From the IMG/VR virus record IMGVR_UViG_3300027573_000779, positions 1 through 64,000 of that record: a stretch of DNA of 64,000 bases. One strand, 5' to 3'. Position 1 is the stretch's first letter, and each line of letters begins with the position of its first letter. The notes under the pieces are model-generated. The model searched no databases, had not been told where the DNA came from, and was given only the letters and a program-made list of their open reading frames with translations. Shown piece after piece: positions 1 to 64,000 of this stretch. The position numbers and the translations under genes are program-made.

Positions 1-137
1 TACCTTCCCCGAATAGAACTACCTTATAGAGCGAGCCAATAAAGCCGATATAAGGGTGAATGGTAGGAGAATTTAAGCGATAACCATTCGAAATAGCACA
101 CTATCAAAAGCTGAATGACAGCCTGGAAAGACAGGCA
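1..137 (+). ncRNA. 3' end of a large structured ncRNA truncated by the window edge (ROOL-like by recalled resemblance)
   Basis: Non-coding stretch with stacked hairpins CCTTATA/TATAAGG, GAATGGT/ACCATTC and GCCTG-GAAAGA-CAGGC, followed by T/A runs. The family name is from memory and needs an Rfam check. Confidence 0.4.
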
Positions 138-178
138 TCTTTTAAACTTTTTAAAAAAAAAAAAAAGACGGTCAAATT

Positions 179-2848
179 TTATCTACTATTGTATGTAAGC
201 ATCGCTGGTGAAGAGTTTAACGTTTGATACTTGCTCCAAATTGTAATTGTATATTGCGTCTTTCTTGTAATTAAGTCAACATAACTGTATGAAGTACTAT
301 TAGCCGCTAGTGTCGCGTCTACTTCAAGAGTGGTTTTCCCTTTCACTTTAGAAACAATCCTCAAACGATAACCCTCCTCCCCTGTGGAATTGTCTGTCCA
401 ATTTATGAGCAAACCATTTCCAGTTCTTACTACTCTAAGGTTGGTCGGAGGATTTAATATAACCGTTGGCGCGTTAGTAACAGTTATTGTTGCGTCTAAA
501 CTAATCTTTACGCCACAGTTATTAGTAACTATAGCCTTGTAAACTCCCGCGTTAGTGCTATTAGCCGTGAAAGTATAGTCATCATCGCCTTGAGCAACTA
601 ACACATTATCTTTATACCATTCATAGGCTAACGGTGCGGTTCCAGTTGCACGAACGCTTAAAGTATTAGTAGTCCCAATCAACATTGTTGCAGATTGTGG
701 CTGCACCGTAATAACTGGCGCGTCACAAGGCGGAGGCGGAGGCGGAGGTTCTGAACCATCAAACACCGTGACATAAAACCACCCCTTAACATTGAAATAT
801 TTACCTTTAAAAGTTACATTGAATTCATAGGTGCCGGGATTAGTATAAGTAAAACTGCCATAAGGCACTGAAATAGACTTTAATAAACCTGTATCCAATG
901 GGTCGATAAATATCATTACCGGACCATAAGGTTCTACGCTCCCTGAAAAATCATAATTTAAAGTAAAAGGAGCAAACCCGGACTGTTGGTCTATCTTTAT
1001 ATCGATGTTCGGAGCAACCGTTGTAGAGTTTGTTTCGGCACCAAATCTGATATATTTATAGTCAGAATAAAATATCTCTTTTAAAGGAGTCTCAACTATA
1101 TGGTAACCAACAACACTTCTGTTAGTCTGTGTATTAAGATATCCGAGAGTATTGCGAGAACAATTAGTAATACTCTCAAACGTAAAATATGTCACACTTG
1201 CCACTCCTCCCAACACACCAATTATATGACTTACCCATAACTGTTGAGGAGCGCCTTCTGTAAGACAAAGCCCTATACGGGGTAACATTAACAGTGGGTT
1301 GGGGTCGGGAATAACAATAGTCTCCATTGTGAAAACACTGGGAGAAATCTCAGATTTGAAAATATTTATTCCTATTTTCTTTTGTGTAGCTCCTCCCTTG
1401 CCATCTAAAGCTGTAACTGTCACTCGGGCGACGAAATCTATAACATATTTTGGAGCAATAAAAGAAACAGAATTTAAAGTCGTTTGGAAAAAGTTATCAA
1501 TAGATGATATAACAACTCTAACAGGGTCTCCATTAGGGTCAGTTGCCGTAGCACTAATAGAAACGTTTTCTCCTGCCATTACATTTTGAGTAAATTGCAC
1601 GTTCAAAACAGGCGGATTATTCGGTTGCGGATTAAGTATAAACGGATTAATTAATGCCTTTCTAACATTAATTTTACCACCGGTTTGACTCTGTGTAGCT
1701 GGAGGGTCAGTTAAAATATCATAACTATCAGGATGTAAAATAGCATCCCGTAGTTGAGTCGCCGTTAGATTAGGATTAACTGACAAAATTAAAGCTGCAA
1801 GCCCCGCAACGTGAGGAGTAGCCATTGAAGTACCATTTAAAATTCTATATCCGTTAGTGTTTCCCAAGGACACACTATTGGTTGGCACGGTGCTTAAAAT
1901 ACCAACACCGGGGGCAGCAATATCTACATTAGCATAACCATAGTTTGAAAAGGACGCTTTTTTATTATTAATGTCAGTTGCCATAACAGTAATAACACTG
2001 TTATTTGTAGCTTCCGCTGGTGAGTAATTATTAACATCAATATTAGCAGAAGAATTTCCCGCAGCAACAATAGAAGTAACACCAGCGTCTTCTAATCTTT
2101 TAAATGCCTCAGACGTGGCACTATCTATAGCTGAACCACCGCCCCAAGAATTACTGGTCAACCGAAAATTAATTCCGCGAGTTTTCTTAAGTTCAATTAT
2201 CTTATCGTAAAGTAATATCGCGTCGCTTCGACTACCAGAACCACTTGAACCAAGAAATTTAAATCCAGCAATCTTTACCTTCCAATTAACTCCTACTACA
2301 CCAATTCCGTTGTCTCCAACCGCACCTATAGTTCCAGCGCAGTGCGTTCCATGTCCATGGTCATCAATAACTCCCTCAGTTAAAACTCCTAGCCTAGCTG
2401 TCCACCCGTGAGCACCCGTTATTGGGTCGGTCCAAACGTTTGCAACCAAATCAGGATGTTCTGTCCAAAGCCCAGTGTCTACTACAGCCACAATAATATC
2501 TTCTCCTCCTGTGCTAATATCCCAACCTAAAGGAGCTTCAATATTTGGCATCCCCCAAAGTTCGGAATAACGAGGGTCATTAGGGATTGCATCTAAAGTT
2601 ATTTCTTGGTCTGGCTCCAAGAATTCAAACTTGTCAGTTGCTAAAAGTCTTTCAATAACATCGGGATTATTAAACTCAAACCTATGAATATCAACATATT
2701 GTAAATGTTGAGATTTTCCATTATTTCCTTTAACAAGACCTTCTATCTCGTCTTTATCCTTGTTGTTTTTTAATTTACCCAACCAAACTTCGCCATTTAG
2801 ATTGAGCGCTAAAAAGAGAACTAATATACAGTTAAATACTTTTCTCAT
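179..2848 (-). CDS. Secreted S8 subtilisin-like serine protease with C-terminal Ig/PKD-like, Pro-rich linker, Ig and FN3 domains
   Basis: Signal peptide; catalytic motifs VVDTG, HGHGTHCAG, NGTSMATPHVAG; oxyanion AAGN; C-terminal PPTNLRV...WTDNS FN3 pattern. Confidence 0.93.
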   Translation of the reverse strand: MRKVFNCILVLFLALNLNGEVWLGKLKNNKDKDEIEGLVKGNNGKSQHLQYVDIHRFEFNNPDVIERLLATDKFEFLEPDQEITLDAIPNDPRYSELWGMPNIEAPLGWDISTGGEDIIVAVVDTGLWTEHPDLVANVWTDPITGAHGWTARLGVLTEGVIDDHGHGTHCAGTIGAVGDNGIGVVGVNWKVKIAGFKFLGSSGSGSRSDAILLYDKIIELKKTRGINFRLTSNSWGGGSAIDSATSEAFKRLEDAGVTSIVAAGNSSANIDVNNYSPAEATNNSVITVMATDINNKKASFSNYGYANVDIAAPGVGILSTVPTNSVSLGNTNGYRILNGTSMATPHVAGLAALILSVNPNLTATQLRDAILHPDSYDILTDPPATQSQTGGKINVRKALINPFILNPQPNNPPVLNVQFTQNVMAGENVSISATATDPNGDPVRVVISSIDNFFQTTLNSVSFIAPKYVIDFVARVTVTALDGKGGATQKKIGINIFKSEISPSVFTMETIVIPDPNPLLMLPRIGLCLTEGAPQQLWVSHIIGVLGGVASVTYFTFESITNCSRNTLGYLNTQTNRSVVGYHIVETPLKEIFYSDYKYIRFGAETNSTTVAPNIDIKIDQQSGFAPFTLNYDFSGSVEPYGPVMIFIDPLDTGLLKSISVPYGSFTYTNPGTYEFNVTFKGKYFNVKGWFYVTVFDGSEPPPPPPPCDAPVITVQPQSATMLIGTTNTLSVRATGTAPLAYEWYKDNVLVAQGDDDYTFTANSTNAGVYKAIVTNNCGVKISLDATITVTNAPTVILNPPTNLRVVRTGNGLLINWTDNSTGEEGYRLRIVSKVKGKTTLEVDATLAANSTSYSYVDLITRKTQYTITIWSKYQTLNSSPAMLTYNSR

Positions 2849-2878
2849 ACAAAGGCAATTACACCTAAGTATGAGAAA
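2841..2878 (-). promoter_or_regulatory. 10-bp perfect hairpin sequestering the protease start codon, with a GTGTAA motif in the loop
   Basis: TTTCTCATAC (2841-2850) and GTATGAGAAA (2869-2878) are a perfect inverted repeat; the stem contains ATG AGA AA; the 18-nt loop carries GTGTAA on the minus strand. Confidence 0.6.
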
Positions 2879-2904
2879 GAGTGTAAAGTTTATTTACAGA
2901 AAAT

Positions 2905-2981
2905 TGGTACTCCCGTTGGGACTTGCACCCAAATTTGTCTACTTAGAAGGTAGATGCCTCATCTATTTCGGCCACAGGAGC
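2905..2981 (-). tRNA. tRNA-Arg(UCU) with non-canonical elbow (A18, G55)
   Basis: GCTCCTG/CGGGAGT acceptor, TCTAC-CTTCTAA-GTAGA anticodon arm, TTGGG-TGCAAGT-CCCAA T arm, encoded CCA, A20. Confidence 0.92.
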
Positions 2982-3003
2982 ATTTTACTGAGGTTGGCAG
3001 TCT

Positions 3004-3951
3004 TTACTCTGATAAAGCACTAATAGTGTGTAAGCCCCTACGATTCGCGAACAAAGACCAATTCATGCCATCGGAAGAGGTTAGTACTTGTAGTGGTGCG
3101 CCCCCTGCGGCCCCATTGCGCCACCATAAAAGATTATTTACCGCACTACTACCCAATGGTTCTCCTCGTAACACAAGCCAATGTGTGCCGACTGGACACG
3201 CAACATTTGGCATAGGGAAAACTGTCTTACTCACAATAGCATTCGATAAACTAAACGTGTCCATATGAGGCATACTTGAGATAGCTACAGCAACAGATTC
3301 ACCAAGCTGAGTAACGGGATTAGTGCCGCCTAACCAAATAGACGCGTAAACCTGTCCCTGTAGACCGCCTACACTTTGAAGCGCCGCTGTGAGTTCACAT
3401 ATAGCGGTGTTGTTAGTCCACACAAAGGGCGTTGCAGCATACTTCCTTGAAGATACATCAAGCCATCGAGTATAACCAAAACCACTATTTGTTGACATGT
3501 TCATTAATACTTCATCACATGTGACTACTGGGGGAGGAGGATTTGTGACGGGTGGAAGGTCATTTGTGTAAATAATAGTGATAGTATCTGTATACTTGGT
3601 GACGCGAAGGTTGGGAGGTTCTTCGGGAAGATTCGGTGGAGGAGGAGGAAGAGGCGTATTATAAACGACTTCGTTACTGAAATCACTCTCCATATTTTCA
3701 TTATTGGCAGCAGTAGCAGTAAAGTAGTAGGTGCGACCAGCAAGAAGGCCGTCAATTGAACCTAAAAGGACATTTCCAACATTAAGTTTGTTGGTATAAA
3801 ACCCGCTAGTGCCACCGGAATATAAATAATACGAAACTACATTCGTGTCAGGGCTAGGGTCCCACGCCAAAGTAACGGTCCCCGCATAGACAGAGAGGTT
3901 AATGAGAACAAGAATTACGATTGTTTTGATGCCGAGTTTGATTTTTTTCAT
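3004..3951 (-). CDS. Secreted FN3-domain protein with Pro-rich linkers and an unknown C-terminal beta domain
   Basis: Signal peptide, VTLAWDPS...YYFTATA...ESDFSNEV FN3 pattern, PPPPPP linker. Confidence 0.8.
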   Translation of the reverse strand: MKKIKLGIKTIVILVLINLSVYAGTVTLAWDPSPDTNVVSYYLYSGGTSGFYTNKLNVGNVLLGSIDGLLAGRTYYFTATAANNENMESDFSNEVVYNTPLPPPPPNLPEEPPNLRVTKYTDTITIIYTNDLPPVTNPPPPVVTCDEVLMNMSTNSGFGYTRWLDVSSRKYAATPFVWTNNTAICELTAALQSVGGLQGQVYASIWLGGTNPVTQLGESVAVAISSMPHMDTFSLSNAIVSKTVFPMPNVACPVGTHWLVLRGEPLGSSAVNNLLWWRNGAAGGAPLQVLTSSDGMNWSLFANRRGLHTISALSE

Positions 3952-4018
3952 TTTTTTAGGTGTGTTAGTGTCTCATTTTGAGGCACAAGTGGAAAAAAAG
4001 ATTTTCATTTCTATCAGT

Positions 4019-4024
4019 TTACAC
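4019..4024 (-). promoter_or_regulatory. GTGTAA motif (putative phage late promoter) upstream of the FN3 gene
   Basis: GTGTAAACTGATAG on minus strand; the same hexamer recurs in intergenic positions at 2859, 19382, 35485, 43847 and 45005. Confidence 0.4.
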
Positions 4025-4054
4025 GAACCTTGGGTTGAATACAAGGAAAAAAGA

Positions 4055-4128
4055 TGGTGGGGCCGCTCGGTAACTCTCCGAGTTCAAAAATTTAAAAGAT
4101 TTTTGCTTCAATTTAAAGCTTCGACCCC
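4055..4128 (-). tRNA. tRNA-Lys(UUU) with fully rewired elbow (A18, U19, A54, G55, A56, U58)
   Basis: GGGGTCG/CGGCCCC acceptor, AAAAT-CTTTTAA-ATTTT anticodon arm, CTCGG-AGAGTTA-CCGAG T arm, ACCA end. Confidence 0.9.
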
Positions 4129-4132
4129 ATAA

Positions 4133-4384
4133 CTAAGTTTTTTTTATTAACCAACCAGTGTTAATAGTGTTGCTTTGAAAGCCGTTCTGCCATTTTACTG
4201 TTGCATATTCTCCATAGAGATAATGGTTGTTTTCTAATCGTAAACCTAATATTTCACCTGTTAGGTTTTTTTGGTGGATTTCTTGGTATTGTTCTTTATT
4301 AATCTGACAGCCATCATATAACTTATGCGCACCCTTGGGTTCTAACTGAACCGTATCTCCTACTTGAAGTCCTGATTTATCCAT
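4133..4384 (-). CDS. Hypothetical protein
   Basis: 83-aa ORF in gene-dense minus-strand array. Confidence 0.6.
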   Translation of the reverse strand: MDKSGLQVGDTVQLEPKGAHKLYDGCQINKEQYQEIHQKNLTGEILGLRLENNHYLYGEYATVKWQNGFQSNTINTGWLIKKT

Positions 4385-4618
4385 GATTTTATTTTGTAAG
4401 CGTAAATTTTAAAAAATTTATTAAAATCAATGGTTCCTCTAGGTTAGATACTCTGTTTAAAAATCTACTTGGCTCTAAGGTTAGTTGGAGGTAACGGTAT
4501 ACTGGGTATGCGAACAGTGGCATACGGACTCTTGCCTTGTAAACGTTATACTCAGCTTCCATTCGTCACTCTTTAAATGATGGGGTTCTAGCCCAACATC
4601 TTTAATAGTTTGAAATTC

Positions 4619-5722
4619 TTAATTCTTCAAAACCTGATACAATAATTTCTTTCTATCTTCTGAATCTAAACCCTTACCGTCCAACAGTTTAAACACAAAA
4701 GAAGCGCGATTTGTATTTCCGTATGCTTTAATAACTTCAAGCGCCTGTTCTTTTCGAGTTGGTAAATGCGCCAAACGACTGGTCACAAAAGTATTCATGC
4801 CTTGAATAATCTTTGCAACCTCTTTTGAACCGTCACAAATCCGCGATGCATCCCCTCTACATTGATTCCATAGCTCCCAATCAAATTGAGAAGTAATATT
4901 AGCTTCAAAGGTTCGATATTCAGGTTCACCTTGCGCAAACCACACATCCACAACTTTATCGAAAGAAGACAAAGCTTCCTTCATTCTGTGCAAGCTCAAA
5001 TACCACAAGGACTTACATTTATGGATTGCTTGACCGTCTTTAGAATAAACACAAACGCCCTCTTTGCCTTTCCATGTCTCGACATCAGTCATTAAAGCTT
5101 CAACTGAAGAAAATTGATAAGTAGAAGGTCGCTTAAATTCTAATGCTTTCGCAACTTCATCGAGTCTTTCCTGAGACCATAAAGTATAATCTAAATGTTC
5201 AACAACTCCAACCAAAATCCAATCGGGCTGTTCACCATAATTTAGAATGATTTTACGAGTAGGGGACACCCATTCAAAGAGCCAAGACTTTTTGCCCCAA
5301 TCTTTAATTGAATTATAAATCAAGTCAATTTTGTATAAAAGGGCTTGTTTAAAAACTTCAATCTCGTGCGCATTTTCTAAATCTTCAACATTTGAAGTGC
5401 CCCGAGTCCGAATGATATGTTTGCCTTTATACTTGGAAACAATCAACAGTGAGCCGTCTACTTTCTCAACGATAGTGGTCTTGTTAAGAGATTTTGGCAC
5501 TGGAAAGTGTTCTAGATTCTCGCCCCAATTCACAAATTTAGGAAAACCTGCCGAAACTAATTCTCCATCGTTATTCCAAAGGCTAGACCGCAATATCTTG
5601 TTATCTTGAGTCCACTTACATCCAATATGTTGGGGTTGGATTAACCACAATTGTTCCCCATCCAAAACATGCTGGTGAATCATGAATTGGGCGCGGTCAA
5701 TTAAATCTAAGTCAATTTTCAA
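4619..5722 (-). CDS. T4 Rnl1-like RNA ligase (nucleotidyltransferase)
   Basis: Motif I EKVDGSL, RTRG, LFEW, EGVCV, KCKS. Confidence 0.82.
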   Translation of the reverse strand: MKIDLDLIDRAQFMIHQHVLDGEQLWLIQPQHIGCKWTQDNKILRSSLWNNDGELVSAGFPKFVNWGENLEHFPVPKSLNKTTIVEKVDGSLLIVSKYKGKHIIRTRGTSNVEDLENAHEIEVFKQALLYKIDLIYNSIKDWGKKSWLFEWVSPTRKIILNYGEQPDWILVGVVEHLDYTLWSQERLDEVAKALEFKRPSTYQFSSVEALMTDVETWKGKEGVCVYSKDGQAIHKCKSLWYLSLHRMKEALSSFDKVVDVWFAQGEPEYRTFEANITSQFDWELWNQCRGDASRICDGSKEVAKIIQGMNTFVTSRLAHLPTRKEQALEVIKAYGNTNRASFVFKLLDGKGLDSEDRKKLLYQVLKN

Positions 5723-5732
5723 TCTGGTTGCT

Positions 5733-5760
5733 ATTATAGCAAGACTTTTTAGAATGTCAA
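5733..5760 (-). promoter_or_regulatory. Sigma70-type promoter TTGACA-N16-TATAAT (extended -10)
   Basis: TTGACAttctaaaaagtcttgcTATAAT upstream of the RNA ligase. Confidence 0.7.
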
Positions 5761-5937
5761 ACGATTGGTCTCCAAAACACTTTTAAAATAGTTTGTTTTT
5801 ACCCCAAGCACCCATTCTTTGTAGTGTTTTTCTATCTCAGGAATTTCCTTAGGGGGACGTTGGGGCCAGCGAGCTTCAAAAGATGGATTTTGAACAAACA
5901 AAAAGGAAATTAACAATCCGGCACCTAAAAAATTCAT
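5749..5937 (-). CDS. Small hypothetical protein with N-terminal hydrophobic segment
   Basis: ORF track; abuts neighbours. Confidence 0.5.
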   Translation of the reverse strand: MNFLGAGLLISFLFVQNPSFEARWPQRPPKEIPEIEKHYKEWVLGVKTNYFKSVLETNRLTF

Positions 5938-6149
5938 AAACAGTCTGATTTAAGATAACCGGCCTCTTCTAGTCTGAGTTTAAGAAAATAAGGCAAACTT
6001 AGACTAAGATACCCATCTTCTTGCATATTATGCCACTCTAAAAGTATTTCATTAATTTTTCTTGTGATTGCGTCCCACGTTTGAGGGTTTTCCATAACTT
6101 TAGTTACACTAAATTCTCCCCTCAATCTCCACGCGGAGCGAGGGGTCAC
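5934..6149 (-). CDS. Hypothetical protein
   Basis: ORF track; 4-nt overlap with next gene. Confidence 0.5.
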   Translation of the reverse strand: MTPRSAWRLRGEFSVTKVMENPQTWDAITRKINEILLEWHNMQEDGYLSLSLPYFLKLRLEEAGYLKSDCL

Positions 6150-6271
6150 GCCACCCGTTCAATTAGAATACATTGACTTTTGGACAAGAACAGATGTCGT
6201 AAATTGGAGACAGAGCCTACAGCTAAGTAGGCAAAACATCTCATGAGAACGTCTCTTCTCTGTCAATGATA

Positions 6272-6742
6272 CTAACTACCTACTCTCTCATTCGTCCCAT
6301 CCCAAACAAACTCTCCATCTTCGCCGACAAGTAGATGTTTGCCACACCCACAACAATAAGTCAGTCCATAGAACTTTGGATTTCTACTATAAGTTTCGGC
6401 TATGGCTTGACCCATATAAGTTATCGCCCCACAGCCTTTGCCTATTTTATTTAACTCTTCCTGTGTCCAGAACTTACCTAGGGCGGCAGTATTCGGCGGA
6501 TACTCCTCATACTTAGCATAACCAAACTCATCATATAACTCATGCTCCTTAGCAGTAAGGTCGCGTAAGGGATACTTCGGGCCAGCGATGCCTACGTGTT
6601 TGTAGCTCGTCCTGACTGGTCGCACGAACCCTTTAGCCTTCTCTTCTTCAGAGAGTACTAAATATACCTCGCACGGAGGAACGGATTGTTTATCTTCTCC
6701 ACCGCGACAAATGCGCGGGTCATTAGGGTCTGTAGTTAGCAT
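6272..6742 (-). CDS. Conserved-type phage hypothetical protein with Cys cluster (putative Zn-binding)
   Basis: HVG...CG...TYCCGCGKHL Cys motifs. Confidence 0.65.
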   Translation of the reverse strand: MLTTDPNDPRICRGGEDKQSVPPCEVYLVLSEEEKAKGFVRPVRTSYKHVGIAGPKYPLRDLTAKEHELYDEFGYAKYEEYPPNTAALGKFWTQEELNKIGKGCGAITYMGQAIAETYSRNPKFYGLTYCCGCGKHLLVGEDGEFVWDGTNERVGS

Positions 6743-6800
6743 AATTTAAAACTTTGTTTTCCTTTATGTATGGATTTTTGTTGCTGTTGGCACCTTTAAA

Positions 6801-6894
6801 TTGCGGCTACTGCATGGAATTCCACCCACGCCGGATGTTACTCACGGTCCAATTTTCAAGACTGGTGCGACAATGTATCATTCGCCTAGTAGCC
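6801..6894 (-). tRNA. tRNA-Ser(UGA)-like gene with aberrant D/T arms and 3' GCAA instead of GCCA
   Basis: GGCTACT/AGTAGCC acceptor, CCAGT-CTTGAAA-ATTGG anticodon arm, long variable arm, G73; T loop TG-GAAT. Confidence 0.7.
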
Positions 6895-6917
6895 AAAAGG
6901 GGTATGAGAAATGGATT

Positions 6918-7607
6918 TTAGACAGACGCTGGAATCAATTGTGACTTTGCTGATTTTTGTCTATAATAAAACTCGCGACGGAATTGCCGTTGTTTTTCCA
7001 TCCACTGCGGGTTGGAGCTTAGTCTATGATACTTAGCATATCTTCTGCATTGTGTTCGGCAAAATCTCTTACGTCTATCAGACGAACTAAATGGCCTCTC
7101 ACACCAATCGCAATGCCGATAATCTGCAACAGCCGTCCGCACAGTCTTTCTTCGCCTTTGAACGTTTGCAACGCGATACAACCGCTTACATTCGTTGCTG
7201 CAAGTTTTCCGCCGATGCCCGCCGCCCGCCGATGAGAACTCAAATATCTCATGACAGATAAGACATTCCCGCATCAAAGTCTTGTGTGGTTTAGCGCGTG
7301 GAAAAGGCTTTACTATTCTCTTTAATGCAGCAGAGTAAAGCGTATTAACCTGCTTCCACTTTTCGGGGTCTCCACCGTTAGCTTCATGATACCGCGTGGC
7401 TAAGACTTTCCATCGCCGCTTAACCAAATCCAGTAAGGTTTGTTCTTCGCCGGTCCAAGCGCCCAAAATATGTCTTACGCCGGGACGATATCGCATCTCA
7501 GCATCGCTAATACCTAAAGCGTGAAGTCTCCAGCGCAGGCCGCGTGCTCGCTGACCACTCCAGTTGCGCTTGGTGGGCGGCGCTTGAGTTATGATTAACT
7601 CAGACAT
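6918..7607 (-). CDS. Degenerate J-domain-like segment plus two CxxC...CxxxC zinc-finger repeats
   Basis: RWKVLATRYHEANGGDPEKWKQVN resembles J-domain helices II-III with HPD changed to HEA; CLICHE/CSNEC and CDWCE/CRTQC. Confidence 0.55.
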   Translation of the reverse strand: MSELIITQAPPTKRNWSGQRARGLRWRLHALGISDAEMRYRPGVRHILGAWTGEEQTLLDLVKRRWKVLATRYHEANGGDPEKWKQVNTLYSAALKRIVKPFPRAKPHKTLMRECLICHEIFEFSSAGGGHRRKTCSNECKRLYRVANVQRRRKTVRTAVADYRHCDWCERPFSSSDRRKRFCRTQCRRYAKYHRLSSNPQWMEKQRQFRREFYYRQKSAKSQLIPASV

Positions 7608-7990
7608 TACTTTCTTTTAAGAGATTCGGCTTCTGCGTGAACTTTTGTATCATTAGAATCAACTAAAAGGGTTGGAGCGTCTTTAAATTTTTTTCGATAG
7701 GCGGCACAGTTTAAAAAACCTTCATATTCTGCTCTAGTACTTCTTTCGTCGTCCCAATAAGGTATTAGTGTCCAATAAGGCTCAAACCCCATATGATACC
7801 AATACATAGGAATAATTTTAAACCAATACCGACGAATACAATACTGGTCGCCTTTTCTAAGGAGTTGAATGTTTGATGTCATTCTTTCACCAATGTAATA
7901 AAACACAGCAATTAAAAACACACTTACAAATACAGTCATTACAACAAAAAACACAAGTAATACGGGTAAAATTTGAATCATTTCGCACAT
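7607..7990 (-). CDS. Hypothetical membrane protein
   Basis: N-terminal TM helix. Confidence 0.55.
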   Translation of the reverse strand: MCEMIQILPVLLVFFVVMTVFVSVFLIAVFYYIGERMTSNIQLLRKGDQYCIRRYWFKIIPMYWYHMGFEPYWTLIPYWDDERSTRAEYEGFLNCAAYRKKFKDAPTLLVDSNDTKVHAEAESLKRK

Positions 7991-8181
7991 CCAAGAACGC
8001 TCGTAGCTTTAGGTAAAAACTTGTCTTGGATAAAATTTAAAATTTCAACGCCCTGCTCCCAAGTTATAGCGCAGGGCTTTCTTGGCACGATTCGGTCAAG
8101 TCCAGTAATTAGCTCCCGCAACTCCTTAACTTCCGCCTGAAGTTGTTCTATCTTCTCGTAAAGGTCATTTGTATCTGTCAT
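7978..8181 (-). CDS. Small hypothetical coiled-coil protein
   Basis: ORF track; heptad-like N-terminus. Confidence 0.5.
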   Translation of the reverse strand: MTDTNDLYEKIEQLQAEVKELRELITGLDRIVPRKPCAITWEQGVEILNFIQDKFLPKATSVLGCAK

Positions 8182-8186
8182 GTTGT

Positions 8187-8411
8187 TTATATAGGATTCA
8201 ACTTCTGCCTAACTTTTTCTTTTTTCTTTTCTTCTTTGTCTAGAGAAAGGAATTTAAACTTTGAATACCTATTTGTAATCAAAGAACCTAAAGTATTATA
8301 AAACTCTTTGGCACACTTTCGAGAACAAAGCCCACGGTTGTCTTCCTGCCCCTTTTTTGTCTGAAATCTTAATGGAACCTTTTTGGTGCAACCTAAATTC
8401 ATGCATTTCAT
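8187..8411 (-). CDS. Small Cys-rich hypothetical protein
   Basis: CMNLGC...CSRKC. Confidence 0.5.
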   Translation of the reverse strand: MKCMNLGCTKKVPLRFQTKKGQEDNRGLCSRKCAKEFYNTLGSLITNRYSKFKFLSLDKEEKKKEKVRQKLNPI

Positions 8412-8418
8412 TAAAAAT

Positions 8419-8496
8419 TGGCGTTCGTGGTCGAACTCTCATCGACTAGGCGTAGGGTGAAAACCTACCTGCTCGAAATACTTTGCATTCACGAAC
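8419..8496 (-). tRNA. tRNA-Glu(UUC) with A18, U19, G55, A56
   Basis: GTTCGTG/CACGAAC acceptor, GTAGG-TTTTCAC-CCTAC anticodon arm, GTCGA-TGAGAGT-TCGAC T arm, GCCA end. Confidence 0.9.
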
Positions 8497-8719
8497 AATA
8501 TGGTTTCGGCTGTCCTAAGACAATGTTGGATTTGGCCGATAGCTCCTGCCATGCCCACAACACCCTAAGCAGTTGAACTTCACGTTCTGTTGGCTTGAGT
8601 TGCTCCAGTGTTGGGGCCGAGATAAACCCTCGTGGTGATTCCTTCTCAGTCACGGCTTCTATGTCTGTCATAAAACTAAACAGAAGACCAGTTTTTTCCC
8701 AATTCAAACATCGCCTCAA
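8489..8719 (-). CDS. Hypothetical protein
   Basis: ORF track; true start probably downstream of the annotated one. Confidence 0.4.
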   Translation of the reverse strand: MRRCLNWEKTGLLFSFMTDIEAVTEKESPRGFISAPTLEQLKPTEREVQLLRVLWAWQELSAKSNIVLGQPKPYCS

Positions 8720-9050
8720 GCTGTTTGGGCGAAATAAGCTTTCGCTTTACTTCTACATAATGATTTGATTTGCTATCTGGATTTGCATAACCAACTTCTC
8801 TTTCAATACCAATAATTGACGCGGTATAAACTCCGTCTGAAGAAGCTCTTTCAATAGCTTTCTCAAGAACGTCACTGCGTTTCTTTTCTACGTATTTATA
8901 AAGAAAATGACAAACGCCTAAATTACCTACAAGTTCAACTCTCCGTTCAATGAAATATTTGTTGTATGTTTTTGCCGCTTCTACAGGTTTAATAAACAAT
9001 CCAATAAACGGAAGTGACGCTAATAGATTGATAAAATTCCTTCTTTTCAT
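8676..9050 (-). CDS. Hypothetical protein with twin-arginine (Tat)-like signal peptide
   Basis: MKRRNFINLLASLPFIGLFIKPVEAA. Confidence 0.6.
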   Translation of the reverse strand: MKRRNFINLLASLPFIGLFIKPVEAAKTYNKYFIERRVELVGNLGVCHFLYKYVEKKRSDVLEKAIERASSDGVYTASIIGIEREVGYANPDSKSNHYVEVKRKLISPKQLEAMFELGKNWSSV

Positions 9051-9061
9051 AAAACAATAGA

Positions 9062-9307
9062 TTAATAATATTGCTGTAAGTATTCCTTCACGGCTTTAAG
9101 CAGCTTTTTTGAAGGCTTATCAATCATTTTTACCTCAATATCAACAAAAGGTTTTAAAAGCTCTGGAATCCTATCTAGTTCGAGCACAGTATCAGAATAG
9201 TCAAGATGCGAAACTGGCACTCCATCTTTGACTAAAACTAGAATTTCGCCAAAATCTTCTAATCCTTCATAATCACAAGTGTTATCAATATATTCAATCG
9301 TTACCAT
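9062..9307 (-). CDS. Hypothetical protein, paralog of 9294-9563 (start revised to MVTIEY)
   Basis: Aligns end to end with the upstream ORF (MVxIEYIxNTxDxxGLExF...KPSKKL). Confidence 0.65.
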   Translation of the reverse strand: MVTIEYIDNTCDYEGLEDFGEILVLVKDGVPVSHLDYSDTVLELDRIPELLKPFVDIEVKMIDKPSKKLLKAVKEYLQQYY

Positions 9308-9563
9308 CGCTATAACCTTCTTTTTTAAGATATTCTTTAATGAGCTTAACCAACTTCTTAGACGGCTTTTCAATCTTGTGAACTTCAACATCGATTCCAA
9401 AGTGCTTTAACACTCTTGGAAGAACATGCATATCAAGCGCATCGTTATTAATAAGATAAAGATGGTCAATGGGTTTGCCACCTTGTATAAAAATGGTAAT
9501 TTCGGGAAATCCCTCTAAACCATCAACATCATAAGTGTTGCCTATGTATTCTATTTTAACCAT
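9294..9563 (-). CDS. Hypothetical protein, paralog of 9062-9307
   Basis: Sequence similarity to neighbour. Confidence 0.65.
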   Translation of the reverse strand: MVKIEYIGNTYDVDGLEGFPEITIFIQGGKPIDHLYLINNDALDMHVLPRVLKHFGIDVEVHKIEKPSKKLVKLIKEYLKKEGYSDGND

Positions 9564-9569
9564 ATGTTT

Positions 9570-9776
9570 TTAAAATTGGTAACCCTTCTCTAGAAACTCA
9601 AAACAAATTAAACACAAATGTTCTTTAGGTGGGTCGGGCTGGCAATCTTTATGAGCAATACCTATCTTTTTTGATTCACAAATTTTTGAACTAGAAACGC
9701 CACAATAAGTCTTTCCGTTTGGTGTAAGCAAATGCCACTTGTCGTTTCCCACAACCTTGTATATTGACATAAACAT
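9570..9776 (-). CDS. Small Cys/His-rich hypothetical protein
   Basis: WH...YCG...C...CLIC. Confidence 0.55.
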   Translation of the reverse strand: MFMSIYKVVGNDKWHLLTPNGKTYCGVSSSKICESKKIGIAHKDCQPDPPKEHLCLICFEFLEKGYQF

Positions 9777-9779
9777 AAC

Positions 9780-9936
9780 TGATGGATGTAATCAGATTCG
9801 AACTGATACCACGCCCTTATTAGGCGTTAAAGCTATTTCATCAATCTGCTACTAGGCTTACAGAGGATATCATGGTCTGCTCTCCACAAACTAACTACTT
9901 TAATCTTTACGATTGCTACCGTTACAACATACACCC
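9780..9936 (-). ncRNA. 157-nt tRNA-like RNA with alanine identity (G3.U70, A73) and a ~90-nt insert replacing the anticodon arm
   Basis: GGGTGTA/TACATCC acceptor, TTGT-AACGGTA-GCAA D arm, ATCAG-TTCGAAT-CTGAT T arm, 3' ATCA. Confidence 0.75.
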
Positions 9937-9942
9937 ACAAAC

Positions 9943-12135
9943 TCACAAGTATTTCGACAAAATCATATCTGTCTCAAATGGAGTCGTTTCAGCCGAAAAA
10001 ACCACGTCTGCCTTCTCTGATTTATTTACCAACTTTCCGCGACCTTCTGCGTGCATAGAAAGCAAATCAAACAGATTGGGTTTAACAAGTTTGCACATTG
10101 CCTTACAAACCAAGCTAGTACTCTTTGAATTTGCGACCGCTGCATTTACAAAGTTTGGATTAGATTTCATTGACAAGTCTAACCATACTACTTGCCGCTC
10201 TTTAACATCAATCAGTAATGGTAGAGCTACCGCTGTATCAGCCGTAATGTCAATTTTGTTTTTGACAGTTCGAGCCTCAAAAATTTCACCTGAATTGGGT
10301 TTTTTGCGACCCATCCAACCCGCAAAACATTCTGGCAAATCATGATAAGGTTGTCCAGTATAGCAACGAACACTCATTACAATATAGCGTCCGTTTTGTT
10401 CCATTACATTACTCATTGGAATGTCAATGAATTCCGCTGCTCCATTAGGGGCATTAGTAATATCCCCACTGTGAGCGCCGCCCATATCCTTGAGATTATA
10501 ATACGCAATATCAGTTATGCGTTCAAAGTCTTCGCCAAGAATGGTGGCTGTTAAATCAATATCTGTTCTGCTTTCTCCGTTTTTCCACCAAACAAAGAAG
10601 CGAATGGTGTCGTAATCCCCATCCAAAGGAATCTTGGAACCTCTTACTAGGGTCTTAAGAGCTTTGGACGCACTACGTTGTGAAAACGGAACCTTATAAT
10701 TCTTTAAAGCATCATCAAGATACACGTTACCCAAAGGCTCTAGTTCCGAAAAGCGAGCTACTAAAACATCTCGTGCTTCTTTCACCACTGAATCACAAAA
10801 AGTCTGATTTAAGGGTATAGGAGCAGTATCCAATACTTTAATTTTGGCCAAGTTCCCCTTAGGGAATACAGCATGAAAATCATTTTGATTGCGTTCTTTG
10901 AAATGAGTAAACACCTGAAGCAAAACAGGAGTAGAAACTTTTGAAGCTACGTCTGAAAAACACCCTAATAGTTTCTTGCGCTCTTTGTCACTAGACGCAA
11001 GCCTAAAGATATGGTCCAGCCTTCGGGCAAAATCTCCCGGTCTAGTCCTAAGAAGTTCTACACTCTCTTTTAAATCTCCTTCTAAAAGAGATTTTTCGAC
11101 TTTTGAGTTGAAAGTGACAATTTTGACGTTATCACGTAATTTTGAAAAAGCAGCGAAAGTTACCGGAAACTGTTTCTTATAGTCGCCGGGATGAAGAACT
11201 TCCCCAAGCCTTATCCAACGTTCATCATATTTAACCATTTCTTCGGCTAAACTTGTTTTGCAGGACTCAAGAAGTCCCAACAAAAACTTCCTTTTTCCTC
11301 TTGGAATTTTGATAAACTTGGTCGTATCCGCAAGTGACACGTCTCCTCCGCACAAAGCGGCAGCTAACCTCAATACATCCGTAGGGGTCTTTACATACTT
11401 CTCTAAGATTTTAGCAGAAGTTGTAAAAGAAATCATCCCACTCGCCACAACCGCAAGTTGTTCTTTGTGGGAAATAGTTTCTGGCAGCAAACGAACGATA
11501 TCGTTTTGATAATACGCAATAAAACTTAAAACAATCTCTTTGTCGGACGCTGAGATAGAAGATTTAGCTTGTACTAAAGAAGTAAAAATGGACTCAAAAT
11601 CATTTATGTCGCCAAGTTCAATAGTGTCAAGTTTAACAGGTTCAGCTAACGGCAACCTTTCTTTCTTCTCGTAAGTGGGAAGCCAAGTATCATCTATTAA
11701 ACCTAAATCCTTGAGCCAAAAAGTCCAGTAATGGCGAATCGCATTAGAGTAAAGCTCAAACTCGCTCATATCCATTACTTGTTGGGGGAAATTTGGATAC
11801 ATTGGCCTGAAAGCCCTATGCGCTCCCCGCATTGTCTTCAGAACAGGAACAACTTCTGCATAAAAATCAGACAGTTGAGACTCAGTCAAGCGACTAAGAG
11901 CCTTAAAAAGAGTTGGACTGATGACATAACCTAGACTTTCAAGGTTCTTATCAATGGTCCCAACAAGCAAATCATTGTCCGAGCTTCTGCCTAATGGGGG
12001 AATAACCTTTAAACGCTTCTCTAGATAGATTTGAGTTACGTTCAAAGATTGCGGCACCTTGGTAACAATCGGCACTTGAGTTTTAGTTATTGCCGCCACT
12101 GGCCGTCTGATTGTTCTTCTAGTCGTTGTTCTCAT
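9943..12135 (-). CDS. Large helical (TROVE/Ro-like) protein with C-terminal TerD-like domain
   Basis: C-terminal IRFFVWWKNGESRTDIDL...HSGDITNAPNGAAEFIDI TerD-like motifs; the N-terminal RPGDFARRLD helical region is Ro-like by recalled family resemblance. Confidence 0.7.
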   Translation of the reverse strand: MRTTTRRTIRRPVAAITKTQVPIVTKVPQSLNVTQIYLEKRLKVIPPLGRSSDNDLLVGTIDKNLESLGYVISPTLFKALSRLTESQLSDFYAEVVPVLKTMRGAHRAFRPMYPNFPQQVMDMSEFELYSNAIRHYWTFWLKDLGLIDDTWLPTYEKKERLPLAEPVKLDTIELGDINDFESIFTSLVQAKSSISASDKEIVLSFIAYYQNDIVRLLPETISHKEQLAVVASGMISFTTSAKILEKYVKTPTDVLRLAAALCGGDVSLADTTKFIKIPRGKRKFLLGLLESCKTSLAEEMVKYDERWIRLGEVLHPGDYKKQFPVTFAAFSKLRDNVKIVTFNSKVEKSLLEGDLKESVELLRTRPGDFARRLDHIFRLASSDKERKKLLGCFSDVASKVSTPVLLQVFTHFKERNQNDFHAVFPKGNLAKIKVLDTAPIPLNQTFCDSVVKEARDVLVARFSELEPLGNVYLDDALKNYKVPFSQRSASKALKTLVRGSKIPLDGDYDTIRFFVWWKNGESRTDIDLTATILGEDFERITDIAYYNLKDMGGAHSGDITNAPNGAAEFIDIPMSNVMEQNGRYIVMSVRCYTGQPYHDLPECFAGWMGRKKPNSGEIFEARTVKNKIDITADTAVALPLLIDVKERQVVWLDLSMKSNPNFVNAAVANSKSTSLVCKAMCKLVKPNLFDLLSMHAEGRGKLVNKSEKADVVFSAETTPFETDMILSKYL

Positions 12136-12151
12136 TTTTTTTATAAAAGTA

Positions 12152-12213
12152 AGCGGAAACCGGTAAAGCTGGATTTTAGGATAAATTTAGAAGGAAGCTC
12201 TACCATAGCCGCT
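12152..12213 (-). ncRNA. Y-RNA-like hairpin, copy 2
   Basis: AGCGG/CCGCT closing stem, GGTAGAGCT/AGCTTTACC inner stem, conserved GAGCTTCCTTCTAAA. Confidence 0.6.
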
Positions 12214-12222
12214 CGATTTAAC

Positions 12223-12291
12223 AAACCGGGAACCACAAAAGCTGGTTTCATTCCAATAGATTTTAGAAGGAAGCTCTTATATAGCCGGTTT
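12223..12291 (-). ncRNA. Y-RNA-like hairpin, copy 1
   Basis: AAACCGG/CCGGTTT closing stem, AAGAGCT/AGCTTTT inner stem, same GAGCTTCCTTCTAAA core with different stem sequence. Confidence 0.6.
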
Positions 12292-12319
12292 GAAATTTCA
12301 AAATTCATCAACTGTCTGT

Positions 12320-12347
12320 ATCATACCAAATCTTTTCGAAAAGTCAA
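12320..12347 (-). promoter_or_regulatory. Sigma70-type promoter TTGACT-N16-TATGAT driving the hairpins and the TROVE-TerD gene
   Basis: TTGACTtttcgaaaagatttggTATGAT. Confidence 0.65.
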
Positions 12348-12357
12348 CAGGAAAAAA

Positions 12358-12444
12358 TGGTCCGAGAAAGGGCGCTCGCATCCCTACGGTATTTCTACAC
12401 CAGTTCCCAAAACTGGCCCGGTACTGTTTACGGTCTACTCTCGG
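12358..12444 (-). tRNA. tRNA-Pro(UGG) with an extra variable arm, A18 and G55
   Basis: CCGAGAG/TTCTCGG acceptor, CCAGT-TTTGGGA-ACTGG anticodon arm, 14-nt variable region with GTA-GAAA-TAC hairpin, T loop TGCGAGC, ACCA. Confidence 0.82.
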
Positions 12445-12466
12445 TTTCAAAAGCACAAAAAATACG

Positions 12467-12775
12467 CTATTTTAAACTCAATAATCTTTTACAACATTCA
12501 TCAATGGGATTAGCAGCTTGGGCTATCTCTGGATGACGTTCAATTAAAATTGCACAACAAAGTTTCCATTCTTCAACATGACTGCCGCCTAACATTTCTA
12601 GTTCTCGAACTATTCCTTCAAACTTAAGACAGTCATTAAGCCAAGCATTACATAAAAGGTCGCAATAATCAATTGAATACCCCGCTTCCTTTACAAGCTC
12701 GAAAATCATATCCAAAGGAAGTCCATGAGTGTCTTTTAGCTGAAAAACACCTTTGAAGAGTAGTTTGTCTTGCAT
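12467..12775 (-). CDS. Stand-alone fragment resembling the alanyl-tRNA synthetase tRNA-recognition helical domain
   Basis: GVFQLKDTHGLPLDMIFELVKEAGYSID matches the AlaRS AFxLYDT(Y/H)GFPxDLTxxIxxExGxxVD motif. Confidence 0.65.
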   Translation of the reverse strand: MQDKLLFKGVFQLKDTHGLPLDMIFELVKEAGYSIDYCDLLCNAWLNDCLKFEGIVRELEMLGGSHVEEWKLCCAILIERHPEIAQAANPIDECCKRLLSLK

Positions 12776-12820
12776 AAAATGGAGTTAAGCGGATAATACC
12801 TTGTAACCCCAAAAAAACCT

Positions 12821-12988
12821 AATCCTAAAAATGAACCGAATCCCGATTCTCCACGGTCATTTTCCGCATCCCTTTCAGGGATAACCCTTTTCGGGCTGCT
12901 ACCAAACGGATGTTTTAATTTAATTAATCGTATCTACTGATGGTTTCGCTATTAATCCCATCTGTATTTAAACTACATTTTTAGGACT
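12821..12988 (-). ncRNA. Unnamed ~168-nt structured RNA immediately 3' of tRNA-Gln
   Basis: 13-bp closing stem AGTCCTAAAAATG/CATTTTTAGGATT; internal hairpins GATGG/CCATC, GCCC-GAAAA-GGGT, ATCCC-TGAAA-GGGAT. Confidence 0.55.
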
Positions 12989-12996
12989 AAGTAAAT

Positions 12997-13070
12997 TGGC
13001 AGGCACAGTTGGTTACGCTCCAACGCCCCATGGTCCAAAGCCACGTACGCTACTATTACGCCATGTGCCA
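12997..13070 (-). tRNA. tRNA-Gln(UUG) with A18, A54, G55, U58 and a U1.U72 mismatch
   Basis: TGGCACA/TGTGCCT acceptor, CGTGG-CTTTGGA-CCATG anticodon arm, GTTGG-AGCGTAA-CCAAC T arm, GCCA. Confidence 0.9.
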
Positions 13071-13076
13071 ATTGTT

Positions 13077-13592
13077 TTAGAACGACAATCCAATGCCAAA
13101 ACTATACCTTAGACCATCATCACCTTCACTCACCCAATCCCAATTGAGACCAGCATAAATAAAAGCATTGTCAGAGGTATAATACTGAAGATAAGCCTCT
13201 GGCCCAGTGCGCCAAATTTCATCATCGTCACTATACATTATGCCTCCAGACCAGCCAGTATTCAGATAGATAGTGTCATTCCAAATATGCCATGACCAGT
13301 CCGCAAACAGGTCTGTATTGCCAGCAAAGGAAGGCTCCCAAAAAAGCCCCTGAGCCACACCCAACCAAATCTCGGGTCTTGCTTTAAAGGGGTTTACTGA
13401 TAAAGAAAGGTCTAACCCAAACAGGGACTCTCCTTTAATCTCTGTGCCGGAACCGCCCAAAGTAAACTCAACTCCTCCAGCTTGTTTTCCAGAACTTTCA
13501 AGCTCTGTTGCTAAAGCGAAGTTGGTTGTTTGAGCATTAACACTAAGCAAACAGCTTAGTCCAATAATTAACAGTGTTAGTTTGTGTTTCAT
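13077..13592 (-). CDS. Small outer-membrane beta-barrel-like protein
   Basis: Signal peptide, alternating aromatic/Gly beta strands, C-terminal YSFGIGLSF with terminal Phe (BAM-type signal). Confidence 0.7.
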   Translation of the reverse strand: MKHKLTLLIIGLSCLLSVNAQTTNFALATELESSGKQAGGVEFTLGGSGTEIKGESLFGLDLSLSVNPFKARPEIWLGVAQGLFWEPSFAGNTDLFADWSWHIWNDTIYLNTGWSGGIMYSDDDEIWRTGPEAYLQYYTSDNAFIYAGLNWDWVSEGDDGLRYSFGIGLSF

Positions 13593-13597
13593 TAAAA

Positions 13598-14656
13598 TTA
13601 ATCAGAATTCATGGGCGCAATCATCGAAAAAATCACCATCTTACAAAGCACCATAACTTGCTGTTTTGTGAGATTGTTCCCAGTAAGGTCAATTGTGACT
13701 TTAGAAGATGTTGTTGTGTCGCCTTTTAGAACATCTTTATACTTCATTGTGCCAACCAAGGCTGGAAGGGTAGTATCGGTTTCAAAAAAGTCAGATTCAT
13801 CACCTTCAGAAGCTGTAAAAACCGCGTTTTCTGATGGAGGAGGTTCGTTAACTCTGATATCAAACTGATATTCCCCTTCTCCTGTTACTTTTCGGTTGGG
13901 CGTTTCAACCCACCGAATATTCCCGCTCAAACGGTCAATCTTCACTGTGTTATTAACCACATATTGAACAGTAATATTGTTAAAGAACCATGAAAACTTG
14001 TCGTAATCATAGAGAGCTTCGCCATTGACAGTTACAGGCTGATACATTTGGATAGGGCCAGCCGCTATTACATGCTGGCGAAACTCCATTTTATCATATC
14101 TTTTTAAAGCCACTGTCATAATCTTTCCGCCAACTTTGCGCTTGATATTGACAGTTTCCCTTTTTAGAGTTTCCATCCAATTTGCAGGGCGAGCTAAGGG
14201 TTTTCCTACGGTAATACCAGCAAATTTGCTATCAAACCCCACCGCATTACCTCTAGGCAAAATACTCATTTGAACCGCGCCTGAATCATAGCGATAAGTC
14301 CCATCTTGGTCAATCCCAACCTTACCAAATATCCTGCCTACGTTAACTGATTGCGCCGGATTTTTAGGATTAACCACATCACAAGCTACATCAAATTCCA
14401 ATGATTTAGCTTGTTTTATTGTGCCACCTGTCCAGCCACCCATAATTAAAGGGGTGTCTTTTATGCTTCCTTTAAAAACCGCTGAATTGGACACATTAAT
14501 ATTCAAAGTATAAACATCTTTAATCCCTACTGCTTGGGGCGTTATTCGTGAGTTATACTGAATATCCATTTCGCCCTTAATGAAAGTCGGCGTATTGGTT
14601 TGTGCTACCACTTGGAACGCTAAAAATGCCAAGCAAGCACCCAGTTTTAGTTTCAT
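13598..14656 (-). CDS. Secreted/periplasmic beta-rich hypothetical protein
   Basis: Signal peptide MKLKLGACLAFLAFQVVA. Confidence 0.65.
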   Translation of the reverse strand: MKLKLGACLAFLAFQVVAQTNTPTFIKGEMDIQYNSRITPQAVGIKDVYTLNINVSNSAVFKGSIKDTPLIMGGWTGGTIKQAKSLEFDVACDVVNPKNPAQSVNVGRIFGKVGIDQDGTYRYDSGAVQMSILPRGNAVGFDSKFAGITVGKPLARPANWMETLKRETVNIKRKVGGKIMTVALKRYDKMEFRQHVIAAGPIQMYQPVTVNGEALYDYDKFSWFFNNITVQYVVNNTVKIDRLSGNIRWVETPNRKVTGEGEYQFDIRVNEPPPSENAVFTASEGDESDFFETDTTLPALVGTMKYKDVLKGDTTTSSKVTIDLTGNNLTKQQVMVLCKMVIFSMIAPMNSD

Positions 14657-14779
14657 CTATTGTGTTTCTTCTGTTTGAGTTGTGTTTTCTGTGTTTTGGT
14701 CGTTGTTCCCTGAAGTTACAACATAGAGAAGCAACAACACCCCAAAAATCAACACTGAAGCAATGATTTTAAACTTCAT
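14657..14779 (-). CDS. 40-aa single-TM protein absent from the ORF track (MKFKIIASVLIFGVLLLLYVVTSGNNDQNTENTTQTEETQ)
   Basis: Manual translation; the TAG stop directly abuts the ATG of the next gene. Confidence 0.6.
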   Translation of the reverse strand: MKFKIIASVLIFGVLLLLYVVTSGNNDQNTENTTQTEETQ

Positions 14780-14809
14780 AAAGCAATTCTATCAAGTTTT
14801 TTTAAAAAG

Positions 14810-15574
14810 TCAACCAGTGATTTTAGAGCGCGAAGTTGAAAGATTTTGTAAAGCCTCCTGTTCAGAAAGCCCTTTTAATTTTTCATCAAGAACGTTTTTG
14901 CTCCCTTTTTTGTTCTTATCGTCATCCAATAAGGCTATTTCAAGGTCCGCAAACGATTGATTGAGTTTGATTTGAACACTTTCTAGGGCAGTTTCAATAC
15001 AAATCTTATCAAAAGTGTCCCCTTCAATTTCTCCTGCCGCTTCGTTCATAGCCGCCGCCGCACAAGCCATCTTCCATTTCTTTTCTGTGCGTTTGATTGT
15101 CTCCGCAAAGTCCTGAAGAGTTACTTGGGCATCCTGATACACCCCTTGCCGATGTTCAAGCAATTGTCTCATTTTGGCCAACCGTTCTTTATAAACATCA
15201 GCGTCTTCAAGCCCGTCCTTCACGTATTGTTTAACTTGGTCCGCAAAAGTTAAAACCTGTGCCGAAAACTTACTAATATTTTCTTTATATTGGGCGAGCG
15301 CGTCTTGTTTCTTTATATACTGATTTTGTAATGTTTCAACGGGGTTTTTAGCGGACTCAGCTTTTAAGGCTTTTATACGCCAGTTTGCCATCTTCATTGC
15401 AAAGTATGGCAGAAAATTGATAATTCCCCAAGATATCCCGCCAGCAACCAAAAGACCAAATAATCCTTGAATGCTTAAAAAAACAAATGGAGCTACAAAA
15501 ACTCCTAGCACCCCAAGACCAATTACCTTCACTAATAATTCTATCCGTTTTCGTTTTTGTTCTAGGTCAGTCAT
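14810..15574 (-). CDS. Two-TM protein with long coiled coil (PspA/IM30-like architecture)
   Basis: Two N-terminal TM helices followed by ~170 aa of heptad helix ending KKWKMACAAAAMNEAAG. Confidence 0.55.
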   Translation of the reverse strand: MTDLEQKRKRIELLVKVIGLGVLGVFVAPFVFLSIQGLFGLLVAGGISWGIINFLPYFAMKMANWRIKALKAESAKNPVETLQNQYIKKQDALAQYKENISKFSAQVLTFADQVKQYVKDGLEDADVYKERLAKMRQLLEHRQGVYQDAQVTLQDFAETIKRTEKKWKMACAAAAMNEAAGEIEGDTFDKICIETALESVQIKLNQSFADLEIALLDDDKNKKGSKNVLDEKLKGLSEQEALQNLSTSRSKITG

Positions 15575-15948
15575 ATGTTTTGTAAAGATTTATATTTAAG
15601 TCTAATCAGTTCATCTAACGCTTTGCTTTGAACAATGGTTCCAGTTTCCCATCTTTTAACGCTTGCTACGCCAACATGTAAAAAACGCGCAAATTCTATT
15701 TGGGATAAATCTAATGAATTTCGAATTGCCAAAATCTCTTTTCCTGTTAAGAGATTTTGTTTTAGTCTATAAGCATCTACCGTATTCTTTCTTAATTCGT
15801 CTGCTTGTTCAAAGGTCACAGTTTTATATCCACACATAGTACATTCTTCGGCAGACGTAACAACTTCAAACTTTTCCCCATGAAACTCTTGTAAAATTGG
15901 GGCCTTCACTGTTTTAAACTCAGTATTGTTACAATCTAAACATATCAT
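15571..15948 (-). CDS. MqsA-like antitoxin (zinc ribbon + XRE HTH)
   Basis: CLDC...HGEKFEV...CTMCG zinc ribbon; IRNSLDLSQIEFARFLHVGVASVKRWETG HTH. Confidence 0.8.
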   Translation of the reverse strand: MICLDCNNTEFKTVKAPILQEFHGEKFEVVTSAEECTMCGYKTVTFEQADELRKNTVDAYRLKQNLLTGKEILAIRNSLDLSQIEFARFLHVGVASVKRWETGTIVQSKALDELIRLKYKSLQNI

Positions 15949-15953
15949 AAAAT

Positions 15954-16045
15954 TGGCACGGAGTACAGGTAACGCTCCTGTATAACGGAATGATTACCGT
16001 ATGAGGGTTTGGAATCCTCTGCCTTACTTGTCGAGCCAACTCCGT
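15954..16045 (-). tRNA. tRNA with Trp anticodon (CCA) on a long-variable-arm (class II) body; A18, A54, G55, U58
   Basis: ACGGAGT/ACTCCGT acceptor, GAGGA-TTCCAAA-CCCTC anticodon arm, ACGG/CCGT variable arm, ACAGG-AGCGTTA-CCTGT T arm, GCCA. Confidence 0.85.
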
Positions 16046-16049
16046 GTTG

Positions 16050-16074
16050 GGGCGCACCATTGCAAGGTGCGCCC
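16050..16074. other. Perfect 9-bp GC-rich hairpin in the tRNA-Trp 5' leader
   Basis: GGGCGCACC-ATTGCAA-GGTGCGCCC. Confidence 0.6.
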
Positions 16075-16251
16075 TCAGCGCATCAGTTTTTAACTTAACT
16101 TATGATAAAAAGGTCTATAAAATACCTCTTATAGACAAGAGAACTATCAATTCACTCCCAATAGCAAGGATACCTTTTGAATGCCGAAAAAGGTTCTAAA
16201 CGTGTTGGATTTTTAATTTAAGGATAACGCACCCAACTAACCTAAATTAAC

Positions 16252-16497
16252 CTAAATTTTGGGTCTGCCGTAAACCGAAGGGCCTCCGGTGTCTTTTTGT
16301 TCAATTGCTAAAGACCCCTTGGAAACAAACTCTACTTGTTGTTCGTCAAAGAATTCAGCGCGAGCTAAAGTCCCGTCTTTTGCTAGTTTTTGTGGGGTAA
16401 TTCCAATATGAACACACCCATTAAGGTATTCTGTCCGACTGGAAAACACGCCCTTGAACCCGCTGATTTTATCCTTAACAATGTCACCTAGTTTCAT
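16252..16497 (-). CDS. Conserved-type phage hypothetical protein (start revised to MKLGDIVKD)
   Basis: KLGDIVKDKISGFKGV...RTEYLNGCV pattern; the longer upstream extension is low-complexity. Confidence 0.65.
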   Translation of the reverse strand: MKLGDIVKDKISGFKGVFSSRTEYLNGCVHIGITPQKLAKDGTLARAEFFDEQQVEFVSKGSLAIEQKDTGGPSVYGRPKI

Positions 16498-16625
16498 TTT
16501 GTTATTTGTTTTGTTTTTTTGTTTTGTCTGAAATTTACCCCAAAACACACCCTTAAAGCCCCGCATTTTCATTTGTTAGTTGTTTTTGCTCAAATTCGCC
16601 CCAAAAAAGCATAACAAGCCTTTTT

Positions 16626-16826
16626 GGGGGAAGACTCCTATTTACCTTACTCAACCCCTACTTCCGGCTCAGGGTCTTTCATCCGCCCTTCCCTGCTAGT
16701 CTTTCTATGTACGGGCAGAACACTAAGTATTTTAGTGAACTGTTGCGATACATCGCCTCACGGCTCGCTCCATCGTCATCCTACTCACACTCGGTAGAAG
16801 TATTTTCGTCGGATACTAGCAACCTC
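16626..16826 (-). ncRNA. Unnamed ~200-nt structured RNA with possible pseudoknot
   Basis: TGCTAGT/ACTAGCA, TTCTAC/GTAGGA, GCC-GTGA-GGC, CACTAA/TTAGTG, TCTGCCC/GGGCGGA, GGGAAG/CTTCCC; no ORF. Confidence 0.6.
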
Positions 16827-16835
16827 AATAGGATA

Positions 16836-17063
16836 TCAAACTTGTTTGTTTAAATTTTTAATAATAGCTCGAACAAGTCTAGGTTCCGCACGAACATATT
16901 GACAAGCCAAACATTCACAGGTCCAATCTTTTTTCTTGTGAAAAGCGTCAATAACATGCATTGTGCCAAGTACGTCTAAACCTACGTTACGAACTTTAGA
17001 TAAAGCTAGTTCTTCTTGTTGTTCTGGTGTCATAAAAAATGGAGCCAAAGATAGGATTTGCAC
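16836..17063 (-). CDS. Hypothetical protein
   Basis: ORF track; CECLAC motif; start may be at the internal MTPEQ. Confidence 0.55.
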   Translation of the reverse strand: MQILSLAPFFMTPEQQEELALSKVRNVGLDVLGTMHVIDAFHKKKDWTCECLACQYVRAEPRLVRAIIKNLNKQV

Positions 17064-17123
17064 CTACAAATGAGAATTCACAAAATTCTTCCTGTTCTAG
17101 TTGAGGCACTTCGGCAATAAAAC

Positions 17124-17199
17124 TGGAACGGTAGACAAGATTCGCACTTGCGTAAAGGTTGGTTGGAAGCCAACTGCCTGACTTCTAGGCTACTACCGC
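17124..17199 (-). tRNA. tRNA-Gly(UCC) with A18 and G55
   Basis: GCGGTAG/CTACCGT acceptor, GTTGG-CTTCCAA-CCAAC anticodon arm, T loop TGCGAAT, U73-CCA. Confidence 0.92.
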
Positions 17200-17215
17200 A
17201 TTGAAAATTCAAAAA

Positions 17216-17299
17216 GGGGTCAGGATACCAATCTGCCTTATTTCATTCGACAGTGACCCTCAAGCTTTCTAAAGGGTCTTCCAACCGGAACCCTGACCC
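17216..17299 (-). ncRNA. Three-way-junction RNA, copy A
   Basis: GGGTCAGG/CCTGACCC; GACCC-TTTAGAAAGCTTGA-GGGTC; CTGTC-GAATGAAATAA-GGCAG. Confidence 0.7.
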
Positions 17300-17301
17300 G
17301 A

Positions 17302-17375
17302 AAAGGACATTAACTGTCTTATTTCATTCAACAGCACCCCTCAGTTTCCAAAGGGGTTCGTTACGAATGTCCTTT
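17302..17375 (-). ncRNA. Three-way-junction RNA, copy B
   Basis: AAAGGACAT/ATGTCCTTT; ACCCC-TTTGGAAACTGA-GGGGT; CTGTT-GAATGAAATAA-GACAG. Confidence 0.7.
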
Positions 17376-17499
17376 AAAATTGAAGAGGGGCAACCTAACG
17401 TCATCAGATAACCCCAATCACTAACGTTGCGTTAATGAGAAGTAAATTAAAACAACCTTGGGATTTCACGAGCGTTCCAATGTCTATCCAAGGTTTACT

Positions 17500-18287
17500 A
17501 AGTCTGAGACTACAACTTAGATTACTAGTCTTTCCGAAGATTATCAAGGCTTTGCGAGCCTCTTTCCTCCGTTATCCTCATAAACCCTTTAATGGCATCT
17601 ATGAACCTAGCATGGCTGCATTTTTACAGGTTGCATTTCCTGCTACCCATCACTCTACTCGATGTTCACTTTCTGTCTAGCTTGCGGCCAGTTAAGGATT
17701 ATTAGTCCAACATGCAGCGAAACAATCAACTAAATCACCCCTTGCGAGGGCAATCCAGTCTCCATTACCTTGCGGCAGGAGAATTAAGCCACTTTCGAGT
17801 GACAGAGGAAACGTCTTTGCTTTTTATATCATAGAACGATATGTTGGGATTACACCAACGCATCTAACAGCGACGTGCGTTTCCTGTCGTTTCATATCCT
17901 TTTGGGATACAAAATGCGACACGCCGCTTGCCTTTCATCTTGCAGACTACTCAACCAGATTACTCGACTTTGGATAACTTTTTAAGGGTTATCCATTACC
18001 GTTTAACCTTGCTATTAAGCCCTTGCTTGCATGGCTTGAACTTAATAACTCCTCTTTGTCCTTAGCTGTCGCTGTTTGGCATGATAATATATTAGATTGC
18101 GAGTCTAATACCCCTACTCACCGATTGGCTCTGTAGGTTTAACTATCCAGCTTCCAGTTACCTCACGTTATCGTAAGGTCTCAGGACTGAGTTTGCCTGA
18201 ATATCCCTTTGGAAAGGGCGCGAGGTTAGTTAGCACCTTCGCCTTTCGCCGTCTTGCGACGGGTTATTTAACGTGGTCAGGCCCACA
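17500..18287 (-). ncRNA. GOLLD-like giant ornate ncRNA (~790 nt)
   Basis: ORF-free, many GNRA-capped hairpins (GTC-GCAA-GAC, CCCTC-GCAA-GGGG, CACTC-GAAA-GTG), 5' loop GCCTGA complementary to TCAGGC, 3' GAGTAG...GATAATC...GAAAGACTAG...GTAGTCTCAG as recalled for GOLLD; located within a tRNA cluster. Confidence 0.7.
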
Positions 18288-18305
18288 AAATCTACAAATT
18301 AAAAT

Positions 18306-18410
18306 ACCTAAGTTCAGGTCGCTCAATATACGGTATGACCGATTGAAACAGTTAGCTATGCTGCTCCAAGTTGCCGGAATGACCCGATTTTATGCCCTCA
18401 ACGCTTAGGT
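18306..18410 (-). ncRNA. Closed ~105-nt structured domain directly 3' of tRNA-Leu
   Basis: ACCTAAG/CTTAGGT closing stem, TTCCGG-CAAC-TTGGAG hairpin; starts 3 nt after the CCA. Confidence 0.4.
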
Positions 18411-18413
18411 AAA

Positions 18414-18490
18414 TGGTCCCTCTGGCCGTGGTTGCAACGGCACTGTCAAGCTTTTAAGGCTCGCGTCTCCTGCTCTTGGACTACAGAGGG
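18414..18490 (-). tRNA. tRNA-Leu(UAA) lacking the long variable arm; A18, G55
   Basis: CCCTCTG/CAGAGGG acceptor, CGAGC-CTTAAAA-GCTTG anticodon arm, 5-nt variable loop, GCCGT-TGCAACC-ACGGC T arm, ACCA. Confidence 0.87.
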
Positions 18491-18495
18491 TAAAA

Positions 18496-18570
18496 TGGTG
18501 CGGAAAGGGAGAAGTCGCACTCCCACCTTAAACTTGGCAAGTTCACGTTCTACTACTAAACTACTTCCGC
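18496..18570 (-). tRNA. tRNA-Gly(GCC) with A18, G55, an 8-nt T loop and A73
   Basis: GCGGAAG/TTTCCGC acceptor, TGAAC-TTGCCAA-GTTTA anticodon arm, GGGAG-TGCGACTT-CTCCC T arm. Confidence 0.87.
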
Positions 18571-19100
18571 ATTTTTAAGGCTTGTCTCGCATTTTTAATC
18601 TCTTCTTCAAAATTTTTAATCTCTTCTTCTAAATCCTCAAACTCTTGATGTGCTAAGATATGACATTTCCTGCAAAGAGTCTTTAAATCTTTAACGGTTG
18701 TATCGTAAAGGTTCCTATAAACCAAATGGTGGGGTTCAACCCTAGAAGGAGACCCGCATTTTTCACAAACCGGATTGAGCTTTAACTTCTCTCTTCTCAA
18801 AGCGAACCAATGTTCCGATTTCAGATACTCGGTTCTATAGTATTCCCTTTTATCATTAACGGGATGTTCCCCACGGATTGGGGTATCGTGATAAACGCCC
18901 AGTGAGCGAGGAATCTTAAACTTAGATTTCAGCCTTCTGTTTATCTTCTTGTTGAAGATTCTCATCCCTTCCCAATCAAACCCTCTCTTCTTTTTTCGTT
19001 TTATAACGCCTTTAGGTAACATAAAGTAATGGGATTTTTTCCCTACCTCCGTTGGTAGCACCAATGTCTCCATTGATACCGGCGTCTCCGAACTTCCCAC
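18561..19100 (-). CDS. HNH endonuclease (true start likely MLPKG at ~19022)
   Basis: CEKCG...EPHHLVY...DLKTLCRKCHILAH. Confidence 0.85.
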   Translation of the reverse strand: MGSSETPVSMETLVLPTEVGKKSHYFMLPKGVIKRKKKRGFDWEGMRIFNKKINRRLKSKFKIPRSLGVYHDTPIRGEHPVNDKREYYRTEYLKSEHWFALRREKLKLNPVCEKCGSPSRVEPHHLVYRNLYDTTVKDLKTLCRKCHILAHQEFEDLEEEIKNFEEEIKNARQALKMRK

Positions 19101-19170
19101 GGCCCGCCTCTACGGTAAGCTTGATTTTCGGCTCAAACTTCTTCCAAAGCCATCCATTCTTACTTTTCCT

Positions 19171-19198
19171 ATGCTATCAAAACTTTTTCAAATGTCAA
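19171..19198 (-). promoter_or_regulatory. Sigma70-type promoter TTGACA-N16-TAGCAT for the HNH/tRNA/GOLLD unit
   Basis: TTGACAtttgaaaaagttttgaTAGCAT, just downstream of a terminator. Confidence 0.6.
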
Positions 19199-19210
19199 CA
19201 CCCTAAAAAT

Positions 19211-19245
19211 TAAAAACCCACTCTTTTGAGGGAGTGGGTCTTTTT
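19211..19245 (-). terminator. Intrinsic terminator (possibly bidirectional)
   Basis: ACCCACTC/GAGTGGGT stem flanked by T tracts on both strands. Confidence 0.75.
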
Positions 19246-19259
19246 CTCACGCAATCTGT

Positions 19260-19370
19260 CTATCTACCCCACCCCCACATACGACTTTCAGTTCTCGGAT
19301 AGACAAAATTATGGAGTAACCCACCTGTTTGGGCCTGCTTGCTTCTCCACATCTTATGAAACACACTCAT
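19260..19370 (-). CDS. 36-aa peptide absent from the ORF track (MSVFHKMWRSKQAQTGGLLHNFVYPRTESRMWGWGR)
   Basis: Manual translation; preceded by GTGTAA (19382-19387) and followed by the terminator. Confidence 0.4.
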   Translation of the reverse strand: MSVFHKMWRSKQAQTGGLLHNFVYPRTESRMWGWGR

Positions 19371-19413
19371 TCTTCTATATCTTACACAAAATTTATAAAA
19401 TTTCTACAAAAAA

Positions 19414-19911
19414 TTACAATTCTTTGCCATCCAACCCCACAAGAGTTGAAACCCTCTTCCAACCATACGTTTTCATCTGTTCTTCATTCATGGTGTCAAG
19501 GCTGGCTTCGGGACTAATCACAAAAATGGAAATATTCTTCTCTCGTATGGTTTTTAGATATTTTTTGACAATAATTTCAAGAGAATAAGCTGATTGTTGA
19601 GCGTATTGAGGGTCGATTCTAAGAACGACCAAGCTGTTAGGTTCAATCTCATCTATCTTGATTATCTTATCTAACTTTAGACCAATTTCAACGTCTGTCT
19701 CTTGTTTAAGCCAACGAATAAATTTATCTTGAACATCCTGTGAGACCCCTTGCCCCTTCATTAATTCTTCGACAGAAGCATATCTTCTCCCGGTAGGTTT
19801 AATTTCTTCTGGATTTTTTAAAGGATGATTATCGTTCAGAGGATTTTCACATCCTACATCGTCATCTTCTGTTGTTCGGCCCATATAAATTCTTTCTTTA
19901 TTATGCTGCAA
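19414..19911 (-). CDS. Hypothetical protein
   Basis: ORF track; follows the PurA-like gene. Confidence 0.6.
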   Translation of the reverse strand: MQHNKERIYMGRTTEDDDVGCENPLNDNHPLKNPEEIKPTGRRYASVEELMKGQGVSQDVQDKFIRWLKQETDVEIGLKLDKIIKIDEIEPNSLVVLRIDPQYAQQSAYSLEIIVKKYLKTIREKNISIFVISPEASLDTMNEEQMKTYGWKRVSTLVGLDGKEL

Positions 19912-21241
19912 CCATCTCTTTTTTCAAGTTTAAAAAAGACATCTTATCGTTTGCCATTTCCCCATAAGATTTAATACCTATAGGGACATTTAACATATCA
20001 GTAAGAATATTAGGAATTGCTTCCCCTTCTACTTTTTCCGATTCACAATTAACTTTACCGAGAGTTTTACCTAGTTCTTCCTGATTAACTAAAAATGACA
20101 TATGGGGTTTTTTAAGTTCCCAAAGTTTTCCATTTAAATTATAGCCAGTGTTAATATACCATGGATTGATTTCATTAATTCTATCACAATGAGAAACCGC
20201 CAAATAATCTACCCCACCGTTAACTTCTAGGGCATATTTTAAAAGGGGAATATCTAACATGCCCGTTCTAAATCTTCCTTGCCATGGACCAGTTGTATTA
20301 GCTGTGTCTTGTAAATTCCAAGGCATTTCAGTTGGAAAAGGTCCTGCGCCGTGTCTGGTGGCATAAATTCTAGTTACACCAATCTCAACAATGTTAGATT
20401 CTAATAACCCCAAGCCAGCTTCATTTAAAACCTTATATACGTTTTCTGTGGTTGTATTACTCCAAGTTGTGTGGGGGTGAAAACCCCATTTTTCATCTAG
20501 TAATATGCCTTGAGCGCCCTCAAAAACAGGATTATTGGAACCTTTTAGCAATTCTGAAACCTGTTGAGCGTCTATGATGTTAATTTTTTTGCTTAATTCC
20601 TGATATTCTTTAGCTATACGGTCAGTAAAACGCAAATCTCTGAAAAACTTAGCATGAGAACCTATAAAATTATAGAAATCAACCCCTTCCCTGTCTAGGC
20701 GCGAAATCATCGCCCTAAAGGTAAGCCAAAGCTTTTCATGGGTAATATCATAATTCTTAAGGTCTTTAACCCGTAAAACATTATCTCTCTTTAAACTGTC
20801 TAAAACTGTTTCTCCAATCCCCACTCCACACGAGCCATGACGATTATTGTTTCTACTCTCTTCTAACATCCTGTTAGCCGCAACATGAAATGGGGTAGTA
20901 ACCAAAGCTCGTTCATCTACATAAATTGATTCAAAGTTTCCCCCTTTGCGCCAAGTATTTGCACTTAAAACCTCTTCTTCTTTTATTAAGGATAAGGGGT
21001 TAAATAAAACGTGCTTAGTGAGTAATGTTTTAACGTTCCGATTGACTAAAGTTCCACTGCCAAACTGAGCAAAAACGTGAGAGTCGCCACTTGAAGTAAC
21101 AACTCTGTGGGCACATTGAGCGCCGCCATTATATCTGATAACTAAATCAGAATTGTTTTGACGGACAAGAAAGTCAACAACACTTCCTTTTGTTTCGTCG
21201 CCGTGTTGCAGACCCACAACTATGAAAACATTTTTGTCCAT
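19901..21241 (-). CDS. Divergent adenylosuccinate synthetase-like protein (start revised to MDKNV)
   Basis: GDETKG, RYNGGAQCAH, FEGAQGILLD, TRHGAGPFPTE, GRFRTG. Confidence 0.9.
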   Translation of the reverse strand: MDKNVFIVVGLQHGDETKGSVVDFLVRQNNSDLVIRYNGGAQCAHRVVTSSGDSHVFAQFGSGTLVNRNVKTLLTKHVLFNPLSLIKEEEVLSANTWRKGGNFESIYVDERALVTTPFHVAANRMLEESRNNNRHGSCGVGIGETVLDSLKRDNVLRVKDLKNYDITHEKLWLTFRAMISRLDREGVDFYNFIGSHAKFFRDLRFTDRIAKEYQELSKKINIIDAQQVSELLKGSNNPVFEGAQGILLDEKWGFHPHTTWSNTTTENVYKVLNEAGLGLLESNIVEIGVTRIYATRHGAGPFPTEMPWNLQDTANTTGPWQGRFRTGMLDIPLLKYALEVNGGVDYLAVSHCDRINEINPWYINTGYNLNGKLWELKKPHMSFLVNQEELGKTLGKVNCESEKVEGEAIPNILTDMLNVPIGIKSYGEMANDKMSFLNLKKEMVAA

Positions 21242-21310
21242 AAATTTGAAAAAAAGGGAGAGGAAAGGCAACCATAACCATTCCTCTCCCGGTGTGCGAA
21301 CCCGAACCAA

Positions 21311-22318
21311 CTAGACTAACTCTACGGAAGAAGCTTTTTTGGATTTCTCCAGTTTACCTTTTACTGTAGCAGTTTTAACAACTGCCGACGAAGGTTTATA
21401 GGCCGAAAGAGCCATACTCGCTCTGTTAATTGCGTCTTTGTCAGCACCAACATCAGCAAGGTCTTTCTTAATGTCATTGATATCATAACCTTCCTCCAAA
21501 CCAATTGTAGAAACAATCAGTTCCACAATATCTTCTGGATTTTTAAGGCGCAAAAGTCTTTGACCAAACATTTTTTTCAAAGGGTCAATAACATTTGAAT
21601 CATTGGTATGTGACGTTTCTGCTGGTATAATCCAGAAAACCTCAAATTTATCACAAAGAGCCTCAAACACTTCGTTTGTTTCAAGATTCTCTTGAAGAGT
21701 GTCACCAATCAGCGTCTTAACTTGCTTCTTATCAACCTGTTCTCTTGGCAATTCGTCGCCAGCAAAGAACAAATATCCCTTCTTGCCGCGCTTATTCACA
21801 CTGTCCAAATCAGTATGATTAGCCATAAAATACATGGCTAGCTCTGCGGATTCATAAATATGCGCACCGCCGCCCCCTTCAAGGTGAATGTGAGCTAGTA
21901 TGTCTGTGTTTTCGCTTCCTGCTTCAAATTGGCCAATTTGGAGAGGAATACTATCGCAAGTTGCGTCTCCATAAGCGCCAAAAAGAATATGAGGGTCAGC
22001 AACATACCCTTTTTTGGTAAGACTGGCCATGAGGTTGTTTAATTTTCCCACAAATTGACGGGGAACACTTGACATTGAGCCGGTTACATCAAAAATAACA
22101 GCAATTGGGAGACTGTTTGGATGAGCGTCACTGTCAAATGACTCACGAATGTTTTTCCCTACCTTGTTAACTTTTGAGGGGTTAAGAAGGTCATGAACCT
22201 TCGAATCAACCGCACCAGAAGCAATATCTGCCGAATATTTAAAATAGTCAGCGCCAGTCCTGCGACAGGTGTCTAAACGGTCAGTATGATAACTATAATC
22301 GTAACTTGAGCTTCCCAT
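21311..22318 (-). CDS. vWA-domain protein
   Basis: IAVIFDVTGSM MIDAS-like motif, EGGGG...YESAEL, FFAGDE. Confidence 0.8.
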   Translation of the reverse strand: MGSSSYDYSYHTDRLDTCRRTGADYFKYSADIASGAVDSKVHDLLNPSKVNKVGKNIRESFDSDAHPNSLPIAVIFDVTGSMSSVPRQFVGKLNNLMASLTKKGYVADPHILFGAYGDATCDSIPLQIGQFEAGSENTDILAHIHLEGGGGAHIYESAELAMYFMANHTDLDSVNKRGKKGYLFFAGDELPREQVDKKQVKTLIGDTLQENLETNEVFEALCDKFEVFWIIPAETSHTNDSNVIDPLKKMFGQRLLRLKNPEDIVELIVSTIGLEEGYDINDIKKDLADVGADKDAINRASMALSAYKPSSAVVKTATVKGKLEKSKKASSVELV

Positions 22319-22352
22319 AAATGTTTTGGTTTGTGAATTATCGTCAATCCCA

Positions 22353-22380
22353 ATCCTACCAAGACTTTTTTAAATGTCAA
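22353..22380 (-). promoter_or_regulatory. Sigma70-type promoter TTGACA-N16-TAGGAT
   Basis: TTGACAtttaaaaaagtcttggTAGGAT upstream of vWA; spacer nearly identical to the one at 5733. Confidence 0.65.
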
Positions 22381-23417
22381 CTCCGGTTCCAAACAAACTT
22401 TCTGAATTTTTTCGGTCCAAAAAGAGCAATCAAAATAGCCTGAAAATCACGATAAAATTCTGTAATGTTTTGTATACGATGAAGATGACTTAGTTGTGCC
22501 GCCTTCATCAAATCCTTAATCGCAGTTGGTAACTTATTGTTGGTCAAATAGTTAAGAATTTTGGACGCCATGTAAATGTCAAACCCAAAATTCAATTCTT
22601 TTTTGTCTTTATATTCAGGGGGATAAAAATCTTTATATTTAGGAACAATTGCTTTTAATTTTGTGCCCTTTTTTCCAGAATAACACCAATCGATAAGCAA
22701 ACCTTCGTGAGTTTCGGGAATTACAAGAACATGAGAAGGAATGATTGCGCCGTGAACATAACCGGAATCATGAGCAGCAATAAGAGCGGATAAAAGTCTA
22801 TTAAACATCCAAGCAGCGTCCCTAACATCAATACCGTCTGGATAGACCCTTTTAATTTCTTCTAAGGAAACGAACTTTGGATTGTAAGGAAAAACATTAG
22901 CCCTTTTAGTGCCGCCATCTTTAATATCTATCCCAAAGAAAGGTTTTAGTATTAACTTAACAATACTGTGCGCTGCAACAGGAGATTTGTAAATTCCATT
23001 TAAAGTATCTAGTTCGGTTTTAAGGAAGACGTTGTGTTTTGGGTCCCGAGACACCTTAACCATAACTTCCTCAGAATTAAAATGGCCCCTATACAAATCG
23101 CAGATGTCCCCATCAGCAAAAATCCCACCAATATCAATATTACCCTTACTAGAAATAATAGTAACGCCGCGACCATCAGTTTCGCGTTTTCCATAAGAAC
23201 CACTCTTAAATTTACACTCAGCTTCCTCTAAAAACTTATTTAATAATATCAGAGCCTCGTGAGCTAAATTCTTATCTGAACATAAATCAGGGTGAGTTTT
23301 TTTTACCCAGTCTCGATAAATTCCTTTTAAATCGCCACTGGTAATATCCCCAAAAATGTCTTCGGCGCAAGTAGCGCTTTGAAGCTGTTTTAAATGCTTT
23401 TTAACGGAAGCAGACAT
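22377..23417 (-). CDS. J-domain-fused Ser/Thr kinase-like protein
   Basis: YRDWVKKTHPD J motif; VMVKVS, LKTE, HGAIIPSHVLV, LIDW kinase-like motifs. Confidence 0.78.
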   Translation of the reverse strand: MSASVKKHLKQLQSATCAEDIFGDITSGDLKGIYRDWVKKTHPDLCSDKNLAHEALILLNKFLEEAECKFKSGSYGKRETDGRGVTIISSKGNIDIGGIFADGDICDLYRGHFNSEEVMVKVSRDPKHNVFLKTELDTLNGIYKSPVAAHSIVKLILKPFFGIDIKDGGTKRANVFPYNPKFVSLEEIKRVYPDGIDVRDAAWMFNRLLSALIAAHDSGYVHGAIIPSHVLVIPETHEGLLIDWCYSGKKGTKLKAIVPKYKDFYPPEYKDKKELNFGFDIYMASKILNYLTNNKLPTAIKDLMKAAQLSHLHRIQNITEFYRDFQAILIALFGPKKFRKFVWNRS

Positions 23418-23613
23418 TAATTTTTTCCATAATAACAGGACATATCAAATTGATATCCTGAGTCGAAAAAAAACTTGGAAATAAGTCTCTAATTTCTTTG
23501 CGTATGTTAGTATCAACGGTATCATCTAAATTGAAATAAATTTCATCTAAAACCTTTTCGTCTAAAATAGAACTAATCCGTTCCCAAACATAATAATAAG
23601 GACTATGTTTCAT
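23401..23613 (-). CDS. Small hypothetical protein, tandem paralog
   Basis: MKHSPYYYVWERISSILDEKVLD resembles 23603-23827. Confidence 0.6.
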   Translation of the reverse strand: MKHSPYYYVWERISSILDEKVLDEIYFNLDDTVDTNIRKEIRDLFPSFFSTQDINLICPVIMEKINVCFR

Positions 23614-23827
23614 TTTCTAAAATATGAATTTCTTCCCTAAGATAAGAATCCATTGAATCGGCATCATCACTCGAAAAATAATCTGGAAACAAGTTGCTAA
23701 TTTTTTTATGAATATCATCATTAACAATATCGATATCGTCCGAGTCAAAAAACTGTCTATCTAAAACCTTTTCGTCTAAAATAGAAGCAATCTGTCCCCA
23801 AACATAAAAAATAGGACTACGTTTCAT
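23603..23827 (-). CDS. Small hypothetical protein, tandem paralog
   Basis: MKRSPIFYVWGQIASILDEKVLD. Confidence 0.6.
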   Translation of the reverse strand: MKRSPIFYVWGQIASILDEKVLDRQFFDSDDIDIVNDDIHKKISNLFPDYFSSDDADSMDSYLREEIHILENET

Positions 23828-24026
23828 TTTCTAAAATTTCTATCATACAAACACAAACGTCTAATTGGTTCGACCGGTAATCTGTTCCAAAAAACTTTTC
23901 TAAAAACAATAATTTGGTTTCCTCACAAACCGTCTTTCTTACTTTATTTAGAATATGTTCTCTGTTTTGTCCAATTATAACACTACAACAAGAACGAAGC
24001 TGATTGGAAACCTGCTCGCTGTCCAT
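23817..24026 (-). CDS. Small hypothetical protein sharing the ILENET C-terminus with its neighbour
   Basis: ORF track. Confidence 0.55.
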   Translation of the reverse strand: MDSEQVSNQLRSCCSVIIGQNREHILNKVRKTVCEETKLLFLEKFFGTDYRSNQLDVCVCMIEILENET

Positions 24027-24032
24027 TTAAGC

Positions 24033-24060
24033 ATGATAAACGGTCTTTTTAAAATGTCAA
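24033..24060 (-). promoter_or_regulatory. Sigma70-type promoter TTGACA-N16-TATCAT
   Basis: TTGACAttttaaaaagaccgttTATCAT. Confidence 0.6.
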
Positions 24061-24107
24061 TACTCCAAAGCCGTAGGGCTTAAACTTTTTTTTAAAAGCA
24101 CCGAGGG

Positions 24108-24296
24108 CTACGAAAGTGACCTAATATCATAAATATCAACATCTTGCAACAAACCGTCGCCTCTTTTTATAAGAAAAGTTTCGACATCCTTCACCTTCAC
24201 AATTTCTCCTGTCCAATTGCCATCTTTAGACACAACCAGAACGGTCTTGTTTAACATTTTTTCGTTTGCCAACAATTTATCAGCTAAGTTTTGCAT
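24108..24296 (-). CDS. Small beta-barrel (SH3/Sm-like) hypothetical protein
   Basis: VLVVSKDGNWTGEIVKV...FLIK. Confidence 0.55.
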   Translation of the reverse strand: MQNLADKLLANEKMLNKTVLVVSKDGNWTGEIVKVKDVETFLIKRGDGLLQDVDIYDIRSLS

Positions 24297-24297
24297 T

Positions 24298-24507
24298 TTA
24301 CAACAGGTCTTTTAGGTCGTTTTTGTTCAGAAACAAGTAATCAATAGTAAATACACTTCCGCTTTTGATTTGAGCGACACAAAGACAAGGATAAGCCGGG
24401 GGTCTGATTTCTTTTTGCTTGGTGTGGGGGGCCAACTCAAAGAAAGCCTCCATCAAACGAAGCAGGACGTTCCAATCCTTTTTATCTTTAAGAATTTTAT
24501 AAATCAT
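24298..24507 (-). CDS. Hypothetical protein
   Basis: ORF track. Confidence 0.5.
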   Translation of the reverse strand: MIYKILKDKKDWNVLLRLMEAFFELAPHTKQKEIRPPAYPCLCVAQIKSGSVFTIDYLFLNKNDLKDLL

Positions 24508-24509
24508 TT

Positions 24510-25100
24510 TTAAATCTTTTCAAAAACCGAATAAGCTCTAATTCGATTTGAAAAACCGCAAATAATCCCAATACATGCAATAAAAATTGAATTTTTTGGT
24601 GGTTTTGGAACCAAGTAATGAATTATGCCTGCCCTTTCTCCTGAATTCATCACATTAAAACAGTTTTTAAGTATCAGACTCGGTGATGGGTAAACATCTC
24701 TTCCTACAATATAATTTTTGGCGTCCTCTGGTGAATAGGGCGGGTCACAAAGATATGCTTTGGGTTTCCATGTTAAAACTTGGTCGTAAGGACTAACGTG
24801 ACCGCATGGGTCTGTATACTTCAAGGGCAAAGGAAACGCTTTTCTAACATCATGTAAAATATCAGGATTGACTTCGGGGTCTAAATCCATTGTTTTATCA
24901 TTTACTCCAAACCCATTTCTATAAGGATAGTCTTTTGCTGCCCCACCACAGACATGAAGAACGGGGTCCTTAATGGTAACGCCCAATAAACGTCTAGCTC
25001 TCTCAGGAAAACCACCTAAGTAAGCGCCGTAATATTTCCTTCCGTTTTTAAGCTTGGCACGAGCTAAAATCCAAACATCTGTAATAGGTCTATAACTCAT
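24510..25100 (-). CDS. Putative amino-methyltransferase-like protein (DPPY motif)
   Basis: VLHVCGG SAM-binding-like motif, MDLD, LCDPPYS. Confidence 0.6.
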   Translation of the reverse strand: MSYRPITDVWILARAKLKNGRKYYGAYLGGFPERARRLLGVTIKDPVLHVCGGAAKDYPYRNGFGVNDKTMDLDPEVNPDILHDVRKAFPLPLKYTDPCGHVSPYDQVLTWKPKAYLCDPPYSPEDAKNYIVGRDVYPSPSLILKNCFNVMNSGERAGIIHYLVPKPPKNSIFIACIGIICGFSNRIRAYSVFEKI

Positions 25101-25357
25101 TTAAAGACCTTTACATTGAGCATATGAATTCTATTACTACAACCTAATGTGGGACAAATAACAAAAAATAATAAACTTGTTGACTTTTCATCATATGTTA
25201 ATTCTTCTTCTTGGGCTTCTACTTCACAACCACAGACAGCACATGTCCCGCTATACGTTGTTGGACTTATTGTCTTTCCTTCTTTGAGTATTTTCATTTT
25301 CTGTCCTTTAAATACCCACAAAACCAAACTACCTAAAAATAAAAACATAGTAACCAC
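25097..25357 (-). CDS. Small zinc-ribbon protein
   Basis: TCAVCGC...ICPTLGC; likely start MKILKEG. Confidence 0.55.
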   Translation of the reverse strand: MVTMFLFLGSLVLWVFKGQKMKILKEGKTISPTTYSGTCAVCGCEVEAQEEELTYDEKSTSLLFFVICPTLGCSNRIHMLNVKVFK

Positions 25358-25484
25358 AGTTTACCAAAACCAAAACACGACAATATATCGTTCGGTGTAT
25401 GCTCTGCAACTTTTTAGATTCCAAACACCAAAAAGATTAAAAATTAAAATAGCAATCATTAACTTAGTATACAAATTCATATGT

Positions 25485-25697
25485 TTATTTCTTTTTAAAT
25501 TTAAAAATTATTTTGTCACCATATTTTTCTTCCAGCGCCCCAATCAAAACACAGGGGCCACAAATCGCTCCCTCAAAAATCAACTGTAATATATCTCCTA
25601 TTGTTATATCTTGCTTTCTAAAATAGAAAATCAATCCAAAACCAATCCAGCCACTTAAAAGATAACTGGCTATTAAAACAATTAACAATATTGTCAT
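25485..25697 (-). CDS. Small two-TM protein, family member 1
   Basis: DITIGDI...GP...DKIIFK motif shared with 27879, 28098 and 28339. Confidence 0.65.
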   Translation of the reverse strand: MTILLIVLIASYLLSGWIGFGLIFYFRKQDITIGDILQLIFEGAICGPCVLIGALEEKYGDKIIFKFKKK

Positions 25698-25948
25698 TTT
25701 TCCACCATTTCCTTAATTTGCTCTACTAGCATAGCAACATCTTCATGTTGCCAATTATAATCTAGTTTTCTGTCCGTTCGCTTAATTAACCCTAAAATAG
25801 ACTTAACTGCGGCATTCCATCCCTTTAAAGCCATTATTTCATCCCTGTTAGTTTTCTCGTTCCAATGAGAATCACCTATAAAAACTTTGTCCCAAAATTT
25901 ATCAAACTGAGTTTCTTTGTCCCAAAATTTATCAAACTGAGTTTTCAT
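25694..25948 (-). CDS. Hypothetical protein with an internal 10-aa duplication
   Basis: KTQFDKFWDKETQFDKFWDK. Confidence 0.6.
   Translation of the reverse strand: MKTQFDKFWDKETQFDKFWDKVFIGDSHWNEKTNRDEIMALKGWNAAVKSILGLIKRTDRKLDYNWQHEDVAMLVEQIKEMVEK
25885..25944. repeat. Perfect 2 x 30-bp tandem repeat
   Basis: CTTTGTCCCAAAATTTATCAAACTGAGTTT x2. Confidence 0.95.
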
Positions 25949-26325
25949 GGTATTAAATCTGGAGTTTCAAAAACATTACCAACTACAGTTACATCTCTAA
26001 CAAAAGACATTCCAGAAAAATTCCAACCACAATGTCTATCTATATCACCGTCATATTCTCCAAACATAACTTCAAAAGTTCTTTTATGACTATTTGAATA
26101 AAATTCTACTAAATCCCCCTCGTAAATATCAACTCCATTTTTATCTTTTAAGCCTGTAAATTGTTGAAAAATAAGGTGTTCTGGAATATCAACGACTTCT
26201 GGCAACTCGCGTCTCTTATAATTAACCACCTTGCCTTCCAAATTAAGGAACATCGCGGCATGTTTATAAATAAATTCCTTTTGCCCTTTGTCCCAAATTC
26301 TAAATTTAAACACTCTAGTTTTCAT
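25945..26325 (-). CDS. YopX family protein
   Basis: FKFRIWD...QQFTGLKDKNGVDIYEGD...VVGNVFETPDL. Confidence 0.9.
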   Translation of the reverse strand: MKTRVFKFRIWDKGQKEFIYKHAAMFLNLEGKVVNYKRRELPEVVDIPEHLIFQQFTGLKDKNGVDIYEGDLVEFYSNSHKRTFEVMFGEYDGDIDRHCGWNFSGMSFVRDVTVVGNVFETPDLIP

Positions 26326-26626
26326 GATTGCCCTCTAACCATTCAACAATGACATCTCCGTGACAACTCAATGGCTTACAGTAACAGCCAAGCCTCTTTC
26401 CTCGTAAGCTTTTAACCATAGCCGCAAAACTTGGATTCTTAACTTGGTCCAAAAACCAACCTTTATATTTTTCAATAGCCTCTTCTCTCGTCGCAACTTT
26501 ATATACAGCTAGGCTATTGTCTAAATGAGAATATGGATTCCCAAATGGAGACCCGCGCCCAATAAATTCGTCATATGCTTCCACCCTTTTGTTGACAACA
26601 AGAGTTTTATTAAGTCTTGTTTCCAT
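26315..26626 (-). CDS. DUF4326 family protein
   Basis: FIGRGSPFGNPY...LRGKRLGCYCKPLSCHGDVI. Confidence 0.88.
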   Translation of the reverse strand: METRLNKTLVVNKRVEAYDEFIGRGSPFGNPYSHLDNSLAVYKVATREEAIEKYKGWFLDQVKNPSFAAMVKSLRGKRLGCYCKPLSCHGDVIVEWLEGNHEN

Positions 26627-26987
26627 ATTTTTCCTCTATCATCTTCCAGTAGTGGTTTACTGGTAACTTTTCTAAGTCATCGTCCCAAGTTCCATCCTTA
26701 ATCATTTGTTCTTTAATGGGTTTTTGGGGCTGTTCGTTTCGGCGCAAACAAACCCACTTAATAACCCCATCACCCTTTTTTTGCTCCCATAAAGCATAAA
26801 GCTTGGGAATCTCTTCAAAGGGCAAGTCTTCTGCGTCAGCACATCCCGCAAACATGTCATTACAACCGACTAGTATATCTGTTTGTATTCTGTTCCTATG
26901 AACTGGGTGAGTATTTATAAGAAACACCCATCCTGCTTCAATAAGTTCGCTCAAAGCCTCTGATTCAGTTGTAAGATATTTATCCAT
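26610..26987 (-). CDS. Hypothetical protein
   Basis: ORF track. Confidence 0.6.
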   Translation of the reverse strand: MDKYLTTESEALSELIEAGWVFLINTHPVHRNRIQTDILVGCNDMFAGCADAEDLPFEEIPKLYALWEQKKGDGVIKWVCLRRNEQPQKPIKEQMIKDGTWDDDLEKLPVNHYWKMIEEKYGNKT

Positions 26988-26997
26988 TTAATCTCTT

Positions 26998-27207
26998 TCA
27001 TTTGTTAAAAAGATTTACAAGCAACCAAGTAATCCACGAACAGGCAGTAACAAAAAGGGCTATTACAAAAGAAATTGCCGTCCCAAGGCCAGACATAATA
27101 CCTGAATCATTCCGCTCGGTAAAAGCTGTAAAAGCAACGCCTGAAAACGCAATAATTGTTATAATGGCTGGAATACACCAACTAGTTAAAGTGAAAGTAA
27201 TATTCAT
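26998..27207 (-). CDS. Small two-TM membrane protein
   Basis: Two hydrophobic helices. Confidence 0.55.
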   Translation of the reverse strand: MNITFTLTSWCIPAIITIIAFSGVAFTAFTERNDSGIMSGLGTAISFVIALFVTACSWITWLLVNLFNK

Positions 27208-27228
27208 TTAATCGCTATTCTTTGTTTT

Positions 27229-27882
27229 TTATAATTGATGAAGAAGTCCTCCGGGTCTTTGTTGCCCCTTTATAGTCTTCATGATTTGTTTATCTATCAT
27301 ATCACCAAGAAGAAGCTCTTTTGCTTTTCTTTTTAAATATTTTCTTCTTTGTTTTGTCGCTTCATACAATACTATACCCGTAGAAGTGCCTAAATTCAAG
27401 CTTTCAATTATCCCACACATGGGAATATTAATGCAACACTCACTGTTATCTATTGCGGCCTGACTAACACCCTGACTTTCGTTGCCGAACCAAATTGCCA
27501 GTTTCTTATGAGTGTAATCCCCTTCCTCTAAAATAACATTCTTTTTACCCTTAAGGTGTGGAGAGGTCACCATTGATACAAACCCTTTACTATTAAGATA
27601 TTTTATACATGAATCGGTGTCGGGATAACACTTAACAAAAGCCCATTTAATAGCAGAAACAGAAATTTTGTTTAAAGAGCCTGTTTCTCTCATTGTCTGC
27701 CAATATGCAGGTAAAAGTCTATACCCATCAACGACATATAGTTTTTGAACTCCTAGAGCGTCAATGTTACGGACCACTGAGCCGATGTTTTCAATCGTCT
27801 TGGGATTTTCCAAAACGGCAATTAAGTTCTTACAGCGTAATTGCTTTGCTCTATCAGCTTTCAGACGAAGATTGGTCTTCAT
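27229..27882 (-). CDS. SpoU/TrmH-family RNA 2'-O-methyltransferase
   Basis: VLENPKTIENIGSVVR (motif 1), FGNESQG (motif 2), IPMCGIIESLN (motif 3). Confidence 0.9.
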   Translation of the reverse strand: MKTNLRLKADRAKQLRCKNLIAVLENPKTIENIGSVVRNIDALGVQKLYVVDGYRLLPAYWQTMRETGSLNKISVSAIKWAFVKCYPDTDSCIKYLNSKGFVSMVTSPHLKGKKNVILEEGDYTHKKLAIWFGNESQGVSQAAIDNSECCINIPMCGIIESLNLGTSTGIVLYEATKQRRKYLKRKAKELLLGDMIDKQIMKTIKGQQRPGGLLHQL

Positions 27883-28097
27883 TTCTTTTTTCCTTTTAAA
27901 ATCACCTTGCTACCGTATCTTTCGAACAAAAACTGCACAAAAGGAATTAAGAGTATCGGCCCCAAAAATCCAGCGAAAAACCCTCCAAATAATTCCTCAA
28001 GTAGAAGGTCTTCTCCATCTAAGTAATGAAGATAAGTGAAGAAAACAATAAGCGCCCAACCACATAAAACCCACCCAATAATAATGTAAAATATCAT
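27879..28097 (-). CDS. Small two-TM protein, family member 2
   Basis: GP motif and basic C-terminus. Confidence 0.65.
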   Translation of the reverse strand: MIFYIIIGWVLCGWALIVFFTYLHYLDGEDLLLEELFGGFFAGFLGPILLIPFVQFLFERYGSKVILKGKKK

Positions 28098-28316
28098 TTA
28101 TTTTTTTCTCCGAAAAATTACTTTGTCATCCAGTCTTATTGACAAACTCATAAATAGAATAATAACCGCAAACGGCCCCATAAAAGAAAACCCACAGGCA
28201 ATCAAAATATCGCCAAGAGTTATTTCGTCGTTTTCCAAGTATTCGGATGCGACTATCAAAGCACAACCTATGCTGCACCAAACAAACACAACAAATATAA
28301 TACCAAGAGTTGCCAT
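28098..28316 (-). CDS. Small two-TM protein, family member 3
   Basis: EITLGDI...GP...DKVIFRRKK. Confidence 0.65.
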   Translation of the reverse strand: MATLGIIFVVFVWCSIGCALIVASEYLENDEITLGDILIACGFSFMGPFAVIILFMSLSIRLDDKVIFRRKK

Positions 28317-28338
28317 AAATTAACTGTAAGACGGGAGT

Positions 28339-28560
28339 TTAGTCGTTGTTTTGCTTTTTTCCTTTAATTATAACTATGTCATCCTCTTCAATTAAGAAGA
28401 ACGCAAGCCAAACCACTAAAACAATAGGACCTAAAACACCGAACAATAAACTATTAATTATTTTTTGTAATGTTATATCAAAACCCTGTATATAATCTTT
28501 ATAAATAAATAAAACTAAAGGAATCCAACCTACTAAGAACCATCCTATAACGTATATCAT
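28339..28560 (-). CDS. Small two-TM protein, family member 4
   Basis: DITLQKI...GP...DIVIIKGKK. Confidence 0.65.
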   Translation of the reverse strand: MIYVIGWFLVGWIPLVLFIYKDYIQGFDITLQKIINSLLFGVLGPIVLVVWLAFFLIEEDDIVIIKGKKQNND

Positions 28561-28775
28561 ATTTCACCTTTCCAACAAATCTTATTTGCGCGTTCAGCAG
28601 CTTTCTTTTTTGAAATATCTTCTTGTATTTTTTTCATACACTTTTTCGCATCTTCTTCCCTTCTCAACGTGCAAAACCCATAGGTCCACGTGTCAAAATC
28701 GTGCCACATTCCAAACTCACGAAACTGAGGAAGATAAACTTCCCGATAAACGTCGTAAAAGATTCTTACTTTCAT
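28557..28775 (-). CDS. Hypothetical protein
   Basis: ORF track. Confidence 0.55.
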   Translation of the reverse strand: MKVRIFYDVYREVYLPQFREFGMWHDFDTWTYGFCTLRREEDAKKCMKKIQEDISKKKAAERANKICWKGEI

Positions 28776-29869
28776 ACCGCGACCTCTCCTTTTATAGCTG
28801 GATGTGGGTCGTAGCCCTCTAACCTAATATCCTCATACTTGAAATCAAAAAGGTCTCGCTTATCGGGGTTGAGCCATAAGCGGGGTAAAGGTTTAGGCTC
28901 GCGGCTTAGTTGCTCATTTACCTGCTCTTTATGATTCTCATAAATATGCAAATCTCCATAGGTATGAATGAAAGTTCCCGGCTGCATATTAACACAATGG
29001 GCGACCATTGCTAATAGGAGACTATAAGATGTGATGTTGAATGGCACGCCTAGGAAAGTATCACAGCTTCTTTGATAGAGTAGAAGATTAAGACGGCGAC
29101 TTGGAACACCCATTCTATTTAAAGCCTCTTCTTGCTCTTGAATAGTATGGTAACCTACTTGGCCCCACGAGCCTTCTTTTTGTTTGTAAGTGGGGTTTTT
29201 AAAAGATAGCTCAAATCTTTCGTCGTGTGTTAGTTCCTCAGTATGAAACTGAAACAAGCAATGGCACGGCGGCAGCGCACATTTCTCGACCCAATAAGGA
29301 TGCCATGCACTTACTATCATGCGGCGGTCATCGGGGTTAGTCTTGAGTTTGTCGAGGACTTTCTGGAGTTGGTCTACCTCTCCCTTCAGTCCTTGTTCAA
29401 CACAATTCTCATAAAAATATGGAAATGCTCGCCACATCCCACCATAAGTTCCTTCGCCTAATTCTCCATGCTCGGCAGCAAATTTTTCGTCATTCTTTAT
29501 TCTCTCTAAGAACTTATCCATAGATAAAGCTCTTCCGTGTTCGTCGCCATCCCATTTAAAAATACCAGTAAGAGTTGGAAACTTTTCAGCATACCTCTTA
29601 TAGGGCCAAGAATTCCAAATATGAACGTCATTATCCACCAAATACTTAATGTTGGTATCTCCCCGTATGAACCATAACAGTTCGTGAACAACGCCTTTAA
29701 ACCACACCTTCTTAGTTGTTAATATAGGAAACTCCTCAAAACTAACAGGAAACTTCGCCTGCTCCCCAAACACTCCTACAGTATTTATCCCCGTCCGGTT
29801 CTTCTTAACCGTTCCCTTTTCCAGAATAGTATTTAAAAGTCTAAAATATTCCTTGTCAGTATTATTCAT
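28772..29869 (-). CDS. thyA: Thymidylate synthase
   Basis: ALPPCHCLFQF, YQRSCDTFLGVPFN, YGDLHIYENH. Confidence 0.96.
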   Translation of the reverse strand: MNNTDKEYFRLLNTILEKGTVKKNRTGINTVGVFGEQAKFPVSFEEFPILTTKKVWFKGVVHELLWFIRGDTNIKYLVDNDVHIWNSWPYKRYAEKFPTLTGIFKWDGDEHGRALSMDKFLERIKNDEKFAAEHGELGEGTYGGMWRAFPYFYENCVEQGLKGEVDQLQKVLDKLKTNPDDRRMIVSAWHPYWVEKCALPPCHCLFQFHTEELTHDERFELSFKNPTYKQKEGSWGQVGYHTIQEQEEALNRMGVPSRRLNLLLYQRSCDTFLGVPFNITSYSLLLAMVAHCVNMQPGTFIHTYGDLHIYENHKEQVNEQLSREPKPLPRLWLNPDKRDLFDFKYEDIRLEGYDPHPAIKGEVAV

Positions 29870-30608
29870 ATTCTGGAATCATCGTAAGTAATTGTTCGTT
29901 TTTTTTAAAATCCCAAGCGCCTTTGGCGACTAATTGTCCTCTTTCATCTTCCGCGCCCGAAAATTCCCTATAAACAATTCGGCCATTTTTTTGACCGTCA
30001 CTTAAATCTCTTGCCCAATTAATACCTATTTCATGTAACATTTCGTGCATATCTGATTGACTTTTCTTATGTAATTGATTAGGTAAAAAATAATATTGTG
30101 CCAACATTGAAATTGAATTTCTAACACAGTCCTGCTGCCGCCACCTAAAATAGTTCATCACTTCAATCCGGTCAGGAATGGTAAAGACGCGACAATCAAA
30201 ATATGCTTGAGTTTGGTCATACCACTGATTTTTTTCATTAAACTGTCTATAAATTCTTCGTTTGTTAAACTCTGCGGTCATTATACTAGCCGCCACAGAA
30301 GTTATCTTTTGTATATTTCCATCAAACCAAGCACAAGAATCGATATTTTCAAAATCAGTCACCAAAATACTTATTTCGTCTGACTGATTATAAGCAAAAA
30401 CCACACCCTGAATATTAGGAAATAAAGCTAATGTAGCCTCATCCAAATCATTCATTAGCCCGTTATCAAAAGGTTTCAGTAACCCTCTGGTATAGGTATG
30501 AAAAGCTTTCCCATCTAAACGAAGGATAGTATAAGTGCGCCGAGGAAGACTGTAACGAGTTCTGTCTTCGTACTGCTCCTTCATCCTTTGACCGAACAAA
30601 TCATTCAT
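29862..30608 (-). CDS. Thg1-like tRNA(His) guanylyltransferase / 3'-5' polymerase (TLP)
   Basis: ILRLDGKAFH, YNQSDEIS, FDCRVF, RQQDCVRNS. Confidence 0.92.
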   Translation of the reverse strand: MNDLFGQRMKEQYEDRTRYSLPRRTYTILRLDGKAFHTYTRGLLKPFDNGLMNDLDEATLALFPNIQGVVFAYNQSDEISILVTDFENIDSCAWFDGNIQKITSVAASIMTAEFNKRRIYRQFNEKNQWYDQTQAYFDCRVFTIPDRIEVMNYFRWRQQDCVRNSISMLAQYYFLPNQLHKKSQSDMHEMLHEIGINWARDLSDGQKNGRIVYREFSGAEDERGQLVAKGAWDFKKNEQLLTMIPEYE

Positions 30609-30832
30609 TTCTTTTCGAAAATATCCCTAATATTTTTAGCCGCTAATTCAAACATCGAAGCAAGCTTAAGCCAGTCTTTAGAATTCATGTTATTGGCTCC
30701 ATATGTGTCTAAATAAAGACACCAACAAGTACAACAAAGAGTTGTTGGTTTGCGCTTTGCCTTATAATTCTTATGATAATCACATTGGGTTGGGTCAAGG
30801 GTGTCATACGTTGAATTTTTCACTTGGTTCAT
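30605..30832 (-). CDS. Small Cys-rich hypothetical protein
   Basis: CDYH...CCTCW. Confidence 0.55.
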   Translation of the reverse strand: MNQVKNSTYDTLDPTQCDYHKNYKAKRKPTTLCCTCWCLYLDTYGANNMNSKDWLKLASMFELAAKNIRDIFEKK

Positions 30833-31196
30833 TCCTCAGACGGTAAAGTTCTTTAACGGTTTTGTCTATATCTCTAAGAAGTTTTTGGACTTCATTAACT
30901 TGATTGTTTGGCAACTGTTTATTTTCAACCAAAATTCGCAACTCATTATATTGAGCATCCAATATATCTAGCTCCTTTTCATAAGCCTCATCAAAAGTTT
31001 CAACTACAATAATATTATCAATTTCGTCCCAGTTTGCTCTATTAAGAGGGGCGTCAGCAGCGACCCACTTCACCCATTTACCCGAAGGAGAAATTTCAAG
31101 TACTTTAACTTCACTTGGGGAAATTTGAGCTTCATTAAATTTAACCAAACAACGTTTACCAAGTGAATCTTTAACTTTTTGAGACATAATTACCAA
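30804..31196 (-). CDS. Hypothetical protein
   Basis: ORF track. Confidence 0.55.
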   Translation of the reverse strand: MVIMSQKVKDSLGKRCLVKFNEAQISPSEVKVLEISPSGKWVKWVAADAPLNRANWDEIDNIIVVETFDEAYEKELDILDAQYNELRILVENKQLPNNQVNEVQKLLRDIDKTVKELYRLRNEPSEKFNV

Positions 31197-31381
31197 ATTC
31201 CGTCTGTATATTCTTGTTTTAGGGCGTGTAAATTATCTTTTATGTATTTCCAAAGGTCCGGGCTAGACTTTTTAAAGTCTTCCTGTGTCCAAAGATAATG
31301 GAAATATGATGCTGGAACATCCTGTAAAAGCTTGCCTCTATGTTTGCCAAAAGGCATTGATGACAAATCATTCAGTTCCAT
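31190..31381 (-). CDS. DUF3820-like small protein
   Basis: MPFGKHRGKLLQDVPASYFHYL. Confidence 0.75.
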   Translation of the reverse strand: MELNDLSSMPFGKHRGKLLQDVPASYFHYLWTQEDFKKSSPDLWKYIKDNLHALKQEYTDGIW

Positions 31382-31406
31382 AAACGTATGGTATTAAGCA
31401 TTTGGG

Positions 31407-32849
31407 TTAAAATGCAAGCGCTAAATCATTATCCCGTAGAGGTTCTTCAATAAAGACCATTGATTCTCTTATTTTATCAAGGCGAGACTTAATAATTTTA
31501 AACTCCTCTAAAACGCCCAAAACTTTCCCTTTATCAACTTCGTCTGACCGCTGATTGCGAGCGGCAAAAAACTGATAGACTTCACTGTTATTAATCTCTA
31601 TGTTATATGTTAACTGCCCGTCTTTTAAAACCCCAAGTAATCTCGAATGTCCGCCAGTAACTCTACTTCCATAACCCCCAATACAATTATGCATAATGGC
31701 CCCCCATTCCTTAAGCTCAAAACTGGTTTTGGGGACTACAATCTGTAAGTTATCTATTTTATATCCATCAATCTTCTCATATTTTTTATCTTTAATGATT
31801 CCAAGCTCGAAATCCTCTTCTTTTGTATACCCTCTGCCCCATTGTTGATTTAAGTGAGTGTGTAGCTCGTCATGAATTTGTGAAAAGCTTCTTGGACGCT
31901 CAGGTAACGTAAAGCCTTGTAAACGCTCTGGACTAACAAAATAATAAACAGTATCAACAAGCATCGCATAAAAAACATCGCACTCTAAAAGACTCTTTAA
32001 TAAAAGTTTCCTGCGGTCTACATTGTAATGTCTTAAAACGCGCCTAAAAGCCATAATAGACTTGGAAATTTGGCTGTTAAAATGAATTTTTTTATGAACG
32101 TGAGTTTTTAAACATCCAAGAATAAAATCAAATGAAACCAATCCTCTTGTAGCCGCGCCAAACTGAAGTTTTTCAACAAGGGCTTGATTAACTGTTTCAC
32201 TTTCAAAAAGAGGATAAATCTCTTTTGATATCTGTTTGCCCGAATTACCAAAAATATCCTCTAAAACATCTTTAAAAGTTTCATTGCGCCCAAGATATTT
32301 AGTAATACTTCCATTTAAATTTGGACACCATTGTAAATCTAAACCCCGAAAACACGGATAAGATGCCTTAAGACAATTGATATAAGGATTTTTATTAAAT
32401 TTAAATTTGATGCCGTTTCTTTTTAAAAAATTTTTTAAAATTTTATTGAAGCGCCACTCAAAAACATTTTTTCCTATATCTGATTTCTTTGATTTCTCTC
32501 CATCATGAACTGTAAATAAAGTGCTAGCCCAAAAATAAAAAGACTGTGGCGAATGAGAATGATTACGAAATCTATCACTTGCTGCAAAATATATCCTCAG
32601 TTTCCCATTCTTTACTTTAAAAATATAACGCTCTAAGTTCTTTACTTTAAAGGGTTGTTTGTCTTGTGAAGCTTGAAACTTAAAAACATTTAAATTGGTG
32701 CCAAAATCATAAAGAAAGATATATTTGGGCATCCTCCTAAATCGTTTTGTTTGTTTATCAAAATAACTCCGCTTAAGTAAAGTATAACGAACTCCCTTTT
32801 CTTTTTGAACAACATACTTAGGGTTGTCAAGTTTGATAGGCTCAATCAT
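31407..32849 (-). CDS. Large protein with C-terminal PcfJ-like domain
   Basis: IHDEL...VPKTSFELKEWGAIMHNCIGGYGSRV. Confidence 0.75.
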   Translation of the reverse strand: MIEPIKLDNPKYVVQKEKGVRYTLLKRSYFDKQTKRFRRMPKYIFLYDFGTNLNVFKFQASQDKQPFKVKNLERYIFKVKNGKLRIYFAASDRFRNHSHSPQSFYFWASTLFTVHDGEKSKKSDIGKNVFEWRFNKILKNFLKRNGIKFKFNKNPYINCLKASYPCFRGLDLQWCPNLNGSITKYLGRNETFKDVLEDIFGNSGKQISKEIYPLFESETVNQALVEKLQFGAATRGLVSFDFILGCLKTHVHKKIHFNSQISKSIMAFRRVLRHYNVDRRKLLLKSLLECDVFYAMLVDTVYYFVSPERLQGFTLPERPRSFSQIHDELHTHLNQQWGRGYTKEEDFELGIIKDKKYEKIDGYKIDNLQIVVPKTSFELKEWGAIMHNCIGGYGSRVTGGHSRLLGVLKDGQLTYNIEINNSEVYQFFAARNQRSDEVDKGKVLGVLEEFKIIKSRLDKIRESMVFIEEPLRDNDLALAF

Positions 32850-32855
32850 ATTAAA

Positions 32856-33260
32856 TTATTTATGATTCTCTATTCTTGCTTCTTCAGTGTCAAAATATTC
32901 ACACCCTACTTCTATCCACTTACCGTCTTTTTTAACTTCAAACTTTAGATTTTCGGGCACTAATGATTTTTCTATGGTTTCTTCTAAGGTTTCCTGTTGG
33001 CTAAGTTCATAAAGCTTCCTAGCAAGCCAAAACTTCATCTTGGGGGTTTCTACCAGTCTTTTAAACGCTTTTCTTAAATTCTGCGCCCGACTTCTTTCTT
33101 CGGTTCCTTGCGCTCGCGCCCCTGATTCTAGATGGTAAATACGACAACAGTTGTCGTGTTTATTCCTATATTGTCCGCCGCTACCGGGACCGCCTGAGAA
33201 CCAACTGATTTCCAAATCCTTCTTACTCAGAAGAGTTATTTTCTGTTGTTCCTGTTCCAT
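32856..33260 (-). CDS. Stand-alone RF-1-domain (GGQ) peptidyl-tRNA hydrolase-like protein (ArfB/PrfH-like)
   Basis: GPGSGGQYRNK...RIYHLESG...ERSRAQN. Confidence 0.88.
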   Translation of the reverse strand: MEQEQQKITLLSKKDLEISWFSGGPGSGGQYRNKHDNCCRIYHLESGARAQGTEERSRAQNLRKAFKRLVETPKMKFWLARKLYELSQQETLEETIEKSLVPENLKFEVKKDGKWIEVGCEYFDTEEARIENHK

Positions 33261-33588
33261 CTAATTTACATATTCCAAAATTATTTTTTGTTCTTTGTTT
33301 TACCCAAGCATCAATATAGGCAATCATAATTTCCATTTTGCGCAAATCTTGTTGGTCCTTTACCACACAATGTTCACCTATAAAACCATAATTTTTTTGG
33401 TCTATTGTCAGAGATAAAAGTGGAACATTATATTTAATACAAACCTTTGTTAATTCAGATTGTATTTCTTTAATTTCGGCGTCGGCGTCAGTTAGAGAAT
33501 CGGTGTCTATAATGCGACCATCAATACATTCAATTTTCATAAGTTTTTTATTTGATTTCAGTAATTGCATACTTCCCTCCAGACGCAT
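33223..33588 (-). CDS. Hypothetical protein, tandem paralog of 33548-33847
   Basis: MKIECIDGRIIDTDSLTDADAEI vs MDIKLRDGSTLNTDKLSDIEAEI. Confidence 0.6.
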   Translation of the reverse strand: MRLEGSMQLLKSNKKLMKIECIDGRIIDTDSLTDADAEIKEIQSELTKVCIKYNVPLLSLTIDQKNYGFIGEHCVVKDQQDLRKMEIMIAYIDAWVKQRTKNNFGICKLDGTGTTENNSSE

Positions 33589-33847
33589 TTATAACAAAAT
33601 CATTAAGCCAAGAGAAAAGAACACCAACTCTTTTTAACTTTCTTTCTTCGAACGCTTTATCATCAACATCAAAATGCTGTGAAATAAAAGGTTTCCTTTC
33701 TCCGTCTGCAAAACTAACTGAATACCAAGGAACGTTATATTTCCTACAAAGATTACCAACCTCTGTTTGTTTTTCTATTATTTCGGCTTCAATATCAGAA
33801 AGTTTATCTGTGTTTAGCGTTGAACCATCACGTAACTTAATATCCAT
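33548..33847 (-). CDS. Hypothetical protein, tandem paralog of 33223-33588
   Basis: Shared N-terminus and CxKYNVP motif. Confidence 0.6.
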   Translation of the reverse strand: MDIKLRDGSTLNTDKLSDIEAEIIEKQTEVGNLCRKYNVPWYSVSFADGERKPFISQHFDVDDKAFEERKLKRVGVLFSWLNDFVINASGGKYAITEIK

Positions 33848-33849
33848 AA

Positions 33850-34257
33850 TTATTTCTCTCCAATCATGTAGGTATAGTCTGGAAAGGCCACTGAAACGCG
33901 CAACTGACCTAATTTCTCTTTTAAAAGGTATGCTAGTTCAAAAGCCAGCCTTCTTATTTCTTCCTTTTCCCTAGGGAACCTAGGATAGTTAATAATTTCA
34001 ACAATAGCCCCAACCTCGCGCCCACCAACATAAACAAACTCCGTTTCTGTTATATTTACACAAAGTCCTTTTTGGTTGCAAAAATTTTCACAAGCCCAAT
34101 TTATCTCCAGTTCAGAATGGACCTTAGGCCCATAAGCCTCTTTGCGACCAACATAAATTTTAGAATAAAAGCTTTCAGCGCCGGTTAGTTGACCAAAATC
34201 TGAGTTAACTTCGAAGGTCATACATTCACAACTTCCCCGTTTAAATGACCAACGCAA
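33850..34257 (-). CDS. Conserved-type phage hypothetical protein
   Basis: EFVYVGGREVGAIVEIINYPRFP pattern. Confidence 0.65.
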   Translation of the reverse strand: MRWSFKRGSCECMTFEVNSDFGQLTGAESFYSKIYVGRKEAYGPKVHSELEINWACENFCNQKGLCVNITETEFVYVGGREVGAIVEIINYPRFPREKEEIRRLAFELAYLLKEKLGQLRVSVAFPDYTYMIGEK

Positions 34258-34739
34258 TTAAGAGAAACTTTGATTCCAAGTAACTGAACCTCTGCTTCAC
34301 AAAACATTGTTTTAGTAACTTTAAAAGACTTTTCCCACTTGGGGTCATCCCACGGCCAGTTCAAATGAAAAACAACCTTGGAAACTCCTGCTTGAATGAT
34401 GGTTTTGGCACAGTCATGACACGGAATTCCTTGAGAATAAAGTGTTGTTCCTATAGTGGAGATGCCATTTCGGGCACAGTTTAAAACTGCATTGTGTTCA
34501 CCATGAACGATGTATTGATACTTGGTTTCCCTATTATCATATCTTTCAAATACATCAAAGACCCCCCTTGGAAACCCATTATAGCCTAAGGAGACAGGAG
34601 TGTTGTTTTTAACGATTACGGCACCAATTTTGGTTCTAGGGTCCTTTGATTTCTCTGCTACTTTATAAACCAACCCCATATAAAGTGCGTCCCATGACAG
34701 GGGGGAAACCACAGTTTGTTGATAGGTTTCTAATTCCAC
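34218..34739 (-). CDS. dCMP deaminase
   Basis: SKDPRTKIGA, GYNGFPRG, VHGEHNA, PCHDC. Confidence 0.93.
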   Translation of the reverse strand: MELETYQQTVVSPLSWDALYMGLVYKVAEKSKDPRTKIGAVIVKNNTPVSLGYNGFPRGVFDVFERYDNRETKYQYIVHGEHNAVLNCARNGISTIGTTLYSQGIPCHDCAKTIIQAGVSKVVFHLNWPWDDPKWEKSFKVTKTMFCEAEVQLLGIKVSLNCVGHLNGEVVNV

Positions 34740-35490
34740 TTTTTATATGGTAGTAAGGTTTTAGGTGAAATGTCAACCTTTAAGAACTTACTTTGTGATA
34801 CAAAGGACACTTGACGGGGACTGTTTATTTTTTAACGAAATAAATAGAGGCGTTAGCGTAGCGAGAGCCTCTAGAATTGTAATCCTTAGAAACGAAAACT
34901 GGCAAGTTTGAGTTTCTCATCTTTTTCTTTGAAATCTTTAACCAAAGTAGAGTTTTTTATCTTAACATTCTGAGGGTTTTCAAACTTTATATTTTCTTTT
35001 TAAAACCCGAAGAATGTACTGGGTGCCGAACTTTCCTTAGAAGCGTAGCGTTTAGCGAAGCTTCTATTTTGTACTCTTTTTTTAATCTATCTTTTCTTAC
35101 CCCCTTGAGGGGGTTGGGGGTGTTAGTTCTTTCATAATTTATAAAGATAATTCCCCTAGACAAAAATAACTAAATCTTCGTTTAGGGGAAAGTAATCACC
35201 AAAAACTTTTAAATCTTTGGTACAGTAGGAGTCCTGTTAAACTGTTTTACGTTTACCATCCTGTCCTTTCGGACACAGCGGGAATTTCGGTCAGCTTCTA
35301 CGATTTACACGTAGCTCCATTTTTCCATTCTGAAAAGAATGTGCCATACCCTCTGCTTCACTCCTGACAGGCTAATCAGAATATCCTCAATTTCTCGGAG
35401 AAGCTCAGGAAACCTTGCTAAATTTATCTTAGCGGCTTAAAGGGGGTCGGACCCTTTATGTTGTTAAAACTTAACTGAAAAACTTTACAC
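34740..35490. other. 750-bp ORF-free, hairpin-rich region (candidate origin and/or ncRNA)
   Basis: Twin AGCGTAGCG-loop hairpins at 34846-34872 and 35039-35065, ACCCCC/GGGGGT, a cluster of short stems at 35240-35460, GTGTAA at 35485-35490 pointing into it. Confidence 0.5.
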
Positions 35491-36018
35491 CTAAACTATT
35501 CGATGTGTACTCCCAAATCCACCCAACCCTCTATCACTTTCTGTAAGTTGTTGAACTTCAACGAAATCCACATCAAAATATTTTTTGAATACTATTTGAG
35601 CGATTGGGTCTCCGGGTTTTATTTCAAGAGTGTCCTGACTGCCAAATATGTTTTCCTGTGCCCAAAGAGTTTTGAACTCTTCAATTGCCTGAATGCCAAT
35701 TAATAATTTTTTAATCGTTTCAAATCCATTCAAGTTAATTAAGACAACGCCAATGTTATCTCTGTAACCAGAATCAATAACTCCAGCCATCACATCAATC
35801 CCCTTTTTTAAGGCGAGTCCGCTTTTAGGTCTTATCATTGCGACAAAACCTTCAGGGAACTCAAACCTCAATCCAATAGGAATCAATTTCCTTTCAAAGG
35901 GTGCAAGTTTAAAATATTCAGGACTGAATAAATCATAACCTGCATCCCCTTGTTTGGCCTTTTTAGGAATGATGGCTTTAGAATTAGTTTTGATGAATTT
36001 GACTTGAAAATCACTCAT
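35491..36018 (-). CDS. dut: dUTPase (trimeric type)
   Basis: GDAGYDL, RPKSG, GVIDSGYR, RGLGGFGST. Confidence 0.95.
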   Translation of the reverse strand: MSDFQVKFIKTNSKAIIPKKAKQGDAGYDLFSPEYFKLAPFERKLIPIGLRFEFPEGFVAMIRPKSGLALKKGIDVMAGVIDSGYRDNIGVVLINLNGFETIKKLLIGIQAIEEFKTLWAQENIFGSQDTLEIKPGDPIAQIVFKKYFDVDFVEVQQLTESDRGLGGFGSTHRIV

Positions 36019-36340
36019 TAACGCAAATGGTTTCTACTGAAGGACTTATATCAATTGATTCAGTCTTTTTATAAATTCTGCTCGGACAGCCGCCAGAAGG
36101 TCTCGTTTTTTCAAGCCTTATCAATGTCCCTTCTTCAACAGCCTTATTAACTTTAAGCTGAATTGACACTGCACTTAGACTTTTGTTTTCGGCGTTTAGT
36201 GAGCTTTCAATATCTTTAACTGAGAATTCTGAAGTGGGCCACTCAATATGAGTTTTCTTGCGGCCAGTTTTTTTATTAATTTTTAAACTATTGTTCATAT
36301 CTTTCAACAGAGCATAAGAAACCCTTGAGTTCTTTGTCAA
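36011..36340 (-). CDS. Winged-helix-like DNA-binding protein
   Basis: FSVKDI...LSAVSIQLKVNKAVEEG...GCPSRIY. Confidence 0.55.
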   Translation of the reverse strand: MTKNSRVSYALLKDMNNSLKINKKTGRKKTHIEWPTSEFSVKDIESSLNAENKSLSAVSIQLKVNKAVEEGTLIRLEKTRPSGGCPSRIYKKTESIDISPSVETICVNE

Positions 36341-36388
36341 TAGGATTTTTGCTTAGAATTTTTCGTTACTTGTAAAGATGATAGGCCG

Positions 36389-36802
36389 ATGACAACTCTT
36401 GATGCAGCATTGAAACTTTACGAATGGTTCGCTGAAAATGATTCATTTAATTTTAAAATAAATTTTAAAAATTTACCAGTTGTATCAGACGAACCTTTTG
36501 TTACTAAGGCAACTTTTCAAACCGCCTTGGATGAAATGGAGAAAGCGGGGTATTTATCCAAAACCATCTTAAATAATGACGAGTATTGGATACTTAAAAA
36601 ACCTTTAGCCGCCATGGACCAAACCCTTAGTCTTAATGGAACCCTTTGTGGAGCTATCGCAAGCGTGATTAATTCTGCTTGTGAACAGCTTAAAGACACC
36701 AAAAACATTTGCAATCCTTTAAATCTTAAAGAAGGCGATATTGAGTTTTTAATGTTTTTACTAAATTTAAAATATAAAGACCAAGAAAATTCTATTGACT
36801 AA
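36389..36802 (+). CDS. Hypothetical protein (first gene of the plus-strand arm)
   Basis: ORF track; divergent from 36340. Confidence 0.6.
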   Translation: MTTLDAALKLYEWFAENDSFNFKINFKNLPVVSDEPFVTKATFQTALDEMEKAGYLSKTILNNDEYWILKKPLAAMDQTLSLNGTLCGAIASVINSACEQLKDTKNICNPLNLKEGDIEFLMFLLNLKYKDQENSID

Positions 36803-36832
36803 ACTACAAAGACATTGCTAAGATTGTCTTAG

Positions 36833-37417
36833 ATGAGTATAGAAATGATTGGCATTACGGGAGTTGCGAGGGCAGGGAAAGACACGCTTTGTAATTACTT
36901 TTTAAAGACTTACCCTAAGTGCCAAAGATTAGCTCTTGCCGACGAACTTAAAAAAGACTTAGATGCTTTTCTAATTGAAAAAGTAGGTATTAGCGCCTTT
37001 ACCAAGGACACCGAAGAGAAGAAGTTAATTAGGGACCTTCTTGTAGCTTATGGGAAGATTCAAAGGGCGCGGACTCAAGGCAAATATTGGACAGGACTAA
37101 TTCAACCAAAAATTCTAACACTTAAAAAAGAAGGATTTTTACCTATTGTTACTGATGTGCGTTACGCTATTTACGCGGAGGATGAATACCAATGGTTAAA
37201 GAACAATAACGGAATGCTTATCCATGTTAAAAGGGTTCAACCTGACGGGACACCAGTGTTGCCCCCCAATCAAGATGAAAGGATAAATGACCCTATTTTG
37301 GAGAAGCTGGCCGATTATAGGGTTGTTTGGCCAACCGTAATAAGCAATGACGAATCAAATCTGGATGTTTCCAAATACGTGCAAGACCAATTAAAAAATC
37401 TTTTAGCTCAAATTTAA
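36833..37417 (+). CDS. Deoxynucleoside monophosphate kinase
   Basis: IGITGVARAGKDT P-loop, LADELK, VTDVRY. Confidence 0.88.
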   Translation: MSIEMIGITGVARAGKDTLCNYFLKTYPKCQRLALADELKKDLDAFLIEKVGISAFTKDTEEKKLIRDLLVAYGKIQRARTQGKYWTGLIQPKILTLKKEGFLPIVTDVRYAIYAEDEYQWLKNNNGMLIHVKRVQPDGTPVLPPNQDERINDPILEKLADYRVVWPTVISNDESNLDVSKYVQDQLKNLLAQI

Positions 37418-37842
37418 TGACGTTTTGGGAAGATACTGACAAGTCAGAAAACATTTTCTATTTTATTCATAAAAATAGAAAGTCAGTGAAACTTAAAAAA
37501 TCCCAATTAACAACTTTAAAAGAATTAAGCAAAAATGCCAACAAAGAATTTGATGAAAATTTACAATGGCACTTTTGTATTATTTTAGCGATGAAGATGA
37601 CTGACCCAAGTTACAGGCACGTTTCATTGACTCTTTTTGAAGTCGAAGGTAAAACCCAACCAATTATTTTACTTGAATCTTTTCCTATCAATCAACCCAT
37701 GGAACTTAAAGCTTTTTTGGCTAGCCCCAAATGTATGTTTGAACAATTTGAAAGTGAGGTTCTGGTCATAGAAGGAGATTACACAATGGACACTTTGACA
37801 AAGGTTATTACAGAATGGCAACTACAAACAAATCAGACCTAG
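37417..37842 (+). CDS. Hypothetical protein
   Basis: ORF track. Confidence 0.6.
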   Translation: MTFWEDTDKSENIFYFIHKNRKSVKLKKSQLTTLKELSKNANKEFDENLQWHFCIILAMKMTDPSYRHVSLTLFEVEGKTQPIILLESFPINQPMELKAFLASPKCMFEQFESEVLVIEGDYTMDTLTKVITEWQLQTNQT

Positions 37843-38411
37843 AACTTATTAAAGAAGTCAAAGAAAAGGGTTGTGATAAGAGCTTCAATGAGCTTAACTC
37901 AAGATATGGAATGCTATGTTATAAAATATTTCATAGATATGCGCAATCTCTAAGAGCAACCGGATTTACTTTACAAGACTTTGATAAGGAAAAAGATTAT
38001 ATTTTGTTTCAATCTATTATAAAATATGATAGTAATAAATCAAAGTTCATCACTTTTGTTGGAAGAAACGTAATGTGGTCATGTAAGAAAAGAATAACTG
38101 AACATATTAAACTCTCAGTTAAGAAATTCGAACCAATTCACGAGCAGGAGATTATAGATGATTCTTGGTCCACCAGTCAGGACAATTCAGAATTCTTTGA
38201 ATTTGTTAACCATACCCTTAATGGCATTAAAGACAAAAGGGTTAAAGAAATTTATGAGATGCGCTATTTTACAGACAAAAAAAGAAATTTACCTTGGAAA
38301 ATTATCGCTGATAAATTTAGAATAAGCATACAACAAACGATTAATCTACACAATTCTGGCCAAAGACTTTTAAAAGAAAAATTTTATGAAAAACAACAAA
38401 CAGTTGGTTAA
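37815..38411 (+). CDS. Sigma70-family RNA polymerase sigma factor (regions 2 and 4)
   Basis: SDLELIKEVKE, KYDSNKSKFITFV region 2, WKIIADKFRISIQQTINL HTH. Confidence 0.8.
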   Translation: MATTNKSDLELIKEVKEKGCDKSFNELNSRYGMLCYKIFHRYAQSLRATGFTLQDFDKEKDYILFQSIIKYDSNKSKFITFVGRNVMWSCKKRITEHIKLSVKKFEPIHEQEIIDDSWSTSQDNSEFFEFVNHTLNGIKDKRVKEIYEMRYFTDKKRNLPWKIIADKFRISIQQTINLHNSGQRLLKEKFYEKQQTVG

Positions 38412-38670
38412 AATTGGTGCGCTATGGAAACGCACGTCCGCAAATGGTAACGAGTTCTTCACCGGGACAGTTACTGTAGATGGCAAACTTCAAAACATCA
38501 TTGCTTTTACCAACAAGCAAAAGACAAGCCACAATCATCCCGATTGGACTGTTTATGAATCAGAGCCGCCAACATATCAAGGGGATAAATCGAGCAAGCC
38601 GACCAAAGCTAAAACCGAGAAGGTAACCGCTCCTGCGGAAGCTCCTGTAGCAGACGAGGTTCCGCTATAA
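38386..38670 (+). CDS. Small OB-fold/DUF736-like putative ssDNA-binding protein
   Basis: KIGALWKRTS...FFTG...NKQK...HPDW and acidic C-terminal tail DEVPL. Confidence 0.6.
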   Translation: MKNNKQLVKIGALWKRTSANGNEFFTGTVTVDGKLQNIIAFTNKQKTSHNHPDWTVYESEPPTYQGDKSSKPTKAKTEKVTAPAEAPVADEVPL

Positions 38671-38672
38671 AA

Positions 38673-39764
38673 ATGTTCACTTTAAACATCCCAATTAACT
38701 CCGTCTCTTTTGGCCAAACCTCAATTGCCATACTTAGGGAATTATATGCTCGCGGCATAGAGCCACATATTTTTCCCATAGGTCCGGTGGATTTAAGTGC
38801 CCAAAAGAATGATGATAGCTTTAATAATAAGGTTAGGACAGGATTAAATTCTGCCTTGTTGAAGCATAATAGAAACATGTTGACAGTCAAACTGTGGCAT
38901 CTTTCTGGAGGAATTGAATCTTTTGGCAACAGTCAGGTTTTGATTACTTTTTACGAGCTAGACAGCCCCACCAAAGAAGAAATCAACGCTTGTAAAAATA
39001 ACACCAAAGTCATCTTCACTTCAAAATATGCTCAACGGACTTTTGAAGACTGCGGTGTAACAAATACAGCTTTCATTCCTTTGGGCTTTGACTCTTATAG
39101 TTTTTATCGAAAAGATAAAGAATATTTCAAAGACAGAACAACCTTTAACTTGGCTGGTAAGTTTGAAAAGCGCAAAAATCACCCTAAAATAATCGCTTCT
39201 TGGGTTAAGAAATTTGGAAACAATCCAAAATATAGTCTTCAGTGCGCAATATATAATCCTTTTATGTCGCCCGAAGAGAACAAAGCTCTTCTTCCGCAAC
39301 TAACTGGAGGACAACGAATTGGAAACATAACCTTTTGCGGAGTTATGGCTACAAATGAAGATTATAACGATTACCTTAATTCTGCTGATATTATGATTGG
39401 AATGTCGGGAGGAGAAGGATTTGGACTGCCAGAGTTTCAATCTGTGGCCTTAGGAAAACATGCCGTTATTATGAATGCTCACGGCTACAAAAGTTGGGCA
39501 ACTGCTGAAAACTCAGTTTTAGTCAATCCGTCAGGGAAAATGCCCGCTTATGATGGTAAATTCTTTGTTCAAAACACCCCTTTTAATCAGGGTAATATTT
39601 ATGATTTTAATGAAGAAGAGTTTATTGCTGGCTGCGAAGCGGCGATTGAAAGAGTGGGTAAAAACAAAGTGAACGAAGAAGGGTTAAAGCTTCAAACGAC
39701 CCATTCAATTAAGACTGTTGTTGATAAGCTTTTAGATGTAATCAATGAATGCGAAAAAAAATGA
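38673..39764 (+). CDS. GT4-family glycosyltransferase
   Basis: GKFEKRKN, EGFGLPEFQSVALG. Confidence 0.85.
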   Translation: MFTLNIPINSVSFGQTSIAILRELYARGIEPHIFPIGPVDLSAQKNDDSFNNKVRTGLNSALLKHNRNMLTVKLWHLSGGIESFGNSQVLITFYELDSPTKEEINACKNNTKVIFTSKYAQRTFEDCGVTNTAFIPLGFDSYSFYRKDKEYFKDRTTFNLAGKFEKRKNHPKIIASWVKKFGNNPKYSLQCAIYNPFMSPEENKALLPQLTGGQRIGNITFCGVMATNEDYNDYLNSADIMIGMSGGEGFGLPEFQSVALGKHAVIMNAHGYKSWATAENSVLVNPSGKMPAYDGKFFVQNTPFNQGNIYDFNEEEFIAGCEAAIERVGKNKVNEEGLKLQTTHSIKTVVDKLLDVINECEKK

Positions 39765-40134
39765 AAAGGGCTTATGGTATTTAGCGGCTCCTTACTCTCA
39801 TAAAGACGATTATATTCGTTACTTGAGAGTGCTTCAAATTAATAAAGTAGCATCTCATTTGTTTGACGAAGGTTATTGGATATTTAGCCCAATTAGTCAC
39901 ACTCATCCAATTAAAGAAGTCTCAGCGCCGGGACAAATAGCCAGAGATGGAAGTTGGGAATTTTGGAAGGAATATGATGAATATATGCTTTCTTTATGTG
40001 ATGGCATTATTGTTTTAATGCTTGATGGATATGAGAATTCTGTAGGTGTGACTGCGGAACACAAATTCGCACGAGAAAATAACATACCGGTTCTATTCTT
40101 TGACCCTTTAACTTATACGTTCCTCACCATTTAA
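39745..40134 (+). CDS. DUF1937-family (nucleoside deoxyribosyltransferase-like) protein
   Basis: YLAAPYSH, FSPISHTH, CDGIIVL, SVGVTAE. Confidence 0.8.
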   Translation: MNAKKNEKGLWYLAAPYSHKDDYIRYLRVLQINKVASHLFDEGYWIFSPISHTHPIKEVSAPGQIARDGSWEFWKEYDEYMLSLCDGIIVLMLDGYENSVGVTAEHKFARENNIPVLFFDPLTYTFLTI

Positions 40135-40141
40135 CTTATAC

Positions 40142-40513
40142 ATGCCCCATTACATCTATCAAAACCCTAAAACCAGAGAAATAAAAGAAGTCGTTCAGAG
40201 GATGAATGAACCCCATATCTATTCTGAAAATGGGGTTAAATTTAACCGTATCTTTACCATCCCTCAAGAAGCTATTGACACAAAAATAGACCCCAATAAC
40301 TCCAAAGACTTTGTTTCTAAAATGGGACGCAAAAGATGCAAGCTCGGAGATATGATGGACGAATCTGCGGCGCTTAGCGAACGCAGAGAAAAAATGATGG
40401 GTAAGGACCCAGTAAAAGAAAAATATTTTGAAAATTACAGTAAAAGAAGAAGAGGAAAACCGCACCCTTCGAAACTTACAAAACCAGAAGATATTTCTGT
40501 TGAAATAGTGTAG
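40142..40513 (+). CDS. FmdB-like protein (zinc-ribbon Cys lost)
   Basis: MPHYIYQNPKTREIKEV...M N-terminus. Confidence 0.55.
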   Translation: MPHYIYQNPKTREIKEVVQRMNEPHIYSENGVKFNRIFTIPQEAIDTKIDPNNSKDFVSKMGRKRCKLGDMMDESAALSERREKMMGKDPVKEKYFENYSKRRRGKPHPSKLTKPEDISVEIV

Positions 40514-40572
40514 TAAAATATTTGTTAAATTTTCTTAAAGGAGATTTAATTTTGTTGTAATTTCATAATACT

Positions 40573-43500
40573 ATGACAAAAACTTTAACTCAGGACGCTA
40601 CCTCTATTAATTTTGAACAGGAAATTTCAAACTATATTTTTGTTAGTCGTTACAGTAGATTTAATGAAAAGTTAGGGAGAAGAGAAACATGGGATGAGGC
40701 AGTTAGTAGGTTGGAAACCATGCACTTAAAGAAATTTAATTATCTTTCAAAGGAGGATAAGGATGAAATTAAGTGGGCGTTTGATATGGTTAGAGCAAAA
40801 CGGGTCGTTCCTTCGATGCGAAGTTTACAGTTCGGAGGCAAAGCAATTGAAGCTCATCAAGCTAGAATTTTCAACTGTAGTGTTCGGCATGTAGATTCTA
40901 TTCGTTCTTTTGCTGAGATAATGTATCTTTTGCTTTGTGGATGCGGGGTAGGTATTGGAGTAAGCAGGTTTTTTCTTCGTCGCTTGCCTGATTTGGTAGA
41001 TGCTAAAGATAAAACTGGAACAGTTGTCACTTATAGTATTGAGGATAGTATGGAGGGGTGGGCTGATTCAGTTGAAGCTCTTTTGATGTGTTATTTTAAG
41101 AATACTCCCTATACAGGTAGGAAGATTTGTTTTGATTATTCTAAAATTAGAAAAAAAGGAACGCCTCTTAAGACTGGAGGAGGTAAAGCTCCGGGTTACA
41201 AAGGCTTAAAAAACACTCATCTGAAAATTAAAGCTCTTCTTGACCATATTATTGAAAATAAAAAACAACTTCGACTTAAATCTATTGATGCTTATGATAT
41301 TTTAATGCATTGTGCCGACGCCGTTCTTTCAGGGGGAATTAGACGCTCAGCTACTTCGGTTATTTTTGATGAAGACGACGAAGATATGATGAATGCTAAA
41401 ACCTCATTTAAAGTAACTAAAAAAAGTGGGTTTGAAGAAGATGGGACCTCTGTTGTTGGTGGAAAGACCTATCAGTTATACAACGGCAAAGTTACTGTTG
41501 ATGGCCTAACCTATTATGTCACTTTGAAAGAATATGAATACGAACAGCTTAAGAAAAGCGGAACAATTAGCTGGATGCATATTCAACCCCAAAGAGCAAG
41601 GTCTAACAATAGCATTTTACTTCTAAGGGATAAAATAACGTATGAGAAGTTCAATGAGATGGTACAAAGAACCCGTCAATGGGGAGAACCGGGATTTGTA
41701 TTTGCTAATCATCCTTGGACCCTACTGAACCCCTGTTTTGAGATAGGGTTTATTCCTATTACCGACGATGGAGTTTGCGGCACCCAGTTTTGTAACCTCA
41801 CTTCTATCAACGGGAAAAAGATTACCTCTTTTCAAGACTTTAAAGAATGTGGCAAGGCAGCTTCATTAATAGGAACACTCCAAGCGGCTTATACTTACTT
41901 CTCTTATCTTTCACAAGCAGCACAGGAAGTAAGCGAGCAAGAAAGTTTATTGGGCGTAAGCCTAACAGGATGGATGGATTCTCCGTCCGTTCTCTTAAAT
42001 GAGGAAAATCAAAGAAAGGTAAGTTCTCTCGTGGTAGAAACAAACAGGATTTGGGCTAAGAAAATTGGCGTAAATCAGGCAGCAAGAACAACATGCGTAA
42101 AACCCGAGGGTTGCGTTTCAGCCGATACTTTAATTTTATCTAATGAAGGTATTTTATATTTAGATGAGGTTGGGGATATTAATGGTAAAGAATGGCAAAA
42201 TCATCAAATAAATATTAGTTCTGCGTTAGATATTAAAGCATCAGATAAATTTTTTGTTAATGGACGCAAAAACGTATTAAAAATTAAATTTAACAGTGGA
42301 TTTGAATTTACTGGAACCCTCAATCATAAAGTTCAAGTTGTCAATAGTCACGGAATAGAATGGAAACAGCTTGATAATTTACAAAAAGGGGATGCTGTTG
42401 TTTACAGAATTGGTGGATACGATAGTGCTTTTGGGTCTTATCAAAAGCTCAAGAAGCCCTCATTTGTATTACATAAAAACTCTCATAACACACAAGAAAT
42501 AATATGCCCCCCTATCTTAGACGAAGAACTTGCTTGGTTCCTCGGTCTTTATTTAGGAGACGGTTCGAATCACGAGAAAGGGATACGTATTTCAGGCAAC
42601 CGAAAAGATGTGTCAGATTTAGATAAAGCGAATAAGATAGTTAATAAATATTTTGGCATATCTTTTACTACTAGTAATTATCAAAAAGATGAATTAGATA
42701 ATAGAATTCAATATTATTTCAATTCAATACAATTGCTTAAGTTTTTGGAAGAGAATGGCCTTTTGAAACCTAAATCTCAAGACATTGAAATCCCTAAGAT
42801 TGTTCGTCAGTCTCCTAAATCTGTAATTGAATTTTATTTAGATGGGTATGCAGCAGCAGATGGATGTGATGAGAGTCGAACTAGGAGTTACCATACTGTT
42901 TCTGAGAAGATGGCAAAGCAACTACCAATAGTTTTAAGAGCTATAGGAAAAGATTGTAAAGTTCGCAAATATAAGCCTTCCAAAGGGTCGTTCGGCACAA
43001 ATGAAAAATATTGGATACAAGAACGAAAGAGCTTAAATGGTAATATAAACAGGAATAGCCGTTTAGATAAAAAAATATACAATATATTAAAGGCAAGCGG
43101 CTACAGTAGCCATTTATATGATGTGGTTGACAATGTTGTTTATGGGGCGAATGAGCCAACCTATGATATTTCGGTTCCAGACGAACATGCCTATATTGCT
43201 AATAGCTTTGTTTCCCACAACACATCATCTTTAGTCCTAGGCACTGCCTCAGGCATTCACCCACATCATTCTAGAAGATATTTCAGAAGAGTTCAATGTA
43301 ACACAGAAGACAATGTGTATAGACACTTTAAAAAGACCAATCCCAAACTTTGTGAGCCTTCAGTATGGTCCGCCAATAAAACAGACGATGTAATTACTTT
43401 TCCAGTCACGGTTTCTGATGAAGCAATGGTTAAAAGTGACCTTTCTGCTATTGAACATTTGGAAATTATCAAATCTGTTCAAAAAAATTGGGTAATTAAC

Positions 43501-43827
43501 GGAACAACCGAAGCAAACAAGAAGGATTTGACTCATAATGTCTCATGCACCGTTATCGTTAAAGATGACGAGTGGGACAAGGTAATCGATTATCTTTATC
43601 TAAACAGAGAGTATTTTGCTGCCGTTTCTCTTTTGCCAGAAACTGGAGATAAAGACTTTCCTCAAGCTCCAATGGAGGCCGTTATAACTCCAGAAGATGA
43701 AGAACATTGGGAGGAAATTATTAGTAATTTTAAGTCCGTAGATTATACCAAACTTAAAGAAGAAGAAGATAATACTGCCCTTTCCCAAGAAGGCTCTTGT
43801 TATGGTGGAGCCTGTCAAATAATATAG
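40573..43827 (+). CDS. nrdJ: Class II (B12-dependent) ribonucleotide reductase containing an intein
   Basis: RSLQFGG, FNCS, NPCFEI, FCNL, TTCVKPEG|T, C-terminal CYGGAC. Confidence 0.9.
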   Translation: MTKTLTQDATSINFEQEISNYIFVSRYSRFNEKLGRRETWDEAVSRLETMHLKKFNYLSKEDKDEIKWAFDMVRAKRVVPSMRSLQFGGKAIEAHQARIFNCSVRHVDSIRSFAEIMYLLLCGCGVGIGVSRFFLRRLPDLVDAKDKTGTVVTYSIEDSMEGWADSVEALLMCYFKNTPYTGRKICFDYSKIRKKGTPLKTGGGKAPGYKGLKNTHLKIKALLDHIIENKKQLRLKSIDAYDILMHCADAVLSGGIRRSATSVIFDEDDEDMMNAKTSFKVTKKSGFEEDGTSVVGGKTYQLYNGKVTVDGLTYYVTLKEYEYEQLKKSGTISWMHIQPQRARSNNSILLLRDKITYEKFNEMVQRTRQWGEPGFVFANHPWTLLNPCFEIGFIPITDDGVCGTQFCNLTSINGKKITSFQDFKECGKAASLIGTLQAAYTYFSYLSQAAQEVSEQESLLGVSLTGWMDSPSVLLNEENQRKVSSLVVETNRIWAKKIGVNQAARTTCVKPEGCVSADTLILSNEGILYLDEVGDINGKEWQNHQINISSALDIKASDKFFVNGRKNVLKIKFNSGFEFTGTLNHKVQVVNSHGIEWKQLDNLQKGDAVVYRIGGYDSAFGSYQKLKKPSFVLHKNSHNTQEIICPPILDEELAWFLGLYLGDGSNHEKGIRISGNRKDVSDLDKANKIVNKYFGISFTTSNYQKDELDNRIQYYFNSIQLLKFLEENGLLKPKSQDIEIPKIVRQSPKSVIEFYLDGYAAADGCDESRTRSYHTVSEKMAKQLPIVLRAIGKDCKVRKYKPSKGSFGTNEKYWIQERKSLNGNINRNSRLDKKIYNILKASGYSSHLYDVVDNVVYGANEPTYDISVPDEHAYIANSFVSHNTSSLVLGTASGIHPHHSRRYFRRVQCNTEDNVYRHFKKTNPKLCEPSVWSANKTDDVITFPVTVSDEAMVKSDLSAIEHLEIIKSVQKNWVINGTTEANKKDLTHNVSCTVIVKDDEWDKVIDYLYLNREYFAAVSLLPETGDKDFPQAPMEAVITPEDEEHWEEIISNFKSVDYTKLKEEEDNTALSQEGSCYGGACQII
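42112..43221 (+). mobile_element. 370-aa intein with LAGLIDADG homing endonuclease
   Basis: Starts CVSADT after KPEG, ends VSHN before Thr; LAWFLGLYLGDGS and FYLDGYAAADG. Confidence 0.95.
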
Positions 43828-43846
43828 GTCTTTTTTAGGCTCTTTT

Positions 43847-43852
43847 GTGTAA
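43847..43852 (+). promoter_or_regulatory. GTGTAA motif (putative late promoter)
   Basis: GTGTAAATACATAAG intergenic, upstream of the membrane gene pair. Confidence 0.4.
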
Positions 43853-43937
43853 ATACATAAGAGCCATGTTAACTATAGAAAGACTTTAATTTTAAAGCTA
43901 TCGTGCAACTTTCGAGGTTGGCGGTAGCTTATTTTTT

Positions 43938-44312
43938 ATGGACGAAAAAATACAACTAGAATTTGAAAACAGAATAGGACAATTGGAAAGTCTTCAGAGT
44001 CAGACACTTAGGATTGTCCAAAAGATTGAGAGGCGTCTAATTGGGGATATTGAAGATGATAAGCCGGGGCTGGTAGATGATTTTAGAGCGGTTCGCAAAA
44101 TTGTTGAGACCTTTGATGGTAAAATGATTCGTCTTGAACAACTTAACTTAGAAGAGAGAATTATCAGCGTTGAATCTTCGGTTACTGATTTAACAAGGGC
44201 TTTTCAAGACGTTAATAAATGGAAATGGGCTATTTGGGGCGGAATTATTGTTTTTGTCTTCTTTGTTGATAAAATTTGGGAAATTGTAAAAGAGTGGTTT
44301 AAAACACCTTAA
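43938..44312 (+). CDS. Coiled-coil protein with C-terminal TM (holin/XhlA-like architecture)
   Basis: Heptad helix followed by WKWAIWGGIIVFVFFV. Confidence 0.55.
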   Translation: MDEKIQLEFENRIGQLESLQSQTLRIVQKIERRLIGDIEDDKPGLVDDFRAVRKIVETFDGKMIRLEQLNLEERIISVESSVTDLTRAFQDVNKWKWAIWGGIIVFVFFVDKIWEIVKEWFKTP

Positions 44313-44315
44313 AAT

Positions 44316-44987
44316 ATGAAAAAAGTTATATTATTGTTTTTAGTTTTTGTAAGTTTGTTTATTGTTTCGTGCAGTTCTTCTATGCGAATTAAGGGAGGTA
44401 AACTGAACTATACTGGCGCAACCGGCACTGTCGCCAATCAAATCCAATCAGAAGACCCAAAAGACAAGACAAGTTTCTCCAGTGAGTCAGAAAAAATCAT
44501 AGAAATGATTATCCCTGCTGGCTCCATTATAGAAGTGCCATCTTTGGTGGGGACTACCAACACACAAAAGATTACTATTATTACCAACATTCCTTTCAAA
44601 GCCACTATTAAAGATAAAGTTAACAGTAGTGCGGGAGGCTCCCAAAAAAACGTACTTGGGGAGACTATCGCGAAGCTGAAAAGCATGAAATGGATAAGTA
44701 TAGTCGGAATGTTTTTGATGCTGTTCGGTGGAGCCTCTATGTTCTGGCCCCCATTGAGAGCGGTTATCGGGAGTTATACGACATCTTTAGTAATAGTGGC
44801 TGGTGGCGTTCTATTATTAATTCTACCAGTAATAGTAGTGGGGAATGAGACTCTTATACTAGCCGTTGTGCTTGGTGCAGTTGGTATTTATTTTCTAGCT
44901 TACCGTTATGGCGGAACCAGCAAAGAAACAAAAATTTGGCGCGACCTCAACAAAAACAATATTGTTGATGAAGGGGAAACAAAGTAG
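44316..44987 (+). CDS. Lipoprotein with three C-terminal TM helices
   Basis: Lipobox IVSC; three hydrophobic segments near the C-terminus. Confidence 0.6.
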   Translation: MKKVILLFLVFVSLFIVSCSSSMRIKGGKLNYTGATGTVANQIQSEDPKDKTSFSSESEKIIEMIIPAGSIIEVPSLVGTTNTQKITIITNIPFKATIKDKVNSSAGGSQKNVLGETIAKLKSMKWISIVGMFLMLFGGASMFWPPLRAVIGSYTTSLVIVAGGVLLLILPVIVVGNETLILAVVLGAVGIYFLAYRYGGTSKETKIWRDLNKNNIVDEGETK

Positions 44988-45004
44988 AAAAATTCCCTCT
45001 CTGA

Positions 45005-45010
45005 GTGTAA
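45005..45010 (+). promoter_or_regulatory. GTGTAA motif upstream of the glycosylation cluster
   Basis: GTGTAATATATAG. Confidence 0.4.
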
Positions 45011-45187
45011 TATATAGTGAGTGTTAAATCAATTAAAGAAGTAGGTCAATAACAACACCGAAAAAGTCCCTCGCCAGATTTAACACATCGATGGTCATAC
45101 TTACGATGATGACCTTTCCCAAATAAACATTAATGGCGAGGCATTTTTATTGGAAATTTCAGTGCTTAAAATTATGATATCCAATAG

Positions 45188-45556
45188 ATGATAGATACTA
45201 GTGCCAAGCCCGAAATAGTTAAAAAAGGTTGGGGCGAAGAAGTAATCATTGTTAATAATGATGAATACTGCGGAAAAATTCTAAAAATAAATGCGGGGCA
45301 CGAATTTTCGTTTCATTTCCATAAACTAAAACTAGAAACTTTTTATGTGCTTAAAGGAATTGCTGCTTTAAAATATCTAGATTTAGCTACCGGAGAAGAG
45401 CTTCAGGCAACTCTACAAAAGGGAGACATTGTTCATATCCCAAGATGCGAACCTCATCAAATTAGTGCCGACTTTGATACCGAAATCATCGAATTTTCAA
45501 CCCATCATGAAGATTCAGACAGCTACAGAATCGCAAAGGGTGACTCCCAAAGGTAG
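45188..45556 (+). CDS. Cupin (sugar isomerase-like)
   Basis: KGWGEE, FHFHKLKLETFYV, PHQ. Confidence 0.85.
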   Translation: MIDTSAKPEIVKKGWGEEVIIVNNDEYCGKILKINAGHEFSFHFHKLKLETFYVLKGIAALKYLDLATGEELQATLQKGDIVHIPRCEPHQISADFDTEIIEFSTHHEDSDSYRIAKGDSQR

Positions 45557-45559
45557 ACT

Positions 45560-46435
45560 ATGATTATTGCAACTTGCGGGGGTATTGGGGACCAAATACT
45601 AGCCTTTCAAGCGGCTAATAGGTTTTGTGCTGAAGGCGGTAATTGTAAGCCTATTATTTACTCATTCTCCAGAAAGGAAGTTTTTGAAGTTTTGTTTACT
45701 TTGTTTGGAAATTATTTCCAGATAAAACATATAGATGATGAAGCTGAACATAAGTTATTAAACGACGAAACTTATAGGAACAAGGTTTTCAAAGACAATG
45801 AATTTGGTTTGGTTTGGCCTGACCTTTTGTGGTCGCACCCATTATCTCTAAAACTTTATGATAGTCACATACAGATAGTTAAACAAATAAGGCTTTTAAC
45901 TAAACATTTAATTCCTGAAAATATTATCTATTTTGGTTTAAATACAACTACTAATGGATATCTTTATAATAATATTGGACAGTTACTTTTAAATACTGCT
46001 AGATTGTTACCAAACCATACAGTTTATTTTCCCAAAATTGATAAATGGAACGCAACGCCCATTAACATAGATTTAGAGTTTGACTTTCCTAAAAACGTCC
46101 ATATTGATACCAATCCAACCTTCCTTAAGAGTCTTGATTATTTAAAGAGAAGCTGTTATGGGGTTTTTGCCGACAATGGCCCTTCTCATATTGCCTATCA
46201 ATTAGGACTGCCCAGACTGGTTTTGGATTCTAGGTTTGGTTTTAATGGGCTTCCATGGGCCGCTCGTTGGAGACAAGACCTTACAGAATCAATTCCTATT
46301 TCTTCCAGTCCTTCAGAAATTGCTAGACTTATTAAAACCAACATTGAAGTCCCCCAAACCTGTCTAATTCCTAGACATACAGTTTTAGTTAATCAAGACG
46401 TAGATTGGAAACAAGTTCTTATAATCAAATACTAG
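45560..46435 (+). CDS. GT9-like glycosyltransferase
   Basis: GGIGDQI, ADNGPSHIA. Confidence 0.7.
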   Translation: MIIATCGGIGDQILAFQAANRFCAEGGNCKPIIYSFSRKEVFEVLFTLFGNYFQIKHIDDEAEHKLLNDETYRNKVFKDNEFGLVWPDLLWSHPLSLKLYDSHIQIVKQIRLLTKHLIPENIIYFGLNTTTNGYLYNNIGQLLLNTARLLPNHTVYFPKIDKWNATPINIDLEFDFPKNVHIDTNPTFLKSLDYLKRSCYGVFADNGPSHIAYQLGLPRLVLDSRFGFNGLPWAARWRQDLTESIPISSSPSEIARLIKTNIEVPQTCLIPRHTVLVNQDVDWKQVLIIKY

Positions 46436-46436
46436 T

Positions 46437-47351
46437 ATGAAAGTTTTAGTTTTAGGTGGATGCGGTTACGTAGGGTCGGCACTTTGTCCTTATTTAAAAA
46501 CTAACGGAATTGAAGTATTTTCTGTTGATTTAGAATGGTTTGGCAATCCAGCGAACATTCCTAATAGAATTTTGGATATGTCTGATATATTGGATATTTC
46601 TCATATAATGCCTTTAGATTATGATGCAATTGTTTTGCTGGCTGGCCATTCAAGCGTCAAAATGTGTTTAAATAATCTTCTTCCAACTTTTAAAAACAAC
46701 GTTCAGAACTTTGTTGAATTGCTTGGCAAGGTTAAAAAGGGCACAAAATTCATTTATGCCAGTAGTTCCAGCGTCTATGGCAAAGTTAATCGTAGTATAA
46801 TGGACGAAAACTGTATTGAGTATGTTTGTAGTAACTATTATGATTTCTCAAAGTTTGAAATCGATAGTTATATGAAAATGAATCAAGACGTTGAGTATTA
46901 TGGTCTTAGGTTTGGAACCATAAATGGCTTTTCTCATAATTTCAGAAACGACATTATGTTGAATTCAATGTATGCGACCGCAATGTCAGACAAAGAAATC
47001 AGAGTTAATAATTTACAAGTAAGAAGACCAATACTTGGAATGTATGATTTATGCAAAGCTATTCTAACTATTCTTAAAAAAGGTTCGTTTGAAAAGCGCG
47101 GAATTTACAATTTAGCTTCATTTAATGGAAGCGTCGATGCTATTTCTCAAAGAGCCGCTAAAATATTAGAGGTTCCAGTTCGTTATATGACCGATACAGA
47201 TGCCTATGATTTTGCCATTTCAACCGGAAAATTTGAAAACACTTTTAAATTTAATTTTGTAGAAACTGTTGATAGTATTTTGTTTAGTATTACAGAAAAC
47301 AAAGATAATTTAGTAATGTCAAATCGTAACCAGCCTAAGTTTTATGATTAA
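46437..47351 (+). CDS. NAD-dependent epimerase/dehydratase (extended SDR)
   Basis: GGCGYVG, ASSSSVYG, YDFSK, LRFGT. Confidence 0.9.
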   Translation: MKVLVLGGCGYVGSALCPYLKTNGIEVFSVDLEWFGNPANIPNRILDMSDILDISHIMPLDYDAIVLLAGHSSVKMCLNNLLPTFKNNVQNFVELLGKVKKGTKFIYASSSSVYGKVNRSIMDENCIEYVCSNYYDFSKFEIDSYMKMNQDVEYYGLRFGTINGFSHNFRNDIMLNSMYATAMSDKEIRVNNLQVRRPILGMYDLCKAILTILKKGSFEKRGIYNLASFNGSVDAISQRAAKILEVPVRYMTDTDAYDFAISTGKFENTFKFNFVETVDSILFSITENKDNLVMSNRNQPKFYD

Positions 47352-48132
47352 AATTGGAGTTACCGCAATTGGTTATAATTGCAACGAACATTTAGCGGCT
47401 GTTCTAAAACCTTGGATGGAACTAAAAGAAGCCTGTCTTTTTGGTAATTTAATTAAGTCTGTTCATATAGCATTTACTCATGGATGCTTTACTGAAACTG
47501 CGCAACTGGGCTATCCAATAATATCCACAGATGGGACTATAGAATACTTAAAAGCTCTTCATGAACTTGGTGATAGTGGAATTGATTTTTTAGACATTAA
47601 AGAAACTCCGCAGCTTGAATATGAGATGTGGACCAATAATTTACCTTATCTCTTTAGTAAAGACATTGATTTGTTGGTAATGCTTAACGCGGACGAACTA
47701 TGGGAGATTAATGAAATTATTAAAGCTGTAACCTACATTAAAGAAACAGAATTCATTGATTATTTTAAAGTTAATTTTAAAAACTATTGTATCGATTATA
47801 ATCATTATGTTTCAGACTTCATAGTCCCCCGTATTTGGTGGGCTAAAAAGAATGGAGGGATTAAAAGGTTTTATCGAGATGACCTGCTTGAATATAATAA
47901 CGGAAAAAGAGATGTGGAGGTTTCCCATAAGGTTATTTCCCCTAATATTATTTTCCCCAAACATTATTCTTGGGTAGGGTCAAAAGAATACCTTCAGCGC
48001 AAATTAGGATTTCAAAAGCTCCGTTATGGCAACTGTTCTTATGCTTGGGATGAAGTTAATGACAGGCTTATGCTGAATGAAGAGTTTTATAAAACTACCG
48101 GATTACCTAAACCAGAGATTTTAAGCGTATGA
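47344..48132 (+). CDS. GT-A-fold glycosyltransferase-like protein
   Basis: LNADELW DxD-like motif; cluster context. Confidence 0.55.
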   Translation: MIKIGVTAIGYNCNEHLAAVLKPWMELKEACLFGNLIKSVHIAFTHGCFTETAQLGYPIISTDGTIEYLKALHELGDSGIDFLDIKETPQLEYEMWTNNLPYLFSKDIDLLVMLNADELWEINEIIKAVTYIKETEFIDYFKVNFKNYCIDYNHYVSDFIVPRIWWAKKNGGIKRFYRDDLLEYNNGKRDVEVSHKVISPNIIFPKHYSWVGSKEYLQRKLGFQKLRYGNCSYAWDEVNDRLMLNEEFYKTTGLPKPEILSV

Positions 48133-49373
48133 GTTATACAACAATAACCAAGTGCCGACTTTGTAAATCAACATCTTTAGATAAAATGTTGGATTTTGGC
48201 GAAGTTCCATTGGCAAATGACTATCCAGAAAAGATAGATTCACCGGTTGAAGCCTATCCCCTTACAGTTTCAAAATGTAAAGGGTGTGGACACGTTCAAC
48301 TAAATGAAACAGTGTCGCCGGAAAGGTTGTTTTCTAATTATACTTATGCCAGTTCAGATTCACCAGCCCTAGTTAAGCATTTTACCGAATATGCAAACAC
48401 GGTAACAAGTAAATTTCGTTTGGGTGATTACTCTCAGATACTAGAATTGGGAATGAATGATGGTGTGCTGCTTGACCAATTTCAGAAGTTGGGACTACTA
48501 CAGCTATTTGGCGTTGACCCCGCTAAAAACATTTGCGAGCTAGCGCAAGAAAAATTAGGGTTTCCAACTAAGATTATAAACGATTTCTTTAATGAGGAAA
48601 CGGCTCTTAAGATGCGAAAACAACATGGGATGTTTGATATTATTTGTGCTAACAACGTCTTTGCTCATGTGGCTGATTTAGATAGTTTTACTAGCGGGGT
48701 GAAAATTTTATTGAGCAAAAATGGGACGTTTATATTTGAAAACGCTTATTTATTTGATACAATAAACAATCTTTATTTGGACCAATTTTATTCAGAACAC
48801 CTACAATATTATGGCATTCTTCCTCTTGTTCAATATTTAGATAAGTTTAAGTTAAAAATCTTTGATATCCAACACGTTAACACTCAAGGAGGTTCTTTTA
48901 GGATATTTGCTTCTCACAAGGACGATACACGAACAGAGCCTATAGTTCAACAATGGATAGACGAAGAGTTGCAGTTTGGTCTCTATAATGAGGACACTTA
49001 TAAAGATTTTAAATTTAGTTTAAATGACCTTCAAGAATCCATGAAAAATACTATGGATTGGATGAAGGAGAACAATTATACTGTTTCTTGTTATGGGTGC
49101 CCTGCAAAATTTGCACTTTTAAGTAAGTTTTTTAACTTTAATCGGGACAATATTCGGTATGTCGTTGACGATTCACCTTTAAAATATGGGAGGTTTTCTC
49201 AGGGTGCGAAAATTCCCATTGTTAATAACCAACATTTTAAAGCCAACCCAACTGATTATACTATCATTTCTACTTGGAATATGGCGGCATCGATTATGGA
49301 ACGAAACCCTAGTTACAACGGGACATGGATAGTTCCTTTACCTGAAATTAAATTTTATGGACCAAAATCCTAA
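48129..49373 (+). CDS. NDP-hexose C-methyltransferase
   Basis: CRLC...PLAN...CKGCGHVQL Zn domain, ELGMNDG, ANNVFAH, YSEH, YGCPAK, DDSPLK. Confidence 0.9.
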   Translation: MSYTTITKCRLCKSTSLDKMLDFGEVPLANDYPEKIDSPVEAYPLTVSKCKGCGHVQLNETVSPERLFSNYTYASSDSPALVKHFTEYANTVTSKFRLGDYSQILELGMNDGVLLDQFQKLGLLQLFGVDPAKNICELAQEKLGFPTKIINDFFNEETALKMRKQHGMFDIICANNVFAHVADLDSFTSGVKILLSKNGTFIFENAYLFDTINNLYLDQFYSEHLQYYGILPLVQYLDKFKLKIFDIQHVNTQGGSFRIFASHKDDTRTEPIVQQWIDEELQFGLYNEDTYKDFKFSLNDLQESMKNTMDWMKENNYTVSCYGCPAKFALLSKFFNFNRDNIRYVVDDSPLKYGRFSQGAKIPIVNNQHFKANPTDYTIISTWNMAASIMERNPSYNGTWIVPLPEIKFYGPKS

Positions 49374-50277
49374 TATAGCATTTTATATTTTAACTTATAA
49401 TAGACCAAACATTTTAAAGGTTTGTTTAGAAACTCTTTTTACCAATACCAATATTAAATATAACGAGGCTTGGCTAATAGACGATGGTTCGCAACCAGAC
49501 TTGAAGCACGGACTTTTAGATTTTAGTATCGCAAACTCAACCGCCTTTCCTATCAATACTCTTATCCATGGAAGAAATTATGGAATTGGTTTTGGGTTTG
49601 AAAGGATATACAACCTAATGCGTCAAAATGATGACTTGGACATTGGTTGCATTATCGAGTCTGATTACGTATGGCGTAAAAATTGGTTAGAAGACGTAGT
49701 GGCAGTTTTCGAAGCTTCACCTTTAACCGTTGCTATAGCAGGGGTATCACATCCAGATATGGTAGATAAAAATAAAACACACGGCACTTTCCCTGAAATA
49801 ATGAAAGAATGTTTTGGTGAAGATTTGACGGCTAGAGAACATCTTTATAAACCTTTTGATTTAAACACATCTGTTGGCTCCGTTAAAGTTCAAGGAGTAA
49901 GTAACTCTTGTGGTTGTCTGATGATTAATTGGAAGAGATTTAAAGAGGTAATAACTACAGTAGATTATCACTATAAATTTAATTATTGGAAAAGAATGGA
50001 CAGAGCTTTTAATAAAGGAATTGCTCATGATACAAGAGCTAATGCTAGCGACGGTCATATGAGTTCTAATATCACTTATTACGGAGAAAAGTATATACTT
50101 ATGCAGGGTGAAGACATTTCTAAACATTTTCCCATGTTGGATATTTGTGACTATAGTATAAGTCAACATATCTGTGGCGGAGGAGTTAATAGTGGACGTA
50201 TGTCAGAAGGAAACACTTTTATTTTGTCTCCAAACTGGAAAGATGAATATATACAAGTAAACCCAAGAAAAATTTAA
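49357..50277 (+). CDS. GT2-like glycosyltransferase
   Basis: ILTYNRP, LIDDGS, IESD. Confidence 0.8.
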   Translation: MDQNPNIAFYILTYNRPNILKVCLETLFTNTNIKYNEAWLIDDGSQPDLKHGLLDFSIANSTAFPINTLIHGRNYGIGFGFERIYNLMRQNDDLDIGCIIESDYVWRKNWLEDVVAVFEASPLTVAIAGVSHPDMVDKNKTHGTFPEIMKECFGEDLTAREHLYKPFDLNTSVGSVKVQGVSNSCGCLMINWKRFKEVITTVDYHYKFNYWKRMDRAFNKGIAHDTRANASDGHMSSNITYYGEKYILMQGEDISKHFPMLDICDYSISQHICGGGVNSGRMSEGNTFILSPNWKDEYIQVNPRKI

Positions 50278-50279
50278 AA

Positions 50280-50684
50280 ATGAACCCAATTCTTAATTTT
50301 GGTCCCGCATATCAAGACGATAGGGGAGTAATTCAAATGGTGGTTGAAGACACGAAGTTCTCTAGTGTATCGGTAATTATAAGTGTTGCTGGTTCAAGTA
50401 GGGCACGGCATTGGCACAAGCAGGATTCTCATATTTGTTTTGTTGTTAAGGGAGAGATTGAATATTACGAACGACCAGTAAACTTAAACATTAAACCAGA
50501 AAAACATATTATTAAAGCTGGCCAACTGTTTTATACTGGACCTTATGTAGAACATGAAATGGTTTTTACTCAGGATACCGAATTTTGGTGTTTTAGTAGT
50601 TTGAGTAGAAAAAACGCGGATTACGAACAAGATACTACTAGGTTTTCTTATTCGTTAAAAGAATTGTATGACAAATCTGTTTGA
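50280..50684 (+). CDS. Cupin (RmlC/WxcM-like sugar epimerase/isomerase)
   Basis: DDRG, RARHWHK, EH. Confidence 0.78.
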   Translation: MNPILNFGPAYQDDRGVIQMVVEDTKFSSVSVIISVAGSSRARHWHKQDSHICFVVKGEIEYYERPVNLNIKPEKHIIKAGQLFYTGPYVEHEMVFTQDTEFWCFSSLSRKNADYEQDTTRFSYSLKELYDKSV

Positions 50685-51723
50685 ACAAGAAAAAGATGAT
50701 TTTAGGTATATAGCTCAAGAGTTAATTGATTCGGGCGACCTGATTAAACTACTTAACAAAACCGTTTTGCTTGTTGGTGGAAGTGGTTTTTTGGGGACTG
50801 CTTTTAAGAAGCTTCTTCTGTATTGTAACGATGTTTTTGACTTAAATTGTAAAATTATCAGTGTCGATAACTATATTAAAGGAACCGTTGTAGCTAGTAA
50901 TGATATTGAGGCTCCAAACCTCATAAATATTACCCACAACATAATCCTTCCAATAAACAAAAAGATATCAAAATACAAGATAGACTATATTTTGAATTGT
51001 AGTGGAAATGCCGCCCCTAAAAACTATTTGACATACCCATGGGAAACTATTGATGTTTCTGTTATAGGAACACGTAATTTGTTAGACTTGGCTGAGATTT
51101 TAAAAATTCCTATTCTAAACTTTAGTAGCTCCGAAGTCCTAGGAACACCACAAGATAAAGATATTCCTACTTCAGAGGATTGTTTACCTTGTTTTAATTC
51201 GACAAACGATAGAGCGCCCTACGATACAAGCAAGTTGATGATTGAAACAATGTCGTTCTTAGCAAAGAAAGAGGGGGTAGATTGTAAAGTGGTGCGCCCG
51301 TTTAACGTGACTGGTTATTTCCATAAAGAGGATTATAGGGTTCTACCTAACTTTTTTGGGAAAGTTTTAAAAGGAGAACCTCTTCAAATTTACAAACCGG
51401 GGACTCAAACTAGAACTTTTTGTTTCTACTCTGACTTTTTAATTGGAGCTTTTAAGGTTCTTTTAAATGATTGTGACCTTATTTATCATATTGGGAATTC
51501 TGACAATGAAATCTCAATGATAGACCTAGCCAACAAAGTCGCGACTCTTTGTAAACATCCCGAATTGGTTGAGTTAGTTGATACTCCCGAAGTTTATAAA
51601 CATGAGCCTAAGCGCAGATGTCCCAGTATAGAGAAGGCGAGGCACGAACTGAGTTACAACCCCAAGGTTAATCTTGACAAAATGCTAAGTAAAATATATC
51701 ATTGGTGTAGAGAAACTTATTAA
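50668..51723 (+). CDS. NAD-dependent epimerase/dehydratase (UDP-glucuronate decarboxylase-like)
   Basis: GGSGFLG, SSSEV, YDTSK, RPFN, QTRTFC, KRRCPSI. Confidence 0.88.
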   Translation: MTNLFEQEKDDFRYIAQELIDSGDLIKLLNKTVLLVGGSGFLGTAFKKLLLYCNDVFDLNCKIISVDNYIKGTVVASNDIEAPNLINITHNIILPINKKISKYKIDYILNCSGNAAPKNYLTYPWETIDVSVIGTRNLLDLAEILKIPILNFSSSEVLGTPQDKDIPTSEDCLPCFNSTNDRAPYDTSKLMIETMSFLAKKEGVDCKVVRPFNVTGYFHKEDYRVLPNFFGKVLKGEPLQIYKPGTQTRTFCFYSDFLIGAFKVLLNDCDLIYHIGNSDNEISMIDLANKVATLCKHPELVELVDTPEVYKHEPKRRCPSIEKARHELSYNPKVNLDKMLSKIYHWCRETY

Positions 51724-52539
51724 ATGAACTTTGGACTCGTTGGCGTAGGGAAATTCGGCAAGAACTACATCAGGACATTACAACAAATTCCTGAAGCCAA
51801 GTTGATTGCTACAGCTTCAAAAACAGGAACCAACTGGGAGGCTCTTCCAGAAGAACTCAGGCAGGTTCCTCATCATTTAACTTATGGAGCGCTATTAGGT
51901 AATGAGGATATTGATACTATCATTATTGCCACTCACCCCGATTCTCATTTTGAAATTGCTCAACAGGCGCTAAGACTAGGTAAAAATGTAATCTGTGAAA
52001 AGCCCTGTATGTTTACTCCAGAGCAATATAGGGAGATAGTGGATATTTTAATACTTAAAAAAGGAAGCGTCCAATTTGTCACCAACTATATTAACTTGTG
52101 GCATAACTGGAACTATAAGGTTCGTACAAATTTTGGCGCAAAGTTTAGTCTTTGGAAGATTGTAAATGCTGGCAATGGCCCACATAGAGAATATTCTTCA
52201 CTTTGGGACTATGGAAGTCACGTGTTTTCAATAATTTTTCATTATTATCCCGAATTTGAACTAAATTACATAACCAAAACTACACTAAATAATTATTACT
52301 TTTCGGGCAAAGCACATTATAGCTACATCCAAGGAATGTTTGGTAGCGGCGCAGAAGAAAGAGAAAACTCTGTTTCAATCAAGGGAACAGACGAAGATTT
52401 TTATTGGAAAGACGACAGAACCGGAAATCCTCTTAAAAATATGATTGAGGGGGTTATGGAGGGTAAAATCTTATCTAATATTAAACTAAGTTTAAAAATC
52501 TCAAGAACTTTAACTGATTGCGAATTTCAAACAATATGA
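51724..52539 (+). CDS. Gfo/Idh/MocA oxidoreductase
   Basis: GVGKFG, HF...GKNVICEKP, WDYGSH. Confidence 0.88.
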   Translation: MNFGLVGVGKFGKNYIRTLQQIPEAKLIATASKTGTNWEALPEELRQVPHHLTYGALLGNEDIDTIIIATHPDSHFEIAQQALRLGKNVICEKPCMFTPEQYREIVDILILKKGSVQFVTNYINLWHNWNYKVRTNFGAKFSLWKIVNAGNGPHREYSSLWDYGSHVFSIIFHYYPEFELNYITKTTLNNYYFSGKAHYSYIQGMFGSGAEERENSVSIKGTDEDFYWKDDRTGNPLKNMIEGVMEGKILSNIKLSLKISRTLTDCEFQTI

Positions 52540-52889
52540 AACTTAAAGTAACTGTAGACGCGGCTTATGCATTTGATATGCTGGCAATTGCTCAAATTAA
52601 AGCAGAAAAAATTGATAGCATAGACGCTAATTGGCGGTTTCAAGACCTCGAAAACGAAATAAGACACCAAATTAGTGAAGAACTGTTTTATAAAATAATC
52701 TTATCTAAAGAATATACAGAAGTTTATAACGCTAATTTGATTGTTTGGGAAATGGTCCGCGATTCAAGAGATAATAAGGTTACTGCTCAAGAGGTAGATA
52801 ATGCTAACTATGACAGACACATTAAAAAAATGAGCTTGCAACACAAGTTTTTCAATAGTGAATTAACAGAGGAAAAAAAGCGTGACTAA
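52518..52889 (+). CDS. Hypothetical protein
   Basis: ORF track; cluster context. Confidence 0.6.
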   Translation: MRISNNMKLKVTVDAAYAFDMLAIAQIKAEKIDSIDANWRFQDLENEIRHQISEELFYKIILSKEYTEVYNANLIVWEMVRDSRDNKVTAQEVDNANYDRHIKKMSLQHKFFNSELTEEKKRD

Positions 52890-53673
52890 GGTAATTGGCT
52901 TAATAACAAGGGATTTGCCGGGAATTGGGGACAAACTTGTTGTAAGTTCCTTTCCTGAAAACATTTATAAAAACACAGGTAATAAAGTTATTGATGTAGA
53001 TAATTGCCGAGTTTTTGATTATAATCCCTATGTTTTAAGACAAGCCGAATACGAGGTTGGAATGCGCCATGAAGATATTTGTGCGCTTTTTAATTATAAA
53101 AATGTTACCAAACCCTTTATTTCGTTTCCTGAAAGAGCGGTGTTGGGTCTAGGTCTAGAGAAGGTTTATCTTCGTAATCCTAGACTTTATGCTTATGAAG
53201 ATGCAACTCAAGAGAAAAAAATTTGCCTTCATAGTTCGGGTAGTTCAAAAGATAGACATATTCCACAGGAAGCCATAGCTAACATTTTAGACCGTTATCC
53301 ATATCACGAAATAATACAAATTGGTTACAAGAAAGATATTCCTCTAAGTGAAAAATTTCCAAGGATTATTGATAGGACTTCAGAAAAGTCTGTTGATGCC
53401 GCTTTTTGGGAAACAGCTTATGAAATTGCTACTTGTGAAATTTATATAGGTATTGATTCGGGGTGGGTTCACATGGCAAACGCCTACAACAGAGTGAGAA
53501 AGAAGATTTTTTTAAATTATGGTGAAGACCTTCTGGAAAACTTTGTTCCTAACGTAATGAATCCTAATCCAAGTTTGCCAGTATTTTCAAATCCGTGGTT
53601 TGACTTTAATTGGGAATACTATAATACATTTAAAAGGGATATTGGTGTCACTAGAAGTTATATCCATATATGA
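52882..53673 (+). CDS. GT9-like glycosyltransferase
   Basis: GIGDKL, YIGIDSGWVHMA. Confidence 0.72.
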   Translation: MTKVIGLITRDLPGIGDKLVVSSFPENIYKNTGNKVIDVDNCRVFDYNPYVLRQAEYEVGMRHEDICALFNYKNVTKPFISFPERAVLGLGLEKVYLRNPRLYAYEDATQEKKICLHSSGSSKDRHIPQEAIANILDRYPYHEIIQIGYKKDIPLSEKFPRIIDRTSEKSVDAAFWETAYEIATCEIYIGIDSGWVHMANAYNRVRKKIFLNYGEDLLENFVPNVMNPNPSLPVFSNPWFDFNWEYYNTFKRDIGVTRSYIHI

Positions 53674-54500
53674 TTGACTTAGTATTTTTTCTTTCAACAA
53701 AGTCGCGTTACGGGCGAACTAATGATTATAAGGTGACTCTAACCAGTTTTTTTAATTTGGTTCAACCAAGCTTTTTTGCTCAAAGGTTCCTAAATCTTAA
53801 AGTTTTTAAAGATGATGACAAACAAGAAGAAGAAATTAAAAGATTTTTTGGCCAGTTTGATTTTAAGATAAACACTATCTATGACTTACGAAAAGGCACG
53901 GATATTGACCGGGACGCTCAAAGAAACGAACTAATCATAGGAACCATCCTTGATGATATTGCCAGTTTTTTTGTTCAATATGAACCTGTTTTAAACGACC
54001 ATGTATTTTTATTAGAGGACGATTCTCCAGTTGTCTTTAATCCAATTCAATCAGTTTGGCAGCAGTTAAGTCATATGATTGACCATTCTTACCGGAGTTT
54101 AGAAGAGAATGTAAATTTACAATCTATTCATTTTGCGCGGAAATCCCTTTTTGGAAAACCCTCTACCACAGAAGAATGGTTGGCTTATCATAAATTTGAA
54201 GTTGATTCCGATGGTTTAATTAAAAATAACTACTTTTATAACTTTCAGCCTAGGCTATGTAGGACCAGCGATTTGACTAAAGCTTGTTCTTTAATTAGGG
54301 GGCAATGGCATCTTTTCAAACATCATCATCCCGAAGAGGGCTTAAAGGTCGCACTTTTAAACTATAATCCCAATGCTACTTGGTGGGCTTTCAATCCAGA
54401 AGACGCTTATTCTGTCCATTTAGGGGAGGAACCGGCGATTCATAAACAGGTATTAGAAAGTGAACCTGAATTAGCAAAACTGTATGACAGTAACCCTTAA
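53670..54500 (+). CDS. GT-A-fold-like hypothetical protein
   Basis: FLLEDD, FQPRL; cluster context. Confidence 0.5.
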   Translation: MIDLVFFLSTKSRYGRTNDYKVTLTSFFNLVQPSFFAQRFLNLKVFKDDDKQEEEIKRFFGQFDFKINTIYDLRKGTDIDRDAQRNELIIGTILDDIASFFVQYEPVLNDHVFLLEDDSPVVFNPIQSVWQQLSHMIDHSYRSLEENVNLQSIHFARKSLFGKPSTTEEWLAYHKFEVDSDGLIKNNYFYNFQPRLCRTSDLTKACSLIRGQWHLFKHHHPEEGLKVALLNYNPNATWWAFNPEDAYSVHLGEEPAIHKQVLESEPELAKLYDSNP

Positions 54501-55209
54501 TAATAAAGAATACATTTTTAACAATAATTTTCAAGAGTATCGTAATCCTCAATGGGAAATAGATGCTCTAAGAGATGTTTTTAAACCTGTTTTTAGAGAC
54601 GGTTTAGTTTTGGATATTGGAGCCGGATGTGGAGATTCAGCACTTGCCCTATGGTCTTTAGCTCAAGATTCCAAGATTGTTTGTTTTGAACCCAATCTTG
54701 AATGTTTTGGTTATCTTAAATCTAATGTAATTGTTAATGGATTAGAGGAACATTTTGATTATCATAATGTAGCCGCTCATAACGATAATTGTTTTGAGGC
54801 GTTCTTTTTTAATGGGCCAAACGGAGGGATTGTAAGAGGTTATAGCGAGGAAGAAAGAGGGCAAATGTTACATAAATTGCCCGTTTGGTGTGTCAACACT
54901 ACAGAATTCTTAGTTAAAAAATATACTCTTCAAACACTATACGAAAAACTGTCTTTTATTAAGATTGATACAGAAGGACAGGATGCTTTCATTTTAAAGA
55001 ACTTAGAACCATTAATTAAGCTTGCTCAACCCACCGTTTTTATGGAGTGGTGGTTTCACGAAAGCCGCAATAAAGATACATTTGAAGCTATACGTGATAT
55101 TGATTATAATGCTTATAATGCAATAACTTATAATTTAGTTACAGAAGAAGATTTTAAAGATAACAAGTGTCAAGATTTGATATTATTACCTAAGAACAAA
55201 AGTTTATGA
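54484..55209 (+). CDS. FkbM-family methyltransferase
   Basis: LDIGAGCG, CFEPN, IKIDTEGQD. Confidence 0.9.
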   Translation: MTVTLNNKEYIFNNNFQEYRNPQWEIDALRDVFKPVFRDGLVLDIGAGCGDSALALWSLAQDSKIVCFEPNLECFGYLKSNVIVNGLEEHFDYHNVAAHNDNCFEAFFFNGPNGGIVRGYSEEERGQMLHKLPVWCVNTTEFLVKKYTLQTLYEKLSFIKIDTEGQDAFILKNLEPLIKLAQPTVFMEWWFHESRNKDTFEAIRDIDYNAYNAITYNLVTEEDFKDNKCQDLILLPKNKSL

Positions 55210-56189
55210 ATATAGCTTATTTAGATTTTAATGATGAATTAGTAGAAAGTTACGTAACTAATTCTAAGGCTGGAGCTTACGGGGGGGGGCGCGTTTTTGC
55301 GTCTATCGCTAAAGAAGCTTTAGATAATTTTTTTATTTTTGCCAATCCAGAATGTTTTAAACATTTAGCTCCCGACGAGAAGAAGAAAAATTGTATTGGC
55401 TTAAATTCCGAACAAAGAGCGCGAATTCGGGCTGGCGAGCCTGTTAAAGATATTATTCCTTTTGCTGAAGAATTTGACCTTTTTGTCCATCATCAAGTTT
55501 GTCATCATGTTAATATTGAAGGACTTAAGGCGAAAGAGTGTTGTTGGGCAGTAGGATACGGAGAGCCTATTCATCCTCAGAACGAACACTTATTACTTTA
55601 TAATAACTTTCAAAGTCCCCAAGTTACAAATCCTGAGACAAAAGTTTATAAAATTGTAATTGGTAAAGAAATTCCTGAGTTCCAAGAATACAATAAAGAG
55701 AATTTTATCTTTCAATGCACCCGACATTGTGAACAATTTAATTCTATTAATGTAGCAATTTTAGCGAAACATTTTGGTGTTCCTGTTTATTTCGCGGGTC
55801 CAATAGGTAGAGATTATCCTTTGCTTCATTATGTCGATAATCAAATGGTTCATTATTTGGGAATCATCTCAGAGGAAACTAAGATAGATTATTTAAAAAG
55901 AGCAAAAATGTCTACTTTTATTCATACTTGGCCCACACCATTTAGCCTTTCTGCAATCGAGGCTTTATCTTATGGTACTCCAATTTTAGCTACTAATGTA
56001 GGATTTTGGCCTAGTTTGGTTAACGGATTGAATGGGGACCACATCGTTAACTTTGCTGAGTTGCCGAGATTTTTTAATAAAGATTATAAACAGTGGGATT
56101 GTTTTGAAAGCGCGTTACCTTATAGTAGCAAAATAATGTTAAATAACTTTACAAATGTATTTGAGGAGATTTTGAATGAAAAAGATTAA
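55206..56189 (+). CDS. GT4-like glycosyltransferase
   Basis: GGGRV, PFSLSAIEALSYGTPILAT. Confidence 0.8.
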   Translation: MNIAYLDFNDELVESYVTNSKAGAYGGGRVFASIAKEALDNFFIFANPECFKHLAPDEKKKNCIGLNSEQRARIRAGEPVKDIIPFAEEFDLFVHHQVCHHVNIEGLKAKECCWAVGYGEPIHPQNEHLLLYNNFQSPQVTNPETKVYKIVIGKEIPEFQEYNKENFIFQCTRHCEQFNSINVAILAKHFGVPVYFAGPIGRDYPLLHYVDNQMVHYLGIISEETKIDYLKRAKMSTFIHTWPTPFSLSAIEALSYGTPILATNVGFWPSLVNGLNGDHIVNFAELPRFFNKDYKQWDCFESALPYSSKIMLNNFTNVFEEILNEKD

Positions 56190-57192
56190 AGTAGTTGGCG
56201 ACCCAAACAATACCCCTTCTTGTAGCAGCGAGATTATCATCTCAAACCTAAACAAAGGATTAAAAAATCTTGAATTATATGATGAAGACGGTGAATTGGT
56301 TGTTTACGACTGTCTGGCTAACGACCACGGACACAAGACTAATTTCATTATTTGCCCCTATGAAACAGCTATCCCTTTTGTGGTTTTATATAATGCAAAA
56401 AACAGGATTTTAATAGGGGTCTCAAATCAAAATCAAGCCTTTTTTAGTCAGGGGGGCTATCCCAAAGAAAAAACCGATGTGTGTCTTTTAGGAGTAGATA
56501 GTGACCTTTGGCGACCGTTTGATAGACCTCAAAACGACAAATTTACTTTTGGAATGATGTGTGACTCCAACACAAGAGCGGCTTACGACGATTTATTGGC
56601 AGCTTTTTCCGGTATTTTTACTGGAGTGAATGACGTTCGTCTTTTTATTAAAGACAGGTGGGCGACTGAGAAGTTTAAACAGCGGGTTAAAGATATCGCT
56701 AAACGGGACAATTTAGATATTGTTTTAGATGATACTCATATAACTGATAAAGAACAAGAAAGAGTTCTCTATAATAATTTAGATTGCCATATCTTTTTGA
56801 ATCGAAGCTCAACTTTCGCCATGACAGTCGCACAAGGAATGGCTATGCAAAAACCCACTATAGTAATGGATTACAGTGGACCAAGAGATTATTGTAACTC
56901 TTTAAATTCATGTTTAGTCAATTATCGTTTAATGCCGATTGAACAACAAACAATTGATTATCTTCAATTTCTAGGATATAGGAATTATCTTTTGACACCC
57001 AACATGACTTCTTTCCGAACAAATCCCCAATGGGCAATTCCAGACATTTATAATATCAAAGAATGCCTTAAAGAAATTTATCAGAATGCAAACTACAGGT
57101 GTGCAATTGCTTACTATGCTAGAGCAACAGCGGAAGCCATGACATGGACAAAATCAGCAGCTACCCTGTATTCAATTGTAAACAAACATTAA
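56176..57192 (+). CDS. GT4-like glycosyltransferase
   Basis: FAMTVAQGMAMQKPTIVMDYSG. Confidence 0.78.
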   Translation: MKKIKVVGDPNNTPSCSSEIIISNLNKGLKNLELYDEDGELVVYDCLANDHGHKTNFIICPYETAIPFVVLYNAKNRILIGVSNQNQAFFSQGGYPKEKTDVCLLGVDSDLWRPFDRPQNDKFTFGMMCDSNTRAAYDDLLAAFSGIFTGVNDVRLFIKDRWATEKFKQRVKDIAKRDNLDIVLDDTHITDKEQERVLYNNLDCHIFLNRSSTFAMTVAQGMAMQKPTIVMDYSGPRDYCNSLNSCLVNYRLMPIEQQTIDYLQFLGYRNYLLTPNMTSFRTNPQWAIPDIYNIKECLKEIYQNANYRCAIAYYARATAEAMTWTKSAATLYSIVNKH

Positions 57193-57193
57193 A

Positions 57194-57694
57194 ATGTCAC
57201 ACAATTTTAATAGATATACAACCTATAGATATTTTGTGGCCGGACTAGTAAAACAGATGGAACCGGATAATGTTTTAGAAATTGGTCTTGGACATAGCAG
57301 CACCGCAAATGAAATTTTAAAAGTTTTAACAGAATTAAACAAAGGTAAATATTATGCTATTGATACAACCCCTCATCTAGAATATTTAGAAAAATTTAGT
57401 GAAAAGTTTTTTGAGATTGCGACGGGACAATCTTCAATTATTATTTCTAAAAACGATTGGCCTAATTTTGACCTTGTTTTAGTTGATGCGACCCATACTG
57501 AAGAGGCAGTTTATGAAGATACCAAAAATTCAATCCCCAAGTTGAACAAAGAAGGATTATTTGTTTATCATGATGCAAACTCTACGCTAGTAATGAACGG
57601 AATTCAACGCGCCGCTAAAGATTATAACCTTGTAACCTTTTATTTCCCTCAATTTTACACCTCTGTTTCTCGCTATGAAAATTCACATGTTTGA
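57194..57694 (+). CDS. Class I SAM methyltransferase (Methyltransf_24-like)
   Basis: LEIGLGHSS, DLVLVDATH, VYHD. Confidence 0.82.
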   Translation: MSHNFNRYTTYRYFVAGLVKQMEPDNVLEIGLGHSSTANEILKVLTELNKGKYYAIDTTPHLEYLEKFSEKFFEIATGQSSIIISKNDWPNFDLVLVDATHTEEAVYEDTKNSIPKLNKEGLFVYHDANSTLVMNGIQRAAKDYNLVTFYFPQFYTSVSRYENSHV

Positions 57695-58709
57695 TGACGA
57701 TGAGCGCCAGTATACAGACCCAACGTATGCTGTCAACCATGGTCCATTTTCAGAAATATCTATACAGTTAAATAAAGCTTTAAAGAAACTAGACGCTTTT
57801 GCGCCGCCAAACTTAGCTGATTGGGTTGGATATAATACAAGTTTAAATTTAAAATTCCAATATCCAAACAAACAAAGTTTTATTATTACAGTGTGGGAGT
57901 GTAGCGCTATTCCTAATCTTTTAGTCTCAATGGCTAGAGATACAAGAATTTTTGGTCTTTCTCAACAAATAACCGAACTTTGGGATAAATACGGAATTAA
58001 TGCCCCTACTGTTTATCCCGGCTGTGATACAGATTTTTGGAAGCCGGTTTGTGAAAAAAACCCCACTTTTACTTTTCTTCATATCAATAGTTCAAACGTC
58101 CGTTCGGGGTTAGATTTAACAATTCAGGCTTTTCATAAGGTGTTTAAAAATTACCCTTATGTTCAATTAGTTATTAAAGACACCAACGATTCTCCACAGC
58201 TTTGCAATAAGATTCGAAAATACATAGATGAAGGCTCACAAATTTTTTACTATTCAAAAAGAATCAGTTATGAGGAAATTCGAAGGCTATACTCTTCTTC
58301 TCACGTTTGTCTAAATCTCTTAAGAAGCACTTCATTTGGCTTACCCCTTCTTGAATGTTCAGCTTGCGGTTGTCTTTGTGTTACAGGAGATACCAAACCC
58401 ACCAATGAAATTATAAAACCAGAATATGGAGTTTTAGTGCCGCCATCTGACGAAGTGGGGCTTGAAGGAATGGCGTCTTATTTAAGTCAGGAGTGGGGTC
58501 TTAGGAACTGCTATCCTGCGCTTCAATACAATGAAACTCCTAAGTTTTGGGACTTTAGTGTTGAAGAATACGCTAAAACATTGGAAAAAATATACTCCAA
58601 TTGGGATACTACTTACAGCAAAATAGACACCAGAACACCCATAGTTGAAAATTGGACTTGGGAAAAAAGCGCAAAAACTTTAATAAATCTTTTAGAAAAT
58701 GGAATATAG
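57675..58709 (+). CDS. GT4-like glycosyltransferase
   Basis: RSGLD, FGLPLLECSACG. Confidence 0.8.
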   Translation: MKIHMFDDDERQYTDPTYAVNHGPFSEISIQLNKALKKLDAFAPPNLADWVGYNTSLNLKFQYPNKQSFIITVWECSAIPNLLVSMARDTRIFGLSQQITELWDKYGINAPTVYPGCDTDFWKPVCEKNPTFTFLHINSSNVRSGLDLTIQAFHKVFKNYPYVQLVIKDTNDSPQLCNKIRKYIDEGSQIFYYSKRISYEEIRRLYSSSHVCLNLLRSTSFGLPLLECSACGCLCVTGDTKPTNEIIKPEYGVLVPPSDEVGLEGMASYLSQEWGLRNCYPALQYNETPKFWDFSVEEYAKTLEKIYSNWDTTYSKIDTRTPIVENWTWEKSAKTLINLLENGI

Positions 58710-59916
58710 TTGGCCTTTAAATACACCACAATTCAGCTTACTAGACAAACTTAAAATAGCGAAGTTCGTTTTAACTGATTCTCGTTGGACACAAGGAAAG
58801 AAAGTTCAGGAATTTGAACAAAAAATGGCAGAATATGTAGGTTCACGTTATGCTATTTTTACTTCAAGCGGCTCTACTGCTAACACTTTGTTAGCAATGT
58901 ATTTAAGAGACCATTGTTCGCCAGAAAGAAACATAGTTGTTTTTCCTTCAACTACTTGGATTACTTCAGTTTCGCCTTTTATCCGAGAGGGGTTTACTCC
59001 TCGTTTTATTGATATCAATCTTGTTAATTTTTCAATGAATTTGACAGAACTGGAAGAATATTTAAAAAAGAACTCTTCTAAAGTGGCCTGTATTTTTATT
59101 ACGTCATTAATTGGGTTTGTGCCTAATATCCAAACCATTAAGGCAATGGCCAAACATTATAATGTAACAGTAATGATGGATAATTGTGAAAATACTTTAG
59201 GGTCTTTTGAAAACAAAAATGTTTCTTCCTTTTTTACTTCAACAACCAGTACATATTTTGGGCACCAATTACAAAGTGTTGAGGGCGGGTTTGTATTTAC
59301 TAACTCTCTAGAACAACATGATTACTTTTTAATGGCAAGGAATCACGGAATGGTGCGGAGTCTTCCAGAATGGCGACAAAAATTTTATACTAATGGAGAA
59401 GTAGATTCGCGCTTTGATTTCAAAATTTTAGGCAACAATTTTAGAAACTCGGACCTTAATGCCTATATTGGTTTACTTGATTTTGCTCGATTGGAAGAAT
59501 ACTCGCAAAAACGAAAATATCTTTATGAAACTTTTGTAAGTAATTCAAGTGAAAAGCTTTTAATTATGCCTTTTGATTTGTTTTCGTGCAAACATGTTCC
59601 TTTTTGCCTACCTGTTATTTTAAGTCCTAAAGCTACCAAATATGTCGATTTACTTCCTGAATTGGTTGTGGAACTTAAAAAGGCATGTGAAGAAACTGAA
59701 ATCGAAACAAGGCCAATAATATCAGGAAACCTGCTCCGACAAACGTGTTTTAAACAATTTGGTTTTAAACCTAAAGATTTTCCTATAAGCGAATACGTTC
59801 ACAAAAACGGTTTTTATGTTGGTCTTTATGCAAATTTGGAGCCTGAGAGAGTTAGGAATTTTGCTATTAAAGTAAGAACGTATTTAGAGCAACAATTAGG
59901 TATAGCAGAGAGTTAA
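58699..59916 (+). CDS. PLP-dependent DegT-family enzyme, ColD-like (His replaces the catalytic Lys)
   Basis: SSGSTAN, DNCE, STYFGHQLQSVEGG, RNHG. Confidence 0.85.
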   Translation: MEYSWPLNTPQFSLLDKLKIAKFVLTDSRWTQGKKVQEFEQKMAEYVGSRYAIFTSSGSTANTLLAMYLRDHCSPERNIVVFPSTTWITSVSPFIREGFTPRFIDINLVNFSMNLTELEEYLKKNSSKVACIFITSLIGFVPNIQTIKAMAKHYNVTVMMDNCENTLGSFENKNVSSFFTSTTSTYFGHQLQSVEGGFVFTNSLEQHDYFLMARNHGMVRSLPEWRQKFYTNGEVDSRFDFKILGNNFRNSDLNAYIGLLDFARLEEYSQKRKYLYETFVSNSSEKLLIMPFDLFSCKHVPFCLPVILSPKATKYVDLLPELVVELKKACEETEIETRPIISGNLLRQTCFKQFGFKPKDFPISEYVHKNGFYVGLYANLEPERVRNFAIKVRTYLEQQLGIAES

Positions 59917-59918
59917 TT

Positions 59919-61022
59919 ATGAACAATAAAACAGTTGTAATCACCGGAGTAACAGGACAATTGGGGTCACTGTTTTCTGATTATTTACTTAAAAAAGGAT
60001 TTAAGGTTATTGGTACAATTAGGCGTTTAAGTGTTCCTAATCATGAGAACATTGAACATATTAAAAATAATGAAAATTTTAAGCTTGAATTAATGGATTT
60101 GGGGGACCCAATTTCAATTAATGGAATCGTTCAAAAATATCAACCAGATTATTTTATTAATTGTGCGGCTAATAGCTTTGTTGGCGATAGTTGGAAATGC
60201 CCTGTCCAACATTTTCAATATAATACTTTAGGAGTACTAAATCAATTAGAATCTATTAGATTATTTTCTCCAAAAACAAGATATATTAATTTAGGTTCGA
60301 GCGAAGAATTCGGAGATGTGCAGTATAGTCCTCAAAATGAAAAACATCCCTTGAGGGCACGAAGTCCTTATGGCGCTTCAAAAATTGCAGCTAGACAAAT
60401 AGTAAAGGTTTATAGAGAAAGTTATAATCTTTATGCGGTTCAGTCATGGTGCTTCAACTATGAGTCGTTTGCTCGTGGGAAACAGTTTATTTCGAGAAAA
60501 GTCACTTGTGGAATAGCAAATATTTGGAACAAGCTTCATCAAAACAAACCGTTTGAAGCTATTGAGCTTGGTAATATTTATGCAAAACGTGACTGGAGCC
60601 ATGCTTTTGATGTAGTAGAAGGTATTTGGAGAATGCTAAATCAGGAAGATTATAATGATGACATTGCATATGAGCTTAGTCTTGAAGTTGTTAATAAATG
60701 GAACTGTTTGGTTAAAAATATTAAAGAATATGTTTTTTCATCTAATGAAACACACACAGTCAAAGAACTTGTTGAGTTAGCTTTTAAAACTGCTAATATT
60801 GAAGGAGTTTGGGAAGGAGAGGGGATTAACGAAAAATATGTTTTAAAATCTAATCCTTCTGTCACTTTGGTTAGAATCAATCCAGAGTTCTATCGTCCTG
60901 CTGACGTGGAACTTTTGTTAGGTGATTCTTCGTTAGTTCGAAAAGAGTTAGGATGGGAGCCTCAAAGGACTTTTAAAACGTTAGTACAAGAAATGGTTGC
61001 TCATGATATCGCTTTATCATAA
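59919..61022 (+). CDS. gmd: GDP-mannose 4,6-dehydratase
   Basis: ITGVTGQLG, AANSFV, SSEEFG, PRARSPYGASK-type motif, FNYES, RDWSHA, YRPADV. Confidence 0.93.
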   Translation: MNNKTVVITGVTGQLGSLFSDYLLKKGFKVIGTIRRLSVPNHENIEHIKNNENFKLELMDLGDPISINGIVQKYQPDYFINCAANSFVGDSWKCPVQHFQYNTLGVLNQLESIRLFSPKTRYINLGSSEEFGDVQYSPQNEKHPLRARSPYGASKIAARQIVKVYRESYNLYAVQSWCFNYESFARGKQFISRKVTCGIANIWNKLHQNKPFEAIELGNIYAKRDWSHAFDVVEGIWRMLNQEDYNDDIAYELSLEVVNKWNCLVKNIKEYVFSSNETHTVKELVELAFKTANIEGVWEGEGINEKYVLKSNPSVTLVRINPEFYRPADVELLLGDSSLVRKELGWEPQRTFKTLVQEMVAHDIALS

Positions 61023-61068
61023 CAATACTTTGACAACAAACTCAAGAAATTGCTAGTCTATTTAATGA

Positions 61069-61467
61069 ATGATTAAAAAGAAAGGTTTTGTTCCCAAAGT
61101 TCCTCTATTAGAAGAGGATGGAACTCAAACGGCCATTTTTCATTCGAAACATACTTATTTAGTTAAAAAATTCCTTAAAAAAGACTCGGATGTTAACTGG
61201 GCAAACGAGATTCGAATAGCTAATATTCTTTTTAAATACAATTCTTCGATGGATTTTTGGGAGTTTTTTGAGTTAGATTTTAAACTTAATTCGCTCGCCT
61301 TTTTTTTAACCGAAAAAGGAAAGCTTTTAGTTAAAAAAGGAGAAAACAATTTTAAATTTTCAAACGTCCAGAAAACAGACACCAAGATAGAAAAGAAGAA
61401 AGTGGGAGAAGATAAGAACATAAACCCACAAAAACCAAAAACTTTATTTGATTTTATAAAACGTTAA
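61069..61467 (+). CDS. Hypothetical protein
   Basis: ORF track. Confidence 0.6.
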   Translation: MIKKKGFVPKVPLLEEDGTQTAIFHSKHTYLVKKFLKKDSDVNWANEIRIANILFKYNSSMDFWEFFELDFKLNSLAFFLTEKGKLLVKKGENNFKFSNVQKTDTKIEKKKVGEDKNINPQKPKTLFDFIKR

Positions 61468-61470
61468 ATT

Positions 61471-62586
61471 ATGGCTCCAAAAAAACAAGAACAAAAACAA
61501 GAAGAACAAATCGATTCAGTAGATAGGGTATTTGCTGAACTTCAAAAAGAAAAAAAAATTTATGGCACTAGGGCAGGAAATGAAATTGTCGCGCAAGAAG
61601 TGATTTCAACTGGGAGTTTTATTTTTGATGAAATTCTTGGGGGCGGTTTTAGGGATTCGGGATGGTCAAGGTTTTATTCTCCTGAAGAATGTGGCAAGAG
61701 CAGTTCTGCGCTTTGTTGGGGTAGAAACTGGCAACAAAAATATCCCGAAGGAGGTTTTGTAATTTATTACAACGCCGAAGGACGTGTTACCAAAGAACTG
61801 ATTGATAGGACCGGAATTGATACAGATTCATCAAAGTTTAGAGTTATAGATACAAATAATTTTGAGGCTATTTTTACAGCCACAGAAAAATTAATTCTAG
61901 AGAATAAAGAAAAACGCAAGTATTTTTTTATCGTTGATTCAACTGATGCGTGTGAACGGGAATTAGATAAAGGTAAAGAATTTGGTGATGCAGATAAAAT
62001 TGCTGGAGGCGCGGCGTTAGTAAGCGCGGCAGGAAAGAGGCTAAGTCTTCTTTTTAATGTTACCGGACATCACCTTTTCCTTTGTTCTCAGGTTAGAGAT
62101 AAGATGGCTAAAGGGCCAATGGCACAAGCGGGAGGAAAAACAGCTAGCGGAGGCAACGCTCCAAAGTTTTATAGTTCGCTTATTTGCGAGATTAAAAGAC
62201 CTTGGTCAGACAGATGGATTTACGAAAATCCTTCAGACAAAGACAGTAAAATTATTGGTAGAATGGTAGAAATCAAACTTGATAAAACGCCAAATGAAAA
62301 AACAGGAGTTACCGTTATGTATCCTGTTAAATATGGGCTGAAGGGTGGCGTTTGGCGTGCCCATGAAGCCATGACTGTTGCTCAAAGCTGTGACATAGTT
62401 AAACAAGCTAAGGCTTGGTATAACATTGAAGAATCATTTTTCGAAGATATGAAAACCAAAGGGATTAAGCTTGATTCTGATAAATTTCAAGGGGAACGGG
62501 CGCTTAGAGATTGTTTTGATACCAATCCAGATTTAGTGGAATATGTTTTAACTCAAGGGAAGATAATCTGGCAGGCCAAAAAATGA
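61471..62586 (+). CDS. RecA/UvsX-like recombinase
   Basis: ISTGSFIFDEILGGG, SPEECGKSS, NAEG, IVDS, SQVR, GGNAPKFYSS. Confidence 0.9.
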   Translation: MAPKKQEQKQEEQIDSVDRVFAELQKEKKIYGTRAGNEIVAQEVISTGSFIFDEILGGGFRDSGWSRFYSPEECGKSSSALCWGRNWQQKYPEGGFVIYYNAEGRVTKELIDRTGIDTDSSKFRVIDTNNFEAIFTATEKLILENKEKRKYFFIVDSTDACERELDKGKEFGDADKIAGGAALVSAAGKRLSLLFNVTGHHLFLCSQVRDKMAKGPMAQAGGKTASGGNAPKFYSSLICEIKRPWSDRWIYENPSDKDSKIIGRMVEIKLDKTPNEKTGVTVMYPVKYGLKGGVWRAHEAMTVAQSCDIVKQAKAWYNIEESFFEDMKTKGIKLDSDKFQGERALRDCFDTNPDLVEYVLTQGKIIWQAKK

Positions 62587-62996
62587 GGCTTTTTAATGTT
62601 AAAGGAAAACTAGTCTATTTAAATGTTAAAAAGTATTTGATAGATTGGGACTCTGCCAGCAGGTCAAAACTGCAAACCAGAGTTAAAAAGTTCCTTAAAC
62701 CGTTTTGGGAAAAACACTTATGTTATGAAGAGTTTCCCGTATATGGCAGTAGATTAAAAGTGGATTTTCTTAATGCTACTAAACGTATAGCCGTAGAGGT
62801 TCAGGGCGTTCAACATGATAACTTTAATGAGTTCTTTCATAAAAACCGGCTTAATTATTTTTTTTCAATTAAGCGCGATGTTAAGAAACTTAACTGGTTG
62901 GAAACGAACAAATTTAAAGTTTTAGAATTTACAGAGGAAGACGTTGAACAATTAACTTATGATTTTGTTTTGCAGAAGTTTGAAATTTATTTATGA
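62583..62996 (+). CDS. Vsr/DUF559-like PD-(D/E)xK endonuclease
   Basis: EEFPV...VDF...IAVEVQGVQH...RD...K. Confidence 0.75.
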   Translation: MRLFNVKGKLVYLNVKKYLIDWDSASRSKLQTRVKKFLKPFWEKHLCYEEFPVYGSRLKVDFLNATKRIAVEVQGVQHDNFNEFFHKNRLNYFFSIKRDVKKLNWLETNKFKVLEFTEEDVEQLTYDFVLQKFEIYL

Positions 62997-64000
62997 CAAC
63001 AGACGAAGGAAAAGAAACAACACCCTTATATTCGATAAGGATAGAAAAACATGTATTAGGCGGGTTAATTAAAAACCCAAAATCGTTAGTAGACATTACC
63101 GGCTTTGTTAAAAGCAGTGATTTTTTTGTTAAACCACACCAAGTTATTTTTGGTGTTTTGGAAAATTTAATTCTAACTAACACCCAGTTCGATGAAGTTA
63201 CACTCGCTCAAAGGATTAATGATTTGGGCGTTAAGTTTAAAGATAATATTAACATCTTTGATTACATTCAAACACTCGCATTTACTCAAATTACTCCCAA
63301 TGGCACCCTAAAGGCCGCTAAAGAGTTAATAAAGCTTCGAATCAAAAGAGAGATTTGTGCTACCGCTGATTCAATCAAAAACTATCTTCACGACACTCAA
63401 GAAGAAGATATTGATAAGATAATTGCTGAAGCTGACGCTATTTATAACAGAAACATTACAAGTTACAGTCTTCAGGATGAGCCGGTAGATGTATTTGAAG
63501 GTCTGGCTGACCTAATCGAAGAGAGGGGAAATTCTCCTATAGATGAAATCGGTTATCCTACTTTGTATCCAGAGTTTAACAGGCTTTTTGGAGGAGTGAG
63601 GCCGGGAAATATTTATGCAATAGTTGCAAGGCCGGGACAAGCAAAGTCAACTATGATAAGCGATATGTGTTATGGCATAGCCAAACTAACACGTTTTAAA
63701 ATTCCGGTTTTAATTCTAGATACTGAAATGAACACGACAGATGTTCGTTTTAGATTAGCTTCATCTATCACAGGGGTACCATTTTGGCATTTAGAAACAG
63801 GTAATTGGCGCAAGAACACAGAAATGTTTCAAAAGGTAAGGACAGTTCTAAAAGACCTAGAAGCGTTTAACTTTTTTCACTATCAAGTAGCTAATAAAAA
63901 CATTGATGAAATTGTTTCAATTATTAGACGTTGGTATTATTTAAAGGTTGGAAGAGGCAATAGATGTATTGTTGCTTATGATTACATTAAACTAACAGGG
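62993..64000 (+). CDS. dnaB: DnaB-like replicative helicase (truncated at the window end; not in the ORF track)
   Basis: Manual translation MTTDEGKETTPLYSIRIEKHVLGGL...ARPGQAKST...LDTEM...YDYIK. Confidence 0.92.
   Translation, partial: MTTDEGKETTPLYSIRIEKHVLGGLIKNPKSLVDITGFVKSSDFFVKPHQVIFGVLENLILTNTQFDEVTLAQRINDLGVKFKDNINIFDYIQTLAFTQITPNGTLKAAKELIKLRIKREICATADSIKNYLHDTQEEDIDKIIAEADAIYNRNITSYSLQDEPVDVFEGLADLIEERGNSPIDEIGYPTLYPEFNRLFGGVRPGNIYAIVARPGQAKSTMISDMCYGIAKLTRFKIPVLILDTEMNTTDVRFRLASSITGVPFWHLETGNWRKNTEMFQKVRTVLKDLEAFNFFHYQVANKNIDEIVSIIRRWYYLKVGRGNRCIVAYDYIKLTG

What the first reader, a model, noticed from the sequence alone, without database searches (positions are those of the whole stretch)
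17216..17375. Tandem pair of covarying three-way-junction RNAs with T-loop-like conserved loops
Seen: two adjacent units whose three stems differ in sequence but all pair, while the loops TTT(A/G)GAAA(G)CT(T)GA and GAATGAAATAA are conserved; G.U pairs favour the minus strand. They lie between the GOLLD-like RNA and tRNA-Gly. Known: interdigitated T-loop pairs (UGAAA-like) bind tRNA elbows in T-boxes, RNase P and the L1 stalk. Inference: a possibly unnamed small RNA class that may bind tRNA elbows, which would tie in with the rewired elbows.
Basis: partly seen in the sequence, partly recalled or inferred. Interest (0 to 1): 0.75.

Follow-up and report, generated by a model that had tools for sequence, protein, structure and literature searches.

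The report
Orphan tRNA-sized RNA pair in phage
Two neighbouring, tRNA-sized RNA genes of an unknown kind sit between a giant GOLLD RNA and tRNA genes in an uncultured 209-kb groundwater phage; their folds are well supported, but they have no relatives anywhere I could search, so their function, perhaps tRNA-related, is still a guess.

Summary
On the minus strand, unit A (17375-17302, 74 nt) and unit B (17299-17217, 83 nt) lie 2 nt apart.

All 22-23 aligned base pairs form in both copies. Of these, 11-13 differ on both sides and 2 differ by G.U pairs that work only on the minus strand. P1 shares 2 of 18 letters, yet loop L4 (GAAUGAAAUAA) is identical and L3 nearly so. That pattern points to selection on both fold and loops.

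No Rfam family matches, even at E<=10. ARAGORN calls no tRNA here. The only copies are these two, in this one phage. Exact and relaxed loop patterns in viral, metagenome and genome collections gave no hit with stems. Covariance models found nothing in 119 GOLLD loci or 9 whole GOLLD-carrying large phage records (168-483 kb).

The tRNA-elbow idea is untested. The published AGNNA...UGNNA double T-loop signature fits unit B fully and unit A at 5 of 6 positions, but chance gives that in 4-22% of loops. One new lead: L3 of unit A and of unit B complement the anticodon loops of phage tRNA-Gly(UCC) and tRNA-Arg(UCU) respectively.

Verdict: a real, unnamed, orphan structured RNA pair, probably tRNA-related.

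The parts
17302..17375 (-). Unit A, 74 nt. P1 17375-17367 with 17310-17302; P2 17366-17364 with 17360-17358; P3 17357-17353 with 17340-17336; loop L3 17352-17341 (UUUGGAAACUGA); P4 17334-17330 with 17318-17314; loop L4 17329-17319 (GAAUGAAAUAA); linker 17313-17311.
   Evidence: Fold z -4.72; segmentation and pair table; covariance models
17217..17299 (-). Unit B, 83 nt. P1 17299-17291 with 17225-17217; P2 17290-17287 with 17282-17279; P3 17278-17274 with 17259-17255; loop L3 17273-17260 (UUUAGAAAGCUUGA); P4 17253-17249 with 17237-17233; loop L4 17248-17238 (GAAUGAAAUAA); linker 17232-17226.
   Evidence: Fold z -4.95; pair table; found by the unit A model at E 1.9e-6
17376..17500 (-). Spacer between the GOLLD 3' end and unit A, with three predicted hairpins. 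Its role is unknown, and it is not certain that it belongs to the same functional RNA.
   Evidence: Fold z -3.25; no Rfam match
17501..17929 (-). Conserved 3' domain of a GOLLD RNA, immediately upstream of the units on the same strand. Its variable 5' half probably extends towards 18413.
   Evidence: Rfam RF02032, 194.3 bits, E 3e-53, full model
17124..17199 (-). tRNA-Gly(UCC), 17 nt downstream of unit B. Its anticodon loop CUUCCAA is complementary over 6 nt to L3 of unit A.
   Evidence: ARAGORN and Rfam; complementarity
17040..17115 (-). tRNA-His(GUG) with encoded CCA, the last RNA gene of the array.
   Evidence: Rfam tRNA 43.7 bits; sequence read; missed by ARAGORN
18414..18570 (-). tRNA-Gly(GCC) 18570-18496 and tRNA-Leu(UAA) 18490-18414, at the head of the array upstream of GOLLD.
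19171..19198 (-). Sigma-70-like promoter candidate (TTGACA, 16 nt, TAGCAT, with TG) that could drive the HNH gene and the whole RNA array. No terminator-like site was found on the minus strand between the GOLLD 3' end (17501) and 17040.
   Evidence: Consensus scan only
2905..2981 (-). tRNA-Arg(UCU). Its anticodon loop CUUCUAA is complementary over 6 nt to L3 of unit B. This is a possible partner and a lead only.

Best explanation
These are two paralogous, tRNA-sized non-coding RNAs (74 and 83 nt) on the minus strand, inside a phage RNA array: tRNA-Gly, tRNA-Leu, GOLLD, spacer, unit A, unit B, tRNA-Gly, tRNA-His.

Each folds into a four-helix junction in cloverleaf order: closing stem P1, mini-hairpin P2, and 5-bp hairpins P3 and P4. 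The working surface is the two sequence-conserved loops L3 and L4.

Most likely course of events:
1. They are transcribed together with the array.
2. They are cut out by the nucleases that process the flanking tRNAs. They are packed like tRNA genes, 2 and 17 nt from their neighbours.
3. P3 and P4 lie side by side, so L3 and L4 form one compact knob.
4. The RNAs act in trans on tRNAs or on tRNA-handling machinery.

Shown: the fold (covariation between the copies), the strand, the array context, the constraint on the loops, and the absence from all described families. Inferred: co-transcription, excision, loop-loop docking and the link to tRNA biology. Whether the knob stacks on tRNA elbows, mimics an elbow, or uses L3 to pair with an anticodon loop is open.
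For: Fold and covariation.

Reciprocal detection by single-copy models, with no other hit in the genome.

Constraint on the loops: P1 keeps 2 of 18 letters while L4 keeps 11 of 11, and L3 differs by one substitution plus a 2-nt indel.

Context: same strand and tight spacing inside a tRNA/GOLLD array, with no terminator-like site between the GOLLD 3' end and the last tRNA. In 23 of 119 other GOLLD loci a same-strand tRNA starts 9-72 nt after GOLLD, so this position is normally held by tRNAs.

Loops: they carry the RGAAA...UGAAA T-loop-like pentamers. L3 complements the anticodon loops of two phage tRNAs.

The phage is invested in tRNA biology: 7 tRNAs, 5 of them with the unusual T-loop UGCRA, plus Thg1-like and SpoU-like genes.
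Against: There are only two sequences, both from one genome, so covariation rests on a single comparison of paralogues. No orthologue exists to confirm which features are conserved.

There is no expression data: no RNA run was listed.

The units are not tRNA-like by any scoring tool. ARAGORN calls nothing there, and there is no tRNA model match even at E<=10. They lack the encoded CCA that all seven real tRNAs of this phage have, and a 3-7 nt linker interrupts the P4-to-P1 stack that RNase P normally reads.

The T-loop signature and the anticodon complementarity are each weak statistically and were noticed after the fact.
Confidence: 0.4

Rival explanations
1. [quoted passage not shown] The resulting flat platform stacks on tRNA elbows, perhaps the phage's own non-canonical ones.
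For: Unit B shows the AGNNA...UGNNA signature in the published 5'-to-3' order, and unit A matches 5 of 6 positions. P3 and P4 are equal-length neighbours joined by 1 nt, so side-by-side loops are geometrically possible (inference). Five of seven phage tRNAs have UGCRA T-loops and lack the D-loop GG.
Against: Unit A has G where the signature needs A. The signature is expected in 4-5% of random loop pairs and about 22% of composition-matched ones. In T-box Stem I and RNase P the two T-loops lie within one helical stack (a bulge plus an apical loop, or an internal-loop module), not in two apical hairpin loops, and the L1 stalk differs again. No structure or binding data exist, and there are no relatives to test conservation.
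Confidence: 0.12
2. tRNA-like punctuation. The units are processing signals, that is substrates of RNase P or of 3' trimming enzymes. They define the 3' end of GOLLD and separate it from the downstream tRNAs, as tRNAs do in other GOLLD loci and as the mascRNA element does for MALAT1. They have no trans function of their own.
For: GOLLD is directly followed by a tRNA in 23 of 119 loci; here the units take that place. The helix order is cloverleaf-like with a 9-bp acceptor-like closing stem, and the spacing is tRNA-like.
Against: A punctuation role does not explain why 11- and 12-14-nt loop sequences are conserved while the stems drift, or why two copies are kept next to two real tRNAs that could do the job. 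There is no tRNA model score. A linker lies between P4 and P1.
Confidence: 0.18
3. The units are not separate RNAs. They are a lineage-specific 3' accessory domain of this phage's GOLLD RNA, for example decorating the GOLLD nanocage or tethering cargo.
For: Same strand, 125 nt after the GOLLD model end, with no terminator-like site between them. The cryo-EM preprint notes that tRNAs are sometimes covalently embedded in GOLLD and suggests tRNA cargo (10.1101/2024.12.08.627333).
Against: The Rfam GOLLD model ends at 17501 with a full-length match. Nothing similar follows GOLLD in 119 other loci. Each unit is closed by its own P1, as an independent module would be.
Confidence: 0.12
4. Degenerate or remodelled tRNA paralogues, such as pseudo-tRNAs or decoys for a host factor, that keep only the overall cloverleaf.
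For: Size, helix order and location in a tRNA array. P3 and P4 have 5-bp stems like anticodon and T stems. L3 of unit B contains UAGAA, as do the D-loops of tRNA-Gly(UCC) and tRNA-His, and L4 contains UGAAA, which resembles the phage T-loops UGCRA.
Against: There is no detectable sequence or model similarity to tRNA. There is no 7-nt anticodon loop and no CCA. Loop conservation between the copies argues against decay.
Confidence: 0.1
5. Tandem ligand-binding aptamers (a riboswitch) or another cis-regulator of downstream genes.
For: Tandem, similar, multi-helix junctions with conserved unpaired nucleotides are typical of some riboswitches. In unit B, P1 is followed by UUUUUGAAUUUU.
Against: What follows is two tRNA genes, not an mRNA leader. 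Unit A has no expression platform. There is no Rfam riboswitch match. The terminator scan finds nothing here.
Confidence: 0.05

Closest known systems
[quoted passage not shown] 2013, PMC3664808)
   Same: Two conserved unpaired stretches, each carrying a T-loop-like pentamer, in the order (A/G)GAAA then UGAAA. Unit B fits AGNNA...UGNNA exactly.
   Different: Unit A has G at the first position. Here the pentamers sit in two apical hairpin loops of a small four-way junction. There is no structural evidence of interdigitation and no evidence of tRNA binding. The signature is not rare by chance.
tRNA (Rfam RF00005)
   Same: 74-83 nt; a closing stem plus three hairpins in cloverleaf order; 5-bp second and third hairpin stems; located in a tRNA gene array with tRNA-like spacing.
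   Different: 9-bp closing stem, tiny first hairpin, loops of 12-14 and 11 nt instead of 7 and 7, a 3-7 nt linker before the 3' strand of P1, no CCA, no anticodon loop. Not detected by ARAGORN or by the tRNA model even at E<=10.
Stable small RNAs of unknown function encoded in the phage T4 tRNA gene cluster (species 1 and 2 RNAs; from my own knowledge, not checked here)
   Same: Small structured RNAs of unknown function, co-located and presumably co-processed with phage tRNAs.
   Different: No sequence or structural similarity was tested or is claimed. The T4 RNAs are longer and are not tandem paralogues.
T-box riboswitch (Rfam RF00230)
   Same: As a working analogy only: one conserved loop could read an anticodon (the L3 complementarity) and T-loop-like elements could touch the tRNA body.
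   Different: No Rfam match. Far too small (74-83 nt against about 200-300). No antiterminator. Not in an mRNA leader. The complementarity is 6 nt of the anticodon loop rather than a 3-nt specifier, and it overlaps the putative T-loop pentamer, so both readings cannot hold at once.
GOLLD RNA (Rfam RF02032)
   Same: Immediate neighbour on the same strand. Both occur next to tRNAs in phage genomes.
   Different: The units lie outside the GOLLD model, which ends at 17501, and are absent from 119 other GOLLD loci.

Membership tests
Any Rfam 15 family (4227 models) | Covariance-model score at or above the gathering threshold, or at least a weak match | tested here: not met
   No match on the units at gathering score, at E<=10 over 16900-18700, or at E<=10 over 17205-17385 alone.
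tRNA | Detected by tRNA finders and models: 7-bp acceptor stem, D arm, 7-nt anticodon loop, 7-nt T-loop | tested here: not met
   ARAGORN finds nothing at 17216-17375 and there is no RF00005 match at E<=10. The loops are 3-4, 12-14 and 11 nt.
tRNA | 3' CCA, encoded in all seven real tRNAs of this phage | tested here: not met
   Unit A is followed by UC and then unit B. Unit B is followed by CUUUUUGAAUUUU.
[quoted passage not shown] | Sequence signature AGNNA ... UGNNA (six near-invariant residues) | tested here: inconclusive
   Unit B has AGAAA...UGAAA (6 of 6). Unit A has GGAAA...UGAAA (5 of 6) (definition). The chance rate is 4-22% depending on the null model.
[quoted passage not shown] | Reciprocal intercalation of the two T-loops, forming two stacked base triples and a flat platform | not testable with these tools
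   This needs a 3D structure or mutate-and-probe data.
[quoted passage not shown] | Stacks on the tRNA elbow (the G19:C56 platform) | not testable with these tools
   This needs binding assays. Note that most tRNAs of this phage lack the canonical elbow nucleotides.
T-box riboswitch | Stem I with a specifier loop, an antiterminator with the T-box sequence, and location in an mRNA leader | tested here: not met
   No RF00230 match. tRNA genes follow the units, not an ORF leader.
GOLLD RNA | Lies within the conserved GOLLD architecture and recurs in other GOLLD loci | tested here: not met
   The full-length model match ends at 17501. Models R1 and R3 find nothing significant in 119 GOLLD loci or in 9 whole GOLLD-carrying large phage records of 168-483 kb.
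A recurrent RNA class (any new family) | Independent members in other genomes that show covariation | tested here: not met
   Only the window's own contig has the loops together with the stems. The other samples hold the identical phage, with no variants.

The most novel reading that the evidence does not exclude
The units are sequence-specific tRNA clamps, each dedicated to one phage tRNA. L3 of unit A (UUGGAA) pairs with nt 33-38 of the anticodon loop of tRNA-Gly(UCC). L3 of unit B (UUAGAA) pairs with the same positions of tRNA-Arg(UCU). The one G/A difference between the loops tracks C36/U36. L4 supplies a T-loop-type contact.

This would be a minimal, trans-acting counterpart of T-box tRNA recognition. 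It is encoded next to GOLLD and might sequester these two tRNAs, chaperone them, or load them into the GOLLD cage. They read the phage's commonest Arg and Gly codons.
Probability: 0.1. Interest if true: 0.85.

Novelty: new variant of a known kind. Interest (0 to 1): 0.45.

Why it matters
If these are real small RNAs, they add an undescribed, tRNA-sized fold to the RNAs that large phages carry next to tRNAs and GOLLD.

GOLLD has no known function, although it assembles into a 14-mer cage and has been suggested to carry tRNAs. A small RNA with tRNA-directed loops, encoded at its 3' end in a phage whose own tRNAs have non-canonical elbows, would give a concrete and testable handle on that question.

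The limit is severe: two copies, one uncultured phage, no host, no expression data.

Tried and rejected
Searches for relatives, all negative:
- BLASTN of 16900-18700 against GenBank phages: no match.
- Exact two-loop pattern: 0 hits in IMG/VR, 41 in metagenomes and 22 in genomes. Only the window's own contig has P3 and P4 stems; the rest are chance hits in A/T-rich DNA.
- Two relaxed loop patterns in IMG/VR: 187 hits, none with stems.
- L4 plus the outer P4 pairs only: 5 hits. The best (L378, 20 bits) is a lone hairpin next to a promoter-like site, with fold z -0.3 and no P3, so I rejected it as chance.
- Models R1 (unit A) and R3 (both units) against 119 GOLLD loci: best E 0.39-1.2, and the top R3 hit looks like an ordinary tRNA (acceptor and T-arm sequence; not confirmed with a tRNA finder). 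Nothing in 9 whole GOLLD-carrying large phage records.
- A home-made descriptor (P1 + P3 + P4 with RGNNA and UGNNA loops) over 3.2 Mb of fetched loci: 77 hits against 105 in reversed controls, so no enrichment.

Searches for related phages:
- The PurZ-like protein has no relative above 43% identity among 5.8 billion proteins.
- tBLASTN with two neighbouring proteins found only distant phages.
- The other assemblies are the same phage at 99.98-100% identity, with no variants in the array.
- No RNA sequencing run was listed.

Readings considered and rejected:
- A DNA-level repeat: rejected because of strand-specific G.U pairs and energies.
- A coding region: the only ORF is a 52-aa GTG frame on the opposite strand.
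- An intrinsic terminator at unit B's P1 plus U-run: the scan finds none, and a 65-nt branched loop is atypical.
- A third degenerate unit in 17376-17500: no model hit.
- Enrichment across the whole array of hexamers complementary to phage anticodon loops: 10 observed against about 6.6 expected, so no enrichment.

Full report
**What the window is.** The window is the first 64 kb of a 208,933-bp IMG/VR virus record. CheckV rates it 100% complete and its GC content is 37%. The same phage, 99.98-100% identical, occurs in groundwater and freshwater-sediment assemblies. It has no close kin. Its PurZ-like adenylosuccinate synthetase finds nothing above 43% identity among 5.8 billion proteins. BLASTN and tBLASTN against GenBank phages find nothing or only distant hits.

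**The array.** Everything around the finding is on the minus strand. Reading 5' to 3', the order is:
- a promoter-like site at 19198-19171, then an HNH gene;
- tRNA-Gly(GCC) 18570-18496 and tRNA-Leu(UAA) 18490-18414;
- a GOLLD RNA whose conserved 3' domain matches Rfam RF02032 end to end at 17929-17501 (194 bits);
- a 125-nt spacer with three hairpins;
- unit A (17375-17302), two bases, then unit B (17299-17217);
- 17 bases, then tRNA-Gly(UCC) 17199-17124;
- 8 bases, then tRNA-His(GUG) 17115-17040;
- protein genes.

**Checking the observation.** Each unit has four helices, not three:
- a 9-bp closing stem P1;
- a small hairpin P2 (3-4 bp, loop 3-4 nt);
- P3 (5 bp, loop of 12 or 14 nt);
- one unpaired base;
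- P4 (5 bp, loop of 11 nt);
- a 3- or 7-nt linker back to P1.

Unit B can alternatively pair its longer linker with the P2 region, which gives a three-way look. Unit A cannot, so P2 is the shared solution.

The folds are much more stable than shuffles on the minus strand: z is -4.72 for A and -4.95 for B, with 0 of 200 shuffles as stable. They are less stable on the plus strand.

In a structural alignment, all 22 aligned pairs form in both units. Eleven pairs differ on both sides (8 of 9 in P1, 1 in P2, 2 in P3). Two differ on one side through G.U, both in P4, and these would be A-C mismatches on the other strand. On the model-fitted alignment, 46 of 46 cells pair and 13 pairs change on both sides, whereas sliding the 3' partners by 1-3 columns leaves 38-51% paired. 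A covariance model built from either unit alone finds the other (35.4 and 40.9 bits) and nothing else in the 209-kb genome.

**Why this is more than a drifting duplication.** The periphery is randomised: P1 shares 2 of 18 letters, and the linkers and the P2 loop differ. The core is nearly frozen: L4 is 11 of 11 identical, and L3 has one substitution and a 2-nt indel. If neutral change was enough to erase P1 while every pair was kept, then the identical loops must be under sequence constraint. This is the strongest argument that the loops are the functional surface. It still rests on one comparison of two paralogues.

**Is it known?** No Rfam 15 family matches at gathering score, at E<=10 over 1.8 kb, or at E<=10 over the 181 nt alone. 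ARAGORN calls no tRNA there. The units also lack the encoded CCA that all seven real tRNAs of this phage have.

**Is it a class?** I could not find a single further member.
- The exact two-loop pattern gave 0 hits in IMG/VR. It gave 63 hits in metagenomes and genomes, but only the window's own contig has the flanking stems.
- Two relaxed patterns gave 187 IMG/VR hits without stems.
- L4 with only the outer P4 pairs gave 5 hits, none convincing.
- I fetched 119 GOLLD loci with a GOLLD-specific pattern. Models R1 and R3 found nothing significant in them.
- They also found nothing in nine whole GOLLD-carrying large phage records of 168-483 kb.
- A structural descriptor scan was at background level.

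The collections could be scanned only by exact patterns, not by covariance models. Divergent relatives therefore remain possible.

**Context that bears on function.** In 23 of the 119 GOLLD loci, a same-strand tRNA starts 9-72 nt after the GOLLD 3' end, and the next nearest is more than 1.7 kb away. The slot the units occupy is therefore typically a tRNA slot.

The phage is unusually engaged with tRNAs. It encodes seven. Five of them have the T-loop UGC(A/G)A, with G where U55 is nearly universal, and at least four of those five have no GG in the D-loop. Thg1-like and SpoU-like genes lie within 13 kb.

**The T-loop idea.** Lehmann et al. (PMC3664808) define the elbow-docking module of T-box Stem I, RNase P and the L1 stalk. 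They describe it as two T-loops bound head to tail, with the near-invariant signature AGNNA...UGNNA. Unit B has AGAAA in L3 and UGAAA in L4. Unit A has GGAAA and UGAAA. So the signature is met in one copy and missed by one residue in the other.

Simulation shows that the signature appears in 4-5% of random loop pairs of genome composition and in about 22% of shuffles of these loops. In an antiparallel stacked four-way junction, P3 and P4 would lie side by side with their loops together. Docking is therefore plausible, but this is inference. The hypothesis is neither supported nor excluded.

**A competing lead for L3.** UUGGAA in unit A is the exact complement of positions 33-38 of the anticodon loop of phage tRNA-Gly(UCC). 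UUAGAA in unit B is the exact complement of the same positions of phage tRNA-Arg(UCU). The single G/A difference between the loops matches C36/U36.

The chance of a complement of at least 6 nt to any of the seven anticodon loops is 3.6-5.5% per loop. Only 2 of 18 single substitutions would hit another phage tRNA, which gives roughly 0.5% jointly before allowing for the several things I looked at. These hexamers are not enriched elsewhere in the array, and the duplexes are weak (-5.7 and -3.7 kcal/mol). AGA and GGA are the phage's commonest Arg and Gly codons. This reading uses the same nucleotides as the T-loop reading, so at most one of them is right.

**Conclusion.** This is a real, unnamed pair of structured RNAs of tRNA size and cloverleaf-like helix order, embedded in a tRNA/GOLLD array and with constrained loops. 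Most likely they are excised small RNAs that act on tRNAs or on tRNA-handling machinery (confidence 0.4). The rivals are pure processing punctuation, a GOLLD 3' accessory domain, the specific elbow-binding model, remodelled pseudo-tRNAs, and a riboswitch. The finding stays an orphan until a full covariance-model search or an experiment says otherwise.

Noticed in passing
window 2905-2981, 17040-17115, 17124-17199, 18414-18490, 18496-18570 (all minus strand): Five of the phage's seven tRNAs have the T-loop UGC(A/G)A, with G where U55 is almost universal. At least four of the five have no GG in the D-loop (Leu is ambiguous). tRNA-Met at genome 208779-208855 is canonical.
   Followed up: partly
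window 17040-17115 (-) and 13000-13070 (-): A tRNA-His(GUG) and a tRNA-like sequence with a possible UUG anticodon are found by the Rfam tRNA model (43.7 and 44.3 bits) but missed by ARAGORN. A Thg1-like gene, the enzyme family that adds G-1 to tRNA-His, lies at about 29862-30608 (-).
   Followed up: partly
window 19901-21310 (-): A PurZ-like adenylosuccinate synthetase (Pfam PF00709, 4.7e-62; PHROG 1211 '2-aminooxy adenylosuccinate synthetase', 8.9e-78). This suggests the phage may replace adenine with 2-aminoadenine in its DNA.
   Followed up: no
window 17376-17500 (-): Three predicted hairpins lie between the GOLLD 3' end and unit A (fold z -3.25). The heptamer ACGUUAG occurs in both the second and third hairpins, which allows alternative pairing. 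No Rfam match.
   Followed up: no
loci L003-L121 (IMG/VR GOLLD loci): The distance from the GOLLD 3' end to the next same-strand tRNA is bimodal: 9-72 nt in 23 of 119 loci and more than 1.7 kb otherwise. This is consistent with tRNA processing defining the GOLLD 3' end in a subset of loci.
   Followed up: partly
window 27229-27882 (-), 28772-29869 (-), 12467-12775 (-), 15571-15948 (-): SpoU-family RNA methyltransferase, thymidylate synthase, a small protein with a weak alanyl-tRNA-synthetase-class domain hit, and an MqsA/HTH-like protein all lie near the RNA array. Coordinates are converted from the L187 gene table.
   Followed up: no
window 17284-17279 and 17480-17475 (-): The hexamer UUGGAA, complementary to the tRNA-Gly(UCC) anticodon loop, also occurs in the P2 region of unit B and in the first spacer hairpin. 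That makes three copies in 1.2 kb against 0.9 expected.
   Followed up: partly
window 17220-17256: In one freshwater-sediment run the assembler's contigs break inside unit B (pieces end at 17219 and start at 17257). This may be caused by the near-identical P4/L4 segment repeated in unit A. No sequence variants were seen.
   Followed up: no

What the first reader, a model, noticed from the sequence alone, without database searches (positions are those of the whole stretch)
17500..18287. GOLLD-like giant RNA embedded in the tRNA operon
Seen: ~790 ORF-free nt dense in GNRA hairpins with a likely 5' pseudoknot, co-oriented with flanking tRNAs. Known: GOLLD RNAs are ~800-nt phage RNAs found beside tRNAs, with unknown function. 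The family call rests on recalled 3' motifs.
Basis: partly seen in the sequence, partly recalled or inferred. Interest (0 to 1): 0.68.

Follow-up and report, generated by a model that had tools for sequence, protein, structure and literature searches.

The report
GOLLD RNA in a phage tRNA cluster
This is a genuine, full-length GOLLD RNA, a known family of about 800-base phage RNAs that build hollow RNA-only cages. It sits among the tRNA genes of a 209-kb uncultured phage and is a trimmed-down copy with no built-in tRNA and two side hairpins missing.

Summary
Rfam's GOLLD model (RF02032) matches window 17929-17501 on the minus strand over its whole length, at 194.3 bits against a family cut-off of 150 (E 3e-53). 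That model covers only the conserved 3' half.

The 5' half (18287-17932) is homologous to the 5' domain of a large clade of GOLLDs that I collected from viral and metagenome contigs. Two covariance models built without the window hit it end to end. It shares a strand with four flanking tRNA genes, two on each side.

This copy is a divergent, reduced member:
- It has no tRNA in the internal linker; 32 of 39 clade members have one.
- It lacks two 5'-domain hairpins, including the clade's near-invariant GAAA hairpin.
- The self-pairing GC in loop L21a is replaced by AU, which is still self-complementary.
- The 10-bp long-range pairing and loop L21b are intact.

The most likely function is that of the family: a self-assembling RNA cage made during infection. 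Its purpose is unknown. This is a new member of a known kind, of modest interest.

The parts
17501..18291 (-). Full-length GOLLD RNA (about 790 nt). The 3' end follows the Rfam model. The 5' end is inferred, about 5 nt upstream of the first hairpin.
   Evidence: Rfam RF02032 hit; models R3 and R1, built without the window; MFE z = -5.1
17501..17929 (-). Conserved 3' domain, which forms the ring of the cage in solved GOLLDs
   Evidence: RF02032, 194.3 bits, model 1-416/416. My count from the printed alignment gives 89 of 98 consensus pairs standard
17932..18287 (-). 5' domain (the cap domain in solved GOLLDs), clade-specific type
   Evidence: nhmmer to relatives. R3 hits 18314-18193 at 36.5 bits, E about 4e-9. 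R1 hits 18192-18051 at 24.2 bits, E about 7e-6. Clade consensus: 99 pairs, 96% standard, 80 covarying
18273..18286 (-). First 5' hairpin (H0), which marks the start of the conserved RNA
   Evidence: Aligned to the clade's first hairpin by R3; clade alignment A6
18117..18133 (-). Clade-invariant motif CAGAGCC-AA-UCGGUGAG (hairpin H10 of the multi-branched 5' sub-domain)
   Evidence: Invariant in 39/39 sequences of A1; kept in the R1 alignment
18134..18160 (-). Site where the clade's near-invariant GUCC-GAAA-GGAU hairpin is missing
   Evidence: R1 alignment: 10 model positions deleted and 3 flanking pairs non-standard; A1/A2 alignments
17868..17929 (-). Long hairpin that opens the 3' domain (Rfam model 1-62)
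   Evidence: alignment; 22 of 23 pairs standard
17812..17867 (-). Internal linker (J13/15 of the literature), short and without a tRNA
   Evidence: Low-posterior variable region of the Rfam alignment; no tRNA found by ARAGORN or Rfam
17843..17859 (-). Linker hairpin GUUGG-UGUAAUC-CCAAC. It aligns with the T-arm of tRNAs nested in relatives and may be a tRNA remnant (inference).
   Evidence: Alignment; fold (weak, z = -1.9)
17797..17806 (-). 5' strand of the 10-bp long-range pairing (the Rfam pseudoknot)
   Evidence: 10/10 standard pairs with 17655-17646
17646..17655 (-). 3' strand of the 10-bp long-range pairing
17696..17708 (-). P21a/L21a hairpin. The loop is CUAAUAA, with AU (17702-17701) where the family has the self-complementary GC. 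The stem has only 3 good pairs.
   Evidence: Rfam alignment; clade alignments; L21a role from PMC12286853
17677..17691 (-). P21b/L21b hairpin with the conserved CGCAA loop
18298..18326 (-). Weak sigma-70-like promoter candidate: TTGAGC (18326-18321), 17 nt, TTTAAT (18303-18298). Inference only.
   Evidence: Read from the sequence; not called by the scanner. Relatives L143 and L205 carry strong sigma-70 matches at the same relative position.
17440..17495 (-). Terminator-like 8-bp hairpin (17495-17454) followed by a U-rich tract, just after the GOLLD 3' end. Inference only.
   Evidence: Fold. Not called by the scanner because the loop is long.
18414..18570 (-). Upstream tRNA-Gly(GCC) and tRNA-Leu(UAA)
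17043..17199 (-). Downstream tRNA-Gly(UCC) and a second tRNA seen only by Rfam. Its anticodon loop UUUGUGA reads as UGU, Thr.

Best explanation
Window 18291-17501 (minus strand) encodes a complete GOLLD RNA of a 209-kb uncultured phage, placed inside a cluster of phage tRNA genes.

It has the family's two-domain build:
- A 5' domain of about 355 nt. It starts with four small hairpins, followed by a multi-branched sub-domain closed by a long-range helix, then three more hairpins.
- The universally conserved 3' domain of about 430 nt.
- A short single-stranded linker between them.

By analogy with the solved GOLLD structures, the RNA is expected to assemble with copies of itself into a closed, dihedral RNA-only cage. 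The 3' domains would form the ring, the 5' domains the caps, and the linker would point inward.

This copy is a reduced variant. It carries no tRNA in the linker. It lacks two peripheral 5' hairpins, one of them the clade's near-invariant GAAA hairpin. It also has AU instead of GC at the self-pairing dinucleotide of loop L21a.

In solved GOLLDs, loss of comparable peripheral helices goes with a change of subunit number from 14 to 12. I therefore expect a cage, but possibly not a 14-mer.

What is shown: family membership, extent, strand, domain homology, and which helices are kept or lost. What is inferred: transcription from its own weak promoter or with the tRNAs, cage assembly, and stoichiometry. 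What the cage is for remains unknown. The absence of a nested tRNA here shows that a covalently tethered tRNA is not required for a GOLLD to be maintained.
For: Family membership: RF02032 scores 194.3 bits against a cut-off of 150, E 3e-53, over the full model. It is the only large-RNA hit. By my count 89 of 98 consensus pairs are standard, and the 10-bp long-range pairing is 10/10.

5' domain:
- Single-sequence nhmmer finds collinear relatives (L106, E 2e-8).
- About 80 loci carry both domains in the same order.
- The clade's 5' consensus has 99 pairs, 96% standard and 80 covarying, against 30-43% standard in slid controls.
- Models built without the window hit it over their full length: R3 at 36.5 bits, E about 4e-9 for 18314-18193, and R1 at 24.2 bits, E about 7e-6 for 18192-18051.

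Folding: z = -5.1.

Phage context: PHROG and Pfam hits and a 208,933-bp IMG/VR contig. tRNAs flank it on the same strand.

Reduced features:
- No nested tRNA, against 32 of 39 relatives that have one.
- Two hairpins deleted.
- L21a GC changed to AU, seen in the clade only here and in L143.
- L21b loop CGCAA kept.

Cage assembly and the dependence of stoichiometry on peripheral helices come from PMC12286853 and PMC12990946.
Against: - No expression data exist for this phage and its host is unknown.
- This copy is the most divergent member of its clade. Its best nhmmer score to any relative is 93 bits, and its Rfam score of 194 compares with 260-330 for many others.
- The P21a stem is only 3 pairs, and nine 3'-domain pairs are non-standard.
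- In the sequence-only MAFFT alignment only 50 of 99 clade 5' pairs are standard in the window row. The structure-aware alignments recover most of them, but R1's score is modest.
- Cap contacts cannot be transferred from env-38, because its 5' domain is a different subtype beyond the first roughly 110 nt.
- The promoter and terminator are weak consensus matches that the scanner did not call.
Confidence: 0.9

Rival explanations
1. It is a decaying GOLLD relic. The gene descends from a functional GOLLD with a nested tRNA, but it has lost the tRNA, two 5' hairpins and the strong L21a contact, and it no longer assembles or functions.
For: It is the most divergent member of its clade. It lacks a hairpin that is near-invariant in the other 38 full-length relatives. 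The P21a stem is only 3 pairs and GC is replaced by the weaker AU. The linker hairpin looks like a leftover T-arm.
Against: Both domains are complete from end to end. About 91% of 3'-domain pairs and the 10-bp long-range pairing are kept. Many helices differ from relatives by compensatory changes rather than disruptions. GC to AU keeps self-complementarity, which neutral decay would rarely do. Functional solved GOLLDs also lack comparable helices: Sag GOLLD lacks P9, P11a-c and P21b and still forms a 12-mer (PMC12990946). Six other clade members also lack the tRNA.
Confidence: 0.08
2. It is not GOLLD but another large structured RNA, such as a group I or II intron remnant or a new family, that happens to resemble GOLLD.
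Against: The full-length RF02032 match is 44 bits above the curated cut-off. No other family reaches E <= 1 in 16500-19000. The 5' half is homologous to that of about 80 other loci that also carry the GOLLD 3' domain.
Confidence: 0.01
3. The region is a long spacer or leader of the tRNA operon with no product of its own. It would be structured only because it serves tRNA processing.
For: It is co-oriented with tRNAs on both sides, and no strong promoter or terminator was called.
Against: The sequence and structure are conserved, with covariation, across phages whose flanking tRNAs differ. Relatives have their own sigma-70 promoters directly upstream. Solved GOLLDs are autonomous folded particles (PMC12286853).
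Confidence: 0.01

Closest known systems
GOLLD RNA family (Rfam RF02032; Weinberg et al. 2009, as cited in PMC12286853)
   Same: Full-length match to the family model. About 800 nt, with a variable 5' domain and a conserved 3' domain. Encoded by a phage next to tRNA genes. The long-range 10-bp pairing is kept.
   Different: The score is in the lower part of the range seen here (194 bits against 150-331 for other loci). The linker is short and carries no tRNA.
env-38 GOLLD, the 833-nt 14-subunit cage (PDB 9MEE; PMC12286853)
   Same: Same 3' domain architecture, including P21 with two hairpins (L21a, L21b) and a linker after the first 3' hairpin. The 5' domain starts the same way: a small hairpin, a GNRA hairpin, a large-loop hairpin and another GNRA hairpin (one search compared).
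   Different: Beyond about 110 nt the 5' domains are not alignable by eye. The window has AU where env-38 and most of the family have GC in L21a. The window lacks the GAAA hairpin that I take, as an inference, to be the counterpart of env-38's conserved L11a.
Streptococcus agalactiae GOLLD, the 700-nt 12-subunit cage (PDB 9L0R; PMC12990946)
   Same: A naturally reduced GOLLD that lacks peripheral helices (P9, P11a-c, P21b) and still assembles. It is the best precedent for a trimmed member such as this one.
   Different: Different helices are missing: the window keeps both P21 hairpins and two of the three branches of the multi-branched 5' element.
Mycobacterium tRNA-array GOLLDs with a tRNA embedded in J13/15 (Morgado et al. 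2020, cited in PMC12990946)
   Same: GOLLD inside a tRNA array. 32 of 39 members of the window's own clade have such an embedded tRNA.
   Different: The window's linker has no tRNA, only a 17-nt T-arm-like hairpin.
ROOL RNA
   Same: A phage or prophage RNA near tRNA islands that forms RNA-only cages (PMC12286853).
   Different: Unrelated sequence and fold. There is no ROOL hit in the window.

Membership tests
GOLLD (RF02032) | Covariance-model score at or above the curated gathering score (150 bits) over the conserved 3' domain | tested here: met
   194.3 bits, E 3e-53, model 1-416/416, not truncated
GOLLD (RF02032) | Conserved long-range pairing (pseudoknot) between the segment after the linker and the segment after P21 | tested here: met
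   17806-17797 pairs with 17655-17646, 10/10 standard pairs
GOLLD (RF02032) | Two-domain RNA of about 700-850 nt: a variable 5' domain plus the conserved 3' domain | tested here: met
   About 790 nt. The 5' domain is matched by R3 and R1, which were built from relatives only. Clade members are 759-837 nt.
GOLLD (RF02032) | Structure supported by covariation | tested here: met
   For the clade's 5' domain, 80 of 99 pairs covary and 96% are standard, against 30-43% in slid controls. The window itself keeps most helices in the structure-aware alignments.
GOLLD (RF02032) | Encoded by phages or prophages, typically beside or within tRNA clusters | tested here: met
   208,933-bp IMG/VR contig with phage genes. 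tRNAs lie within 126 nt upstream and about 300 nt downstream on the same strand.
GOLLD (RF02032) | Self-complementary dinucleotide in L21a and conserved L21b loop (symmetric kissing contacts B8 and B9 of env-38) | tested here: inconclusive
   The L21b loop CGCAA is kept. L21a has AU instead of GC: still self-complementary, but weaker and on a 3-bp stem. The mapping to env-38 nt 656-657 rests on my count of offsets.
GOLLD (RF02032) | Assembly into a closed homo-oligomeric cage (12- or 14-mer) | not testable with these tools
   Needs in-vitro transcription plus mass photometry or cryo-EM (PMC12286853, PMC12990946).
GOLLD (RF02032) | Expression rising during lytic growth | not testable with these tools
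   Uncultured phage with unknown host. Only weak promoter-like and terminator-like sites were found.
GOLLD clade with the CAGAGCC..UCGGUGAG 5' domain (defined here) | Near-invariant GUCC-GAAA-GGAU hairpin in the multi-branched 5' sub-domain | tested here: not met
   Deleted in the window and present in all 38 other full-length members aligned in A1
GOLLD clade with the CAGAGCC..UCGGUGAG 5' domain (defined here) | Invariant CAGAGCC-NN-UCGGUGAG hairpin and the closing long-range helix | tested here: met
   18133-18117. The closing helix is aligned by R1.
Group I / group II introns | Match to the Rfam intron models | tested here: not met
   No hit at E <= 1 in 16500-19000

The most novel reading that the evidence does not exclude
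This is a naturally minimised GOLLD. It has no tethered tRNA, lacks the GAAA hairpin that I equate with the conserved pore-facing L11a loop, and carries an AU-for-GC swap at the symmetric L21a contact. It would still form a cage, but with a different subunit number or a more easily opened equator than env-38. That would make it a natural test of which parts of GOLLD are needed for assembly and which for the unknown function.
Probability: 0.3. Interest if true: 0.45.

Novelty: new member of a known kind. Interest (0 to 1): 0.28.

Why it matters
GOLLD function is still unknown, but its structures are now solved. Natural variants that lack specific parts are therefore useful.

This copy shows that within one clade a GOLLD can persist without three features:
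- the embedded tRNA, which speaks against models in which storing or presenting a covalently linked tRNA is the essential role;
- the near-invariant GAAA hairpin;
- the GC dinucleotide in L21a.

The GC to AU change is a double substitution that keeps self-complementarity. It adds a third palindrome type to the GC/CG covariation used to argue that the L21a-L21a contact is biologically real (PMC12286853).

Beyond that, the locus is an ordinary example of a known family.

Tried and rejected
1. DNA similarity to deposited phages: blastn of 17000-18700 against INPHARED found nothing.

2. Close relatives of the phage through a neighbouring protein: only the window's own contig came back.

3. The genome-contig scan with the 15-base pattern CAGAGCCNNTCGGTGAG was too unspecific for 596 Gb. 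None of the 120 loci returned contained a GOLLD, so nothing can be said about hosts or prophages.

4. The MAFFT-only alignment of the window's 5' domain to the clade misplaces helices: only 50 of 99 pairs are standard. mafft-qinsi is not installed. I replaced it with covariance models R1 and R3.

5. Model R2 of the P21 region was too clade-specific to align diverse GOLLDs, giving 9 hits in 100 sources. The L21a tabulation therefore rests on an nhmmer alignment.

6. Mapping the env-38 cap contacts onto the window was abandoned. The env-38 5' domain differs beyond the first roughly 110 nt, and the supplement text holds no contact table.

7. The strict GNRA tetraloop count is not enriched.

8. 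The promoter/terminator scanner found nothing convincing for the GOLLD itself. Its hits inside the RNA are structural hairpins.

That part rests on nhmmer and MFE only.

Full report
**Observation**

Rfam's GOLLD model (RF02032) matches window 17929-17501 on the minus strand. The score is 194.3 bits against a gathering score of 150, E 3e-53, with all 416 model positions matched and no truncation. It is the only non-tRNA family found in the 64 kb. With permissive filters nothing else reaches E <= 1 in 16500-19000.

By my count of the printed alignment, 89 of 98 consensus pairs are standard. The 10-bp long-range pairing that Rfam annotates as a pseudoknot (17806-17797 with 17655-17646) is 10/10.

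No ORF of 100 aa or more lies between 16572 and 18561. The 791-nt RNA folds at -246 kcal/mol, z = -5.1. GCAA occurs 14 times, against 3.1 +/- 1.8 in same-size windows. Strict GNRA tetraloops on stems of 3 or more pairs number only 4, which is not unusual.

All six tRNA genes of the window are on the same (minus) strand. The four that flank the GOLLD are:
- Gly(GCC) at 18570-18496 and Leu(UAA) at 18490-18414, upstream;
- Gly(UCC) at 17199-17124 and an Rfam-only tRNA at 17115-17043, downstream.

**Setting**

The window is the first 64 kb of a 208,933-bp uncultured viral contig (IMGVR_UViG_3300027573_000779 = Ga0208454_1000014). Its genes are phage-like. They include an HNH endonuclease, a PurA-like adenylosuccinate synthetase, a ribonucleotide reductase, a thymidylate synthase, a RecA-like protein, a T4 Rnl1-like RNA ligase and a subtilase with an Ig domain. 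No deposited phage matches at the DNA level.

**Extent and the 5' half**

The Rfam model covers only the conserved 3' domain. To test the other half I collected GOLLD loci by motif scans of viral and metagenome contigs.

- A single-sequence nhmmer search with 18300-17930 found collinear matches upstream of other GOLLD 3' domains (L106, E 2e-8).
- Iteration defined a clade marked by the invariant motif CAGAGCC-NN-UCGGUGAG.
- About 80 loci carry this 5' domain followed by the 3' domain in the same order.
- 39 distinct full-length members are 759-837 nt long.

The clade's 5' domain has a consensus of 99 pairs. Of these, 96% are standard and 80 covary. When the partners are slid by 1-3 columns, only 30-43% are standard.

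The window is the clade's outlier. Its best score to any relative is 93 bits, and a sequence-only alignment misplaces its helices (50 of 99 pairs). I therefore built covariance models from relatives only.
- R3 (the 5' end) hits 18314-18193 over the full model at 36.5 bits, E about 4e-9. The four opening hairpins are all kept, the first at 18286-18273.
- R1 (the multi-branched sub-domain) hits 18192-18051 over the full model at 24.2 bits, E about 7e-6.
- The last three hairpins (18050-17932) are supported by nhmmer and by the MFE fold.

**How this copy differs**

1. Linker. In 32 of 39 clade members ARAGORN finds a tRNA or tRNA-like gene nested in the linker. The anticodons are varied, and several have odd anticodon loops. 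The window has none. Its short linker (17867-17812) holds only a 17-nt hairpin (17859-17843) that aligns with the T-arm of the nested tRNAs. This may be a remnant, but the evidence is weak.

2. 5' domain. The R1 alignment shows two deletions. One is a side hairpin of 31 model positions replaced by 4 nt; three other members have only a short version of it. The other is the GUCC-GAAA-GGAU hairpin, which the other 38 aligned full-length members all have. This hairpin is the first of three branches on one stem. That matches the literature's P11 with P11a-c and the statement that L11a is a conserved, non-contacting GAAA loop facing the pore (PMC12286853). The equation is my inference and was not tested.

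3. L21a. In env-38, nucleotides 656-657 of L21a pair with the same nucleotides of another chain, and the dinucleotide covaries between GC and CG (PMC12286853). Counting from the published env-38 sequence places these at the GC of the first P21 hairpin loop in the Rfam consensus. In the window that position reads AU (17702-17701), on a stem with only 3 good pairs. Among about 70 distinct clade sequences nearly all have GC, and only the window and L143 have AU. AU is also self-complementary, so the symmetric contact is possible but weaker. The second hairpin, L21b, keeps its CGCAA loop (17691-17677).

**Transcription (inferred)**

Relatives carry sigma-70 promoters directly upstream of the first hairpin. 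L143 has TTTACA-17-TATAAT and L205 has TTGACA-17-TATACT.

At the same relative place the window has only a weak match: TTGAGC (18326-18321), 17 nt, TTTAAT (18303-18298). The scanner did not call it. It would put the 5' end near 18291.

Just past the 3' end, an 8-bp hairpin (17495-17454) is followed by a U-rich tract.

Co-transcription with the upstream HNH gene and tRNAs is equally possible. That unit has a promoter-like site at 19198-19171.

**Mechanism**

GOLLD RNAs assemble without protein into closed dihedral cages. The 833-nt env-38 RNA forms a 14-mer, with the 3' domains as the ring, the 5' domains as the caps and the linker inside (PMC12286853). The 700-nt S. agalactiae GOLLD lacks P9, P11a-c and P21b and forms a 12-mer. 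Its 3' domain alone forms mainly a 10-mer (PMC12990946).

The window keeps the 3' ring domain, the long-range pairing and L21b. I therefore expect it to assemble. Because it lacks peripheral 5' helices and has a weakened L21a, the subunit number may differ from 14.

The biological role is not known for any GOLLD. Current proposals are encapsulation, or 'inhibited storage' of the embedded tRNA (PMC12990946). This tRNA-less copy, and six others in the clade, argue that a tethered tRNA is not essential.

**Rivals**

- A decaying relic is possible but unlikely (about 0.08). The completeness of both domains, the compensatory changes and the palindrome-preserving GC to AU swap all speak against neutral decay.
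- An intron remnant or a new family is excluded.
- A mere operon spacer is excluded by covariation across phages whose flanking tRNAs differ.

**Verdict**

This is a new, reduced member of a known family. It is useful as a natural deletion variant but not surprising.

Noticed in passing
window 17217-17299 and 17305-17376, minus strand: Two paralogous structured elements lie between the GOLLD and tRNA-Gly(UCC). Each has a 9-10-bp outer stem enclosing two hairpins, and the second hairpin has an identical 11-nt loop, GAAUGAAAUAA. The outer stems differ by compensatory changes; folding z is -4.3 and -2.9. There is no Rfam hit at E <= 1. A strict 19-base pattern finds no other copy in IMG/VR. They are not tRNAs, and their function is unknown.
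   Followed up: partly
L178:6487-6897 (IMGVR_UViG_3300032562_000003, 258,859 bp); L224 is identical over the compared stretch; L203 and L232 have the same hit pattern: This is a 'mini-GOLLD' of about 410 nt. The complete clade 5' domain runs straight into the last roughly 50 nt of the 3' domain, so nearly all of the supposedly universal 3' domain is missing. tRNA-Met, Gly and Gly follow it.
   Followed up: partly
Relatives, linker at about nt 420-505 of each GOLLD (e.g. L152, L185, L239, L252, L172): The tRNAs nested in GOLLD linkers have many different anticodons. Lys-CUU, Arg-UCU and Leu-UAG are the commonest. Six of 32 have abnormal anticodon loops that ARAGORN reports as tRNA-???, and others read as His-AUG or Ile-UAU. 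This suggests that some are not ordinary decoding tRNAs.
   Followed up: no
window 17043-17115 and 13000-13070, minus strand: Two tRNA genes are found by Rfam (43.7 and 44.3 bits) but missed by ARAGORN. By eye their anticodon loops read UGU (Thr) and UUG (Gln). The first overlaps the mechanical ORF 16836-17063.
   Followed up: partly
window 18561-19100, minus strand: An HNH endonuclease ORF has a 3' end that overlaps the first 10 nt of tRNA-Gly(GCC). This is typical of a homing endonuclease lodged in a tRNA cluster. A promoter-like site (TTGACA-16-TAGCAT with an upstream TG) lies at 19198-19171.
   Followed up: no
window 19901-21310, minus strand: A PurA-like adenylosuccinate synthetase. Its PHROG family is named as the PurZ-type enzyme, and it is at most 38% identical to mycobacteriophage homologues. 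I did not test whether it is a true PurZ (2-aminoadenine DNA). No DatZ or MazZ partner was recognised among the neighbours scanned.
   Followed up: partly
window 4619-5722, minus strand: A T4 Rnl1-like RNA ligase (Pfam RNA_lig_T4_1, E 1e-10). This is the enzyme class that reseals cleaved tRNA anticodon loops, and it sits in the same genome arm as the tRNA genes and the GOLLD.
   Followed up: no
window 15571-15948, minus strand: An MqsA-type antitoxin-like HTH protein is encoded by the phage (Pfam E 3e-10). No MqsR-like toxin was looked for.
   Followed up: no
window 45000-60000, plus strand: A run of sugar-modification genes (C-methyltransferase at 48129-49373, DegT-type aminotransferase at 58699-59916). 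This is unusual cargo for a phage and was not examined further.
   Followed up: no
window 40573-43827, plus strand: The ribonucleotide reductase ORF is 1084 aa, but its PHROG RNR match covers only residues 16-517, with unrelated weak matches further on. It may contain an insertion such as an intein. This was not checked.
   Followed up: no

Follow-up and report, generated by a model that had tools for sequence, protein, structure and literature searches.

The window analysed here, the first 64 kb (64,000 nucleotides) of a 208.9-kb jumbo phage (IMGVR_UViG_3300027573_000779), contains three co-oriented genes on the minus strand. They encode a J-domain protein with a predicted kinase fold, a protein with a predicted vWA fold and a divergent member of the PurA (adenylosuccinate synthetase) family. 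The features of the locus, in the order of transcription, are as follows.

22377-23417, minus strand: gene 1 (346 aa), a J-domain (about residues 1-72, HPD motif at 23286-23294) fused to a protein-kinase fold; the catalytic loop reads VHGAIIPSH (22731-22757) and lacks the catalytic Asp, and the DFG position reads DWC (22683-22691).
21311-22318, minus strand: gene 2 (335 aa), a vWA-fold protein with a putative MIDAS motif (DVTGS at 22076-22090, GDE at 21752-21760), a nearly invariant N-terminal Met-Gly and a disordered C-terminal tail.
21249-21290, minus strand: a terminator-like hairpin (10-bp G+C-rich stem, -25.8 kcal/mol, z -3.4) followed by U7, between the vWA stop codon and the ATG of the PurA-like gene; possibly an attenuator that sets the ratio of the two products.
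19901-21241, minus strand: gene 3, the divergent PurA-family enzyme, with the kept motifs GDETKG (21185-21202), GGAQCAH (21107-21127), FEGAQG (20507-20524) and SHCD (20183-20194) and the changed motifs HGSCG (20825-20839), HTTWS (20459-20473), TRHG (20348-20359) and GPWQGRFRTGM (20258-20290).
19414-19911, minus strand: a downstream ORF of 165 aa that overlaps the stop of the PurA-like gene by 11 nt, has no family match and is not conserved next to the cassette elsewhere; it is probably co-transcribed but not part of the conserved module.
19212-19243: a bidirectional terminator-like hairpin that would end the transcription unit.

The frame of gene 3 is open up to a TTG at 21310 (469 aa), but the ATG at 21241 is the likely true start, because homologues align from about residue 26. 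The initial annotation had described three co-oriented genes for a J-domain kinase, a vWA protein and a PurA-like protein that keeps the catalytic Asp and His but has an altered aspartate-binding loop, and this observation is confirmed. The PurA-like protein matches PF00709 at 4.7e-62, Asp13 and His41 are kept, and where the E. coli enzyme has GATTGRRRRTGW it reads GPWQGRFRTGM. The statement that PurZ has Ser at the Asp13 position also holds for PurZ of phiVC8.

The arrangement is not due to chance. Among 80 IMG/VR loci found through the vWA profile, 78 have the PurA-like gene just downstream of the vWA gene and 71 have the kinase-like gene, in the same order and on the same strand. The three genes also recur in about 200 cluster C mycobacteriophages and in most of 80 bacterial loci, where they form a single-copy accessory operon in Actinomycetota, Chloroflexota and Planctomycetota, including soil bacteria. 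Hence, the claim that equivalent operons exist in bacteria is correct. No other gene is conserved in the bacterial flanks. Five bacterial genomes contain both a canonical purA (566-610 bits) and the cassette copy (174-205 bits).

The PurA-like proteins form a clade of their own (SH-aLRT 100, branch length 0.79), apart from PurA and PurZ, although PurZ was represented by a single row on a long branch and its exact position is unsure. Phage and bacterial members are repeatedly intermixed within the tree, with at least 4-5 forced changes. The protein from the window scores far below the curated cut-offs for PurA (170.7 bits against 402 for NF002223 and 162.7 against 395.6 for TIGR00184) and for PurZ (61.6 bits against 300 for NF038379).

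We compared substrate-binding residues in 153 cassette-linked PurA-like sequences. Asp13 (149/149), His41 (149/149), Gln224 (151), the guanine-specifying Asp333 (150) and Lys16 are kept. In contrast, the aspartate site, which in PurA comprises Val273, Thr300, Thr301, Arg303 and Arg305, shows V273H in 152/152, T300W in 125, T301Q in 147, a deletion of R303 in 153/153 and R305F in 115; the window carries these same five changes. Of the ligands of the IMP 5'-phosphate (Asn38, Thr129, Thr239 and Arg143 of the other subunit), only Thr239 is kept across the clade, since N38Q occurs in 148 and T129C in 127 sequences and R143 is kept in only 8 of 153, although the window itself has Arg at this position. 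Ribose ligands are changed as well, and K331 is replaced by H/C. Ligand roles were taken from the H. pylori enzyme, in which IMP binds the equivalents of D13, N38, G127, T129, T239, V273, R303 and R143 and a sulfate at the aspartate site binds the equivalents of R303 and R305 (PMC11571797); the aspartate-site assignment also follows the E. coli enzyme.

The AlphaFold model of the first protein (pLDDT 94.3) has a helical N-terminal domain, and its best PDB match is the DnaJ-PKA chimera 4wb7. The HPD tripeptide (residues 42-44) is kept in 59-61 of 72 relatives, but the PF00226 score of 14.6 bits is below the gathering score of 27.8; a relative reaches 23.1. Foldseek matches Aurora, Pim1, PknB and VRK at E about 1e-11, and the beta3 Lys (K121) and the alphaC Glu (E135) are each present in 56/72 relatives. 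The position of the catalytic-loop Asp (HRD), however, is occupied by Ala in 50, Gly in 16, Asn in 3, Ser in 3 and Asp in 0 of 72 sequences, and the loop Asn is replaced by His in 51 and Thr in 12 and retained in 5. The DFG Asp is found in 42/72 and in the window. Consequently, the protein looks like a pseudokinase or an enzyme with other chemistry.

The second protein has no Pfam hit, but its model (pLDDT 86.5) matches integrin I-domains, RGLG1 and NorD vWA domains with a Foldseek probability of 1.00. Over 164 sequences D77, T79, S81 and D188 are at least 90% conserved, while the middle Thr of the MIDAS motif could not be assigned without coordinates. Met1-Gly2 is likewise kept in at least 90% of these sequences, which is unusual for an N-terminus. 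In some mycobacteriophage copies an intein sits 5 residues before the MIDAS Asp. A complex prediction for the vWA and PurA-like proteins gave no verdict (score 0.00) and thus does not show a physical association.

Relatives of the cassette provide a context of ADP-ribose and NAD. An NrtR-like gene lies upstream in 52/80 bacterial and 7/80 phage loci; regulators of the NrtR type sense ADP-ribose (PMC9503650). A palindromic operator is enriched upstream of the cassette (22/59 against 0/58 in controls), and the same operator lies about 45 bp upstream of PARG genes in 5 genomes. This link to PARG comes from one bacterial family, and several of the sites are orthologous. Some PurA-like proteins are fused to a NUDIX domain with an intact Nudix box, and in some phages (one locus and its relatives) NadV and NadM/NUDIX lie between the cassette genes. 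NadV is common in large phages anyway (PMC9503650), so this adjacency may reflect metabolic gene islands. The phage studied here has no NrtR, NUDIX, NAMPT, NadV, NadM, PARG-linked operator, Hsp70 or PurB. The link to NAD and ADP-ribose therefore holds for the family, not for this copy, and is borrowed from relatives.

The interpretation in the initial annotation, that the enzyme ligates a different amine or nucleotide and possibly makes a signalling or modified nucleotide under kinase control, is partly supported. Remodelling of the aspartate pocket extends to all 153 cassette-linked PurA-like proteins while the phosphotransfer residues and the GTP site are kept, so that a different nucleophile is the natural inference, and the enzyme is neither PurA nor PurZ by tree and by curated cut-offs. 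Kinase control is not supported, because the catalytic Asp is absent from 72 of 72 relatives. The jumbo-phage origin, the changes at the 5'-phosphate and ribose ligands and the ADP-ribose/NAD context had not been recognized.

We propose that the three genes are one copy of a self-contained cassette that moves between large phages and bacteria. The analysis establishes a third clade of the adenylosuccinate-synthetase superfamily, which keeps the GTP site and the residues that transfer the gamma-phosphate to O6 of a hypoxanthine nucleotide, but has lost every side chain that holds L-aspartate and two of the four ligands of the 5'-phosphate. Everything beyond this is inferred; no biochemical data exist for any member, and a literature search found no paper on the cassette. 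Presumably, the enzyme still performs a GTP-driven activation of an oxygen followed by displacement by a nitrogen nucleophile other than aspartate. The new pocket (His273, Trp300, Gln301, Phe305, Trp240) suits a small or aromatic/hydrophobic amine, and the nucleotide may carry something other than a free 5'-phosphate. Because bacterial copies are headed by an NrtR-type ADP-ribose-sensing repressor that also controls PARG, are sometimes fused to an active-looking NUDIX domain, and in some phages are interleaved with NadV/NadM, the product, probably a nucleotide, most likely serves adenine-nucleotide/NAD homeostasis when NAD is being broken down to ADP-ribose. In this view the vWA protein is a Mg-dependent peptide clamp and the pseudokinase a nucleotide-binding scaffold that brings in Hsp70, which must be the host DnaK since the phage encodes none; both would be non-catalytic partners that together assemble, hold or release the enzyme. 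The phage would use the cassette to keep these pools, or a nucleotide derived from them, available during infection. Nothing, however, explains why a metabolic enzyme needs a vWA protein and a J-domain pseudokinase. That the enzyme is neither PurA nor PurZ is highly probable, and that its nucleophile is not aspartate is likely; that it is still a GTP-dependent ligase is somewhat more likely than not, whereas a functional link to ADP-ribose/NAD is about as likely as not. The explanation as a whole remains tentative.

A conflict system is the strongest alternative, although we consider it unlikely. The cassette would then be an immune, exclusion or counter-defence module, in which the vWA protein and the pseudokinase sense a protein state such as DnaK availability or ADP-ribosylated proteins, and the PurA-like enzyme drains GTP/IMP or makes a toxic or signalling N6-substituted purine nucleotide. 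This would agree with the patchy, single-copy distribution (28 of 81 species in one actinobacterial family), the unrelated bacterial flanks, the intermixing of phage and bacterial members and weak hits of the kinase fold to the defence kinases MkoA and PD-T4-6. Moreover, control by an ADP-ribose sensor together with PARG resembles the Nudix-TF/vWA systems proposed to counter viral ADP-ribosylation (PMC9503650, section 3.8). However, PADLOC has no match for the vWA or the PurA-like protein, the bacterial neighbours are ordinary housekeeping genes rather than defence islands, no toxic effector domain is recognisable, and lytic phages keep the cassette next to genes of nucleotide and NAD metabolism. 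It is still less likely that the enzyme joins the activated purine nucleotide to an amine of a protein, with the N-terminal glycine (free after Met removal) or a lysine of the vWA neighbour as the likeliest target. The strict adjacency of the two genes, the conserved Met-Gly, the intein, which marks the vWA protein as functionally constrained, and the change of the aspartate pocket into an aromatic, uncharged channel (W, W, F, H, Q) of the kind that admits an aliphatic amine would suit such an adduct, but no precedent is known in the PurA family, the complex prediction gave no verdict, and a conserved Met-Gly may reflect expression or stability only.

Equally doubtful is a regulatory GTPase without ligase chemistry, working with the vWA protein as MoxR ATPases work with theirs. 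PurA is a SIMIBI-class P-loop protein, vWA proteins commonly pair with NTPases, as in the NorD/NorQ matches, and the substrate-binding residues are heavily altered; yet Asp13, His41 and Gln224, which act on the purine substrate rather than on GTP, are invariant in about 150 sequences, which would not be expected for a mere switch. An ordinary auxiliary purA that boosts AMP synthesis from IMP and aspartate, with the host PurB finishing the reaction, is also very unlikely. The PF00709 match, the kept catalytic Asp and His, nearby nucleotide-metabolism genes (thymidylate synthase and, in relatives, ribonucleotide reductase) and the annotation of these proteins as adenylosuccinate synthetase in public records favor it, but the replaced or deleted aspartate ligands, the low score, the normal purA in bacteria with the cassette and the unexplained obligatory linkage to a vWA protein do not. 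A PurZ-type enzyme for a 2-aminoadenine (Z) genome is implied by the best PHROG, phrog_1211, labelled '2-aminooxy adenylosuccinate synthetase', and by the RefSeq annotations of the mycobacteriophage homologues; RefSeq uses that name for the phage I3 homologue. This reading is all but excluded by Asp at position 13 in 149/149 sequences, where all phage PurZ have Ser (PMC12884076), by the score and separate clade, by the absence of a PurZ structure among the PDB sequence hits and by the lack of any PF01966 (HD, DatZ) or PF03819 (MazG) match in the complete phage.

Among known systems, PurA (EC 6.3.4.4) shares the fold, the P-loop with the catalytic Asp, the catalytic His, Gln224 and the guanine-specifying Asp in the T-x-x-D motif, and probably the two-step chemistry in which GTP phosphorylates an oxygen and an amine then displaces the phosphate. 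The cassette enzyme differs in the residues listed above, scores under half the curated cut-off, is always a second copy in bacteria and is always encoded next to a vWA gene. PurZ (N6-succino-2-amino-2'-deoxyadenylate synthase) is likewise a phage-borne offshoot of the superfamily with altered substrate choice and falls in the same PHROG, but it still uses aspartate and travels with DatZ, MazZ and DpoZ. With the NrtR regulon and phage NAD salvage (NadV plus NadM-Nudix, 'NARP2'), relatives of the cassette share the Nudix-winged-helix regulator and the interleaved genes, and the PurA-like-NUDIX fusion mirrors NadM-Nudix; however, no cassette protein is homologous to a known NAD-synthesis enzyme, and the regulator scores below the NCBIfam equivalog cut-off (117-155 bits against 400). 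The predicted Nudix-TF/vWA/ADP-ribosylglycohydrolase systems (Iyer et al. 2022, PMC9503650) also combine an ADP-ribose-sensing Nudix regulator, a vWA 'peptide-binding chaperone' and an ADP-ribose-removing enzyme, here a co-regulated PARG, but they center on ARG and phosphatase domains, and none is described with a PurA-like enzyme or a J-domain kinase fold. In the TerY-P triad (vWA TerY, Ser/Thr kinase, PP2C phosphatase) and in MoxR-vWA pairs, a vWA protein encoded next to a kinase-fold protein or an NTPase is reportedly thought to act as a Mg-dependent adaptor (Anantharaman et al. 2012). The present cassette has no phosphatase and no AAA+ ATPase, its kinase fold lacks the catalytic Asp and carries a J-domain, and its third partner is a PurA-family enzyme.

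The IMG/VR virus record, of which the window is the first 64 kb, comprises 208,933 bp and is rated complete. It is a jumbo phage of about 35-40% G+C with tRNA genes and long co-directional gene blocks. The three genes of interest lie head to tail on the minus strand and, together with the flanking elements, are arranged as follows.

23603-23827 and 23401-23613 (minus): two tandem, overlapping small ORFs (74 and 70 aa, respectively) with clearly related sequences, both starting MK-x-SP-x-x-YVW ... SILDEKVLD, directly upstream of the J-domain gene; the ORF at 23401-23613 overlaps its start codon
22377-23417 (minus): P0001, 346 aa, predicted J-domain plus kinase fold
21311-22318 (minus): P0002, 335 aa, predicted vWA protein
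21249-21290 (minus): 10-bp G+C-rich hairpin followed by seven U (-25.8 kcal/mol, z -3.4), between the vWA stop and the PurA-like ATG
19901-21310 (minus): P0003, 469 aa from a TTG, PurA-like protein
19212-19243: bidirectional terminator-like hairpin that closes the unit

Homologues align to P0003 only from about residue 26, and an ATG at 21241 (MDKNV...) is therefore the likely start. The hairpin at 21249-21290 is strong and lies inside what otherwise looks like one operon; it may be a partial terminator or attenuator. A consensus scan missed it because its loop exceeds 8 nt. A 165-aa ORF of unknown function overlaps the PurA-like stop by 11 nt. None of the genes has a Shine-Dalgarno sequence.

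Elsewhere in the window a tRNA-centred neighbourhood was found, with a Thg1-like tRNA-His guanylyltransferase (29862-30608) and a SpoU-type RNA methylase (27229-27882) within 27229-30608 on the minus strand, and four tRNA genes at 2905-2981, 17124-17199, 18414-18490 and 18496-18570. An HNH endonuclease ORF (18561-19100) overlaps the end of tRNA-Gly(gcc). The thymidylate synthase (28772-29869, minus) has 365 aa, yet it covers the whole 266-position Pfam model and must therefore carry about 100 extra residues inside the domain; PHROG matches split at about residue 258. The cumulative GC skew reaches its minimum near 36 kb, where gene orientation switches from minus (ORF 36011-36340) to plus (36389 onward). 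This is a divergent transcription point, or possibly a replication-related switch.

P0003 matches PF00709 at 4.7e-62. Its best solved relatives are genuine adenylosuccinate synthetases (3hid, 1.4e-31), and no PurZ structure reaches E 0.001. P0002 has no Pfam, NCBIfam or PADLOC match, but 3,802 database relatives, many of them on contigs of 200-390 kb. Its AlphaFold model (pLDDT 86.5, pTM 0.87) matches integrin I-domains and the vWA domains of RGLG1 and NorD. D77-x-T79-x-S81, the G-D188-E motif and the N-terminal Met-Gly are each at least 90% conserved over 164 sequences. PADLOC also gave no hit for the PurA-like protein, and Atlas entries added nothing beyond 'vWA' and 'adenylosuccinate synthetase'.

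The model of P0001 (pLDDT 94.3) has as its best PDB match the human DnaJ-PKA chimera 4wb7, followed by Aurora, Pim1, PknB and VRK kinases. The architecture is therefore as described in the initial annotation, and its observation of a three-gene module with a divergent PurA-like protein was confirmed. The HPD motif is present in 59-61 of 72 relatives. The catalytic loop, however, reads V-H-G-A-I-I-P-S-H, and at the position of the HRD aspartate the family has Ala (50), Gly (16), Asn (3) or Ser (3) and never Asp. The loop Asn is mostly His, the DFG Asp survives in 42 of 72, and the beta3 Lys and alphaC Glu are kept in 56 of 72. This is the profile of a pseudokinase that may still bind nucleotide rather than of a working Ser/Thr kinase.

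A nucleotide search of the phage collection with the region returned nothing. Translated searches, in contrast, find all three genes in the same order in about 200 cluster C mycobacteriophages (Bxz1, I3), and the vWA plus PurA-like pair also in Vibrio phage Va1 and in Rhizobium phages. A search for related loci with the single vWA protein confirmed none, whereas a scan of IMG/VR with a vWA profile returned 80 loci. Of these, 78 have a PurA-like gene downstream on the same strand. Of the two exceptions, locus L058 ends at the contig edge, and in locus L009 no such gene lies within the roughly 2.9 kb that follow. The kinase-like gene is present in 71 of the 80 loci, and no other neighbour is shared by more than 10 loci. 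In some cluster C mycobacteriophages (locus L179, Mycobacterium phage Yassified, OR613471, 1501-3282; also hits H41, H63-H68, H72 and H74 of a translated search) the vWA gene is one 593-aa CDS annotated 'HNH endonuclease'. It carries an in-frame insertion of about 254 aa that begins with Cys and ends with Ser-Asn followed by Cys, placed 5 residues before the MIDAS Asp of the GDE motif. This is an intein in a conserved functional site.

The same profile scan of one genome per bacterial species gave at least 540 hits. The best 80 come from Actinomycetota (Actinoplanes, Nocardiopsis, Kitasatospora, Frankia), Chloroflexota and Planctomycetota, and most again show kinase-like, vWA and PurA-like genes in that order, with unrelated, ordinary genes in the flanks. 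In one actinobacterial family, 28 of 81 species carry exactly one copy. The closest relative of the window's cassette (locus L087) lies on a 203,076-bp contig binned as a Cellvibrionaceae MAG (CAZIWB010000009.1), which by its size and content is probably a related jumbo phage rather than bacterial DNA; it carries a NAMPT gene upstream of the cassette. In two loci from Planctomycetota (L088 and L095) the vWA homologue occurs without a detectable PurA-like or kinase-like neighbour, so the vWA family is not strictly confined to the cassette. The neighbours of these two genes (a WD40 protein and an aminotransferase) gave no lead.

Five bacterial genomes with the cassette each also have a canonical purA, with 566-610 bits against 174-205 bits for the cassette copy. 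In a maximum-likelihood tree the cassette-linked proteins form one clade (SH-aLRT 100, stem length 0.79), apart from seven canonical PurA and from phiVC8 PurZ, which is the only PurZ included and has a long branch. Phage and bacterial rows are interleaved in this tree. P0003 scores 170.7 bits against the PurA equivalog cut-off of 402 and 61.6 bits against the PurZ cut-off of 300. The phage has no HD (DatZ) or MazG gene.

To examine the active site, 153 cassette-linked sequences were aligned to E. coli PurA. Gly12, Asp13, Lys16 and Gly17 (149/149 each), His41 (149/149), Gln224 (151), Thr239 (149), Arg272, Arg306, Asp311, Asp333 (150) and the Ser414-x-Gly-Pro motif are kept. Other positions have changed to new, conserved residues, namely N38Q (148), I126H (145), T128S (135), T129C (127), R131 to Met/Val/Leu, S240W (127), V273H (152/152), T300W (125), T301Q (147), R305F (115) and K331H/C (142), and R303 is deleted (153/153). 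Arg143, which reaches in from the other subunit, is kept in only 8. The ligand roles are taken from the H. pylori enzyme, in which IMP is held by the equivalents of D13, N38, G127, T129, T239, V273, R303 and R143*, and a sulfate in the aspartate site is held by the equivalents of R303 and R305 (PMC11571797). It follows, from the alignment alone, that the phosphotransfer machinery and guanine recognition survive, while the whole carboxylate-binding site has become an uncharged aromatic pocket and the grip on the ribose 2'-OH and the 5'-phosphate is altered. The remodelled aspartate loop pointed out in the initial annotation is one element of this clade-wide signature. A His/Cys metal site formed by H126, C129, H273 and H/C331 was considered as well, but was dropped since in PurA these positions lie in three different subsites.

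A link to ADP-ribose and NAD emerged from the relatives. One MAG locus had a NUDIX/NrtR winged-helix gene where the kinase-like gene usually sits. A search with this gene showed an NrtR-family gene directly upstream of the kinase-like gene, on the same strand, in 52 of 80 bacterial loci and 7 of 80 phage loci. Clustering of the bacterial flanks had not revealed it, because longer antisense ORFs in the high-G+C DNA masked the gene; ORF calling in high-G+C loci was crude. Its best NCBIfam match is the ADP-ribose-responsive repressor, below cut-off, and NrtR-type regulators sense ADP-ribose (PMC9503650). A palindrome, TGTTCTC-N5-GAGAACA, lies upstream of this gene with at most 2 mismatches in 22 of 59 loci, against 0 of 58 control regions. 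The phage NrtR-like genes of loci L055, L056 and L058 are preceded at position -37 from their start by a palindrome (ACTGTGT-N7-ACACAGT) different from the actinobacterial operator, which suggests a diverged operator specificity.

An exact-match pattern of the operator found nothing. With redefined half-sites, 151 Streptomycetaceae genomes were scanned and 33 sites examined. Eleven are at the cassette, and five, in five genomes, lie about 45 bp upstream of a microbial-type PARG gene (PF10021). The PARG link comes from this one bacterial family, and several of the sites are orthologous, so they are not five independent events. Most of the remaining sites have G+C-rich spacers and match the control rate; three further operator-like sites, next to an integrase, a DusB-like gene and an unknown gene, are regarded as unresolved or noise. 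In Kitasatospora and some Streptomyces the PurA-like protein is fused to a C-terminal NUDIX domain with an intact Nudix box, and there are ten database clusters of such fusions. The same NUDIX type stands alone inside the cassette in phage loci L024 and L065. In locus L042 the order is NrtR, vWA, NadM/NUDIX, NAMPT, PurA-like, kinase-like, with overlapping genes, and five other loci also carry NAMPT. The phage studied here has none of NrtR, NUDIX, NAMPT, PurB or Hsp70, and for this copy the link is by homology only.

Taken together, it is very likely that the enzyme is a third functional branch of the PurA superfamily, and not an auxiliary purA or a PurZ. It is likely that it still couples GTP to activation of an oxygen and displacement by a nitrogen nucleophile other than aspartate, since residues that act on the acceptor, not on GTP, are invariant. 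The separate clade and its residue signature are direct results of the sequence comparison, whereas the reaction and the roles of the partner proteins are inferred without experimental data. The interpretation in the initial annotation was thus partly supported: a different nucleophile is likely, but kinase control is not supported by the pseudokinase profile. Candidates for acceptor and nucleophile are IMP with ammonia or a hydrophobic amine, a hypoxanthine nucleotide with a substituted 5'-phosphate, an ADP-ribose-type acceptor with nicotinamide, and a protein amine. The regulatory and fusion evidence points to NAD/ADP-ribose turnover as the physiological setting. From domain knowledge, we read the vWA protein and the J-domain pseudokinase as non-catalytic partners that would tether or gate the enzyme and connect it to host DnaK. 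A complex prediction for the vWA and PurA-like proteins scored 0.00, which is no evidence either way. Literature searches for the triad, for PurA-like proteins with vWA or kinase, and for NrtR with adenylosuccinate found no description.

The main rival is a conflict system, in which the cassette would act in immunity or counter-immunity with the enzyme as effector; this is not excluded by the patchy distribution and the exchange between phages and bacteria. A more far-reaching possibility, which we consider improbable, is that PurA chemistry is applied to an ADP-ribose-type substrate instead of IMP. GTP would phosphorylate the anomeric hydroxyl of ADP-ribose, and nicotinamide, held in the new aromatic pocket (Trp, Trp, Phe, His, Gln), would displace the phosphate, which would rebuild NAD+ in one step from the two products of NADase attack. 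This would fit induction by an ADP-ribose sensor, co-regulation with PARG, which releases ADP-ribose, the NadM-like fusion to NUDIX, the position among NadV/NadM genes in some phages and the loss of the 5'-phosphate clamp. However, it does not explain the invariant Asp13/Gln224 pair any better than a hypoxanthine substrate does, and it explains neither the vWA protein nor the J-domain partner.

The regulatory tie to ADP-ribose sensing and PARG, seen in relatives, would place the reaction in NAD depletion and ADP-ribosylation, currently the most active area of phage-host conflict. The J-domain fused to an apparently dead kinase fold would be a rare bacterial and phage example of a pseudokinase coupled to Hsp70. 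In public records the bacterial copies, including the NUDIX fusions, are named plain adenylosuccinate synthetase. RefSeq names the mycobacteriophage homologues (phage I3, NC_067270, gene 273, and other cluster C records) '2-aminooxy adenylosuccinate synthetase', the PurZ label of phrog_1211, although they keep Asp13 and lack the aspartate site; GenBank calls the same genes 'PurA-like'. These look like annotation errors that propagate. A 2026 survey found 481 PF00709 proteins in phages, of which 147 are PurZ, all with Ser13, and left the rest, about 330, undiscussed (PMC12884076). The cassette accounts for a large share of these, including those of the roughly 200 genetically tractable cluster C mycobacteriophages, and for thousands of metagenomic and actinobacterial genes. 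The PurA superfamily has already yielded one surprise, the Z genome, and a third functional branch besides PurA and PurZ would add a new nucleotide-ligation reaction to it.
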